Assembly: GCA_046538795.1 (NCBI GenBank)
Contig: JBKHIF010000006.1
Span: forward strand, 1 to 34,029
Reading direction: 5' to 3'
DNA length: 34,029 nt
Source of the DNA: Candidatus Woesearchaeota archaeon
GTDB taxonomy: Archaea > Nanobdellota > Nanobdellia > Woesearchaeales > CAZJJJ01
Shown: piece by piece, positions 1 through 34,029 of the stretch
How positions within the stretch are numbered: the stretch's first letter is position 1
Layout: each line of letters starts with the position of its first letter
Notes under the pieces: generated by a model
The model's database searches: none
What the model saw: the letters and a program-made list of their open reading frames with translations, nothing else
What the model was told of the DNA's origin: nothing
Program-made: the position numbers and the translations under genes

Positions 1-1
1 A

Positions 2-3000
2 AAAACAGGTCTGTTTCTTGGTTATTATATTTTCAAAAACAACTTTTTCTCTAATACAAGCAGAGGAATATATGTTGGAAATTCAGGAAGAAATAACATA
101 TCAAATAACTATCTTGAAAGCAATTCCAGCAATGCTTTACAAACATTAGGTGAAGCATCAAAATTAAATAATATAATCAACAACACTTTGAAAAGTTATT
201 CGGGACGAGGTATGAGGATAGGAAGTCCCTATAATCGCGTTATAGGAAATAACATTTCTATCGCAGTTGCTAAGCAGGCATTGTTCATAAGAGATGATCA
301 TAACTATTTTTATAAAAATCTGGCTGTCTGTGAATCTTGCGGTCCATGGGCATATGGCATAGATCTATACCTTGTAAAAAATATTACGTTGATCAATAAT
401 ACAGGTGTTTCAAACCAAAGTTATGGTATATTTCTTAATAATGTACGTAATGTAACTTTGATAAATAATACTGCGCTTTCAAATTCAGGACGAGCAACAC
501 AATTATCGTTATCATATGATATAGAATTTTATAATCACTATAGTCTTAGTAATTCCAGTTCTGGAATCTGTTTCGCAAGTTCTAACAATACTATTGTTGT
601 TAATTCAACCTTTTTAGGAAGTTATCTTTCAGGAATGTCAGATGACATTTGCATTGATCCTGATCTGGGTTCAAATAATATAACATTGATTAATAATAGT
701 TTTGATACAATTGATCTAAATGGTGATGAAAACAATATAACAATCGCAAGATATGTAAGAGCAAACATAACAAGTTCAGGAAATCCTGTGAATGGTGCAA
801 CAGTAACAGGAACAGATATCTTTGAAACACAAAGATTCACCGGAACAACTGATTCATCAGGTTTGACAGATTATTTTGTAGGTTATATGTATACTCAAAA
901 TTCATCTCATAAAATTTCGTACAATAATCATACGCTAAATGTTTCAAAAACAGGATATTATGCAAATTCAGTTTCTGCAAACCTTTCATCAGATTATATG
1001 GTAAATGTTAATATTCTTATTTCAGATTTAACACCTCCACAAATAATCCTGGATTATCCATATGATTCTCAAATATTGTCACAACACACCATCCCCCTGA
1101 ATTTCACAGCAACAGACAATCTTGCAGAAATCCTTGTCTGCAACATAACAGTAAATGGAGAAACAAATATATCAGGACTGAATGCAGATAACAATACAGC
1201 TGCAACTCATTACTTAACAGAACTTAAAAGAGGAACATATTTCTGGAATGTCACGTGCAGGGATAATGACTATAACTACAATACCTCTGAAACAAGATCA
1301 TTCACTGTGCAAAACACCCCGCCTGACTTGGTATCTATTTCAGAAGAAAGCGCAACAATAACAGGTGGAAGCCTTCAGACAATAACTACAACAAATCCAG
1401 ATGATTATGATCATGATAATCTTGATCTTGTCTGCTGCATAACAACAGAAGGATCCTGCATGCCTGATGAGAACAATAATTCCTGTACTGGAGGAAATTA
1501 TCTCGGACAATCTCATCCATATTCTGGAATCAATTGCACTATTCCAGTTCCTCTTGCAACAGGCACAGGAACAGTAAACTGTACTCTTACAGACGGTTTT
1601 GACTATTCATCATATCATGAAACAACATTTACAATAACACCAGGAGCTCAATATCTTACATATGATGTTCCTCCTACAAATGATTTCAACTCAGAACCAA
1701 ATATAGAAAACATATGCCAACCTCTTATCCAAAAGAATAACACTGCAAAAATACATTGGAATTCCTGCCTTAATTTTTCAGGTGCAGATCTTGACAGTCA
1801 GATAAACCTAAGCAATAACCATGTAGGTATATCATCAGAAAACCTTCATCAGACATTCAACACATCAGCAAATATAACAATCTTTAACCTCTCTTATGAA
1901 TTTCAACCGGTCGTATATAAAGATGGATTATTATGCACAACTCCGTTGTGTAATATAACAGGATATGGGGAGGGAGAGCTAAACTTTACAGCATCAGGAT
2001 TTTCAGATTATAACGCAGGAGAGAACTCTATTCTTGATACTTGGGACAGCGCCGATAATAAAGGTGGAGGAAATGTAATCTATCCAGATGAAAATGCAGT
2101 CTTTACTGCAAACTATACAAACACAACTGGAAATACAATAAATGCAACAAACATTAGCTGTAATATAACTTTCTCTGACTCACCTGATATACACAGAATG
2201 TCTTATTCGAAAACTACAAGACTTTACACATATATTAGAAACTTTCCAAACAGCATATCATATCAATGGAATGTAACATGCAATGGAACTGCTCTTGGTT
2301 ATGAAATTATAACTGAATCAGATTCAATAACTATCACATGTGAAGAATCATGGAGCTGTGAAGCATGGAGTTCCTGTTCTGGAGGAACTCAAACCAGGAC
2401 ATGTACAGATGCAAACAGTTGTGGAACAACACTTCAAAGACCTTCTTTATCCCAGTCCTGCACAGATCCTTCAGATGATTCGCCAAGCTCTGGATCTCCT
2501 TCAAGCAGTCCAAGCGGAGGAACATCACCTTCTTTACCAAGCACATCAAATACAAGAACAAAAGCATGGCTTAAGATAGATGAAAACAAAACTGTCATAT
2601 GGAATGTAGGAGATTTTGAAGTAACCCGGGTAGATGTAAAGGCAAAATCTCTAGCAAATAACCCTAAGATGACAGTAAAAGTACTTGAAGCAAAACCAGA
2701 TTCAGTATCTTATATAACAGGCAGTTATGAATATTTTGAGATTGAATCAGAAAATCTTGATCCTGATGAGACAAAGATAATATTCAGAGTGAAGAATGAT
2801 TGGTTAGAATCAAATAACAAGGATTATTTTCACATAAAGCTTTCAAGATATGAAGATTCATGGGTTGATATTCCAACAAAATATCTCAACCAAGATGAAA
2901 CATATTCTTATTTTGAATCATCGATAACCAGTTTTGGGACATTTGCAGTCAGGACAGATCAACCGGTTCAGGAATATGAAGAAACTCCTTTACAGAACGA

Positions 3001-3607
3001 AACATCACAAGCAGCACATGATAAAATACCTGAGACCTATGAAAACAATACAATGCCTGAAAATATAACTAATGAAAAAACATCTGAGAATAAAGAAACC
3101 AAAAAAACAGAACTTGACTTTGTCAAGATTGGCATAACTATTGTAATCCTGATAAGCATCACTGTGCTTGCTTACTTTGGGGCTGTAAAATACAAATCTC
3201 TATCAGCAGAAAAAAATAAAGCATCTGAGACGAATTCCTATCAGAAAGAAAAACATAAAGAAGATGACATTGAAAAAATAGTCGATTACATATCAAAGGC
3301 AAAAAAGCTTGGAATAACAAATGAAGATATAATAAAAGAACTTGCAGATGTCGGTTGGCCTACACAGAAAATACAGAAAGCCTTTGACCGGTATAATTCA
3401 ACTTCTCAAAGCAAAGAAGTCATACAGAAAAAGATTACAGAAGAAGAGGAAAAAATGATTGAATATATCAAAAAGACAAGCGCTCTTGGAATTAAAGATG
3501 ATGACATAATAAATGAACTGTTAAATGTGGGCTGGGATAAAAAAATAATTGATGAAGCTTACAAAAAATATAAATCAAAAAATCCGAATCCATCAAAACA
3601 AATATAA
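2..3607 (+). CDS. Large cell-surface protein, 5'-truncated by the window edge: beta-helix (PbH1/NosD-like) repeats, Ig-like domains, TSP1-like Cys motif, PGF-pre-PGF-like domain, TM helix, cytoplasmic helical repeats
   Basis: Frame is open from base 2 (KTGLFLGYYIFKNNFFSNTSRGIYVGNSG...), so TTG 188 is not the start. Repeated GIxL..N.TL.NN turns, many N-x-S/T sequons, CEESWSCEAWSSC..QTRTC, S/P linker, YEYFEI...SFGTFAV, TM IGITIVILISITVLAYFGAV. Confidence 0.85.
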   Translation, partial: KTGLFLGYYIFKNNFFSNTSRGIYVGNSGRNNISNNYLESNSSNALQTLGEASKLNNIINNTLKSYSGRGMRIGSPYNRVIGNNISIAVAKQALFIRDDHNYFYKNLAVCESCGPWAYGIDLYLVKNITLINNTGVSNQSYGIFLNNVRNVTLINNTALSNSGRATQLSLSYDIEFYNHYSLSNSSSGICFASSNNTIVVNSTFLGSYLSGMSDDICIDPDLGSNNITLINNSFDTIDLNGDENNITIARYVRANITSSGNPVNGATVTGTDIFETQRFTGTTDSSGLTDYFVGYMYTQNSSHKISYNNHTLNVSKTGYYANSVSANLSSDYMVNVNILISDLTPPQIILDYPYDSQILSQHTIPLNFTATDNLAEILVCNITVNGETNISGLNADNNTAATHYLTELKRGTYFWNVTCRDNDYNYNTSETRSFTVQNTPPDLVSISEESATITGGSLQTITTTNPDDYDHDNLDLVCCITTEGSCMPDENNNSCTGGNYLGQSHPYSGINCTIPVPLATGTGTVNCTLTDGFDYSSYHETTFTITPGAQYLTYDVPPTNDFNSEPNIENICQPLIQKNNTAKIHWNSCLNFSGADLDSQINLSNNHVGISSENLHQTFNTSANITIFNLSYEFQPVVYKDGLLCTTPLCNITGYGEGELNFTASGFSDYNAGENSILDTWDSADNKGGGNVIYPDENAVFTANYTNTTGNTINATNISCNITFSDSPDIHRMSYSKTTRLYTYIRNFPNSISYQWNVTCNGTALGYEIITESDSITITCEESWSCEAWSSCSGGTQTRTCTDANSCGTTLQRPSLSQSCTDPSDDSPSSGSPSSSPSGGTSPSLPSTSNTRTKAWLKIDENKTVIWNVGDFEVTRVDVKAKSLANNPKMTVKVLEAKPDSVSYITGSYEYFEIESENLDPDETKIIFRVKNDWLESNNKDYFHIKLSRYEDSWVDIPTKYLNQDETYSYFESSITSFGTFAVRTDQPVQEYEETPLQNETSQAAHDKIPETYENNTMPENITNEKTSENKETKKTELDFVKIGITIVILISITVLAYFGAVKYKSLSAEKNKASETNSYQKEKHKEDDIEKIVDYISKAKKLGITNEDIIKELADVGWPTQKIQKAFDRYNSTSQSKEVIQKKITEEEEKMIEYIKKTSALGIKDDDIINELLNVGWDKKIIDEAYKKYKSKNPNPSKQI

Positions 3608-3632
3608 ATTAATCTATTGGAGCAAAATTATA

Positions 3633-5288
3633 ATGCGCAATAAAAAAGCATACCTGTACATAGCACTATTCATCTTGCTCGGCTCTTGTGCAAGTGCATA
3701 TTTCTATATAGAGACAGAAGAACATGGAAGCGTTCTTGATTATTATAGTGAATACTATCTCGTAAGTGTCAAGGGAAATCTTACTATTGAAAACAGATAT
3801 AATTTTTCTCTATATGCAATAAGGATTCCGTTTAATCCCAGCAGCCTTACTGTGTTTTCTCTTGATGAGGATGTTGAGATCGCAGGAAACTCAATAAGGA
3901 TATCTCTTCTTGAACCTAATGAATCATTTACTTTTAGTTATTTTGTATATGGTGTTGCGACAGAAGATCCTTTCAATGATCTTTACAATAACAGATCAAG
4001 TGCATTGAGAGACCTGATTGACAACACAGTAATAACAGCCTATGCAGACATGGTTTTCAGCCTCACAAAGGCAGAACTCGGGAAAACTGATGTAAATCGA
4101 CCTCTTGAAGTCAGCATAACAAATCCGACCGAGCTTGAATATAAGGTAGAAAATTTAAGGATCATAAAGACACATGATGAAGATATAAACAATGAGATAT
4201 ATCACATAGATATAAATTCAAAACAGGTTCTTTATGGTTATGAGGAATGGACCCAGGCAGTTACAGATACTAATTCAGGTCTTAAGGAAAGTGATATCTA
4301 CTGGCTCTACATAGATATTGTTCCTCAGAATTTCAATATCCTGTATAATGACAGTGTAGATATAAAGATCCTTTCAGAAGAAAATCTTGATGAGTTCCCT
4401 AAGGACACACCAGCAATCCCTGATTCAGGAGGAGATTCTCCATCAACAGGAAAGACTCCTACAGCAAGGGTTTTCTTGAGAAAAACTGCTGAACCTACAA
4501 GGATTATTCCCGGGCAACTCATGAACATAACTCTTATAGTTACAAATCTTGAACAGCAGGCCAAAGTCATAGTTCTTGAAGATACAATACCAGACGGTTT
4601 TGAATTTGTGGATGCTTATGATAATCCTGCAACAAACCTGAAAATAAGAAATAACAAGGTGCAGTGGACGCTTGAAGTAAATAAAGATACATCTAAAGTA
4701 GTGTATTTTACCCTGCGTTTCATAGACAATCAAAGTGTTGGTCTTGACTATCTTCCTGCAGCTGTCGCAACCTATGAAGGCATGGAAGTTCTTTCGCCAC
4801 GCGTTCCGATAATCAAGCGTTTTGTTCCACGAAAAACATTGTATCTTCAAAAAAGCTTAAACTATCTTTCATCAGATCAGGTAAAAGTAACTCTTATACT
4901 GAAAAACATGGGTGAGACATCTATTTCCGGACTTGTGCTAAGAGATTATTTTGAAGCTAACGCTCCATTCAGCGAAATAACTGTTTCACCTGAATCAAAA
5001 GGTACATGGAATATAGATGAACTTGAGGTCAATGAAGAATGGATAGTATCCTACATGACTGATAACCATGCTCAGATTGAGACTCTTCCTTCTCTTTATG
5101 GTATAGAGGATATGTATGTTTTAAAGACTCTTATAAGAGAAAACATTGTATCAAGATATGTATTCATGCCAGGAGTCAATGTGATAGAATTTGTCGGGCT
5201 TGTTGTAGTCATACTTTTTCCAATGGTGTTTTTCTACTTAAGATATCTGAAAAAGAAACTCCAGAGACTGAAAGGAGAAGACTATTAG
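3633..5288 (+). CDS. Secreted, membrane-anchored protein with DUF11-like Ig domains
   Basis: Likely start MRNKKAYLYIALFILLGSCASA (signal peptide), which avoids overlap with the upstream gene. LRKTAEP..ITLIVTN..VLEDTIPDGF pattern; C-terminal TM followed by a basic tail. Confidence 0.8.
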   Translation: MRNKKAYLYIALFILLGSCASAYFYIETEEHGSVLDYYSEYYLVSVKGNLTIENRYNFSLYAIRIPFNPSSLTVFSLDEDVEIAGNSIRISLLEPNESFTFSYFVYGVATEDPFNDLYNNRSSALRDLIDNTVITAYADMVFSLTKAELGKTDVNRPLEVSITNPTELEYKVENLRIIKTHDEDINNEIYHIDINSKQVLYGYEEWTQAVTDTNSGLKESDIYWLYIDIVPQNFNILYNDSVDIKILSEENLDEFPKDTPAIPDSGGDSPSTGKTPTARVFLRKTAEPTRIIPGQLMNITLIVTNLEQQAKVIVLEDTIPDGFEFVDAYDNPATNLKIRNNKVQWTLEVNKDTSKVVYFTLRFIDNQSVGLDYLPAAVATYEGMEVLSPRVPIIKRFVPRKTLYLQKSLNYLSSDQVKVTLILKNMGETSISGLVLRDYFEANAPFSEITVSPESKGTWNIDELEVNEEWIVSYMTDNHAQIETLPSLYGIEDMYVLKTLIRENIVSRYVFMPGVNVIEFVGLVVVILFPMVFFYLRYLKKKLQRLKGEDY

Positions 5289-5299
5289 ATTAAGAGGAA

Positions 5300-5587
5300 T
5301 CAGTATTCTTCTGTAGAATTAATAGAATCAAGCATATCATTAAGGCGGTTGATCTCATCTATTATTTCTTTTGTTTCGTTAAGTTCGCCTTTAAAATCAG
5401 TTCCTGCAAGATTAGGCGCGCAGTATGAGATATCAATACCTCTGAAAGCACAGTCAATTGCGCTGTTCATATCTTCAGCATACCTTACAACCTTTTCTGA
5501 GGTTGATTCAGCAATCTCGATAAGCTGCATGGCAAGGCCTAAAACAAGACTCATTACAATAGGTATAGTAATAATTTCTTTTGACAT
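5300..5587 (-). CDS. Small hypothetical protein with N-terminal hydrophobic helix
   Basis: 95-aa ORF filling the gap between two + strand genes; N-terminal hydrophobic segment, Cys pair, helical C-terminus. Confidence 0.65.
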   Translation of the reverse strand: MSKEIITIPIVMSLVLGLAMQLIEIAESTSEKVVRYAEDMNSAIDCAFRGIDISYCAPNLAGTDFKGELNETKEIIDEINRLNDMLDSINSTEEY

Positions 5588-5704
5588 CTCACAACCACTT
5601 ATCGTCGAGAAACACCATGAATATTTAAATCTATTCCTAAAAAGCCACTTTATAGTGGTAAAAAAAGAAACATTTATAAATAACCTGTCTGGCAGTCTTA
5701 ATTG

Positions 5705-6235
5705 ATGAGTGGTGAAAATTTATGTTTGGAAAAGAAAATAGGGTCAAAGCTGATATTTCTTCTGCTGATGGCTCTTTCAGGAACAGTGCTTGGAATAGTT
5801 GGTAATGTCTATTTTCATGAAGTTGGTCATTATTTGGTTGCAAAAGCATATGATCTTGAACCAGAGATGCATTTTACTACAGGTAATTCTGATGGTGGTC
5901 TTTTCAGCATCATAATGAGCAATGAATTCAAAGCGTTCGTAAGATTCAATGCAACAAAAAATCAGATCCAAAACCTTTTAGTCACATCTGCAGGACCGTT
6001 GGTCAACCTGTTTTTTTCCATAGTTCTTGCAGTGCTGTATTTTGGAGTTTTGAGAAAACTCAAGAAAAATAAAGACCTTTATGTAAAAAAATTCTGGGTT
6101 TTTCTTATGCTTGATGTGGTGTTTGTATCTTTTTTCATACCGTCAATTTTGTCTTTTGTGATTAATATGTCGCTTATAAGCGGCTCAGATGGAACTGTTA
6201 TCTACTCCCTTATAAGACAGATATTTTTCAGTTGA
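5705..6235 (+). CDS. M50-like membrane metallopeptidase
   Basis: HEVGH motif after TM1, AGPLVN motif, N...SDG third-ligand motif. BRE/TATA gaaacatttataaa about 25 bp upstream of ATG 5705. Confidence 0.8.
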   Translation: MSGENLCLEKKIGSKLIFLLLMALSGTVLGIVGNVYFHEVGHYLVAKAYDLEPEMHFTTGNSDGGLFSIIMSNEFKAFVRFNATKNQIQNLLVTSAGPLVNLFFSIVLAVLYFGVLRKLKKNKDLYVKKFWVFLMLDVVFVSFFIPSILSFVINMSLISGSDGTVIYSLIRQIFFS

Positions 6236-6391
6236 TCTGATAATCATAGATTAATTATATAATGTCAATAATACAAGATATTTTCTCTTAAATATTAGGA
6301 TATAAACTGTTTATTGCAAAATTTGTCCTTTTCTAGTGTACAATAACATTTTTAAACTTATTCTTTTGTAACTATACTACAGTAATGCAAA

Positions 6392-9300
6392 ATGTTTTTT
6401 AAGCATGCAAGAGAGGGATTTTTGATATTGGTAGTTATAGCTTTTTTTCTTAGCTTTGCGTCTTTATCCTGCTTTGCTGCTGAAGATAAAACAGAGGACG
6501 TTTCAAAAAATATCCCTCCTGATGGCATATATCTTATAAGACCAGAATTATCAGATACTAATGCAGTTGACTTCAGGCCTGAATTCGTAACAGGAGAAAA
6601 TCTTTTATTCTATACGTGTCTTGAGGGAATTGATACTGCTTATTCTTCTATTGTTTGCGAGGATGATTATGGGGTAATATCTGAGCTTCCCACACATCCC
6701 TGGAAATGGGGATGCTTTATCTCATATTTTGACTTGAATGAAACAACTTGCCCCAATCTCGTGATACAGACTGAATATCCATGGAAAGATGAGATACAAA
6801 GGATATCTGATAAGATTGTCCTAAAGAATTTTAATTCAATACCTTATGATGTCCTTCTTGATCAGGATAATGACGGCGGCTGGGGAGATGCAGTTAGTAC
6901 TGCTTATTCTCTTTGGGTGTTCTCTACTTTCAATCGCGAACATTTTGAAAATACTTATCAGGAACAGATTGAAGACGGAATGACTTGGCTTAAGGATAAC
7001 AGAGACGAAGAGCTTAAATGCTGGCCTGAAGATGAATGCAACATAAAGATTACTGCAATGATACTTGCATTTCTTACACAGTCAGGATTTGAAGATGATC
7101 CTGTATGGTACAGAATTGTCCATGATGCAAAAATCTGGCTTGAGTCCCAGCAGAATATTTTTGATCCTGTGGATCCTTCAGAAGGAGACCCTTCTCCCTA
7201 TGAGTGGACTTTCATGATAACAGGGGAAAATTGGACAATAGAAGGTTCTGGTGTAAGCATAAATTATACAGACTGCATCCTGACATATGCAGACGAGATC
7301 GATCAGGCGATAAAAGTTCCTTTTGACCAGTCTCTTAATTTTTCTTTCACTCCAATACATAATGAACAATTTGATTTTGCATGCGCCCAGAATAATCTTG
7401 ATGTACACATCTTTGATCACAGAGATCAAAACATATTCAATACTTCTACAATAAATCTCTCGTATGTAATTCCAGGACCTTGCTGGGATGATGAGGAAAA
7501 ATGGCAGCATTGCGATGTGGAAACAACATTATTCGGTTCAATGGTAGGTCTTGAACCTGTGAGAAAAGATCTTGCTGTCAACTGGTTAATAGACGCTTTA
7601 AATCAGGATGAACTTGGTGCGCGCTTTAATACATCAAAAGAGATTACAGACACTGCCTGGATGCTTTTCAATCGCTTTGCAAAAGATGAAGAATCAAGCA
7701 TCCAAATGGAAGATAATATATCACTTTCAGACATAGAAAGAAGGATGGTGAGATTTCTTCTTTATAATCAAAACAATGACGGCAGCTGGGGAAATTCTTC
7801 AGATACTGATGATCAGCCAATAATAAAGACTGCCATAGCTGCGATGGCCATAGATCAGGTTAACAATGGAAGCTTTGCAGAAAATCTTGCTGATGCAAAT
7901 AATTGGATATCAGATAATGAACCTGCTGCAGGTTGGGATACTGTAGAAAAGAATTCTTTGTCTTTTCTTACTTTCAGCAGAAGCGCAAAACCATTCATAA
8001 GATCAGATCCTTTACTTGTTTATATGAACAATCCTGTCCAGATAGTTCAGCTATATAATCCAAGCAGTTTTGATTTTACAGAACTTGAATTTATAGTTGA
8101 TGAGAATCTTCAGGAATATATCGAGGTTGAGCCTATCGGAAGCCTTTTGTCTGATTACTATAAGGAATTCACTATAAGACAGAAGAAAAAGATCGACAAG
8201 ACAGAGTATGGCTATATAACTATAATGAATGATGAACAGGAAATATCAAAAATTCCTGTACTTGTTCAGGCAGTGCCTACACTTAACATAACATCTCCTG
8301 ATGAAGTTTACATATTTGGCGGAAAAGGTGTTGTAAATTTCAGGATATCTAAGTCTCCTGAAACCCTGAACTGTGACCTGACCTGGGATGATGTAAAAGT
8401 CACAACCAAGTCAAAATTTACTCTGACAAATGAGAAGACGCTGAATACAGAGATAATAATAAGTGAAGTTAGAAATCAGGATGTTACTTATACAGGAGAA
8501 TTTTTATGCGTGCATGAAGATACCGAGATAGAGATTCCTGTAACAATTGATACAAAACAGTTTGATTCTTTTCCGTTCTCGGTAAATCCGTCTGTTATAA
8601 ATGTAAGTTCAACCGAAGAAAAACCCTTGTTTACAATATATAACAATGTGGATAAGCCTATTGTGGTTGATATTGAATTTATAGAAGAAGATCCGTATCT
8701 TGCAATAGATCAGCAGATTGCAGAAATTCCTCCGCTTGACAAATATGAAATTACACTCTCCTCTTTTTTTGTAGAAAATGAATCTGTAGAATATACCAAT
8801 GAGATAGTGGTATCTGCATATGGCAAGACAGAAACAATAGATGTTCTTGTTTCTATTGAAGCAACACAGAAAAGAGCATCATTTGTCGGTCTTATAATAA
8901 TCTTCACAATAGTATTCGGAACCTTGGGCGCAGGAGGATATTTTGCATATCAGAACAAGGAAAAATTGATAGCATTGATACCTCCTCAGATTGCAGCAAA
9001 ATTCAATATGCTTCCAAGCGTCAAAACAGGAGGAGACGAAGAAAAAGTAGATTCAAAGAATTATCTTCATGTTGCAGAACTTATCAAAATCATGGTTGGA
9101 CTTGGGCAGGACGAGGATGAGATCACAAAAAGACTTAAGTCAGAAGGCTACAATGACGGCGAGATAAACGAAGTCTTTGAAAGAGTAAAAGAAGAGATGG
9201 AAACTGAAGAAGTTCTTGAAAAAGAAGAGAAATTCATGAAACTTATGAAATCTCTTGAGATGGATGTTGGCACAACACGTTCTAAGCTGAAACAGGAAGG

Positions 9301-9460
9301 ATTTACAGATGCAGAGATACAGGAAGCATTCAAACAGACTGAAGATGAGATAACCAAGAAAGAAAAAGAGATAAAGCAGAAATTATCTGATGAAGAAAAA
9401 TATAATGTTTCTGATGAAGAAGCTAAAACATCAAAATCAGGAGAGAAAAAAGAAGAATAG
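6392..9460 (+). CDS. Surface protein with prenyltransferase/squalene-cyclase-like QW repeats, Ig-like domains, TM and charged cytoplasmic tail
   Basis: Signal peptide; QDNDGGWG and QNNDGSWG followed by TA..L helices; TM FVGLIIIFTIVFGTLGAGGYFAY; acidic helical tail. Confidence 0.8.
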   Translation: MFFKHAREGFLILVVIAFFLSFASLSCFAAEDKTEDVSKNIPPDGIYLIRPELSDTNAVDFRPEFVTGENLLFYTCLEGIDTAYSSIVCEDDYGVISELPTHPWKWGCFISYFDLNETTCPNLVIQTEYPWKDEIQRISDKIVLKNFNSIPYDVLLDQDNDGGWGDAVSTAYSLWVFSTFNREHFENTYQEQIEDGMTWLKDNRDEELKCWPEDECNIKITAMILAFLTQSGFEDDPVWYRIVHDAKIWLESQQNIFDPVDPSEGDPSPYEWTFMITGENWTIEGSGVSINYTDCILTYADEIDQAIKVPFDQSLNFSFTPIHNEQFDFACAQNNLDVHIFDHRDQNIFNTSTINLSYVIPGPCWDDEEKWQHCDVETTLFGSMVGLEPVRKDLAVNWLIDALNQDELGARFNTSKEITDTAWMLFNRFAKDEESSIQMEDNISLSDIERRMVRFLLYNQNNDGSWGNSSDTDDQPIIKTAIAAMAIDQVNNGSFAENLADANNWISDNEPAAGWDTVEKNSLSFLTFSRSAKPFIRSDPLLVYMNNPVQIVQLYNPSSFDFTELEFIVDENLQEYIEVEPIGSLLSDYYKEFTIRQKKKIDKTEYGYITIMNDEQEISKIPVLVQAVPTLNITSPDEVYIFGGKGVVNFRISKSPETLNCDLTWDDVKVTTKSKFTLTNEKTLNTEIIISEVRNQDVTYTGEFLCVHEDTEIEIPVTIDTKQFDSFPFSVNPSVINVSSTEEKPLFTIYNNVDKPIVVDIEFIEEDPYLAIDQQIAEIPPLDKYEITLSSFFVENESVEYTNEIVVSAYGKTETIDVLVSIEATQKRASFVGLIIIFTIVFGTLGAGGYFAYQNKEKLIALIPPQIAAKFNMLPSVKTGGDEEKVDSKNYLHVAELIKIMVGLGQDEDEITKRLKSEGYNDGEINEVFERVKEEMETEEVLEKEEKFMKLMKSLEMDVGTTRSKLKQEGFTDAEIQEAFKQTEDEITKKEKEIKQKLSDEEKYNVSDEEAKTSKSGEKKEE

Positions 9461-9521
9461 TAATAATATTTTTAATTAATGTCTGTTGCTTTAATAAATA
9501 TTAGTTCTAAACAAAAAAGAA

Positions 9522-11291
9522 TTATCTAAGGAGCGCCTTATTATGTGCTTCTACATAAAATTTCACAAAATCTCTCCAGTCAGTAAGCTGTGTTGATCCT
9601 TTTGCATCCATCTTATATTTTACGCGCTCGTGATGGTCAAGTTCTGAAAATCTGCATAAGAAGTCAGTAAAGTTCTTAAGAGATTCTTCTTCTGATTTGC
9701 CGAATCGTTCAAGTACATATATGCCTTCCCTGTCTTTTAGTTTTGGTTTTATGAACCTGCCGAAACCAGCAAGGTCTGAAGTGAGAGATGGAACTCCCAT
9801 AGAAGCACATTCAACAGGAGTATATCCCCAGGGTTCATAATAGCTTGGAAAAACACCCAGATGGCAGCCGCACATGGCTTCATAGTAAGGAAGATCAATT
9901 AGGCCATCAACTCCATTTAGATATACTGGATAATGGACAACCTTTACGTTGTCATCCATGTTGTTTACTAGGTTGTTTTCCCTAAGTGCTTTTTCAATAG
10001 GATCTTCTGCCTCATTTCCAAGATAATGAGTTGATATAGGCGGATTTCCCTCTCTTCTGAACCTGTTTAGGTGTCTCTTGTTGCTTATTAGAAATTCTTT
10101 TGAAAAAAGAGTTCTTCTTGTAAGATCCTTGTTTGAGACAATATCCATGACTATTTTTTTCTCGATTTCTTTTGAATGTGATTCAACATAATTTTTGATA
10201 TGCCTATAGAATGTTTTGTTCTCAAGAAGCTCTGTCCTTATTCCTCTTGCATCTCCGGGTATCCAGAATAATGCAGCAATTGTCCTTTTGCTGTTTTTTT
10301 CTTTCAGATAATTGTTCAGCCTTGCAAGAGCCTTAATAAAAAGATCAATGCCTTTATTCCTGAACTCATATCTTCCCACGATAAAAAATGTAAGTGTATG
10401 ATCCATGTCAAACTGGTAATAAGGGAAAAAGAAATATGTCAAAAACTCCCTGATCTTGTCTTTTGATGAGATATGTATCAATGATGTCTCTTCAAAAGAA
10501 GGAAATTTTTCTTCATCCAGGCCGTTTAGCACAAGCACATCTGGTTTTTTTCCAAGAAGCTTTTCTGCTTCTATCCCTGTAATTTCTGAAACTGTCGTGA
10601 ATATGTCTGAATTTTCTGCGCATGCCTTTTCTGTAGAGAACTTGTCCATAACCCCAAGCTCTTTTGCGGTTTTTTCAGGTTCTATATTATCAAGTTCATT
10701 GTAAAGCTCTCTTCCGTTTCCTGCAATGCTTCTACCAAGCATGGTCGCATGTGTTGTGAATACTGTTTTTACATGAGAATCTGCTGACTTTAGCCACAAT
10801 GAGCCAAATCCTGAAAGCCATTCATGAAAATGGCCTATAATCTTCTTTTCTTTGTTCTCTTGTCCGAAACATTCTATGAGTTTTCCAACAGCAGTTGACC
10901 AAAGCATAGGTTCAATAAAATCCCAGCTTGATGATATTGAGTCAACTTTGTATTTTTCCCAATACATCTTCTGTAACTCATTCTGACTGTCTTTTGTTCC
11001 CATGAAATCAACAAGTATTGTATCTGGCTCCCCTTTGATCTGCCATTTTCCAAAATGACATATTATACCCTCTTTTTTCAATTTTTCATCTATTTCCCTA
11101 AATTTTTCAGGAATCTCTGTTTCCAGAAATTCAACATCTGTCCTGTCGTTGTAATAGGGTCCTATTAGAAAATAATTCTTGTAGTAGGTTTTCATTGCCG
11201 CAGCTTTTGACTTTACAACAGTATAGATTCCCCCAACCTTGTTGCAAACTTCAAATGAAACCTCAAATACATAATCTGCTTTTGTTTCCAT
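9522..11291 (-). CDS. Glycogen synthase, GT3 family
   Basis: FEVSFEVCNKVGGIYTV, HFHEW, FTTHATMLGR, GRYEFRNKG, CHLGVFPSYYEPWGYTP. Start placed at METKADY behind GAGG; 11333 is an alternative start. Confidence 0.93.
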   Translation of the reverse strand: METKADYVFEVSFEVCNKVGGIYTVVKSKAAAMKTYYKNYFLIGPYYNDRTDVEFLETEIPEKFREIDEKLKKEGIICHFGKWQIKGEPDTILVDFMGTKDSQNELQKMYWEKYKVDSISSSWDFIEPMLWSTAVGKLIECFGQENKEKKIIGHFHEWLSGFGSLWLKSADSHVKTVFTTHATMLGRSIAGNGRELYNELDNIEPEKTAKELGVMDKFSTEKACAENSDIFTTVSEITGIEAEKLLGKKPDVLVLNGLDEEKFPSFEETSLIHISSKDKIREFLTYFFFPYYQFDMDHTLTFFIVGRYEFRNKGIDLFIKALARLNNYLKEKNSKRTIAALFWIPGDARGIRTELLENKTFYRHIKNYVESHSKEIEKKIVMDIVSNKDLTRRTLFSKEFLISNKRHLNRFRREGNPPISTHYLGNEAEDPIEKALRENNLVNNMDDNVKVVHYPVYLNGVDGLIDLPYYEAMCGCHLGVFPSYYEPWGYTPVECASMGVPSLTSDLAGFGRFIKPKLKDREGIYVLERFGKSEEESLKNFTDFLCRFSELDHHERVKYKMDAKGSTQLTDWRDFVKFYVEAHNKALLR

Positions 11292-11618
11292 AATATCCTC
11301 TTGCAGGCAGAAGACAGATATTCCTGCTTGCATGTTATTCTAAAGAAACTTGCTTTATAATCTTTGTTGACTACGTAATAATGCTAATCAGCATGCTATG
11401 AAAATCAGGATATAAAATACTATGTTCAAATTATTGAAAATTTCGAATGAAACACGATTGAAATCTTGTTTCAATGTGCGCAGAAATTTAAAAAATTTCT
11501 TTTCGTTTTTGTGGGGTTTGCTCTGGAAGGGTATTCTTCGAGCAGGTAGGAGAACAGCTATCAGTTTGAGTTATATTAAAAAATAATAGAAATAAATACA
11601 GTATTTTGGCGTGAAAAA

Positions 11619-12560
11619 CTATTTTCTTTCCTTTTCCATGAAGAAATCAACAGTCCTTTTCATGCCTTCTTTAAGATCAATTTCAGGACTCCATCCAAGA
11701 TCTTTTTTTGTTCTGCTTATGTCAAGATAGATCTGCCTTACTTCTCCAGGTACAGGATCAACATGCCTTGCAAAAAATTCTTTTTTAAGATAGTCAAACA
11801 TAGTCTCTTTAAGCATAACAAAAAGCTCATTTACACTTGTTTCTTTTCCAAATCCTATATTAAATTCCCTGTTTTCAGTATCCTTGTCAAGTGCAATAAG
11901 GTTTGCCCTCGCAACATCGCCTACATATACATAATCCCTTGTCTGGTTTCCATCTCCGAATATCAAAGGATCTTCTCCAGCCATCATCTTTCCGATAAAT
12001 ATGGAAATTACTCCTGCTTCGCCTTTTGGATCCTGTCTTGGACCATAGACATTACCATATCTCAATATCCTGAAATCAAGATTATAAAGCCTGTTGTACA
12101 GATTGACATATTCTTCTCCTATATATTTAGTCAATCCATAAGGGCAAAGAGGTCTTATTGGATTTGTTTCAGGAGCTGGATTTTTTGCAGGCTCTCCGTA
12201 TATTGCTCCGCCTGAACTTGTATATATTATTCTTTTTATATTATGCTTTACGCAATTCTGAAGTATATTTATAGTCCCCTTAACATTTATCTCTGCATCA
12301 AGAAGAGGCTCATCCACTGAGATTCTTACATTTGCCTGTGCTGCAAGGTGATATACTATTTCAGGAGATTCCTTTTCAAAAACAGAATCAAGTTTCTTGT
12401 TTGTTATGTCCACTTTGTAGAATCTTGCTTTCTTGTTTATGTTTTCTTTGTTTCCTGTCCTAAGATTGTCTACTATTGCAACATCATGACCATTTTCTAT
12501 GAGAAGATCAACCACATGGCTTCCTATAAAGCCTGCTCCGCCTGTAACTAATATTTTCAT
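11619..12560 (-). CDS. galE: NAD-dependent epimerase (UDP-glucose 4-epimerase-like extended SDR)
   Basis: MKILVTGGAGFIGSH, HLAAQ, SSGGAIYG, YGLTK (YxxxK), YGNVYGPRQDPKGEAGVISIF. Confidence 0.9.
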   Translation of the reverse strand: MKILVTGGAGFIGSHVVDLLIENGHDVAIVDNLRTGNKENINKKARFYKVDITNKKLDSVFEKESPEIVYHLAAQANVRISVDEPLLDAEINVKGTINILQNCVKHNIKRIIYTSSGGAIYGEPAKNPAPETNPIRPLCPYGLTKYIGEEYVNLYNRLYNLDFRILRYGNVYGPRQDPKGEAGVISIFIGKMMAGEDPLIFGDGNQTRDYVYVGDVARANLIALDKDTENREFNIGFGKETSVNELFVMLKETMFDYLKKEFFARHVDPVPGEVRQIYLDISRTKKDLGWSPEIDLKEGMKRTVDFFMEKERK

Positions 12561-12634
12561 TTTAGCTAAAAGAAACATGTCTTATTTATAATATTTTCTT
12601 ATAAGGTTTGATGAATTTCTTAAAAAAGAAAATT

Positions 12635-13249
12635 TCAGCATACAAAAATATTTTCTTTGGGAACCTCTTTTTTGATCTTGCCTTTTTCCATATTATAATC
12701 AGGAAAATAATTATGAAAGACCCGTAGAGGCATAACATTTTGCATAACCTCGATATTCTTGATGACATATGAACCTAATTTGGAAGTGAATTTAGGTACT
12801 ATCTCAACATTCACGATTTCTATTATATCGCTTTCCACTCTGCTTCTGATTATGCAATGGTATGCCACCCGGCCATCCTTCTCTCCAAGCCAATCTGTAA
12901 GGATGTGCTTCCTTAGAACTGGCTCGTTCATTATCTTGTCGTCATTAAGAACCCCTAAAACCTGCTCCCTGCTGATCCCGTAATCAAAATATATTGTATA
13001 AAGCTGCATTGCACTGAAAACTCCTGTACCTTCTCGTCCATTGTTGGGAACCACAAAATAATACATATAATTGTTATTTTCCATGCGTTTTCTTTTTCTA
13101 TTTACAGTTTTTACAGGAATCCCTGTTTTTTTTGATATCTGATTGTCAGATATTGTAGGATCTTTTATGATCTCTCTTAATATTTGTTCTTCCTTGAAAT
13201 CAATTGTTTTATCGACTATATTGCCTTTAAATTCATCTTTTTTGGCCAT
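12635..13249 (-). CDS. Lrp/AsnC-like winged-HTH transcriptional regulator
   Basis: EQILREIIKDPTISDNQISKKTGIPVKTVNRKRKRME matches the AsnC-type HTH, followed by a putative effector domain. Confidence 0.75.
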   Translation of the reverse strand: MAKKDEFKGNIVDKTIDFKEEQILREIIKDPTISDNQISKKTGIPVKTVNRKRKRMENNNYMYYFVVPNNGREGTGVFSAMQLYTIYFDYGISREQVLGVLNDDKIMNEPVLRKHILTDWLGEKDGRVAYHCIIRSRVESDIIEIVNVEIVPKFTSKLGSYVIKNIEVMQNVMPLRVFHNYFPDYNMEKGKIKKEVPKENIFVC

Positions 13250-13389
13250 TTTATGTTATTATTGGTAAAAAAGATATATAAATGTGTCGATTTATTCTTT
13301 ATTTTGTTTATATATGACCTATTTTTGGCATTAATGTTCTATATATGGCTTTTTTTTGATATTTTTCTTTTATTTATTCCTTATTTTGA

Positions 13390-13403
13390 GAAAAGTTTAA
13401 ATA
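13390..13403 (+). promoter_or_regulatory. Putative BRE/TATA of the GT4 gene
   Basis: gaaaag-tttaaata, archaeal consensus, in the divergent intergenic region. Confidence 0.55.
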
Positions 13404-13629
13404 ATAGTTATGTCAGAGTAAACTTAGTTTGGGTATTAAGGGAAATAGGGTAAAAACAGGCTGATAAAATGGTCTGCTATTAAGGTTTGCAACAAAAAAC
13501 ATAATTGGGATAAAAATTTGTTTTTTGTTAAAAAAAGGGTGTCTTGATTTTGACTTTTGATACCCGTAAAGCTATGCAACCTGGCTAAAATGAATGTTTT
13601 GTAAGTTTTGACATACGCGAGGTATTAAA

Positions 13630-14988
13630 TTGAAAGTATTGATGTTCGGCTGGGAATTCCCTCCATTTAATAAAGGGGGTCTTGGTACAGCTTGCTATGG
13701 TCTTACAAAAGGCCTTGACAACAAGGGGGTAAATGTGACTTTTGTTCTTCCAAAAGCAGGCAGATCAACAAAAGGTCATTCAACGCATGTGAATCTTCTT
13801 GTAGCATCTGATTATTATATGCAAAACGACAACATACAATTCAGGACAATAAATTCTCTTCTTATGCCCTACATATCTTCTGAAGAATATGCATATATGT
13901 ATTCAAAAAATAAGATGAAAGGCAAAATGAAAGAAGGCGCGATGGCTGCAGAAGAAGATGAGGTATATGGAAAAGATCTTTTTTCAGAAGTTCACAGATA
14001 TGCTGACAAAGCAAAGCTTATTGCAGCTCTTGAAGATTATGATGTCATACATGCTCATGACTGGATGACTTATAAGGCTGGACTTGAGGCAAAAAAAATA
14101 TCTGGAAAACCCCTGGTCGTTCATGTTCATGCGACTGAGTTTGATAGAACAGGTGGAAATCCCAACCAGTATGTTTATGATCTTGAAAGAGAGGGTATGC
14201 ATGGCGCTGACAGGGTGATAACTGTGAGTGCATTTACAAAAGACAAAGTGGTTGAGAATTATGGTGTTTCTCCTGACAAGATTACTGTTGTACATAATGC
14301 AGTTACATTTAATGATAATAAGTTTGACGTTGATAAGATAAAGATGTCTGATACCGATAAAATGGTGCTTTTTCTGGGAAGGATTACTATTCAGAAAGGT
14401 CCTGATTATTTCCTTTATGCTGCAAAAAAAATACTTGACCTCTTGAAAGAAGAGAAAAAAGAGAGCGCAGATATTTCTCAAGAATCAGAAAAAAAAGAGA
14501 TCAAAACAGGATATGCATATTCCAACCATGAATCTGATGTAAAAACAAATATGGATGTCAAGTTTGTATTTGCAGGAACAGGCGATATGGAGCCTCTTAT
14601 GGTAAAGAAGGCCGCAGAGCTTGGCATAAGCAGCAATGTGCTTTTTGCAGGATGGGTCACAGGACCTGACATCGACAGATTATATTCAATGGCAGATCTT
14701 TATGTGATGCCTTCAGTTTCAGAACCTTTTGGAATCACGCCTCTTGAGGCGATGAGAAATAATACACCCTGCCTTATATCCAAACAAAGTGGTGTTTCTG
14801 AAGTAGTCTCTCATTGCCTCAAGGTGGATTTTTGGGATGTTGATGAGATGGCGAACAAGATCATGTGCGTCCTTAAGCATTCTCCTCTGCAGGAATGCTT
14901 AAGAAAGAATGGTTTTGAAGAAGTGCATAAGTTTAGCTGGGATTTGCCTGCTGAAAAATGTGTTGCAGTCTATAATAGCCTGTTATGA
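13630..14988 (+). CDS. GT4 glycosyltransferase (alpha-glucan/glycogen synthesis type)
   Basis: GWEFPP..GGLG, IHAHDW, HVHATEFDR, FLGRITIQKGPDYF, PSVSEPFGITPLEAM. TTG start behind GAGG. Confidence 0.92.
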   Translation: MKVLMFGWEFPPFNKGGLGTACYGLTKGLDNKGVNVTFVLPKAGRSTKGHSTHVNLLVASDYYMQNDNIQFRTINSLLMPYISSEEYAYMYSKNKMKGKMKEGAMAAEEDEVYGKDLFSEVHRYADKAKLIAALEDYDVIHAHDWMTYKAGLEAKKISGKPLVVHVHATEFDRTGGNPNQYVYDLEREGMHGADRVITVSAFTKDKVVENYGVSPDKITVVHNAVTFNDNKFDVDKIKMSDTDKMVLFLGRITIQKGPDYFLYAAKKILDLLKEEKKESADISQESEKKEIKTGYAYSNHESDVKTNMDVKFVFAGTGDMEPLMVKKAAELGISSNVLFAGWVTGPDIDRLYSMADLYVMPSVSEPFGITPLEAMRNNTPCLISKQSGVSEVVSHCLKVDFWDVDEMANKIMCVLKHSPLQECLRKNGFEEVHKFSWDLPAEKCVAVYNSLL

Positions 14989-15177
14989 GATGCAGATTAT
15001 CATAATGTTGAAAATTGCTTTTTGAAGCATAATCTTACTTAGGTAAGTATGGCTGGTAAGTTGAGATTATCAGTAAAAAATATGATTAATACGCTAGATT
15101 TGGTGTGATTATAGTTAAGAAAAATAAATTTTAAAAATAATATAATAGTTTTGATACGTCATCAGGAGGGGGATTTA

Positions 15178-16527
15178 ATGGTAAGCATATGTTTTTATTT
15201 TCAGGTTCATCAGCCATTCAGGATAAAGAAATACAGGATATTTGATATAGGAAACAGCCACGACTATTTTAACGAGGAAAGAAATATCCATGAATGCAGA
15301 AAAATTGCAGAAAAATGTTATCTTCCTGCAAACCGCCTAATGCTTGATCTTATCAGGCAGACTGAAGGTAGATTCAGGATTGCATATTCTATTTCAGGAG
15401 TTGCTTTGGATCAGTTTGAGAAATACACTCCTGAGGTTATAGATTCTTTCAGGGAGCTTGCAGATACAGGCGCAGTCGAGTTCCTTTCTGAAACTTATTA
15501 TCACTCGCTTTCTTTCCTGTATTCAAAACAAGAATTTGAGGAGCAGGTTGCGCTTCACAAAAAAAAGATCGAAAAATTGTTTGGACAGACTCCCAAGGTT
15601 TTCAGAAATACAGAACTAATATACAATAATGAACTTGCAAGTTATGTGGAAAAGATGGGATATAAAGGCATCCTTGCAGAAGGTGCTGATCATGTCCTTG
15701 GCTGGAGAAGTCCTAATTTTTTATACAGGCCTCATACTGCTGAAAATATTGTTCTTCTTCTGAAAAATTACAAACTCTCTGATGATGTAGCATTCAGGTT
15801 TTCAAACAAAGGCTGGGAAGAATGGCCTCTTACAGCAGAAAAATTTGCTCACTGGGTTTCAAACAATAACGGAAACGGATATGCTGTAAACCTGTTTATG
15901 GATTATGAGACATTTGGAGAGCACCAGTGGGCTGATACAGGAATATTTGATTTTATGAGGCAGCTTCCGCATGAGATCTTCAAGCATCCGCATAATGATT
16001 TCAAGACTCCTTCAGAACTAATTGATGCATATCCTGTGGCTGGTGATCTTGATATACATTCCCCTATATCCTGGGCTGATCTTGAAAGGGATCTTAGCGC
16101 ATGGCTTGGAAATCCCATGCAGCACAACGCGATAGACCAGATATATCAACTAGAAGAAACAGTAAAACAATCAGGAGATGAGAAACTTATCTCTGACTGG
16201 AGAAAGCTTACTACGAGCGACCATTTCTATTACATGTGTACAAAATGGTTCTCTGACGGAGATGTGCATAAATACTTTAATCCTCATGACAGTCCTTATG
16301 AGGCTTTTATAAGTTATATGAATATATTGAATGATCTTTTGATAAGGCTGAAAACAAAAAATGTATCTGCAAATATTCCTGAAAATGGTCCTCGGGAAGC
16401 TTTGAAAGATGTTATGGCAGTTGCAGGATCAACATCTGTTGCTGATGAGGTTTCTGGTGTAAAAACAACTGCTTCGGCAAACATTCCTTTAGAAACTCCC
16501 TCGGTCAAAGATTTTTCCACTGAATAA
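15178..16527 (+). CDS. GH57 glycoside hydrolase (alpha-amylase-like)
   Basis: FQVHQP, ETYYHSL, FRNTEL (nucleophile Glu), MDYETFGEH (acid/base Asp), SDHFYYM. ATG 15178 follows GGAGGGG. Confidence 0.93.
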   Translation: MVSICFYFQVHQPFRIKKYRIFDIGNSHDYFNEERNIHECRKIAEKCYLPANRLMLDLIRQTEGRFRIAYSISGVALDQFEKYTPEVIDSFRELADTGAVEFLSETYYHSLSFLYSKQEFEEQVALHKKKIEKLFGQTPKVFRNTELIYNNELASYVEKMGYKGILAEGADHVLGWRSPNFLYRPHTAENIVLLLKNYKLSDDVAFRFSNKGWEEWPLTAEKFAHWVSNNNGNGYAVNLFMDYETFGEHQWADTGIFDFMRQLPHEIFKHPHNDFKTPSELIDAYPVAGDLDIHSPISWADLERDLSAWLGNPMQHNAIDQIYQLEETVKQSGDEKLISDWRKLTTSDHFYYMCTKWFSDGDVHKYFNPHDSPYEAFISYMNILNDLLIRLKTKNVSANIPENGPREALKDVMAVAGSTSVADEVSGVKTTASANIPLETPSVKDFSTE

Positions 16528-16621
16528 GAGATCTGAAAAATCATATTTTCAATTTTAAACTTTTTTATTGTATTTTTTTCAAAACATATAAAAACCATTA
16601 ATATAATATTTGTTCATATGA

Positions 16622-16672
16622 CATATTAAACCACCCTTTCTTATGGATAGGGTGGCTTTTGTCGTTAATATG
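16622..16672 (+). repeat. Nested inverted repeat (hairpin) in 5' leader
   Basis: CATATTAA 16622-16629 / TTAATATG 16665-16672 encloses CCACCCT 16631-16637 / AGGGTGG 16649-16655. Confidence 0.7.
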
Positions 16673-16689
16673 ATTTTTGGGATGGTATT

Positions 16690-18258
16690 ATGAATAAAGA
16701 TGATGTTGCTCCGGACAAGTATTTTTATATTCATGATGGGAGATCTATTAAGAATATATCAGAGCTTGCATCTATGCTTTCTTCTATGGATGATGCTGTC
16801 TTTTCTTTTCACGTCAACGAATCAAAGAATGATTTTGCAAGCTGGGTGAGATTTGTTGTTGATTCTCCTCAACTTGCCGATTCTATGGATAACGTAAAAG
16901 ATAAGGATAAGATGGCTTCTTTGATACTAAAATCTATTTCTGGAGAGGATGGGGAAAAGGTGTCTGAAATTTCTGGCAAGTCTCAGGAAAATAATAAAGA
17001 AGATGAAGTTCTGGAAAAATCTGCTGGCGAAACTAAAACAGTTCGTGAAAAAAAAGTGCAAAAATCACATGATTCTGATCTTTTCTCTTTTTCATCATCT
17101 AATAAGCATGAAGAAAAAAAGAACAAATCTGGAAAAATCAAGACTGGCGATCTAAAAAAAGAAAACAACGGTTCTTCAAAATTACCGCCTGTAAAGGAAA
17201 AAAAACATCATGATGAAAAATCTCCTCCAAAAAATAAATCGTCTGCAAAAAGCTCTGTTCTTTCTAATAAATATGAAGATGATTTTGATTGGAAGAATAT
17301 GCTTGATGATATGAAACTTGGAGAGCAGGAAGATATGCTTTCAAGGATAAGTAGAAGGATAAAAGAGATGAACTCAGAGATAAGCGGCGAAGGTAAAAAA
17401 ATATCATCAGATAAGGAATTTGAAAAAAACAAAAAAGAAAGCTCAGAAGAGATGGAAAAATATGTCAAATCAGATGATTCTGAAAGATTTGAGTCTCTTG
17501 CAGATGATTCTGTTGATTTTCTTGAAGAGCTTTCAAAAAGATTGGAATCTCATAGAAAACGATTTTCAGAATCAGATAAAAAACAAGAAGACATACACGA
17601 ATTTCATCCTGCAAAGAAAATCATCAAAAAGGTGGTAAAAGAAGATGCAGATCCTGAACTGATTATTGAAAAAGGGCTTGATCTTGAAAAAACAAATAAG
17701 CTTCTTTCAAAATATAACTCTATTATGAACGATACAGTGAAAAAAAGTATGAAGAGAACTTCTATGCATACATCTGGTGATGATGATTCATCCAAAGAAA
17801 AAAGAGAAAAACATGTTTCTCATAAGACTTATCATCATAATCGTTCTCAAGATAAAAAACATAAGACTGGAGAAAATAATATTGGTTATTTCAGTATAAT
17901 AGAAAGAACTGATGATCTTGAAGGCATAAGTTCAAAATTTGAATCTGATGATGACGGCGATAGCGGGCAAACTTTTGATGATGGGTCTGCACATGAAAAA
18001 ACTGATGAGAAGCAAAAAAAGGAAAAAAGTTCAAAAAATAAAGTATCAAAAGGAAATTCGCGTGGCTTTTTCAGCATCTTTAAAAAATTAAAGATGGGTT
18101 CTCTTAATTCTGTCGGTGCAATGGAACATGAAAAAAAAGCACAGGAAAATATTACTGTCATACGAGATCCTCTTGTGGAAATATCAGGGATATCTGATTT
18201 CATAAAAGGTCTTCTCATAGGTATGATTATCGGGATGGTTTTTCTTCTGGTATTTTGA
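16690..18258 (+). CDS. Hypothetical protein: DUF5752-like N-terminal domain, long charged low-complexity region, C-terminal TM anchor
   Basis: FYIHDGRSIKNISELASMLSSMDDAVFSFHVNESKNDFASWV; K/E/S/D-rich middle; ends FIKGLLIGMIIGMVFLLVF. Confidence 0.75.
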   Translation: MNKDDVAPDKYFYIHDGRSIKNISELASMLSSMDDAVFSFHVNESKNDFASWVRFVVDSPQLADSMDNVKDKDKMASLILKSISGEDGEKVSEISGKSQENNKEDEVLEKSAGETKTVREKKVQKSHDSDLFSFSSSNKHEEKKNKSGKIKTGDLKKENNGSSKLPPVKEKKHHDEKSPPKNKSSAKSSVLSNKYEDDFDWKNMLDDMKLGEQEDMLSRISRRIKEMNSEISGEGKKISSDKEFEKNKKESSEEMEKYVKSDDSERFESLADDSVDFLEELSKRLESHRKRFSESDKKQEDIHEFHPAKKIIKKVVKEDADPELIIEKGLDLEKTNKLLSKYNSIMNDTVKKSMKRTSMHTSGDDDSSKEKREKHVSHKTYHHNRSQDKKHKTGENNIGYFSIIERTDDLEGISSKFESDDDGDSGQTFDDGSAHEKTDEKQKKEKSSKNKVSKGNSRGFFSIFKKLKMGSLNSVGAMEHEKKAQENITVIRDPLVEISGISDFIKGLLIGMIIGMVFLLVF

Positions 18259-18366
18259 AACTTAATAAAAATTAATCTTGTCTGACATTGCATTTCGTTT
18301 AACATATATGCACAGATCTTTAAAAATCAGAAAACAATATAAATCATTGATCTAAAATAAACACTT

Positions 18367-19638
18367 ATGGATATTATTTTTCATGGTGGGGCAAGAGAGG
18401 TTGGTAGAAGCTGTATTGAAATTAAAGACAATGGTTCTTCTAAAAGGGTCATACTTGACTGTGGGATAAAGGTCCATGAACATGGCATAGATCATCCGAC
18501 AACCATAAGCGATATGGAAAATATTGATGCTTTATTTCTGAGCCACGCTCATCTTGACCATACTGGTTCTCTTCCTTTGTTTGATCATATGGGGATGAAA
18601 TGCCCAATATTTTGCACGCCGGTGACAAAATCTATAACAAAAACTCTTTTGGACGATTCTTTTCACATACAGCTTCTCAAACATAAGCATCCTGCTTATT
18701 CGGAATTTGACATAGATGATGTCATGAAAAGAATGAGGCTTGTTGATTACAGGAAAAAAGGAACCTATTCAGGTATTGATTATGAATTTTTTGATGCAGG
18801 CCACATACCTGGAAGTGCATCGATACTTCTTGAGATTGGTGGAAAAAGAATACTCTACACAGGCGATTTCAATACTGTGAAGACAAGGCTTCTTAGCGGA
18901 GCAGACACAACTTATAATAACATAGATGTGATGATAACAGAATCCACCTATGGTGACTGCGATCATCCATCGAGAAAAAAAGAGGAAAACAGCTTTATCC
19001 AAAGCATAAAATCTATATTGGCAGGCAATGGTTCTGTTCTTATTCCTGTTTTCTCATTAGGGAGAGCCCAGGAGATTGCGCTCTTGCTTTCAGATTATGA
19101 ATTTCCTGCAAAAATATATATGGATGGCATGGCAAGAAAGATAACAAGAATATGCACAAATGCAAAGAGATTTGAATCTTCAGATATTTTGAGACAAGCC
19201 ATGAAAAAAATAAAAATGGTAAACGACAGGGATGAACGTGAAAGGATAATATTTTCTAAAGGTATTTTTTTAAGTACATCAGGAATGCTTAACGGCGGAC
19301 CTGTTCTAAGCTATCTGAACAAGCTATGGCATAATCCACGATCAGGCATACTCATGACAGGATATCAGGCAAATGGCACAAACGGAAGGATGCTTCTTGA
19401 ATCAGAACGTGCATATGTTGATGGAATGCAGATACATTTTGACGGTCCTATTAAAAAATATGATTTTTCTGCACACAGCGGTAAAAATAATATAGTTAAT
19501 CTGGTAAAAAAAATCAGGCCCAAGAACCTTATAATAAATCATGGAGATCATGGTGCTATGATTGAACTTGAGAATTCAGTAAAAGGCATTGTTGAAAATG
19601 TATTTGTTCCAGAGGCTGACCAGTTGCTGAAAATATAG
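18367..19638 (+). CDS. Metallo-beta-lactamase beta-CASP ribonuclease (aCPSF-like, no KH domains)
   Basis: GGAREVGRSC, SHAHLDH, AGHIPGSA, YTGDF, ESTYG, P.FSLGRAQE, FSAH, HGD. Confidence 0.92.
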   Translation: MDIIFHGGAREVGRSCIEIKDNGSSKRVILDCGIKVHEHGIDHPTTISDMENIDALFLSHAHLDHTGSLPLFDHMGMKCPIFCTPVTKSITKTLLDDSFHIQLLKHKHPAYSEFDIDDVMKRMRLVDYRKKGTYSGIDYEFFDAGHIPGSASILLEIGGKRILYTGDFNTVKTRLLSGADTTYNNIDVMITESTYGDCDHPSRKKEENSFIQSIKSILAGNGSVLIPVFSLGRAQEIALLLSDYEFPAKIYMDGMARKITRICTNAKRFESSDILRQAMKKIKMVNDRDERERIIFSKGIFLSTSGMLNGGPVLSYLNKLWHNPRSGILMTGYQANGTNGRMLLESERAYVDGMQIHFDGPIKKYDFSAHSGKNNIVNLVKKIRPKNLIINHGDHGAMIELENSVKGIVENVFVPEADQLLKI

Positions 19639-19749
19639 GTCATAATCCTTGCAGTCAAACATTTTTATATCTTGTTAATCACGCACTGCCAGGTAAATTA
19701 TATGTCATAAATACATCATTGTTTGACTTATTCTGTATGACCGAAATAC

Positions 19750-19764
19750 CGAAACATTTAAATA
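19750..19764 (+). promoter_or_regulatory. Putative BRE/TATA of the archaellin array
   Basis: cgaaaca-tttaaata about 60 bp upstream of the first archaellin; RBS GAGGTGA at 19813-19819. Confidence 0.6.
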
Positions 19765-19823
19765 GGAGCATGCTCTAAGTTATCTCAATGTGTGTTTTTG
19801 TGGTGTATGGTTGAGGTGATTTG

Positions 19824-20426
19824 ATGTTTAAAGGCAAAAGGGCCGAAGTCGGCATAGGTACATTGATTTTATTCATAGCAATGATTCTTGTCGCCGCTAT
19901 TGCTGCGAGTGTTCTAATCCAGACTGCAACAAGTCTTCAGAATAAGGCTCTTTTGACTGGCAAGCGCACCCAAGAGCAGATTTCTACTGGGATAAGTGTT
20001 CTTCTGGTATATGCAGAAGATGGCTCAACAAACAATGATCTTGATAATTTTAGTATGAAGATTAAATTGACTCCTGGTTCTGAACCATTAAAACTTAATG
20101 ATACTCTTATTGAATTTGATCTTAGCGATGGATCTGCTGATCTGGAATATAATAGTACTGGCGATTGTGAAACTGCTGGATCTTTCAAGACATCTACAAG
20201 TGGTGATGGTGTTTTTGCTGCAACTCACCTTGTTGAAGGGAGTGAATACAGGCAGCATTATCTGCACAGCGGTGATGTTGTGAAAGTTTGCTTTGCATCT
20301 CCAAGATCAATAACTCCTGATGAGGATATAGCTATAAGAATAATACCAAAGGTTGGAATACCGTCGGTAATTGAGACTGCGACGCCAGAAGTTATCAATC
20401 AACAGAGATCATATATATTCCCATAA
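19824..20426 (+). CDS. arlB: Archaellin, type A copy 1
   Basis: Class III signal [55 protein letters not shown]. Confidence 0.95.
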   Translation: MFKGKRAEVGIGTLILFIAMILVAAIAASVLIQTATSLQNKALLTGKRTQEQISTGISVLLVYAEDGSTNNDLDNFSMKIKLTPGSEPLKLNDTLIEFDLSDGSADLEYNSTGDCETAGSFKTSTSGDGVFAATHLVEGSEYRQHYLHSGDVVKVCFASPRSITPDEDIAIRIIPKVGIPSVIETATPEVINQQRSYIFP

Positions 20427-20460
20427 AGATTGAATTGAGTTTGAGATTACAGGTGAAATT

Positions 20461-21090
20461 ATGATGATGGATAAAAAAGCTGAAACAGGCATAGGAACTT
20501 TGATATTATTTATTGCAATGATTCTTGTTGCAGCTATTGCTGCTAGTGTTTTGATACAGACTGCGACATCTTTGCAGAACAAGGCGCTTTTAACAGGAGA
20601 TCGGACCCAGGGTCAGGTTTCAACAGGACTTACCACTCTTTTGATATATGGTACTAATGGTTCTGATGGTTCAATAGAAGATTTCAGGCACAAGCTGAAA
20701 TTATCTCCAGGCTCAGATCCAATCTCTATGGATGATATGCTTATTGAATTCGGTACTGAAGACCTTAGTTCTGACTATACTTATGTTGGAACTAATTGCA
20801 GTTACTATGGTGCTTGCGATGGAAGTTATTCCTCTGCTTTGGGTTATTGCGGAGACACTGCTAACAATAATGGAACATTTGCAGTGAAATATCTTGTCAA
20901 AGGATCAAATCACCAAGATGGTTATCTTGTAAGGGGAGACGTTGCAATGCTTTGCTACAGGGCTCCTGGTGGCATTGGTGAAGATACTACTCTTGTCATA
21001 AGGATAGTTCCTCCAAGAGGAATCGCTATGGCTGTGGAAACAGCTACGCCAAACATTATGGCTTCAGAAAGGGTATATGTATTTCCATGA
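20461..21090 (+). CDS. arlB: Archaellin, type B copy 1
   Basis: [17 protein letters not shown]-terminus; YGTNGSDG; four Cys; AGGTGA RBS. Confidence 0.95.
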   Translation: MMMDKKAETGIGTLILFIAMILVAAIAASVLIQTATSLQNKALLTGDRTQGQVSTGLTTLLIYGTNGSDGSIEDFRHKLKLSPGSDPISMDDMLIEFGTEDLSSDYTYVGTNCSYYGACDGSYSSALGYCGDTANNNGTFAVKYLVKGSNHQDGYLVRGDVAMLCYRAPGGIGEDTTLVIRIVPPRGIAMAVETATPNIMASERVYVFP

Positions 21091-21115
21091 ATGATTAATA
21101 AAAGGTGAAATTACG

Positions 21116-21691
21116 ATGATGAATAAGAAAGCTGATACTGGAATTGGAACATTGATACTGTTTATTGCCATGATTCTTGTGGCTGCTATTGCTGCGGGAG
21201 TCCTGATACAGACCGCGACGTCTTTGCAGAATAAGGCGCTCCTTACGGGAGATCGTACTAAGGGCCAGGTATCCACTTCCTTGTCTGTTCTTTTGATATA
21301 TGCAGAAGATGGCAGTGTTGGAAATTACGTGAACAATTTCAGTCTGAAATTAAAACTTTCTCCAGGTTCAGACCCAATAAAACTTAATGATACGTTGATT
21401 GAAGTTGATCTTTCAGACAGCTCATCTGATCTTACATATGATCCTCTGAATACCTGTCCTGCAACAACTACTGGTAATTTTAGCGTTAATTACCTTGTCC
21501 AGGGTGCTGACTATACCGAACATTATCTTCACAGGGGAGATATAATCATGCTATGCTTCCAGGCTCCAAGAGCAGTTCTTGCTGATGAGGATATTGCAAT
21601 AAGAGTTATTCCAAAGGTTGGAACTCCTACAGTTATCGAGACTGCAACGCCAGAAGTGATAAATCAGAAGAGAGCTTATATTTTTCCATGA
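21116..21691 (+). CDS. arlB: Archaellin, type A copy 2
   Basis: [42 protein letters not shown]. Confidence 0.95.
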   Translation: MMNKKADTGIGTLILFIAMILVAAIAAGVLIQTATSLQNKALLTGDRTKGQVSTSLSVLLIYAEDGSVGNYVNNFSLKLKLSPGSDPIKLNDTLIEVDLSDSSSDLTYDPLNTCPATTTGNFSVNYLVQGADYTEHYLHRGDIIMLCFQAPRAVLADEDIAIRVIPKVGTPTVIETATPEVINQKRAYIFP

Positions 21692-21734
21692 ATTAGAGAA
21701 TTTATTTTAAACAAATTGATTAGGTGAAATTACG

Positions 21735-22364
21735 ATGATGAATAAAAAAGCTGAAACCGGAATTGGAACATTGATATTGTTTATCGCAATGATTCTTGTA
21801 GCTGCTATTGCTGCGGGAGTCTTGATACAGACAGCGACGTCTTTGCAGAATAAGGCGCTCCTTACAGGAGATCGTACTAAAGGACAGGTATCAACAGGCC
21901 TTACAACCTTGTTGCTTTACGGTACTAATGGTTCTGACGGTACAATAGAGGATTTTAGGCAGAAGATCAAGCTTTCTCCTGGTTCAGATCCAATAACCAT
22001 GCATGATGCATTGATTGAGTTTGGTGTTGCATCATCTAATGTTGATCTTACTTATATTGGAACAAACTGCACTTATTATGGTTCAGACTGTAATAGTAGT
22101 TATGCTAGCAATCTTGGTTACTGCAGCGATCCAGATAACGATAACGGAACATTTGCAGTGAATTATCTTGTCAATGGTCCTAACCACCAGGATGGATACC
22201 TTGTAAGAGGAGATATCGCAATGCTTTGTTTCAGAGGTCCAAGCGGAGTCGAAGAAGACAAGAGCATAAGGATAAGCTTTATACCAAAGAAAGGGACACA
22301 GATGACAGTTGAGACAGCAACTCCAAACATCATGACGTCCGAAAGGGTTTACATATTCCCATAA
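21735..22364 (+). CDS. arlB: Archaellin, type B copy 2
   Basis: [41 protein letters not shown]. Confidence 0.95.
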   Translation: MMNKKAETGIGTLILFIAMILVAAIAAGVLIQTATSLQNKALLTGDRTKGQVSTGLTTLLLYGTNGSDGTIEDFRQKIKLSPGSDPITMHDALIEFGVASSNVDLTYIGTNCTYYGSDCNSSYASNLGYCSDPDNDNGTFAVNYLVNGPNHQDGYLVRGDIAMLCFRGPSGVEEDKSIRISFIPKKGTQMTVETATPNIMTSERVYIFP

Positions 22365-22388
22365 ATAACTGATTATAGGTGAATGACG

Positions 22389-22964
22389 ATGATGAATAAA
22401 AAAGCTGATACAGGCATAGGAACATTGATCTTGTTTATTGCAATGATCCTTGTTGCTGCAATTGCTGCGGGAGTCTTGATACAGACTGCAACATCACTAC
22501 AGAACAAGGCACTCCTTACAGGAGATCGTACCAAAGGTCAAGTATCGACATCCATGTCTGTACTTTTGATATATGCTGAGGATGGAAGCACAGGTAATTA
22601 TGTAAACAATTTTAGCATGAAACTAAAGCTTTCTCCAGGTTCAGACCCAATAAAACTCAATGATACTCTGATCGAGGTTGATCTGTCGGATAGTTCATCT
22701 GATCTTACATATGATCCTCTTGTTACATGTCCTACATCAACAGCAGGAAATTTCAGTGTGGAATATCTTGTTCAGGGATCAGATTATTCAGAGCATTATC
22801 TGCACAGAGGAGATATAATCAAACTATGTTTCCAGGCTCCAAGAGCAGTTCTTGCTGATGAGGATATTGCAATCAGGATAATACCAAAGGTTGGAACTCC
22901 TACAGTTATCGAGACTGCAACGCCAGAGGTTATTAACCAGAGAAGGTCATATATATTTCCTTGA
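22389..22964 (+). CDS. arlB: Archaellin, type A copy 3
   Basis: [23 protein letters not shown]. Start chosen from spacing to AGGTGA at 22377-22382. Confidence 0.95.
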   Translation: MMNKKADTGIGTLILFIAMILVAAIAAGVLIQTATSLQNKALLTGDRTKGQVSTSMSVLLIYAEDGSTGNYVNNFSMKLKLSPGSDPIKLNDTLIEVDLSDSSSDLTYDPLVTCPTSTAGNFSVEYLVQGSDYSEHYLHRGDIIKLCFQAPRAVLADEDIAIRIIPKVGTPTVIETATPEVINQRRSYIFP

Positions 22965-22994
22965 TTTTAAGGATTGATGTGCGGTGAATTAATT

Positions 22995-23621
22995 ATGGAT
23001 AAGAAGGCAGAAACAGGCATAGGTACATTGATTTTGTTTATTGCAATGATCCTTGTTGCGGCAATTGCTGCAGGCGTTCTTATCCAGACTGCAACATCTT
23101 TGCAAAATAAGGCACTATTGACCGGAGATCGGACCCAGGGTCAGGTATCTACCGGGCTTACTACTTTGCTTCTTTATGGCACAAATGGTTCTGATGGCAC
23201 GATTGAAGATTTCAGGCAGAAGATCAAGCTTTCTCCAGGTTCAGATCCAATCACTATGAATGATGGTCTGATTGAGTTTGGAATGTCTTCATCCAGCAGT
23301 GATCTGATTTATGTTGGGACAAATTGCACTTATTATGGTTCAGACTGTAACAGCAGCTATGAAGACCATCTTGGTTATTGCAGTGATGCTGCAAATGACA
23401 ATGGAACTTATACAGTAAAGTATCTTGTTGAGGGACCTAATCATGAGGATGGTTATCTGGTAAGAGGAGATATCGCAATGCTTTGCTTCAGAAGCTCTGT
23501 AGATGTAGAAGAAGATAAAAGCATAAGGATAAGTTTTGTGCCTAAGCGTGGAACTCCTATGACTGTTGAGACCGCTACACCCAATATAATGAATTCAGAG
23601 AGAATATATATCTTCCCTTGA
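22995..23621 (+). CDS. arlB: Archaellin, type B copy 3
   Basis: [23 protein letters not shown] at 22983-22987 supports ATG 22995. Confidence 0.95.
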
Positions 23622-23649
23622 ATTAATGGCTGACAAAAGTAAATTATGT

Positions 23650-23688
23650 GCTTTTTCAATTTCTTTTTTCTTTTTATTAATTTTCTTG
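23650..23688 (+). terminator. Putative oligo-T terminator after the six-gene archaellin block
   Basis: Several consecutive T-runs 30-65 bp downstream of the stop, followed by a new TATA (gaaaactatataaa, 23694-23707). Confidence 0.5.
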
Positions 23689-23752
23689 AAATAGAAAACT
23701 ATATAAACTTCCTTTCTATAATATTTTCTTATTCATTTAGGGTGGTGGTATT

Positions 23753-24325
23753 TTGAAGAAAGGTGAAGTTGGCATAGGGACTCTTATATTATTTATAGCG
23801 ATGATTCTTGTTGCTGCTATTGCAGCAAGCGTTCTGATACAGACTGCGACAAGCCTTCAGAACAAGGCTCTTCTGACTGGAAAAAGAACACAAAGTGTTG
23901 TTGGATCTGGGATGCAGGCTCTTTTGTTATACGGAACAGATGGTTCTGATGACGCAAGGATAGAAGAGCTTAGGCTTAAGGTCAAACTGATGGCTGGTTC
24001 AGAATCAATACGTTTCAATGAAACCTTGATCGAAGTGGATACAAGAAACGATTCTATAGACTTAGAATATAGCTCAGGTTTATGCAATGATTCCAATACT
24101 AATTCAACTCATTTTACTGTAGAGACTCTTATTGAGGGAGCTAATTCTAGAACAGGATATCTTCAGTCAGGAGATGTTGTGATGATTTGTTTTGATGCGC
24201 CTCATCCCATGGCAAAAGACGAAGAGCTTCAGGTAAGGATTATTCCAAGATACGCTCAGGTTTTGCTGATTGAAACAGCAATCCCTGAAACAGTACTTAC
24301 AAACAGGGTATTTATCTTTCCATGA
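23753..24325 (+). CDS. arlB: Archaellin, divergent type C
   Basis: [29 protein letters not shown]; ends RVFIFP; apparent own promoter. Confidence 0.93.
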   Translation: MKKGEVGIGTLILFIAMILVAAIAASVLIQTATSLQNKALLTGKRTQSVVGSGMQALLLYGTDGSDDARIEELRLKVKLMAGSESIRFNETLIEVDTRNDSIDLEYSSGLCNDSNTNSTHFTVETLIEGANSRTGYLQSGDVVMICFDAPHPMAKDEELQVRIIPRYAQVLLIETAIPETVLTNRVFIFP

Positions 24326-24452
24326 GATGTAAGTTTTATTATCGAACTTTATCGAACTCTAAGGTGAGGAGTTTGCCTGTGAGGCACTATTTTTAGCAGA
24401 TGAGAGGAGATTAATCTTTGAATTTTTTTATTGAAAACTTTTCGGCAATATC

Positions 24453-24600
24453 TGGTGCTTGGTTCCACAGGAATCCTCTTCAAGGAGCACTACGGTTGTG
24501 ACTCAAGAAGTCTTCAATTAGAAAATCACGTCTGTTGCGAAAGACGCAATACTTCGTACTTCAGTTAGGGGATATCTAAAACTTTCAGTTTTGGGGATTA
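24453..24600 (+). other. Structured non-coding island, possible IS200/IS605-family end or omegaRNA-like remnant
   Basis: Locally higher GC with several stems: TGGTGCTT/GAGCACTA, GGTTCC/GGAATC, GAAGT/ACTTC, TTGCG/CGCAA, CTAAAAC/GTTTTGG. No tnpA or tnpB in the window; family assignment is by resemblance only. Confidence 0.35.
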
Positions 24601-24647
24601 GAACTTTTTTAAATTTTTAATAAACTTAAGCAGTGGTTTTCTTTATC

Positions 24648-25772
24648 TCATTGGATCAACTTTAATTTATTCTTTATTGATTCTATCTCATTATCTTTTT
24701 TTTCAGAATTATTTTTGTTTATCATTATTTCTTCAGGAATAGTTCCTGTTTCTTTATATGATGTTTCCTGCTTGTTGCTGTTTATATCCCTTACATATCT
24801 TTTCTTTTCAGTTTCAAGATCTTCTTTTACTGAGTTTATCTTTACAGGAACTTTGTTTTCTCTTAAAAGCGATAAGAGCCCATACCACTGATCCTGAGTC
24901 CAGTCAGCTTTGTTTTTTGCAACAAAATCTCTGATTATCTCTTCATAGGTCAATGGCCTGTTTTGCTGGATAGATTCTTTTATGATTTCTTTTTGTTCTT
25001 CTTGTTTTTGCACTTTTTCTGTAATTGATGACAGTTTATTTTTGATCTCACTGATATTTTGCACATCATTTTTTTGAGGCTTTATTTTTTTCATATTTTT
25101 AATAAGCCCTTTTAAATCAGGAAATTCTATCTTTATTTTTTTTCTTTCTTTTTTCACTTTCTCTTTGGTTTCTGTCTTGATATTTTCTTTTTTGATCTTT
25201 TTTGTCTTGATTGTTACGAAAGTCTGATATGAAAAATATCCCAAAAACATGAGCAGAAAGATTATTATCAAAGCATTAATAAGATGGGTTTCGATAAATG
25301 AAAATAAACCTTTCATAAATCCTGATCTGTTTTCTTCTACCCTGAAATTAACAACAATCGTTTCAGGAGAAACAGGATATGAGCTTGATCCTCTCATCAT
25401 AAGAACTGAATTATCTTTCTTGTTGACAATAGCAGGTATTATCTGAAAGCTGTAGTTTATTTCGGGGTTGGGATTTTTTCTTAGGGCATTGCTCAGATCA
25501 AATGAAAAAGAAATTTTCTTTTCTTCATTAGGACCTAATTCAAAAACCTCTTCCTGAAAATTTATCTTGACAAAACCGTATGTATCAACAACATTAAGCT
25601 TGATATTGAGCTGTTGAGCCCTATTATTTGTAAGGGTAAATTCCAAATGGTTATCTTTTTCCTCTGCGAGTCCAAAATCCTTATTGATAAGTCTTTCATT
25701 TTCTGCTGTAGCTGCATAGCTAGAAAACAGAAGTATCAGAATGAATAAAATCTTGAAAAGAGTTCTCTTCAT
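24648..25772 (-). CDS. Hypothetical bitopic membrane protein
   Basis: Signal peptide, beta-rich Ig-like extracellular part, TM ALIIIFLLMFLGYFSY, Lys-rich cytoplasmic region. Confidence 0.75.
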   Translation of the reverse strand: MKRTLFKILFILILLFSSYAATAENERLINKDFGLAEEKDNHLEFTLTNNRAQQLNIKLNVVDTYGFVKINFQEEVFELGPNEEKKISFSFDLSNALRKNPNPEINYSFQIIPAIVNKKDNSVLMMRGSSSYPVSPETIVVNFRVEENRSGFMKGLFSFIETHLINALIIIFLLMFLGYFSYQTFVTIKTKKIKKENIKTETKEKVKKERKKIKIEFPDLKGLIKNMKKIKPQKNDVQNISEIKNKLSSITEKVQKQEEQKEIIKESIQQNRPLTYEEIIRDFVAKNKADWTQDQWYGLLSLLRENKVPVKINSVKEDLETEKKRYVRDINSNKQETSYKETGTIPEEIMINKNNSEKKDNEIESIKNKLKLIQ

Positions 25773-25832
25773 TTTTTTTATTTCCTCAAAGACTCTTATG
25801 ATGCATGAATTTAAATTCTTTTTTCTTTTTTG

Positions 25833-26708
25833 TTAAAAATCTTTGGATCTTTTGTATGGTATTCCTGATTCTTTAACAAGAGAGACTATCCTGTCTTTTT
25901 CTTTCCCTAGTCCTTTCCAGTCAAATATGATTATTTCTGCTGGTCTTGTTGATTGAGATAAGGCAGATTTAAGGTTTTCCTCGTTGAGATTTTCTAACGC
26001 ATATTTAGGGCACACGTGAGAAAAGGCAATGTTTTCATTTAGTATTATCTTCTTGAAATTGCTCATCGTGTGAGTTCCTCCTATACCAATAGCAGTTATG
26101 TTTTTTTTTGATATTATAGATTTCGCATTTTCTATAAGATGCATTATTGTTTCAGCTATTAGATCTCCTGCAATCTGATTTTTCCATTCGTTTTCCAAAG
26201 AACCTATCTCGATGAACATCACATGTGATTCAAGATATGGTCCATGGTGTGTTGCTTCCTGTACAACATCAAAATTTTTAAGTTCAGATATTTCAGAATG
26301 CCTTTTTTCCATGTAAATTATCGCTTCTTTTACAAATTGTTCTGATGCTTTGCATAAGAATCTGTCTTGTCCGCCCATCTCAGCATTTCCCCAATTTCCC
26401 GGAGTATGTGCTGTAAGAGAAGGTATTCCAGATCTTGAACTGTGTTTTGTCGCATATATTATGATATTTTTATCTAAATTATTATTTTCTTTAAGAAATG
26501 ATAATTTTTTATCTATATCATCATGGTCTATGGTTTCTTCAGATATAGTCACGAGCCGGGTTTCAGCATCTTTGTGTTCATAGATAAGATTTCCTTCATA
26601 TTTTTCTTTTGTTATTTTGAATTGTGACCTTTTAATAAGATTGTCTTTTATGTTCATCCCGGCAGGATCTTTTTCTGAAACAACAATCGTAATAATAATA
26701 TCTTTCAT
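25833..26708 (-). CDS. dtdA: D-aminoacyl-tRNA deacylase (archaeal DTD2/GEK1 type)
   Basis: S..DPAGMNI, KHSS..PSLTAHTPGN, EATHHGP, FIEIGS..EW, GIGGTH. Start is 26708 or 26729. Confidence 0.92.
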   Translation of the reverse strand: MKDIIITIVVSEKDPAGMNIKDNLIKRSQFKITKEKYEGNLIYEHKDAETRLVTISEETIDHDDIDKKLSFLKENNNLDKNIIIYATKHSSRSGIPSLTAHTPGNWGNAEMGGQDRFLCKASEQFVKEAIIYMEKRHSEISELKNFDVVQEATHHGPYLESHVMFIEIGSLENEWKNQIAGDLIAETIMHLIENAKSIISKKNITAIGIGGTHTMSNFKKIILNENIAFSHVCPKYALENLNEENLKSALSQSTRPAEIIIFDWKGLGKEKDRIVSLVKESGIPYKRSKDF

Positions 26709-26818
26709 AACCAAAAAGATGTAATTCATGATTTAATTAATTTGTTTTTTTAATTGAAAATAAAGATTAATTTTCTACCAAAAACTATATAAACCCGTAA
26801 GTAGTCACTAAATCTAAT

Positions 26819-27451
26819 ATGATTGGTGTGCTCAAGAAGTTTCTAAAAAAGTTTCTTAAAAGGCTTTTCAAGAAGAAAAAAAATGTAAAATTAGGTCTAT
26901 ATGGACCGCCCAATTCAGGAAAGACTACTCTTGCTAATAGGATTTGCAAAGACTGGTTGGGGGAAGATATGGGTTCTGTTTCAAAAGTTGCACACGAGAC
27001 AAGAGAAGTACAGATCAAAGAACAGATTAATCTTAAATCTGGCAACAAAGAACTTCTGTTCAATCTTGTCGATACTCCTGGCATTGCAACAAAGATTGAC
27101 TATGAAGACTTCCTTAAGGCTGGGCTTAAAGAAGATATTGCGAAAGAGAGGGCCAAAGAAGCTACAAAAGGAGTTATAGATTCAATCAAATGGCTTGACG
27201 ACATGGATGCTGTCGTAATAGTACTTGATTCAACTCTTGATCCATATTCACAGGTAAATATAACTATAGTAGGTAATCTGGTCGCAAAAGACATCCCTGT
27301 CCTTATAGCTGCAAACAAGACTGATCTGAAAAAATCAGACATGAAAAAGATCCAGTCTGCTTTTCCCCAATATAGAGTTATCGGAATATCTGCTAAGCAG
27401 GGAAAGAATATTGATGAATTTTATGAGTCATTATTTGATCTGGTCGAATAG
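26819..27451 (+). CDS. oapA: Small Era-like GTPase OapA
   Basis: GPPNSGKTTLANRI, HETR, DTPG, NKTD, ISAK; DP..QVN signature; first gene of the conserved three-gene operon. Confidence 0.88.
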   Translation: MIGVLKKFLKKFLKRLFKKKKNVKLGLYGPPNSGKTTLANRICKDWLGEDMGSVSKVAHETREVQIKEQINLKSGNKELLFNLVDTPGIATKIDYEDFLKAGLKEDIAKERAKEATKGVIDSIKWLDDMDAVVIVLDSTLDPYSQVNITIVGNLVAKDIPVLIAANKTDLKKSDMKKIQSAFPQYRVIGISAKQGKNIDEFYESLFDLVE

Positions 27452-27525
27452 TTGCGATTATATCTTTGAGTAAAGTTTTTATAGCCATGGATTTTAAGAT
27501 TGAAAAAGTAAGATTTTGAATTAAA

Positions 27526-28023
27526 ATGCTGACACTACAATTTATTCCATATGCAGAAATTGAATCCCTTAATTCACATTCCAGGATCCAAAAAGTTCTG
27601 GGCGTTATAAAAGATAATAAGATAGTTCTTATGGAAGGAAGGCTGAAAAAATCTGAAGAAGCAGAACTCATAAAAAAAACTATGGAAGAGATCGGCGAAA
27701 ATGCAGATAATGATTTTAAGGGAATTGAGCTTTCAGTTATACAGCCATCTCTTAAGAATAAGGATTTCTTCAGGCAGTTAAGGTACAGGTTTATAAATAT
27801 GATATTAGGAGATAGGCAGGGTTTCACTGTTGTAGGTCCTGCATCGATTGTAAAAGAGATAAAACAGGATCCTGATAAGCTTCAGCTTTTCATAGAAAAT
27901 ATTTCATCAGGTACATTATCTGTAGAAGATAACAGCACTTCATCAGATTATGAAGAAAACAATTCTAAAAACAATGGAAAAAAAAAGAAACGATCAAAGA
28001 AGCATAAGATCGGAAAGAGATAA
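27526..28023 (+). CDS. oapB: DUF2073 family protein OapB
   Basis: IVLMEGRL..EEAELI..TM..I....F.GIE and G.TVVGPA motifs; operon position. Confidence 0.85.
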   Translation: MLTLQFIPYAEIESLNSHSRIQKVLGVIKDNKIVLMEGRLKKSEEAELIKKTMEEIGENADNDFKGIELSVIQPSLKNKDFFRQLRYRFINMILGDRQGFTVVGPASIVKEIKQDPDKLQLFIENISSGTLSVEDNSTSSDYEENNSKNNGKKKKRSKKHKIGKR

Positions 28024-28025
28024 AA

Positions 28026-28439
28026 ATGCCTCATCAATGTGTTAGATGCGGAGCCATGTATGAAGATGGTTCTAATGAGATCTTGAAGGGCTGCTCATGC
28101 GGAAGCAAATTGTTCTTTTTTATAAAAAAAGAAAAGATAGATGAGCTTAAGAATGCCACTGTCAATCTTTCAGAAAATGAGAAAAAGCAGTTGGAAAAAG
28201 ACGTTCTTGATATAGTCGGCGAGAGAAAAAATGTGGAAACTGGCCCTGATGATGTCATTGTTCTTGACTTTGAATCAATAAGAGCCTTAAAACCTGGTGT
28301 CTTTGAACTGGATCTTGTAAATCTGTTTAATGAGAAAAATCCTTTGGTATATAAGCTTGCAGAAGGTAAATATGTTATTGATATTCCAGAAACCTTTTCA
28401 AGACATGGCAAGGAAGGTAAAGAAAAAAAAATGATCTAG
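28026..28439 (+). CDS. oapC: Zn-ribbon DUF2072 family protein OapC
   Basis: MPHQCVRCG..Y.DGS.EILKGCSCGSKLF; ESI...PG.FELDL..L; EGKY.I. Confidence 0.88.
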   Translation: MPHQCVRCGAMYEDGSNEILKGCSCGSKLFFFIKKEKIDELKNATVNLSENEKKQLEKDVLDIVGERKNVETGPDDVIVLDFESIRALKPGVFELDLVNLFNEKNPLVYKLAEGKYVIDIPETFSRHGKEGKEKKMI

Positions 28440-28447
28440 TTATTATG

Positions 28448-28927
28448 CTACATATTTTCAACCAGATTTGTTATTTCAAAAACATAGTTTTTATCGGTTA
28501 TTGAGCCAATTAAACTTATATCTTCTGAAGGATTATATAATAGATAGATTGTATTTACTTTTCTTGGAGAAGCTATATAATCACATATGGACTGCCTGTT
28601 TTTTTCTGAGATTTCCCAATCACATTCATAAAGTCCTGATTCATCATATATCAGAAAACGAAGAGATGAAAAAACGTCCCCTTTTTCATCTTTGTAATTA
28701 GATATTATAGCCTTATTTTTTTCATTTTCATATGTTTCTATGATAACATCTTGTATTATTATTGTAGATGCTTTTTCATCTTGTTTTGGAACTGCATACT
28801 TTCTGTTTTCAAGTATGTCTTTTATATCAGAAGCAATATATATTCTTGGCATAGAAAGATATAGTCTTTTATCTTCTTTGGAAAGAAAATCCATTGTTTT
28901 TATTTCTAGATCACTAATCTCTCTCAT
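28448..28927 (-). CDS. Hypothetical protein
   Basis: About 160-aa ORF beginning 8 bp after the ychF stop, probably co-transcribed; no motif recognised. Confidence 0.65.
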   Translation of the reverse strand: MREISDLEIKTMDFLSKEDKRLYLSMPRIYIASDIKDILENRKYAVPKQDEKASTIIIQDVIIETYENEKNKAIISNYKDEKGDVFSSLRFLIYDESGLYECDWEISEKNRQSICDYIASPRKVNTIYLLYNPSEDISLIGSITDKNYVFEITNLVENM

Positions 28928-28934
28928 CTTCAAC

Positions 28935-30134
28935 CTATTTGTCTGCAATTATTTCAACAACATCTCTGTGTTTCAGCTTATGCTCTTTACCTACAGTTCT
29001 TTTTGTCTTTACATCTATAGCTCTTATGAAATTATCTCCTAAGTCAGAATGTATCTTGTAGGCAAAATCAAGAGCTGTTGATTCTTCAGGAAGAAGAAAA
29101 CAATCCGGAAGTACATTTCCATACTGGTCTTCAAGCTTGTTAACTCCGCCTGGAAAGATGGCAATGAGCTTAAGAAGATCAAAAGCCGCTTTATTAATCA
29201 CTTCCTGAACTCCTGTGCTTCCATAGCTTTTAAGGATATTTTCTTTTATAAAATTAAGAGCAGTTTTCTGTTTTTCTGAAAGTGTATCTTGTTTTGATAT
29301 TGTAAAATCATCATTTCCTGCGATATAGTCTATAAGATTGTGTTTCGATGCTTCTTTTAGCGCAAGTTCTGATTCAGCAGAGCACCCCACAATTATGTGA
29401 TCTTTGAATTCTTCTTTTATCTTTATAAGATTTTTTTTTGAAACAGGTACATCTATCTTGTTTGCAGCAATTATAGTTGGTTTAGTTTCTTGCCTTAGAT
29501 ATGAGGCAAGCTCATAAAGTTCATCATCATTCCATTGAGTTGGTTGCTTTTCTATAAGATCTTGTTTTTTTAATCCTGAAGCTACCATGTCTTCTGTAAC
29601 ACCTAATCCAGACAACTGTTTTCCAAGAGCCTTTTTTATATCTCCATGTTCCTGCTGTATTGTCCTTGCGAACTTTTCCCAGCCCTTTTTTAGTATTCCA
29701 AGATACCACATGTCAAGCTCTTTTTCAAGAAATCTTACATCTTCACGAGGATCATAGCTTCCTGAAGGAACAGGTTCTCCTTTTTCGTTTGTGCTTCCTG
29801 AAACATCGATAACATGGATGAGAGCATCTGCTTGTCTTAGGTCATCAAGGAATTGATTTCCCATGCCTTTTCCTTCATAAGCTCCTGGTACAAGACCTGC
29901 AACATCTATTACTTGGATAGGAACAAACCTTTGATGATTTACACAGAAACCTTCTCTTGGATTGCACTGCACATTGAATTCCTTATCAACACAATCAATC
30001 CTTACATGTGCAACGCCTGAGTTAGGTTTTATGGTTGCAAAAGGATAATTAGCTATTTCAACATTTGCAAGTGTGAGTGCTTTAAAGAATGTGCTTTTTC
30101 CAACATTAGGTTTTCCTACAACTCCTATTATCAT
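28935..30134 (-). CDS. ychF: YchF/Obg-family ATPase/GTPase (archaeal type) with TGS domain
   Basis: GKPNVGKST, ANYPFATI.PN, DVAGLVPGA..GKGMGNQFL, NKID, C-terminal TALDFAYKIHSD. Confidence 0.93.
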   Translation of the reverse strand: MIIGVVGKPNVGKSTFFKALTLANVEIANYPFATIKPNSGVAHVRIDCVDKEFNVQCNPREGFCVNHQRFVPIQVIDVAGLVPGAYEGKGMGNQFLDDLRQADALIHVIDVSGSTNEKGEPVPSGSYDPREDVRFLEKELDMWYLGILKKGWEKFARTIQQEHGDIKKALGKQLSGLGVTEDMVASGLKKQDLIEKQPTQWNDDELYELASYLRQETKPTIIAANKIDVPVSKKNLIKIKEEFKDHIIVGCSAESELALKEASKHNLIDYIAGNDDFTISKQDTLSEKQKTALNFIKENILKSYGSTGVQEVINKAAFDLLKLIAIFPGGVNKLEDQYGNVLPDCFLLPEESTALDFAYKIHSDLGDNFIRAIDVKTKRTVGKEHKLKHRDVVEIIADK

Positions 30135-30170
30135 AATTCAGAGTAATTTATTCTCTTTTTAAAAGTTTTT

Positions 30171-31661
30171 TCAATTAGAAGACGTTTTTTCAAGATAATA
30201 TTTTCTGAAGTTCATCCTTATACGTGCAGATGACATGACCAATGATCTTCTTTTTAATCCGAGGGAAGAGGCAAGCTGGTTTAGGTCATGACCATTTCTG
30301 CATGCATAGGTTTCAAAAATTTCTCTGCATCGTGGTGATAATTCTGACATATATTGATCAACAATTTTTTCAACATCTTGATCATCAGATTTTTCTAATC
30401 CCTGAAAAAAATCTTCGATTATCTTTTCTTTAGAATAAGTTATTTCAGGAAGTTCATCTGCTTCCAGTTTATTATATAATTCTCTGAATTCCTGTCTTAT
30501 ATTTGAAGCTGCAACACCCAGACTCCTTTTTGTCAATCCAAAATCAGAAGCAATCTCTTCAAGAGGTTTATCAGTTTCATTCCTGTTTGCATAAGAAACC
30601 AGCCTTTTTCTTTTTTCAGAAGGTAAATTGCTTACATATCTATGCATAAATTCAACTGTGTGGATAGATGGCCTTTTTGGAAAATCATATAACATGAAAT
30701 CTTCCACACTTTTAAGACATGCCTCAGGATAGATCTCTCTTTCAAAATCATCTTTTTCTGATCCAAATATAGATCTTAGAATTTCTGAAGAATCTATGAA
30801 ATCCTGATATATATTTATGTCCGGTTTGCCGATTTTCGCATGATCAAAACCAATCTGAAATTTCTCAAATTTTTTACTTACCTTTTTTTCAATCTGTCTT
30901 GTTCTTTCTTTACTGATTCCAAGATCATTTCCAATAGCTGATAATGAATTTCCATTTTTTTCATATTCATTCAAAAGGATTCTTCTTTTGAATACTTCTC
31001 TTTCGGTCTCATTTAATGTGGGAAGAAAATGTACAAGTATATCTCTTGCTTCGAAAATTGGATCACTTCTTTGTTTAAATTCTGCATTTTTATCTTCAAT
31101 AATGTCACTTAGTTCAGTATATCCATCAGAATTTTTATAAACTTCTTTATTGAGTGAGGAAACTTCAAGCGCATTTATCATTTTATTTATAATTTCCGGC
31201 TTAATCTTGAAGTAATCAGAAATTTCTTCAATGCTAGGATCTCTTTCATGTGTTTTTCTGAATTCATCTTGGTATTTTGATATTTGATTGAGAATATTGA
31301 TTTTGTTTTCAGGAATTCTTATTGTTGCAGAATTTTTTATGGCTTTTGTTATTTTTTGCCTGATCCACCAAACTGCATAACTTATAAAGTGATATCCTTT
31401 GTCAACTTCAAAGCGGTCAACAGCATCAATGAGTCCTTCATTACCCCAGGATATTCTTTCTTCAAGACTTAATCCATTATATTTTTTGGCAACATTGACT
31501 ACAAACTTAAGATTTGCCTCAACAATCTTGTTTTTGATATCTGGATCTTTTGTTTTTTCATATAAAGAAAATAATTCTTTTTCTTCTTCAGGTGTCAAGA
31601 GAGGGACCTTATTTATCGAAATAAAATAATTTTTGAGAGAATCCAACTCTGTATTTTTCAT
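30171..31661 (-). CDS. Bacterial-type RNA polymerase sigma-70 (RpoD/SigA-like) factor with C-terminal extension
   Basis: Region 1.2 DSLKNYF..I.KVPLLTPEEEKEL; region 2 EANLKFVVNVAKKY...GYHFISYAVWWIRQ; region 3 TIRIP...RDPSIEEIS; region 4 L..IG..LGISKERTRQIE. Confidence 0.92.
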   Translation of the reverse strand: MKNTELDSLKNYFISINKVPLLTPEEEKELFSLYEKTKDPDIKNKIVEANLKFVVNVAKKYNGLSLEERISWGNEGLIDAVDRFEVDKGYHFISYAVWWIRQKITKAIKNSATIRIPENKINILNQISKYQDEFRKTHERDPSIEEISDYFKIKPEIINKMINALEVSSLNKEVYKNSDGYTELSDIIEDKNAEFKQRSDPIFEARDILVHFLPTLNETEREVFKRRILLNEYEKNGNSLSAIGNDLGISKERTRQIEKKVSKKFEKFQIGFDHAKIGKPDINIYQDFIDSSEILRSIFGSEKDDFEREIYPEACLKSVEDFMLYDFPKRPSIHTVEFMHRYVSNLPSEKRKRLVSYANRNETDKPLEEIASDFGLTKRSLGVAASNIRQEFRELYNKLEADELPEITYSKEKIIEDFFQGLEKSDDQDVEKIVDQYMSELSPRCREIFETYACRNGHDLNQLASSLGLKRRSLVMSSARIRMNFRKYYLEKTSSN

Positions 31662-31662
31662 A

Positions 31663-31691
31663 TTGACAAGTGTTCACATATTATTTATAAT
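31663..31691 (+). promoter_or_regulatory. Exact sigma-70 consensus promoter sequence TTGACA-N17-TATAAT
   Basis: TTGACA at 31663-31668, 17-bp spacer, TATAAT at 31686-31691. The match is exact; function is unproven. Confidence 0.6.
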
Positions 31692-31697
31692 ATTTTA
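31683..31697 (-). promoter_or_regulatory. Putative archaeal BRE/TATA of the sigma gene (near-leaderless)
   Basis: Minus strand reads taaaata-ttataaat, ending about 22 bp upstream of ATG 31661, similar to the spacing at rps2 and oapA. Confidence 0.55.
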
Positions 31698-31752
31698 TGT
31701 TCTTTTCTGCTTTTACACAATATTTATAAGTATGTTAGAGTAAAAAACATTT

Positions 31753-32556
31753 ATGCTAAAAGTAGATCTTCACCTTCATGCTTCAGAAGACAAACGCGAA
31801 CCTGTAATGTTCTACGATGCAAAGATGCTTATAGATAGGGCAAAAGAGCTTGAGTTTGATGCTCTTGCTATAACTCTTCATGACCAGTTTTTCTACAATG
31901 AAGATATTAAAAAATATGCGGATTCACGAGATATAATACTTATTCCGGGAATAGAGAAAGAAATTGAAGACAAGCACGTACTTATACTTAACATAGATAA
32001 ATATCCTGATATAGATAAGCTTGAAGATTTGGCAAAACTTCCCAAATCCTCGTTAATAATAGCTCCCCATCCATTTTATTTTATAGGACGGTCAGTAGGC
32101 AAGTTCCTTAAGGAAAATCCGTCATTATTCCATGGGGTTGAATATAATTCAGTTTATTTGTCTTTTCTTAATTCAGCGAACAGAAAGGCAAAAAAGTTTT
32201 CAGTAGCCCATAATCTTCCTTTGGTAGGAAATACTGACTGTCATTTATTGTCTCAATTTGGCCGCACATACACACTCGTCGATGCAAAAAAAGATAAAGA
32301 ATCTATAATACGTGCCATAAAGAACAATAAAGTCATTCTTATGACAAGGCCTCTTGGTTTTTTTGTCTTTGTGAAATTTATATTAAGGTCAATACTTTCC
32401 AAGTTTGCTGAATTATTTGGCATTAACATGAAAAAGGTTCATAAAACAAAAATAAAAAAAATAAACGACAGAACAGAACAAAGAAAAAATATTAAGCCTA
32501 AAACTGCTGAAAAAGCTGATGATTCATGGGATGAAGACCTGAAAGATCCTTTATGA
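31753..32556 (+). CDS. PHP-family metal-dependent phosphoesterase
   Basis: KVDLHLH, DALAIT.HD, IPGIE, H.L, IAPHP, GNTDCH. Confidence 0.88.
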   Translation: MLKVDLHLHASEDKREPVMFYDAKMLIDRAKELEFDALAITLHDQFFYNEDIKKYADSRDIILIPGIEKEIEDKHVLILNIDKYPDIDKLEDLAKLPKSSLIIAPHPFYFIGRSVGKFLKENPSLFHGVEYNSVYLSFLNSANRKAKKFSVAHNLPLVGNTDCHLLSQFGRTYTLVDAKKDKESIIRAIKNNKVILMTRPLGFFVFVKFILRSILSKFAELFGINMKKVHKTKIKKINDRTEQRKNIKPKTAEKADDSWDEDLKDPL

Positions 32557-32683
32557 TTTTTAGGATAATTTTCCTAAAAAAACAATTAATGTTCCTAAGA
32601 ACTGTATCTAGCGGAAATACAAAGAGCATTTATGACACCTCAAAGAGAAACATTTTTAAATAAATCAAATTTCCAGACATAAA

Positions 32684-33283
32684 ATGGCAGAAACAGAATC
32701 ATTTTTGGTACCTCAGGATACATACCTGAAGGCTGGAATTCATATTGGAACTAAGTTCAGGACAAAATATATGGAACCTTTTATTTACAAGACAAGACCT
32801 GATGGTCTTTCAGTCCTTAACATCCAGAAAATAGATGAAAGGATAAAGATTGCAGCAAATCTTCTTTCAAAGTATGAACCTGAAGAGATATTGATCGTCA
32901 GTCGAAGAGAAAATGGCTGGAAAGCAGTAAAGCTTGCAGGAAAATTTATTGGATGTAAAGTTTATGCAGGAAGATATCCGCCTGGACTTCTTACAAATAC
33001 GACTCTTGAAGATTTCATGGAAATTAAAGTTATCATGGTTACAGATGCTTGGCCTGACAGAAATGCACTTGAAGATGCAAGCAAGGTTGGAATACCTGTA
33101 ATAGGACTTTGTGATACCAATAATCAGCCGAACAATATTGATTTGGTTGTTCCATGCAATAACAAGGGTAAGAAATCACTGGGATTATTTTTCTATATCT
33201 TAACAAAAGAATATCTTAAGGCAAACAAAAGGCTCAATGATGAAAAAGAGATTCCATTTGATGAGTTTGTCGAAGAAGATTAG
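32684..33283 (+). CDS. rps2: 30S ribosomal protein uS2, archaeal type
   Basis: YLKAGIHIGTK, M..FIYK.RPDGL.VL, GRYPPG.LTN, LCDTNN, DLVVPCNNKGKKSL. Confidence 0.97.
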   Translation: MAETESFLVPQDTYLKAGIHIGTKFRTKYMEPFIYKTRPDGLSVLNIQKIDERIKIAANLLSKYEPEEILIVSRRENGWKAVKLAGKFIGCKVYAGRYPPGLLTNTTLEDFMEIKVIMVTDAWPDRNALEDASKVGIPVIGLCDTNNQPNNIDLVVPCNNKGKKSLGLFFYILTKEYLKANKRLNDEKEIPFDEFVEED

Positions 33284-33401
33284 ATTATATACCCTTTTTA
33301 CATTCTTTTTTCGAAACTTTTTTATTACTTTCTATTGAAAAGAATCTTTTATATCCAGATAAATATATTATGATTTCATGCAAAATTAGATGTGATTTTA
33401 C

Positions 33402-34029
33402 ATGGCTGAGATGAAAAACAAAGAGATGCTTGAAGGAAACATTCTTCCTACGCTTTTAAAACTTTCATGGCCTATAGTTGTAGGTATGCTTATTCAGACT
33501 GCTTTTAATGTAGTTGATACTATATTTGTAGGCAGGCTAGGACCTGATGCTCTTGCAGCCATGACTATCGCTTTTCCGATAGTATTCTTTTTCATGGCCA
33601 TAGCTGCAGGAACCGGAGTCGGAGTAAATTCTCTTATCTCGAGATATCTTGGAGCAGATAGAAAAAAAGAAGCAGATAATGTTGCAGAACATGGAATACT
33701 TCTGGCCGTTGTTTTATATCTATCATTTTCCATGATTGGCTTATTTGCTTCCAGGCCATTGTTTCAGCTATTGGGTGCAGAAGGAGTCATCTTGGATATG
33801 ATACTTCAATTCACAAGAACATTCTTTATAGGAAGCATCTTTCTTTTCCTCACATTCATTTGCAACAATATTCTCAGAGCTGAAGGTGATACAAAAACCC
33901 CTATGGTGGTTATGACCATAGCTGCAATTATGAATATCATACTTGATCCAATATTCATATTTGGACTTGGAATAATACCTGCGATGGGAATCAGGGGAGC
34001 TGCGCTTGCAACTGTCCTTGCAAGAATGG
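33402..34029 (+). CDS. MATE family efflux transporter, 3'-truncated by the window edge (absent from ORF track)
   Basis: MAEMKNKEMLEGNILPTLLKLSWPIVVGMLIQTAFNVVDTIFVGRLGPDALAA...LRAEGDTKTPM...NIILDPIFIFG...MGIRGAALAT. Confidence 0.93.
   Translation, partial: MAEMKNKEMLEGNILPTLLKLSWPIVVGMLIQTAFNVVDTIFVGRLGPDALAAMTIAFPIVFFFMAIAAGTGVGVNSLISRYLGADRKKEADNVAEHGILLAVVLYLSFSMIGLFASRPLFQLLGAEGVILDMILQFTRTFFIGSIFLFLTFICNNILRAEGDTKTPMVVMTIAAIMNIILDPIFIFGLGIIPAMGIRGAALATVLARM

Follow-up and report, generated by a model that had tools for sequence, protein, structure and literature searches.

The seven archaellin genes at positions 19824–24325 of the window, the 34,029-nt stretch of Woesearchaeota DNA analyzed here, probably encode the main archaellins of an uncultured, likely motile woesearchaeon. 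Judging from the genes, we hold with moderate confidence that a family-wide A-B-C core was extended by two duplications of an A+B pair, that the A and B proteins likely co-assemble, and that C is likely a minor archaellin. The seven open reading frames share one strand and contain no internal stop (0/7), and the A-B-A-B-A-B-C alternation described in the first-pass annotation was borne out by reading frames, motifs, and trees. The features are as follows.

19742..19764, + strand: putative archaeal promoter about 60 nt 5' of copy 1, with BRE-like CGAAA and TATA-like TTTAAATA
19824..20426, + strand: copy 1, class A, subtype A1 (leader AEV, AAS, TGKRT), 200 aa; PF01917 109 bits
20461..21090, + strand: copy 2, class B, 209 aa, four cysteines, extra loop; B clade support 100/100
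21100..21270, + strand: ribosome-binding site (RBS) and tail of copy 3, homogenized with copy 4 across classes
21116..21691, + strand: copy 3, class A, subtype A2, 191 aa; sister of copy 5 (98/87)
21557..21654, + strand: 98-nt tract near-identical to 22830–22927; gene conversion between copies 3 and 5
21735..22364, + strand: copy 4, class B, 209 aa; N120D and S121G in a second strain
22389..22964, + strand: copy 5, class A, subtype A2, 191 aa; head 90% identical to that of copy 3
22995..23621, + strand: copy 6, class B, 208 aa; head 83% identical to that of copy 4
23622..23752, + strand: 131-nt spacer with a T-rich tract and TATA-like TATATAAA at 23700; possibly a terminator plus a separate promoter for copy 7
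23753..24325, + strand: copy 7, class C, last gene, TTG start; C clade of five sequences

All seven copies are full length with their own RBS, as claimed at the outset: GGTGA lies 4–7 nt upstream of the start in copies 1–6, and GGTGG in copy 7. Apart from the 131-nt spacer, the intergenic spacers measure 24–43 nt. Copies 1, 3, and 5 match the proposed class A motif, except that copy 1 reads VYAEDGS rather than IYAEDGS; copies 2, 4, and 6 match the class B motif, and copy 7 matches neither. PF01917 matched 7/7 copies at 92–109 bits (cutoff, 29.5); in the three copies scanned with NCBIfam models, TIGR02537 was above its cutoff in all three and PRK08541 scored 110–125 bits, under its cutoff of 210. 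The alignment shows a short, basic class III leader and a hydrophobic N-terminal helix, and the helix recurs in both predicted structures. The copy 1 model (pLDDT 63) has a beta-sandwich head with the archaellin fold; its Foldseek ranks 1–10 were all archaellins, the best being 7ofq_B of Methanocaldococcus villosus (E = 1.5e-8). The class B model (pLDDT 71) has the same strand order. The putative promoter at 19742..19764 was identified by its resemblance to the archaeal BRE/TATA consensus. A sigma-70-type promoter and terminator scan, with models ill-suited to archaea, stayed at chance level, and Rfam gave no match at E ≤ 1 over positions 18000–27000.

The genome also encodes the ArlH/I/J motor, an ArlF/G stator, and a class III peptidase (Peptidase_A24, contig C97), together with four CheW matches. 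In the motor operon, on contig C3, ArlI was the one protein above its cutoff (705 bits; cutoff, 550); ArlJ (445; 550), ArlH (211; 215), and the ArlF/G-like proteins (60/50; 110) were best hits yet below theirs. This complete motor and the CheW-domain genes likely point to motility.

The gene order is almost certainly not an artifact by which two interleaved short repeats disguised a true A-B-B-A-A-B-C. The two longest stretches repeated exactly between copies measure 44 and 32 nt, and k=31 contigs from two deep runs covered 30/30 bins but broke at these repeats in both, with no single piece bridging the whole array (runs X3 and X4, at 11/30 bins and low depth, were left out). Since the two repeats are interleaved, the k=31 contigs by themselves permit another order. 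However, DNA identity between the heads of different copies is just 77–83%, the exact copy 3 protein is present on three contigs, and full-length copies 4 and 5 with the window's N- and C-terminal junctions lie on a separate 29,472-nt contig bearing the second strain's substitutions. These findings fit the window's order only. The leaders (ADT in A, AET in B) and the lengths of the spacers agree with it as well.

Classes A, B, and C are old, predating this genome (G000) and common to its family. Head identities are 63–90% within A, 68–83% within B, 40–51% between A and B (49–58% by BLAST), and 39–42% between C and the rest. Class B forms a 100/100 clade of 21 sequences, and class C was the last gene wherever seen. 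The first-pass annotation had proposed that a tree should separate odd from even copies, and constrained trees joining copies 1+2 or 3+4 were indeed rejected (p-AU of 1.4e-6 and 5.2e-9), with support for (1,3,5) and (2,4,6) varying by tree from 60/25 and 78/59 up to 99/94 and 95/95. Gene-order alternation alone is modest evidence, the chance of strict alternation for 3+3 genes as a bare order being 2/20. A class B profile run against 401 genomes class-wide matched at E ≤ 1e-30 in four genomes including G000, with scores of 262–268 bits for the window's B copies and at most 138 bits outside G000. Against genome contigs, copy 5 as query found no related loci, and the class B alignment found four, three of them on what appear to be already-known family contigs. 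As judged from these searches, the A/B split is limited to the window's family and unbinned kin, and it thus arose independently of Halorubrum B1/B2.

The earlier suggestion that an A+B pair was triplicated as a unit held for the last event, from copies 3-4 to copies 5-6, and is only plausible for copies 1-2. Copies 3 and 5, with the conversion tract left out, and copies 4 and 6 show synonymous codon differences of 0.47 and 0.49, respectively, and this equality marks copies 3-4 and 5-6 as one block duplication. The orthologue of copy 1, P0033 (100/100), is distinct from P0031, which is orthologous to copies 3/5; the split of copies 1-2 is therefore older, and the first pair duplication is plausible though less well resolved. 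Later exchange is visible in the conversion tract, where synonymous codon difference is 0.125 inside (n=32) and 0.47 outside (n=90), and in region 21100..21270, which holds a 32-nt exact repeat (21215 and 21834). There the tails of copies 3 and 4 differ at 0.24 of synonymous codons, against 0.39–0.68 for the other 20 pairs. Tail dN is 0.01–0.04 among copies 2–6.

Starting from the A-B-C core, the array was likely lengthened by two tandem block duplications of the A+B pair, presumably through unequal crossing-over where the 5' ends, which encode the helix, are nearly identical. Misalignment by one gene would yield A-A-B or B-B, and misalignment by two genes A-B-A-B; all products would remain working genes, because the head sets the class. 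Extra pairs may have been retained because they raise the dosage of a very abundant protein without upsetting the A:B balance; within each class, the three copies would be largely interchangeable. If the array grew by crossing-over, then its order records the mechanism of duplication and is not proof of the order of subunits in a filament.

Arrays in relatives show that the fixed filament stoichiometry proposed earlier does not follow from gene order. A-B-A-B was seen in 0/6 family genomes, of which just one had a complete array (G003, A-A-B-C, or 2A:1B:1C); G002 carries A-A-A-B and G006 carries B-B'-B-C, so a 1:1 gene balance is not conserved. In an unbinned relative, locus L039 reads A followed by a cut-off B, and L038 reads the end of B, then A, B, and C. 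The two appear to abut, with syntenic downstream genes, and would probably give A-B-A-B-C, joined across a one-base gap without overlap. Tests of positional orthology between the window's copies and these gave p-AU values of 0.09, 0.34, 0.10, and 0.04, which neither establish nor clearly reject it, and the repeats may reflect independent duplication or concerted evolution. The last A directly precedes B in 6/6 readable junctions (window, G001, G002, G003, L038, and L041). Multi-gene periods occurred in 4/14 runs of at least four archaellin ORFs: the window, B-B'-B in G006, XYZ-XYZ-XZ in G080, and a long-short unit twice in G130, where the repeated sequence matches exactly over 1,508 nt and could be an artifact. 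A seven-gene array in G054, with at most a weak period of 3, was left out of this count. We found no literature report of periodic archaellin arrays in Woesearchaeota among the sources covered, which exclude most subscription journals.

Several observations make it plausible that A and B share one two-class filament. Both classes are retained family-wide, B directly follows the last A at every readable junction, and near-identical tails are joined to diverged heads in one operon with close spacing. Furthermore, ten charged positions are A-only or B-only under an 80/20% rule with strong contrast, among them E63 (A, 25/25; B, 0/21), R75 (A, 0/25; B, 21/21), K/R88 (A, 25/25; B, 0/21), and E155 (A, 0/25; B, 20/20); these were picked post hoc and are known from the alignment, not placed on an interface. 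Read post hoc, residues that co-occurred ancestrally have been divided between A and B, as expected of a heteropolymer. Some B-like charge states are also present in the family's solo archaellins, and class-specific losses could instead reflect intramolecular pairs.

A stricter version, an obligate, strictly alternating A/B filament of the M. villosus type in which each class kept one side of what had been self-complementary n+3 salt bridges in the ancestor, is possible but on the unlikely side. Under it, balanced A+B block duplications alone would be well tolerated, because of the split bridges. K/R88 and/or R151 occur together with D/E155 in 72/93 other short archaellin sequences, compared with the basic side alone in 25/25 A sequences and E155 alone in 20/20 scorable B sequences. 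In the period-3 array of G080, class Y has the basic side only and lies directly before class Z, which has E155 only; single-class arrays (G042, G054, G181, and G323) keep both charges in every sequence. (AB)n-C is probably present in two lineages, and 2 A + 2 B (in counts, not order) seem to lie on a third contig of 34,613 nt. Against strict alternation, arrays of genus g2 are unbalanced, two B proteins share a longest contig of 1,354 nt, which suggests B-B neighbors, the charge analysis is post hoc with residues not mapped to an interface, and single subunits of Halorubrum lacusprofundi still make filaments (PMC7349177). A more general form, rather unlikely on present evidence, is that Woesearchaeota repeatedly made obligate heteropolymers by splitting the K/R88, R151 versus E155 bridges, the array period equaling the filament repeat. 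If so, the window would specify (AB)3 and G080 a three-subunit XYZ filament, of which we found no literature report, and paralogues of one class would mix at class-specific lattice sites.

Alternatively, A and B may form separate homopolymers or condition-switched ecoparalogues, with alternation a relic of duplication. Such arrays do undergo block duplication mechanically, the A:B gene ratio differs across the family, and ecoparalogues are reported for Haloarcula marismortui (PMC8821640). However, the 24–43-nt spacers, with no promoter-like gap in copies 1–6, suggest a single transcript, which would make separate regulation of interleaved A and B hard, and the near-identical tails would permit co-polymerization. 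We regard this alternative as unlikely.

The first-pass annotation had also interpreted the array as a source of combinatorial surface variants for host attachment or virus evasion, and this is not supported. Differences between copies do concentrate in loops, and two of the three full-depth strain differences over 7 kb are the adjacent replacements N120D and S121G, which remove one N-X-S sequon of the copy 4 B loop. Archaellin switching for virus evasion in haloarchaea (PMC6011602) and host attachment by DPANN archaella (PMC11606122) have been suggested, in both cases as speculation. However, copies 3 and 5 (dS 1.0, dN 0.06) differ at 14/191 residues despite near-saturating synonymous change, and with copies 4 and 6 (dS 2.15, dN 0.11) give a pair-level head dN/dS of about 0.05–0.06, indicating purifying rather than diversifying selection in the two youngest pairs. 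In addition, conversion homogenizes rather than diversifies, the strain comparison has n=3, and a search of the window's 29 ORFs turned up no recombinase family. With every copy full length behind its own RBS, there are no silent or truncated donors feeding a single expression site; together with the motor and CheW genes, this leaves a surface-variation repertoire very unlikely.

The nearest parallels are found in Halorubrum and M. villosus. Halorubrum B1/B2 form a heteropolymer whose operon is duplicated in 9/47 species, including Hrr. aidingense, Hrr. tropicale, and Hrr. sp. WN019, and flaB1 has been lost through recombination in the leader (PMC7349177). Consecutive accession numbers suggest that those duplicates lie in tandem, B1-B2-B1-B2. 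As in flaB1-flaB2, the window has two strongly diverged, family-conserved classes in one operon, the shorter first, with class signatures at residues 50–75 and the C terminus, a pair duplicated as a unit, and a conserved 5' end where recombination alters gene number. Unlike Halorubrum, it belongs to a DPANN lineage and has three pairs followed by a terminal class C, and co-assembly is proven there, whereas A and B here are known from genes. In M. villosus, ArlB1 and ArlB2 alternate along 3-start strands and ArlB3 is the third and last gene (PMC8821640; PDB 7OFQ). The window likewise combines near-identical tails with diverged heads (56.5% identity in M. villosus; 49–58% by BLAST between A and B here), one subunit with an extra loop (glycosylated in M. 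villosus), and a last gene of a third type. In contrast, M. villosus has one gene per subunit and demonstrated alternation, the window's archaellins have conserved cysteines, and the M. villosus Ca-binding motif D-x-D-x-S...N..D aligns partially in A and is not evident in B.

Other multi-archaellin loci resemble the window in having 5–7 genes with conserved 5' ends: Halobacterium salinarum (five), Thermococcus kodakarensis (five in tandem), and Halohasta litchfieldiae (seven) (PMC10117864, PMC11239922, PMC7349177, PMC6011602). Those genes are co-expressed, and the passages seen describe no two-class periodic order. Three earlier archaellum structures were reported as homopolymeric although the operons are multi-gene, and no repeating pattern could be worked out for the five H. 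salinarum archaellins (PMC8821640, PMC11239922). The H. salinarum paralogues are >80% identical and unassigned in the map. Among DPANN, archaella are described for Nanobdella aerobiophila (PMC11104419; bioRxiv 10.1101/2023.10.27.564410) and Lake Dziani Dzaha Woesearchaeota (PMC11606122); these reports describe very highly expressed archaellins, motile free cells, and segmented filaments that would require minor subunits. Archaellum genes are scattered in Nanobdellati (PMC13705601), and the window's archaellin genes likewise lie away from the motor operon. N. aerobiophila, unlike the window, has two ArlB homologues, and the portions available describe no periodic array for either DPANN case.

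Archaellin pair duplication is thus already known in salt-loving archaea, and the window adds an independent DPANN case. It also carries a warning, in that periodic order can come from tail-mediated unequal crossing-over alone and should not be taken for filament stoichiometry. To date, a single archaellum with alternating subunits has a solved structure. In this family the A/B split arose independently and is documented by 25 A and 21 B sequences, in arrays of unequal ratio; single-class outgroups retain the ancestral residues, and another family has an array of period 3. Collectively, these make the transition from homomer to heteromer in a filament directly testable.

All features testable in this analysis show the seven array genes to be archaellins. 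They lie on one strand at window positions 19824-24325, encode proteins of 190-209 aa, and all exceed the PF01917 cut-off in a profile search. In alignment, residues 8-50 are almost invariant, and the heads split into three groups: class A (copies 1, 3, and 5; 63-90% identity), class B (copies 2, 4, and 6; 68-83%), and class C (copy 7; 39-42% to all others), with 40-51% between A and B. The class motifs of the first-pass annotation fit, except that copy 1 reads VYAEDGS, and its description of every copy as intact with its own RBS was borne out, with no internal stop in any of the seven and GGTGA (GGTGG at copy 7) 4-7 nt upstream of each. Spacers measure 24-43 nt, apart from 131 nt before copy 7, a spacer that contains a tract rich in T and also a TATA-like box that would fit the promoter consensus. 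Strict alternation of three plus three genes has a chance of 2/20 as an ordering. Window positions 24497-24640 hold a dispersed repeat of ~125-145 nt with hairpins, presumably MITE- or IS-end-like by its appearance. At 78-89% identity, it matches 14 further sites in the genome; those inspected lie between genes, and several sit at the ends of contigs. An Rfam search gave no match.

The copies are far from identical, with head DNA identities of 83% for copies 3/5 and 77% for copies 4/6 and longest common exact stretches of 44 and 32 nt. Contigs from two microbial-mat runs (two studies), either of which may be where the assembly came from, covered all 30 bins and broke at these repeats; since the two repeats interleave, the run contigs by themselves also permit A-B-B-A-A-B-C. 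In a protein collection, however, the copy 3 protein was found on three contigs. Copies 4 and 5 also occur, joined as in the window, on another contig of 29,472 nt, and its copy 4 has both substitutions seen in X2, a run with a second strain. The collection thereby rules against the rearranged order, and an assembly artifact is unlikely.

The host genome (G000; 1.34 Mb, 35% GC, 97.6% complete) carries the array at a position conserved in family genomes, with a beta-CASP nuclease gene on one side and dtdA-oapABC on the other. The oapA-oapB-oapC cluster (window 26819-28439, +), syntenic with the array in the family, is often origin-associated in other archaea, going by Pfam names. Contig C3 encodes ArlF/G-like, ArlH, ArlI, and ArlJ proteins and one further archaellin; only ArlI passed its NCBIfam cut-off, the other motor calls being best matches under their own cut-offs. 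A class III peptidase gene lies on C97, four CheW matches on C86 and C25, and four further archaellin-like genes on C14 (two), C51, and C2. When a predicted model of copy 1 was compared with known structures, solved archaellins ranked first (M. villosus 7ofq_B, E 1.5e-8). Together with the array, these genes constitute a predicted motility system. Relevant reports describe scattering of archaellum genes as usual in Nanobdellati (PMC13705601), archaellins among the top expressed genes in Woesearchaeota (PMC11606122), and swimming of free Nanobdella cells (PMC11104419).

Several other loci were observed. C14 2605-4487 (-) and C2 2141-3118 (-) encode long archaellins of 297-325 aa that contain an insertion domain (~110 aa). 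Many other genomes in the order have archaellins of this type, which are possible decorating or hook-like subunits. A 522-aa low-complexity protein (window 16690-18258, +) had no Pfam or NCBIfam match, and its N-terminal ~80-aa domain has matches inside the archaellum motor operons of four genomes (G009, G054, G027, and G030), making it a candidate for an unrecognized Woesearchaeota archaellum accessory in an ArlCDE-like position. In four Woesearchaeota motor operons, a winged-helix-like gene, its fold predicted from the protein sequence, adjoins arlF/G on the opposite strand and is a candidate archaellum regulator:

G000 contig C3, 1-527 (-): winged-helix-like regulator gene
Locus L029, 8334-8930: winged-helix-like regulator gene
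Locus L010, 13632-14207: winged-helix-like regulator gene
Locus L030, 3836-4435: winged-helix-like regulator gene

The window also encodes a 496-aa protein (30171-31661, -) with sigma-70 regions 1.2, 2, 3, and 4 and ~230 extra C-terminal residues. G000 has four matches. Of 31 genomes searched, 10 had matches and the six family members had none; Woesearchaeota sigma-70 genes are already on record (PMC8204110).

PF01917 matches were found in 19/61 genomes searched, including all six family members, and 57 regions selected from match lists plus 14 metagenome loci were retrieved for comparison. In head trees, A, B, and C are classes common to the whole family, with clades of 21 rows for B (100/100) and five for C. 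Loci L074 and L075 bear family-type class B archaellins, and their title, "uncultured Methanosarcinales archaeon," looks mislabeled; GTDB places G006, the apparent counterpart of L074, in the window's family. The proposed division of odd from even copies was recovered, topologies uniting 1+2 or 3+4 being rejected. Pairs (3,5) and (4,6) had bootstraps of 97-100 in three trees and 98/87 and 92/63 in another, and their synonymous codon differences, excluding a 98-nt conversion tract, match (0.47, n=90, and 0.49, n=125), pointing to a single block duplication. Low dN against high dS (0.06 versus 1.0 and 0.11 versus 2.15, respectively) indicates that this duplication is old and that all copies are under purifying selection. 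Of the proposed triplication of an A+B pair as a unit, the step between copies 3-4 and 5-6 is supported; the step that set copies 1-2 apart is less clear from the trees, support for (1,3,5) and (2,4,6) ranging from 60/25 and 78/59 in one tree up to 99/94 and 95/95 in two others. On short contigs from another population, P0033 clusters with copy 1 and P0031 with copies 3/5, which places the split between copy 1 and copies 3/5 before the populations' divergence. Copies 3 and 4 share an RBS region and differ least in tail synonymous codons (0.24 versus 0.39-0.68 for other pairs), indicating conversion across classes.

Fourteen residues distinguish copy 3 from copy 5, and 29 distinguish copy 4 from copy 6; most of them lie in loops. 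Over 7 kb, two strains show three full-depth differences. One is silent, and the other two are neighboring replacements through which the loop of copy 4 loses a sequon; these three sites hint at surface variation. The earlier idea of surface variants for virus evasion or host attachment was not upheld: dN/dS is low, conversion homogenizes the copies, and none of them is silent.

Alternation is not the rule across the family. G003 has the only complete family array, A-A-B-C; G001 reads A-A-B, G006 B-B'-B-C, G002 A-A-A-B up to a cut, and G004 and G005 A-A up to a cut. An unbinned relative does seem to read A-B-A-B-C: contig L039 ends within a B gene, L038 starts with the remainder of a B gene, the frames would meet with one base missing, and the downstream genes are syntenic. 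Four proteins with a common longest contig of 34,613 nt comprise two A and two B, as class counts rather than an order. Among 29 runs of at least three archaellin ORFs, 14 have at least four, and a multigene period occurs in four of these (the window, G006, G080, and G130); G042, G181, and G025 expanded one class only. In G080 (C20, L052 836-7902), ten archaellin-like genes comprise one long, one W, and then X-Y-Z-X-Y-Z-X-Z, with class-specific charge losses. In G130 (C13, L054 2175-5226), a unit of one long (~295 aa) plus one short (206 aa) archaellin occurs twice, the two being identical over 1,508 nt; either the duplication is very recent or it may be an assembly artifact. Unequal crossing-over between near-identical tails could, through its offset alone, account for all array patterns; leader recombination of this kind is documented for Halorubrum (PMC7349177).

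Published accounts offer precedents. In M. villosus, ArlB1 and ArlB2 alternate and a third gene is present (PMC8821640). Halorubrum B1/B2 form a ~1:1 heteropolymer, single subunits of Hrr. lacusprofundi can still polymerize, and the operon is duplicated in 9/47 species, paralleling the two classes and pair duplication seen here (PMC7349177). Halohasta litchfieldiae likewise has seven archaellins (PMC7349177, PMC6011602). Gene count, two-class design, and pair duplication are thus not new. Our literature search found no published report of a periodic archaellin array in Woesearchaeota, of an independent A/B split in this family, or of a period-3 array.

Both classes are retained throughout the family, B directly follows the last A in all six arrays with a readable junction, and B is better conserved (mean head identity, 0.63 versus 0.53 for A). 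Charges are fixed per class and reciprocal, at positions (copy-5 numbering) chosen after inspection of the data. E63, K/R88, E157, and D/E179 occur in 25/25 A rows and 0 of 20-21 B rows, R151 in 20/25 A and 0/20 B rows, and E155 and R75 in every scorable B row and no A row. The comparison set was a further 93 short archaellin rows: those of other families, eight solo genes from the window's own family, two exact duplicates, and several metagenome rows of unplaced origin. Of these, 72 combine an acid at 155 with a basic residue at position 88 or position 151, nine have the basic side alone, nine the acid alone, and three neither; in G080, class Y retains only the basic side and the next class, Z, only the acid. 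However, several B-like states also occur in the family's solo archaellins, and the lost charges may be intramolecular pairs; an obligate partition into a heteropolymer, including a three-subunit filament in G080, is judged improbable. The pattern, at positions picked post hoc, is what splitting a self-complementary interface would look like, and that A and B may work as a pair is put forward as a candidate reading.

Follow-up and report, generated by a model that had tools for sequence, protein, structure and literature searches.

A gene located on the complementary strand at positions 30171..31661 of the window (i.e., the whole stretch of 34,029 nucleotides that was analysed), genuinely chromosomal and belonging to a woesearchaeal (DPANN) archaeon that comes from microbial mats, encodes a protein that, judged from its sequence, is a compact, primary-like member of the sigma-70 family, carrying regions 1.2 to 4 and lacking region 1.1. 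The identity of the gene, its bacterial origin, and its nativeness in this genome, taken jointly, leave in our opinion very little room for doubt. The occurrence of sigma-70 genes in this group is already known, and the present copy contributes little in that respect; two features of the predicted protein are new points, namely, a tandem-duplicated C-terminal tail without a counterpart in other proteins on record, and the substitutions D68E, L69R, and E72W in region 2.2, with Trp72 unmatched in 131 other sequences. New as well are its greater closeness to bacterial than to archaeal sigmas and the lack, in the sister genus, of the block with the sigma and PHP genes that here separates YchF from uS2. 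As for its role, the reading preferred here, to which a probability of roughly 40% is assigned, is that the protein might be a domesticated, sequence-specific DNA-binding regulator working inside the archaeal TBP/TFB/RNAP system.

The list of open reading frames contains, at these coordinates, a single 496-aa ORF that starts with ATG, has no internal stop, and whose stop codon falls within the interval, the open frame being 1,488 nt long. Each of the sigma regions that the earlier note had declared recognisable scored above its Pfam threshold, i.e., the gathering score of the respective family: region 1.2 (aa 7-30, 31572..31643; Sigma70_r1_2, PF00140, 28.0 bits vs. a cut-off of 22), region 2, embedding the core-binding helix 2.2 and the -10 recognition regions 2.3/2.4 (aa 46-110, 31332..31526; Sigma70_r2, PF04542, 40.2 bits vs. 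24), region 3 (aa 124-194, 31080..31292; Sigma70_r3, PF04539, 31.7 bits vs. 25.3), and region 4, with its -35-type helix-turn-helix (aa 213-261, 30879..31025; Sigma70_r4, PF04545, 45.8 bits vs. 24.1), all on the complementary strand. The simultaneous presence of regions 1.2 and 3 corresponds to the Pfam architecture of group 1-2 sigma factors, and NCBIfam models of the RpoD/RpoS type matched the protein with E-values from 1e-49 to 1e-45. Solved primary sigma factors align collinearly with aa 7-265 (E = 5e-37 to 5e-30), the structures compared being SigA (8x6f, 7l7b, 7ckq), RpoS (7vf9, 5ipl), and E. coli RpoD (4jk1); they share with the present copy the aromatic/polar -10 residues and the -35 recognition helix, whereas the latter differs from them in lacking both region 1.1 and the non-conserved region, in bearing an extra tail, and in remaining far under the NCBIfam equivalog cut-offs (168.6 vs. 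384.5 for TIGR02997, 164.2 vs. 394 for RpoS NF004207, and 154.1 vs. 354 for RpoD_Cterm). The description of the gene as a full-length sigma gene holds in that all four regions are present, but the homology is confined to the N-terminal ~267 residues, the other ~230 being an extension that had been overlooked. A match to MzaA, belonging to the MZA anti-phage system, is a generic sigma-70 match only (NF041931, 2.3e-37; PADLOC MzaA, 3.4e-26), and membership was rejected, with 129 bits against a cut-off of 800, coverage limited to residues 410-657 of the 683 of MzaA, and housekeeping neighbours with no adjoining defence genes.

Residues Y95, W98, W99, and Q102 (regions 2.3/2.4), as well as E252, R253, R255, and Q256 (region 4.2), are identical to the consensus of 66 bacterial rows, and we assume, from the E. 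coli numbering and the alignment offset, that these recognition positions match the known E. coli residues. The bacterial consensus reaches 90% or more at 76 positions of the sigma protein, of which 55 are retained and 21 altered; within region 2.2, 8 of 11 such positions are retained, the changed ones being the three mentioned above. The Trp72 codon (31446..31448, complementary strand) stands where the 'EGN' motif of region 2.2 has its near-universal Glu, a position occupied by Trp in none of 65 archaeal and none of 66 bacterial rows, and by Glu in 55/65 and 65/66 of them, respectively. In the 65 archaeal sigmas the motif is found with D in 61, L in 52, E in 55, G in 62, and N in 52 cases, although these rows were picked by best region-2 score, which inflates the apparent conservation of region 2. 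On the basis of this well-kept motif it can be argued that the archaeal sigma family as a whole might still bind some RNAP clamp.

Downstream of region 4, aa 268-496 (~230 residues) form an orphan tail that consists of two tandem sigma3.2-sigma4-like modules, both degenerate. Repeat 1 (aa 317-396, 30474..30713, complementary strand) and repeat 2 (aa 413-489, 30195..30425, complementary strand) share 34% identity along 80 aa (E = 1e-10), and repeat 2 gives sub-threshold matches to Pfam r4 and r4_2 (E = 0.015 and 0.009). When the two repeats are jointly compared with a sigma3.2-4 profile, a probability of 91.8% is obtained (E = 7.5e-7, 90 columns), the control comparisons giving 0.7% for the sigma2 profile and 21% for the sigma3 profile; moreover, the atlas look-alikes of the tail are all sigma region-4 clusters, which is a lead only. 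The sigma3.2-sigma4 module was duplicated twice in tandem after the acquisition of the gene, which amounts to a lineage-specific triplication. A word-index search of aa 268-496 among proteins of 272-868 aa retrieved no homologs of the tail, and when 1.84 billion representatives were searched exhaustively with phmmer, just two matches emerged, a fragment of this very protein with 267 aa and a translation of 1,185 aa; the latter is a low-complexity tandem-repeat translation and was judged spurious. The tail is modelled at low confidence (pLDDT 33-72), which, together with the lack of homologs in these searches, suggests that it may be disordered or decaying.

The nearest relatives of the protein are bacterial sigmas of ~290 aa, which reach 46% identity, the best archaeal rows remaining at 42% and 37%, and no ortholog above 46% was found. 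The search for related loci, performed with an 8-row alignment on species-representative genomes, was evaluated on the 80 best loci kept, all of them bacterial and mostly from Spirochaetota and Bacteroidota; 46 of the 66 bacterial rows score above the best of the 65 archaeal ones, and for the tree, which contains 15 archaeal sigmas, their monophyly is rejected (p-AU 0.0016). These results support the horizontal acquisition that had been proposed from the sequence alone, the gene being of bacterial origin. The compact RpoD/SigA-type sigmas of ~285-305 aa of Spirochaetota and Bacteroidota, the latter of which we take to be the unusual primary sigma without region 1.1 of that phylum, are 46% identical to the present copy over aa 5-261 and share with it the 2.3/2.4 and 4.2 signatures, the length of the sigma core, and the absence of region 1.1. 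In them nothing follows region 4, and the RNAP that they serve is bacterial, whereas the present copy has 230 additional residues, a long branch, three region 2.2 substitutions, and a genome devoid of bacterial RNAP.

Since its closest relatives are bacterial, the gene might be suspected to be an assembly or binning artefact, with a piece of bacterial sequence fused to that of an archaeon. The neighbourhood is as it had been described: profile searches confirmed on one side a YchF-related GTPase (28935-30134; NF007171, 564 bits vs. a cut-off of 387), and on the other a PHP-domain gene (31753..32556, forward strand; PHP_C, 5.5e-11), divergent from the sigma gene and with its own TATA-like element ~28 nt upstream, followed by an archaeal/eukaryotic-type uS2 (32684-33283; TIGR01012, 228.7 bits vs. 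211.5). The informative ones among the 30 ORFs of the window are archaeal (archaellins, OapB/C, uS2, and archaeal D-aminoacyl-tRNA deacylase), and the scan of the 30 found no match to transposase, integrase, or phage families, in agreement with the claim that mobile-element genes are absent from the surroundings. Besides, the homologs of the A' subunit that carry names, ~70% identical, belong to Woesearchaeota or Nanoarchaeota. In sample X1, one contig of 17,332 bp covers positions 24514-34029, both junctions included; in sample X2, from a different study, one contig (26261-31018) joins YchF to sigma and another (31019-32239) joins sigma to PHP. The X2 contigs break inside the sigma gene, at 31018/31019, with no bridging contig, and a contig of 29,472 bp carries a gene call truncated to 267 aa, two facts that would speak in favour of an artefact; however, the two X2 halves, each joined to an archaeal neighbour, abut to the base with similar depths (7.07 and 6.22), and the reading frame of region 4 continues across the break point. 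The 267-aa form was discarded as a separate product, being explained by the same X2 break and by a start called at the next TTG. Depth is flat across the region in the contigs of the two studies, gene order is the same in X1 and X2, and the only difference in the sigma gene is one synonymous change, without statistical power for selection. With both junctions backed by contigs of two studies, as well as with the GC content, codon usage, and promoter reported below, the chimeric contig that the earlier note had named as a possible refutation is practically to be dismissed.

A TATA box (TTATAA/TATAAA, starting at -29/-28 from the ATG; 31684..31690, complementary strand) precedes the sigma gene. 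TATA-like hexamers show a genome-wide peak at -32..-25 (432 + 198 counts vs. ~65 per 4-nt background bin, over 1,120 naive gene calls), so that the archaeal promoter noticed before is real and lies at the standard distance of this genome; the transcript is probably leaderless. The GC content of the gene (0.308 vs. 0.355 +/- 0.033) fits the genome, and its codon-usage score falls at the 78.5th percentile of the genome. The promoter at the usual spacing, the host-like codon score, and the same gene order in two studies support the domestication of the gene. No binding site was identified, and the one -35-like hexamer of the leader (TGTCAA, at -7), considered as a possible target of autoregulation, was rejected, being within chance (6 and 7 genome-wide matches of the -35-like hexamer vs. 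6.2 +/- 4.1 for hexamers of the same composition) and absent at the paralogs.

The sigma and PHP genes, together with their spacers, form a block (30135..32683) that lies between YchF and uS2 in the window and is missing from this position in the sister genus, where the spacing between these two genes is 153 bp in G002, 234 bp in G003, and ~160 bp in G005. The same site is occupied in G006 by an NTPase gene and an unknown ORF, and in G001 YchF has GatA/GatB/AspRS beside it, with uS2 on a different contig; no mobile element was seen in either case. No ortholog of the sigma gene was found in the sister genus, and PHP homologs occur in 18 of 40 relatives and in none of the six genomes of that genus. 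The linkage of sigma and PHP was not seen elsewhere, G022, G038, and G008 carrying PHP and sigma homologs at separate places. In 23 loci of other families YchF was never found within 1.5 kb of uS2, so that the outgroups do not separate an insertion from a deletion of the block.

The absence of an ortholog from the sister genus, the long terminal branch (1.59 vs. a median of 0.37), the unusual residues at the 21 altered positions, and an orphan, poorly modelled tail are what would be expected if the gene were a neutral or decaying relic of the transfer, having no present function. Against this stand a 1,488-nt frame that is open in a gene with 31% GC, the 55 of 76 conserved positions retained, the canonical promoter and host-like codon usage, and two samples identical bar one synonymous change, besides the retention of the family, frequently as multiple copies, in ~42% of the genomes of the order. 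The neutral decay that had been indicated as a refutation is not what is observed, the ORF being intact and the key residues retained, and a relic appears improbable.

Across the order, sigma region 2 was detected in 85 out of 201 genomes, a one-contig genome among them; the 85 include four unpublished genomes, without which the figure is 81/197. In the host genome, which is 97.6% complete, TBP and TFB are present and a single Rpb1_1 match lies in the archaeal B''-B'-A'-A'' operon; the bacterial alpha-CTD (PF03118) has no match, the same search being positive in 10 of 14 control genomes, all 10 of them bacteria. With no PF03118 and a lone Rpb1_1 in an archaeal split-B operon, no cognate bacterial-type RNAP was recognised in this genome. 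Four sigma-like genes are present, the other three likewise among housekeeping genes. At a distance of 2.4 kb from the C18 paralog there is one SpoIIE/PP2C gene; control by partner switching of the SigB/SigF type is not supported, as the genome has no match to the STAS domain and a single RsbW-like HATPase_c_2 match, below the cut-off (26.4 vs. 27.4), i.e., no kinase of the RsbW/SpoIIAB type above it.

This situation resembles that of the sigma-70 genes published for DPANN, and Woesearchaeota especially (fam00359; Castelle et al. 2021, Front Microbiol 12:660052, PMC8204110), which are likewise woesearchaeal, lie beside archaeal marker genes, and coexist with TBP/TFB. For them, as for the present gene, mis-binning is excluded and no anti-sigma factor was found, the published work leaving the mechanism open; the present gene, too, encodes a sigma-70-family protein on a contig with archaeal neighbours, backed by contigs of two studies. 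The present copy differs in being a four-region, primary-like sigma nearer to bacterial sigmas than to any of the 65 archaeal ones sampled, and in having the C-terminal tandem sigma3.2-sigma4 duplication and the Trp in region 2.2.

The protein might, alternatively, be a true RNAP-binding factor, whose sigma2 would sit on the clamp coiled-coil of the archaeal A' subunit, and which would serve, either together or in competition with TFB, TFE, or Spt4/5, as an alternative factor for promoter specificity or for the open complex. The A' clamp of archaeal RNAP is homologous to the clamp helices of bacterial beta'. The only RNAP of the genome is archaeal, yet the region 2.2 motif is kept in most of the 65 archaeal sigmas, and the present copy retains eight of its 11 conserved positions, as well as the promoter-melting residues. 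The co-folding that had been suggested with archaeal vs. bacterial RNAP was carried out on the archaeal side, where sigma 1-120 and A' 1-420 obtained a weak pass, rated as 'weak support', with a median of 0.32 vs. 0.06 for the best control (runs of 0.39, 0.32, and 0.30; contact agreement of at least 63%; partner pLDDT of at least 77). In the calibration, the mark used was attained for 116 out of 157 solved complexes, as against 2 out of 215 mismatched pairs; in the range of 0.60 or lower, however, it was attained for only 18 of the 157 and for both of the passing mismatches, and a weak pass may be the memory of solved sigma-beta' clamp complexes rather than binding by the present copy. Furthermore, Trp replaces the near-universal Glu of region 2.2 and Arg a conserved Leu, the selection of the archaeal sample by best region-2 score leads to an overstated conservation, and archaeal initiation is not known to employ sigma factors (PMC7289017). 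All in all, we regard an RNAP-binding factor as a tentative and somewhat unlikely explanation. A broader version of it, in which the Woesearchaeales sigmas would dock by region 2.2 on the archaeal RNAP clamp and add bacterial-style promoter recognition and melting, Trp72 and Arg69 being adaptations to that clamp and the extra modules providing more contacts with DNA or RNAP, is decidedly doubtful.

The near-complete set of determinants of a bacterial primary-like sigma, and the fact that the nearest sigmas come from Spirochaetota and Bacteroidota, two groups of bacteria common in mats, might also suggest an effector handed to a bacterial partner or host, on whose RNAP it would act, redirecting the transcription of that cell. 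Nevertheless, no secretion or transfer genes were found among the 30 window ORFs scanned, the region 2.2 substitutions fall exactly on the surface needed by the bacterial core, and the genome harbors four such genes in housekeeping contexts; no bacterial host is known for this lineage, and such an effector seems very unlikely.

For the present copy, an RNAP-independent or only loosely RNAP-coupled binding to DNA is, in our view, more likely than the formation of a classical holoenzyme, on account of the absence of the autoinhibitory region 1.1 and of the three changed positions of the core-binding helix. According to the preferred reading of a domesticated regulator, the retained -10-type (sigma2) and -35-type (sigma4) surfaces would read promoter-proximal DNA, which the two extra helix-turn-helix modules of the tail would help to occupy, in a way comparable to that of the bacterial-type HTH regulators of archaea, of which these organisms possess many.

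The presence of intact sigma genes in many Woesearchaeales (the 85/201 genomes mentioned above) without any bacterial polymerase is a published and unexplained puzzle, and this gene offers experimental handles on it, namely, a compact primary-like sigma with nearly all the DNA-recognition residues, defined changes in the polymerase-binding helix, the triplication of a sigma4-type module, and a clean present/absent contrast with the sister genus. Sigma factors on one side and TBP/TFB on the other represent the textbook divide between bacterial and archaeal/eukaryotic transcription initiation. If binding to the archaeal RNAP were true, it would bear on the interchangeability of the two initiation systems, and a docking of the Woesearchaeales sigmas on a TBP/TFB-type enzyme would be a natural hybrid of both; if DNA binding alone were true, a general initiation factor would have been recycled as an ordinary regulator.

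The gene located at 30171..31661 (-) is a single ORF of 496 codons with an ATG start, whose product matches four sigma-70 regions above the curated Pfam cut-offs, i.e., region 1.2 (aa 7-30; 28.0 bits vs. 22), region 2 (aa 46-110; 40.2 vs. 24), region 3 (aa 124-194; 31.7 vs. 25.3) and region 4 (aa 213-261; 45.8 vs. 24.1). The top NCBIfam models are of the RpoD/RpoS/SigA type (E = 1.8e-49 to 4e-45), the scores lying far below the equivalog cut-offs of all models (e.g., 168.6 vs. 384.5), and aa 7-265 are collinear with solved SigA, RpoS and RpoD chains (E = 5e-37 to ~1e-26). The earlier note had described a full-length sigma-70 gene; its sigma identity, with regions 1.2, 2, 3 and 4 all in one ORF, stands. 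The query coverage is only ~52% in the best 120 matches from 5.8 billion clustered proteins, and the sigma homology stops near residue 267, a point missed by that note.

For residues 268-496, a word-index search for homologs gave no matches, and when 1.84 billion representatives were searched exhaustively, the only matches were a fragment of this very protein and a spurious low-complexity repeat protein. Two units of the tail (aa 317-396 and 413-489) share 34% identity across 80 residues (E = 1e-10) and jointly match a sigma3.2-sigma4 profile (aa 166-268 of a 50-row alignment) with 91.8% probability (E = 7.5e-7, 90 columns); a shorter query segment gave 86.5% against sigma4, with controls at 0.7% (sigma2) and 21% (sigma3). 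In the AlphaFold model, a common four-helix pattern is seen in sigma4 and in each tail unit, the tail being of low confidence (pLDDT 33-72, vs. ~87-98 in most sigma-domain blocks), and the atlas look-alikes of the tail, to be taken as a lead only, are sigma region-4 clusters. The C-terminal module underwent a lineage-specific tandem duplication, and the predicted architecture is sigma1.2, sigma2 and sigma3 followed by three sigma3.2/sigma4-type modules. C-terminal extensions (44-129 aa) occur in only 5 of 52 further archaeal sigma ORFs, all of them shorter than this tail.

The genome harbors one TBP, one TFB and one Rpb1_1 match, the latter in a B''-B'-A'-A'' operon; named homologs of A', the clamp-bearing subunit of archaeal RNAP, at ~70% identity belong to 'Candidatus Woesearchaeota' or 'Nanoarchaeota' archaea. 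A search of the genome for the bacterial alpha-CTD gave no match, the same search matching 10 of 14 control genomes, all 10 bacteria. The genome encodes the archaeal transcription apparatus and no bacterial RNAP. That the protein might be an effector for a bacterial partner is considered improbable, well below the two readings of its action on archaeal transcription set out below.

The protein was compared with 65 archaeal and 66 bacterial rows, and it matches the bacterial consensus (conserved in ≥90% of the bacterial rows) at 55 of 76 positions. The -10-type residues Y95, W98, W99 and Q102 are retained, as are E252, R253, R255 and Q256 of region 4.2; from E. coli numbering and a structure-alignment offset, we take the former to be E. 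coli Y430, W433, W434 and Q437 and the latter to lie in the E. coli -35 helix. In region 2.2, the beta' clamp-binding helix of bacterial sigmas, 8 of 11 conserved positions are kept, with the changes D68E, L69R and E72W; Trp72 is found in none of the 131 other rows, Glu occupying that position in 55/65 archaeal and 65/66 bacterial rows. Across the archaeal rows, mean motif conservation is 0.82 in region 2.2 vs. 0.46-0.70 in the other regions, a contrast that is indicative only, the archaeal rows having been picked by their best region-2 score and the bacterial ones representing one subfamily.

Co-folding of sigma residues 1-120 with A' residues 1-420, both with alignments, was classified as 'weak support', with scores of 0.39, 0.32 and 0.30 (median 0.32) vs. 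0.06 for the top control, contacts agreeing at ≥63% and partner pLDDT ≥77; calibration of this mark had 116 of 157 solved complexes passing, against 2 of 215 mismatched pairs, and at ≤0.60 only 18 of the 157 passed, together with both of those mismatches. These scores would speak for a factor that truly docks on the clamp of the archaeal RNAP. Since sigma-beta' clamp complexes have already been solved, the pass may reflect the model's memory of that likeness, and it was counted as a small shift only; clamp docking appears unlikely, though nearer than any other alternative to the reading we prefer, namely a role in transcription of the archaeon itself, most likely that of a DNA-binding regulator with multiple HTH modules (probability of about 0.4). 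The earlier note's interpretation is partly borne out: its horizontally acquired, domesticated regulator is kept as to bacterial acquisition and native status, the regulatory role being tentative.

Concerning the acquisition, the top matches of the protein are bacterial sigmas of ~290 aa (46% identity), the named ones from Spirochaetes, and the best 80 loci kept from species-representative genomes are all bacterial, mostly Spirochaetota and Bacteroidota with a few others. Against the 65 archaeal sigmas of the order, the best identity is 41.7% and the second 36.8%, and the best archaeal row is outscored by 46 of the 66 bacterial rows. The 41.7% match (L122, G170:C211:1-1549) is the sole gene of a 1,549-bp contig whose binning is doubtful, and it is the most bacterial-like of the 'archaeal' sigmas (E = 9.6e-110 against a profile made up mainly of Spirochaete-type sigmas). 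The bacterial sample is biased, consisting only of the nearest relatives of the query. In a quick 44-row tree with several long branches, the protein (end branch 1.59 vs. a median of 0.37) takes an unresolved position with sigmas of Spirochaetota and Clostridia and a single archaeal sequence. Forcing the 15 archaeal rows into one group cost 43.9 log-likelihood units (p-AU 0.0016); since archaeal monophyly is rejected, sigmas entered the order at least twice, or moved in the opposite direction. Both results agree with the horizontal acquisition proposed before, the closest kin of the gene being bacterial rather than archaeal.

The window is the entire contig C35 of a 1.34-Mb genome (97 contigs, completeness 97.6%, contamination 1.6%), and GC content is even along this contig (0.30 to 0.40). 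Among its 30 scanned ORFs, the informative ORFs are of archaeal or neutral type and none matched transposase, integrase or phage families, in accordance with the archaeal housekeeping neighborhood and the lack of adjacent mobile-element genes noted previously. They include a YchF-related GTPase (NF007171, 564 bits), an archaeal/eukaryotic uS2 (TIGR01012, 228.7 bits vs. 211.5), an archaeal-type D-aminoacyl-tRNA deacylase, and an origin-associated protein cluster at 26819-28439 (+) (OapA-like GTPase, OapB, PF09846, and OapC, PF09845), syntenic in the sister genus, near which a replication origin may lie. Seven tandem archaellin genes (19821-24325, +; PF01917, E = 5e-26 to 3e-31) sit in this 1.3-Mb DPANN genome, the sister genus having at least four at the equivalent place. 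A glycogen-type cluster (9522-16527) comprises glycogen synthase (PF05693, 2.8e-153), a GT4/starch-synthase-like enzyme and a GH57 enzyme, and two very large ORFs (≥1,201 and 579 aa; 2-5288, +) with beta-helix/NosD and DUF11 repeats are probably surface proteins, the first extending past the contig end.

The stretch is present in two metagenome runs (X1 and X2) from two studies, each of a microbial mat. In X1, possibly the source, a single 17,332-bp contig spans 24514-34029 and continues ~7.8 kb beyond the window end; in X2, the region is split between a contig for 26261-31018, which runs from OapA past YchF and ends inside the sigma gene, and a contig for 31019-32239, with the remainder of the gene and part of the adjoining divergent PHP-domain gene, no X2 contig across 31018/31019 having been found. 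The coverage of the junctions, which the earlier note had named as a check, is thus provided by the X1 contig and by the X2 contigs joining each half of the gene to its neighbor, at flat depth (X1 ~11; X2 7.07 and 6.22). Region 4 is in frame across the X2 break, which accounts for a gene call of 267 aa (aa 230-496) recorded on a contig of 29,472 bp, and the runs differ in the gene by one synonymous change (Ala164, GCG to GCA). An artefact is extremely improbable, far below regulation or clamp docking: the window gene is a genuine, native, bacterial-derived sigma-70-family gene with an intact frame in a woesearchaeon. Elsewhere, both runs are one base shorter at 28423, within a nine-A run at the OapC 3' end, a difference that would alter its final few codons, and have T instead of G at 26358 (D-aminoacyl-tRNA deacylase Phe124 to Leu).

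TATA-like hexamers, counted ahead of 1,120 naive gene calls, cluster at -32..-25 relative to the start codon (432 + 198 vs. ~65 per background bin), the pattern that largely leaderless transcription in archaea would give. The TTATAA/TATAAA of the sigma gene, at -29/-28, falls within this peak, which bears out the archaeal TATA-like promoter reported before; the host promoter is canonical. Within the genome, the codon-usage score ranks at the 78.5th percentile, GC (0.308) and GC3 (0.214) being ~1.4 and ~1.6 SD under the gene means. By promoter placement and codon usage the gene looks native, and its being a relic is judged improbable, below both the regulator and the clamp-docking readings.

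The sister genus keeps the order archaellins, DTD, OapA, OapB, OapC, (ORF), YchF, uS2. The gap from YchF to uS2 measures 153 bp (G002), 234 bp (G003) and ~160 bp (G005), with neither the sigma nor the PHP gene between them, and neither a sigma (window protein as query) nor a PHP homolog was found in any of the six sister-genus genomes (completeness 72-98%). The interval between uS2 and YchF holds an NTPase and an unknown ORF in G006; in G001, GatA, GatB and AspRS adjoin YchF and uS2 is on a separate contig. These differing contents indicate a rearrangement point, at which no sign of mobile elements was seen. Among 23 loci sampled in other families, none has YchF near uS2, so that this comparison does not separate an insertion here from a deletion there; the gene's bacterial affinity is more in keeping with an insertion.

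The genome contains four region-2 matches. One copy, on C18 (L102; features at 437-1195 (-), 3602-4447 (+), 4711-5103 (-) and 6778-8094 (+)), adjoins nucleotide-sugar enzyme, PIN and Fic genes. At 2.4 kb from this copy there is a SpoIIE/PP2C-type phosphatase (E = 1e-7), with PIN and Fic downstream; a partner-switching module is unsupported, as neither a STAS domain nor a clear RsbW-type kinase was found in the genome. On C54 (L103), a tandem pair (2479-3411 and 3368-4369, +; 44-nt overlap) lies between SRP54 and threonyl-tRNA synthetase, and the two group as sisters in the tree with an SH-aLRT of 99, pointing to a local duplication. Many sigma-like ORFs from relatives carry long, often lysine-rich N-terminal extensions (~150-415 aa ahead of the sigma core), such as L007 (G034:C3), L008 (G020:C67), L141 (G058:C9) and L106 (G102:C17).

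Region 2 is present in 85 of 201 sampled genomes of the order (81/197 excluding four unpublished ones, G188, G118, G138 and G127) and in 69 of 153 high-quality genomes; a genome has at most seven matches, and one of the carriers is assembled as a single contig. This agrees with Castelle et al. 2021 (PMC8204110), whose passages on these genes describe sigma-70 (fam00359) as prevalent in Woesearchaeota, exclude mis-binning for DPANN, report that anti-sigma factors were not found and offer no settled mechanism; a literature search found no functional study. Sigma-70 in this archaeal group has been in print since 2021; what is new is the orphan triple-sigma4 architecture, the unusual region 2.2, nearest relatives that are bacterial and not archaeal, and the empty sister-genus site. 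The interest of the gene is moderate and lies mainly in its use as an experimental handle on the role of sigma factors in archaea.

Follow-up and report, generated by a model that had tools for sequence, protein, structure and literature searches.

A bacterial-type σ70 protein with a remodelled region 2.2 encoded in a Woesearchaeota genome

What does a bacterial-type promoter recognition factor do in a cell whose sole RNA polymerase (RNAP) is archaeal? The question is raised by a σ70-family gene in a 34,029-nt stretch of Candidatus Woesearchaeota DNA (the window), contig C35 in a 97.6% complete genome of 1.34 Mb. This genome encodes archaeal RNAP subunits B'', B', A' and A'' on one contig, as well as TBP and TFB, and no bacterial rpoB scores above cut-off in it. 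Three further σ paralogues are present in the same genome.

The gene is not an isolated curiosity. Roughly 40% of the genomes in this order encode a bacterial σ70 without a known job (PF04542 in 155 of 401 genomes, a tally that, alone among those given here, includes six unpublished genomes). Archaeal σ70 genes were reportedly first described by Rinke et al. in 2013. A literature search whose coverage stopped short of subscription papers found no residue-level study of them, and the word "sigma" is absent from the main text of PMC3852633 and of bioRxiv 10.64898/2026.05.13.725050. The available passages of Castelle et al. (2021, PMC8204110, Table S3) place σ70 genes in DPANN archaea, including 39% of 196 Woesearchaeota, and describe their mechanism as unclear.

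The gene, its domains and its setting

The features of the gene and its surroundings are:

30171..31661, minus strand: σ70-family gene, 496 aa, regions 1.2-4.2 and a 220-aa C-terminal extension (Pfam and ORF)
31572..31643, minus strand: region 1.2, aa 7-30 (Pfam)
31431..31475, minus strand: region 2.2 helix GLSLEERISWGNEGL, aa 63-77 (comparison with RpoD)
31356..31379, minus strand: region 2.3/2.4 YAVWWIRQ, aa 95-102, -10 melting/recognition residues, common with Spirochaetota-like donors
31080..31292, minus strand: region 3, aa 124-194 (Pfam)
30879..31025, minus strand: region 4, aa 213-261 (Pfam)
30888-30911, minus strand: KERTRQIE in region 4, aa 251-258
30462..30647, minus strand: candidate extra σ4-like helix-turn-helix A, ~aa 339-400 (Pfam below cut-off)
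30180..30365, minus strand: candidate extra σ4-like helix-turn-helix B, ~aa 433-494 (PF08281, E=0.004, below cut-off)
31018..31019, no strand: contig break in a second sample, inside the σ gene (assembly comparison)
31753..32556, plus strand: divergent PHP-domain gene (Pfam), lying with the σ gene between a YchF-like gene and uS2

PF00140, PF04542, PF04539 and PF04545 all score above cut-off and follow one another as regions 1.2, 2, 3 and 4. Region 1.1 is absent, the N-terminus beginning at region 1.2. Chains of SigS and SigA holoenzymes match the fold of the protein. With the primary-σ model TIGR02393 it scores 154 (cut-off 354), and by this score and the lack of region 1.1 it falls outside RpoD/SigA. 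The C-terminal extension has a pLDDT of 39.7 when folded from its single sequence. Within it, the two candidate helix-turn-helix units align with region 4 and with one another, are helical in the predicted model, and both match Sigma70_r4 clusters of the Atlas, with values of 0.90-0.92 (their Pfam scores being below cut-off); the recognition helix of unit A lacks the ER.RQ motif. Locus L104 has a similar layout of σ plus two helix-turn-helix units. Some proteins of 900-1740 aa also contain σ70 domains, fused to long extensions that lack annotation (L065:1316-6538, L103:2634-5702, L206:1829-4825 and L093:2983-5688).

A Pfam scan of the window ORFs identifies the neighbours of the gene as archaellins, OapB/C, a YchF-like GTPase and archaeal uS2. 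Three of five family relatives have the YchF-like gene head to head with uS2, an arrangement that the other two loci do not show; the σ gene is found in none of six relatives and the PHP gene in none of five. The σ/PHP pair is thus an insertion. In a second sample the contig breaks inside the σ gene, and two database entries from other assemblies (P0123 and P0122) are its truncated halves, which points to a probable interruption of the gene in some population. The gene appears dispensable, as it was not found in the six relatives and is probably interrupted elsewhere. Mis-binning was considered and rejected: the flanking uS2, YchF-like, OapBC and archaellin genes are archaeal, a 17-kb contig of run X1, possibly the source data, spans the stretch, and synteny of the flanks is preserved in relatives.

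Other contents of the window include seven tandem archaellin genes (PF01917; 19821-24325), no other archaellum gene being recognised among the window ORFs scanned, and a GTPase with the origin-associated proteins OapB and OapC (26819-28439) beside the YchF-like GTPase, a linkage also seen in relatives. A glycogen/starch cluster with a eukaryote-type glycogen synthase (PF05693), GT4 and GH57 occupies 9522-18258.

Region 2.2: probably remodelled rather than lost

Residues are numbered by E. coli RpoD (from NC_000913), the reference for comparison. Relative to it, region 2.2 carries L402E, D403E, L404R, Q406S, E407W, I410E, M413I and K414D, with I405, G408 and N409 unchanged. The residue letters that a sequence-only reading had given for region 2.2, YAVWWIRQ and KERTRQIE are those of the 496-aa ORF, and the DNA-reading residues Y430, W433, W434, Q437, T440, E585, R586, R588 and Q589 are, as it claimed, intact; outside these, R385K, K414D, R584K and E458N set the protein apart from σ70.

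The clamp contacts listed for the σ32 holoenzyme in the available text of PMC10216364 are D77, E81, I84 and M87, the equivalents of L404 and I405 not being among them. Our mapping equates these contacts with σ70 D403, E407, I410 and M413 and with E68, W72, E75 and I78 here, so that the canonical D/E/I/M is replaced by E/W/E/I. Genetics adds L402, Q406 and N409 to the interface (in part from the available text of PMC8321222). The change from D-L-I-Q-E to E-R-I-S-W had been taken for a loss or remodelling of the core interface. Its letters are right, but two of the five positions are not listed clamp contacts, and I410E, which is at one, was missed. Moreover, 119 of the 120 best matches have S at 406 (and 117 of the 120 the YHFISYAVWW motif); S406 is therefore inherited from Spirochaetota-like donors, and E. 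coli is an unsuitable baseline for it. This leaves D403E, which is conservative, together with E407W, I410E and L404R; a 2-aa deletion precedes the segment. In comparison with four of the best bacterial matches, 14-16 of 18 residues are identical in region 2.3 and 8-12 of 20 in region 2.2.

How unusual is this pattern? The 135 control σ sequences (from 146 best representatives, unlabelled and selected for likeness to the query) define 37 sites that are at least 85% invariant. The query differs at five of these, against a median of eight in archaeal homologues (n=84), and three of the five fall among the nine such sites of region 2.2 (hypergeometric P=0.08), a clustering only modestly beyond chance. 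Two or more changes at the clamp contacts with all eight DNA residues intact occur in 5 of the 84 archaeal homologues and 7 of the 135 controls. The residue pattern is real but modest, and better read as remodelling than as loss.

The archaeal homologues allow the claim that a bacterial core interface was lost while promoter reading stayed under selection to be judged at the level of the family. The set was drawn from 172 unique ORFs, 154 of them with regions 2 and 4 and 88 of these with an archaeal-type neighbour (an adjacent protein that shares at least 50% identity with one from the present genome); removal of near-duplicates left 84. (Unpublished genomes and up to 46 of 103 weaker matches were left out of the set, selection by a region-2 profile favours retention of region 2, and kin are not independent.) With residues assigned to what we take to be DNA-reading and structural site classes, D403 is retained in 89%, E407 in 76%, Q406 in 71% and N409 in 62% of the 84, and on the DNA side W433 in 67%, W434 in 82%, Y430 in 88%, Q437 in 73%, E585 in 87%, R588 in 85% and Q589 in 80%. 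D403 and E407 are kept in 34 sequences that miss a DNA residue; the reverse holds for 13. In 25 archaeal sister pairs, identity reaches 0.69 for the clamp sites, 0.63 for the -10 and 0.68 for the -35 sites, and 0.38 for all other positions (clamp against -10, P=0.28; clamp against background, P=1.4e-4). Clamp-facing sites are thus kept as well as DNA sites, the family as a whole has not lost the core interface, and the claim does not hold at this level. Since the clamp sites are conserved across archaeal homologues, an altered region 2.2 is not a signature of life in an archaeon. Contrary to what one would intuitively expect, archaea do not preferentially lose the surface that faces the polymerase.

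Two further observations stand beside this. Tandem arrays of two to four σ70 paralogues occur at L068 (G045:C3), L122 (G180:C6), L110 (G159:C42) and L185 (G000:C54), and in several of these one copy lacks DNA-reading residues yet has the region 2.2 acids. L064:348-2018, on a 2-kb contig of G396 with 59% GC, encodes a region 2 identical to that of E. coli RpoD; it is likely contamination and, having no archaeal-type neighbour, is outside the 84.

The changes at 407 and 410 go together. Position 410 lies one helix turn beyond 407 on the same clamp-facing face, and among the 84 archaeal homologues loss of the acid at 407 accompanies gain of an acid at 410 (4/19 against 1/65, P=0.009). The same covariation is seen in all 154 sequences (8/35 against 3/119) and in the 135 controls, which may be bacterial or archaeal (6/13 against 2/122, P=6e-6); the tree includes six carriers, which are scattered across it. 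Read as compensation, this argues that the surface is still in use. The best reading of the sequences is that region 2.2 has been retuned, not abolished, by a shift of the acid from 407 to 410, and the acid kept on the same face suggests that the surface probably still binds a partner.

Functional bacterial σ factors give a divided answer on whether such substitutions are tolerated. E407 is absent from named group 3 σ factors, but the exact W/E pair at 407/410 was seen in no named bacterial σ, and the swap in no named group-1/2 σ: all 29 primary σ factors parsed from 30 loci keep E407 with M or L at 410. Nothing close turned up in a search of phage sequences, no FliA was found in 79 genomes of the phylum of G413, and a PDB search with region 2 of the paralogue has only primary σ factors and RpoS in its alignments.

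The query forms a subfamily with P0124 and P0125 (clade support 0.996; 38-39% identity to the query). P0124 sits on a 1.29-Mb contig, P0125 lacks R586, Q589 and Q437, and no members beyond P0124/P0272 and P0125 were found by word-indexed search, genome scan and 400 other genomes of the phylum. Both share R404 and a hydrophobic residue at 407 but keep D403 and Q406, so that 407 is W, L or Y throughout. Across the three, which are only 37-39% identical overall, 43 of 45 structural sites are identical, and core sites agree at 5/12 against a background of 0.33. Of the alternatives "lost or remodelled" that had been left standing for the interface, remodelled is thus fair for this protein: the DNA residues are intact, a perfect σ70 site adjoins the gene, and 407 is hydrophobic in the subfamily. 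Loss is not borne out, D403E being conservative, S406 inherited and 407/410 a swap.

A candidate site and what the protein might do

The 91 bp between the σ and PHP genes contain:

31663..31691, plus strand: perfect TTGACA-N17-TATAAT, a candidate site 1 bp from the σ start codon and oriented away from the gene
31673 and 31712, plus strand: -35-like hexamers TTCACA and TTTACA
31683..31690, minus strand: archaeal TATA-like box TTATAAAT of the σ gene (read from the sequence; putative function)
31723..31730, plus strand: archaeal TATA-like box of the divergent PHP gene (read from the sequence; putative function)

TTATAAAT lies 21 nt before the ATG (leaderless geometry) and is overlapped by the -10 hexamer of the perfect site. 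This site, a single case spotted by eye after the fact, is one where 0.06 are expected in the window. Of six perfect matches genome-wide no other is intergenic, and no second one turns up in 1151 upstream windows, among which this site is counted for each of its two flanking genes. Shuffling the intergenic 91 bp regenerates a perfect site 139 times in 300000, or 422 times in 300000 with TATAAT fixed. No genome-wide regulon of σ70-type sites was found: 66 σ-positive genomes (two unpublished among them) have 65 perfect sites and 85 σ-negative genomes 75, or 0.98 against 0.88 each.

The intergenic segment has three TT(G/C/T)ACA hexamers, and 31673-31691 and 31712-31730 form a 19-bp imperfect direct repeat (15/19 by eye), with a -35-like hexamer and then a TATA box in each copy. 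Elsewhere, an 11/12 σ70-like site at G000:C55:39-67 (minus strand) immediately precedes a start codon in the same antisense arrangement, and one contig of an order genome (G039:C5) has seven perfect TTGACA-N17-TATAAT sites, probably in bacterial or phage DNA in the bin. The proposal that σ70 sites upstream of σ genes are a family trait was rejected, there being no significant enrichment: sites with at most one mismatch precede 4/165 archaeal σ genes against 6/876 (P=0.06), and 3/164 when the query gene is removed (P=0.16).

We tentatively take the protein for an autoregulator that binds DNA sequence-specifically, is dispensable to its host and has a clamp surface that was remodelled but not abolished; we give this reading a probability of about 0.4. 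The gene is intact and in an archaeal context, its host has only archaeal RNAP, the -10/-35 reading residues are all there, the autoinhibitory region 1.1 is missing, two σ4-like units have been added, and the perfect site overlies the start and the TATA box of the gene. The protein would bind that site. Once bound, it would block loading of TBP, TFB and RNAP at its own promoter, resulting in autorepression, and the divergent PHP gene might be affected as well. The partner of the retuned region 2.2 would most plausibly be the archaeal clamp coiled coil, whose binding need not be required for regulation. According to the available text of PMC3035472, free B. subtilis σA binds the -10 element without core but cannot read spacer length; a 17-bp spacer is therefore not expected from free protein, which counts against autoregulation, as do the DNA-reading residues missing from P0125 and the fact that the TATA box supplies much of the reverse TATAAT for free.

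A more active role, which we think rather unlikely, would have region 2.2 dock on the Rpo1N clamp coiled coil, the site of TFE and Spt4/5, and either direct RNAP to -35/-10 sequence or compete there. The archaeal clamp hairpin, near-invariant in 19 loci parsed of 30, aligns without gaps to the bacterial one, keeping R278 and I291, with R275>I, R281>E, E295>L and A302>H. W407 would then face I262/L282 (in place of bacterial R275/E295), and E403/E410 the retained R265 (=R278). Post-transfer conservation of clamp-facing sites at the level of DNA sites speaks for such docking. So, weakly, does a complex model of σ aa 5-115 with Rpo1N aa 8-340, which scores 0.57 against 0.00 for the best of three controls, with contacts agreeing in at least 86% and partner pLDDT of at least 85. 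(The mark is reached by 116/157 solved and 2/215 mismatched pairs, and at 0.60 or below by 18/157 and both mismatches.) The alignment used contained canonical σ factors, and the pass may reflect likeness to bacterial holoenzymes, which are solved structures. On the other side, most archaeal homologues keep E407 though the clamp lacks R275 and R281, there is no convergent archaeal signature, and part of the conservation of D403/E407 could have structural reasons. Archaea commonly lack the flap-tip helix by which σ4 is positioned (PMC8321222, available text), and TBP and TFB are present. The broader proposal that the σ70 homologues of these archaea dock on the RNAP clamp through a retuned 2.2 and bring or hold it at -35/-10 sites, as a hybrid route of initiation or repression, appears decidedly improbable; were it true, 31663-31691 would be its first native target.

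Slow decay of a transferred gene, with the region 2.2 changes due to relaxed selection and the perfect promoter a matter of chance or a relic, is an unlikely explanation. The patchy, polyphyletic distribution (a FastTree of 152 sequences splits the archaeal ones into 28 exclusive clades set among controls), long branches (median terminal branch 0.70 against 0.43), interruption in one population, near-background core sites in the subfamily and the P=0.08 for clustering speak for decay. It sits poorly with an intact 496-aa frame whose codon choice resembles that of the host (78th percentile among 642 genes), the near-identity of structural sites in the subfamily, and R404 with a hydrophobic 407 in all three members; a non-coding relic, moreover, would not be expected to stay perfect across such divergence. 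By analogy with phage-encoded σ factors, the protein might instead act on the bacterial RNAP of a host or partner cell, its holoenzyme surface only retuned. Family-wide retention of clamp-facing and DNA residues, repeated independent acquisition, and group 3 bacterial σ factors that work without E407 would fit, yet no export signal is evident by eye in the sequence, we know of no delivery route into a bacterial partner cell, the 29 parsed primary σ factors all differ at 407/410, and the σ70 site in the archaeon's own DNA would go unexplained; we consider this highly improbable.

Comparison with known systems

The closest known relatives are short RpoD/SigA-like σ factors of Spirochaetota (the best matches, Spirochaetota where named, at 41-46% identity). 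They likewise lack region 1.1, have S at 406 and the same YHFISYAVWW and KERIRQIE-type motifs, and fall with the query into one supported clade (0.90-0.99). Acquisition from a Spirochaetota/Bacteroidota-type bacterial lineage is, judging from these sequences, the best explanation of the gene. The Spirochaetota proteins keep D403, L404 and E407, together with a bacterial core, whereas the query has E, R, W and E at 403, 404, 407 and 410, and it also has the 2-aa deletion before 2.2 and the C-terminal extension.

Group 3 σ factors also have E407 replaced, by A in E. coli FliA, by S (with S406) in 6pfj/6pfv and by I in Brevibacillus SigF. In contrast to the query, this group (FliA, WhiG-type, SigF) keeps D403, has no W at 407 and no acid at 410, and reads other promoters; in regions 2.3-2.4 and 4.2 the query is group-1/2-like. 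The eroded σ70 of Hodgkinia provides a bacterial case of substitution at 403, 406, 407 and 409. Its β' partner is altered as well, and mutagenesis cited in the same paper only weakens binding (PMC8321222, available text).

The DPANN σ-70 family fam00359 (Castelle et al. 2021, PMC8204110) is likewise a bacterial-type σ70 native to an archaeal genome with TBP and TFB. The available passages contain no residue-level analysis, binding site or mechanism. The gene class was thus already reported; new here are a candidate native target, two extra σ4-like helix-turn-helix units, weak modelled docking and clamp retention at the level of the family. The 407/410 swap, the two extra units and the adjoining perfect site belong to the query copy. 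The question posed by Castelle et al. becomes testable at this locus, which offers a specific protein together with candidates for its native binding site and its docking surface.
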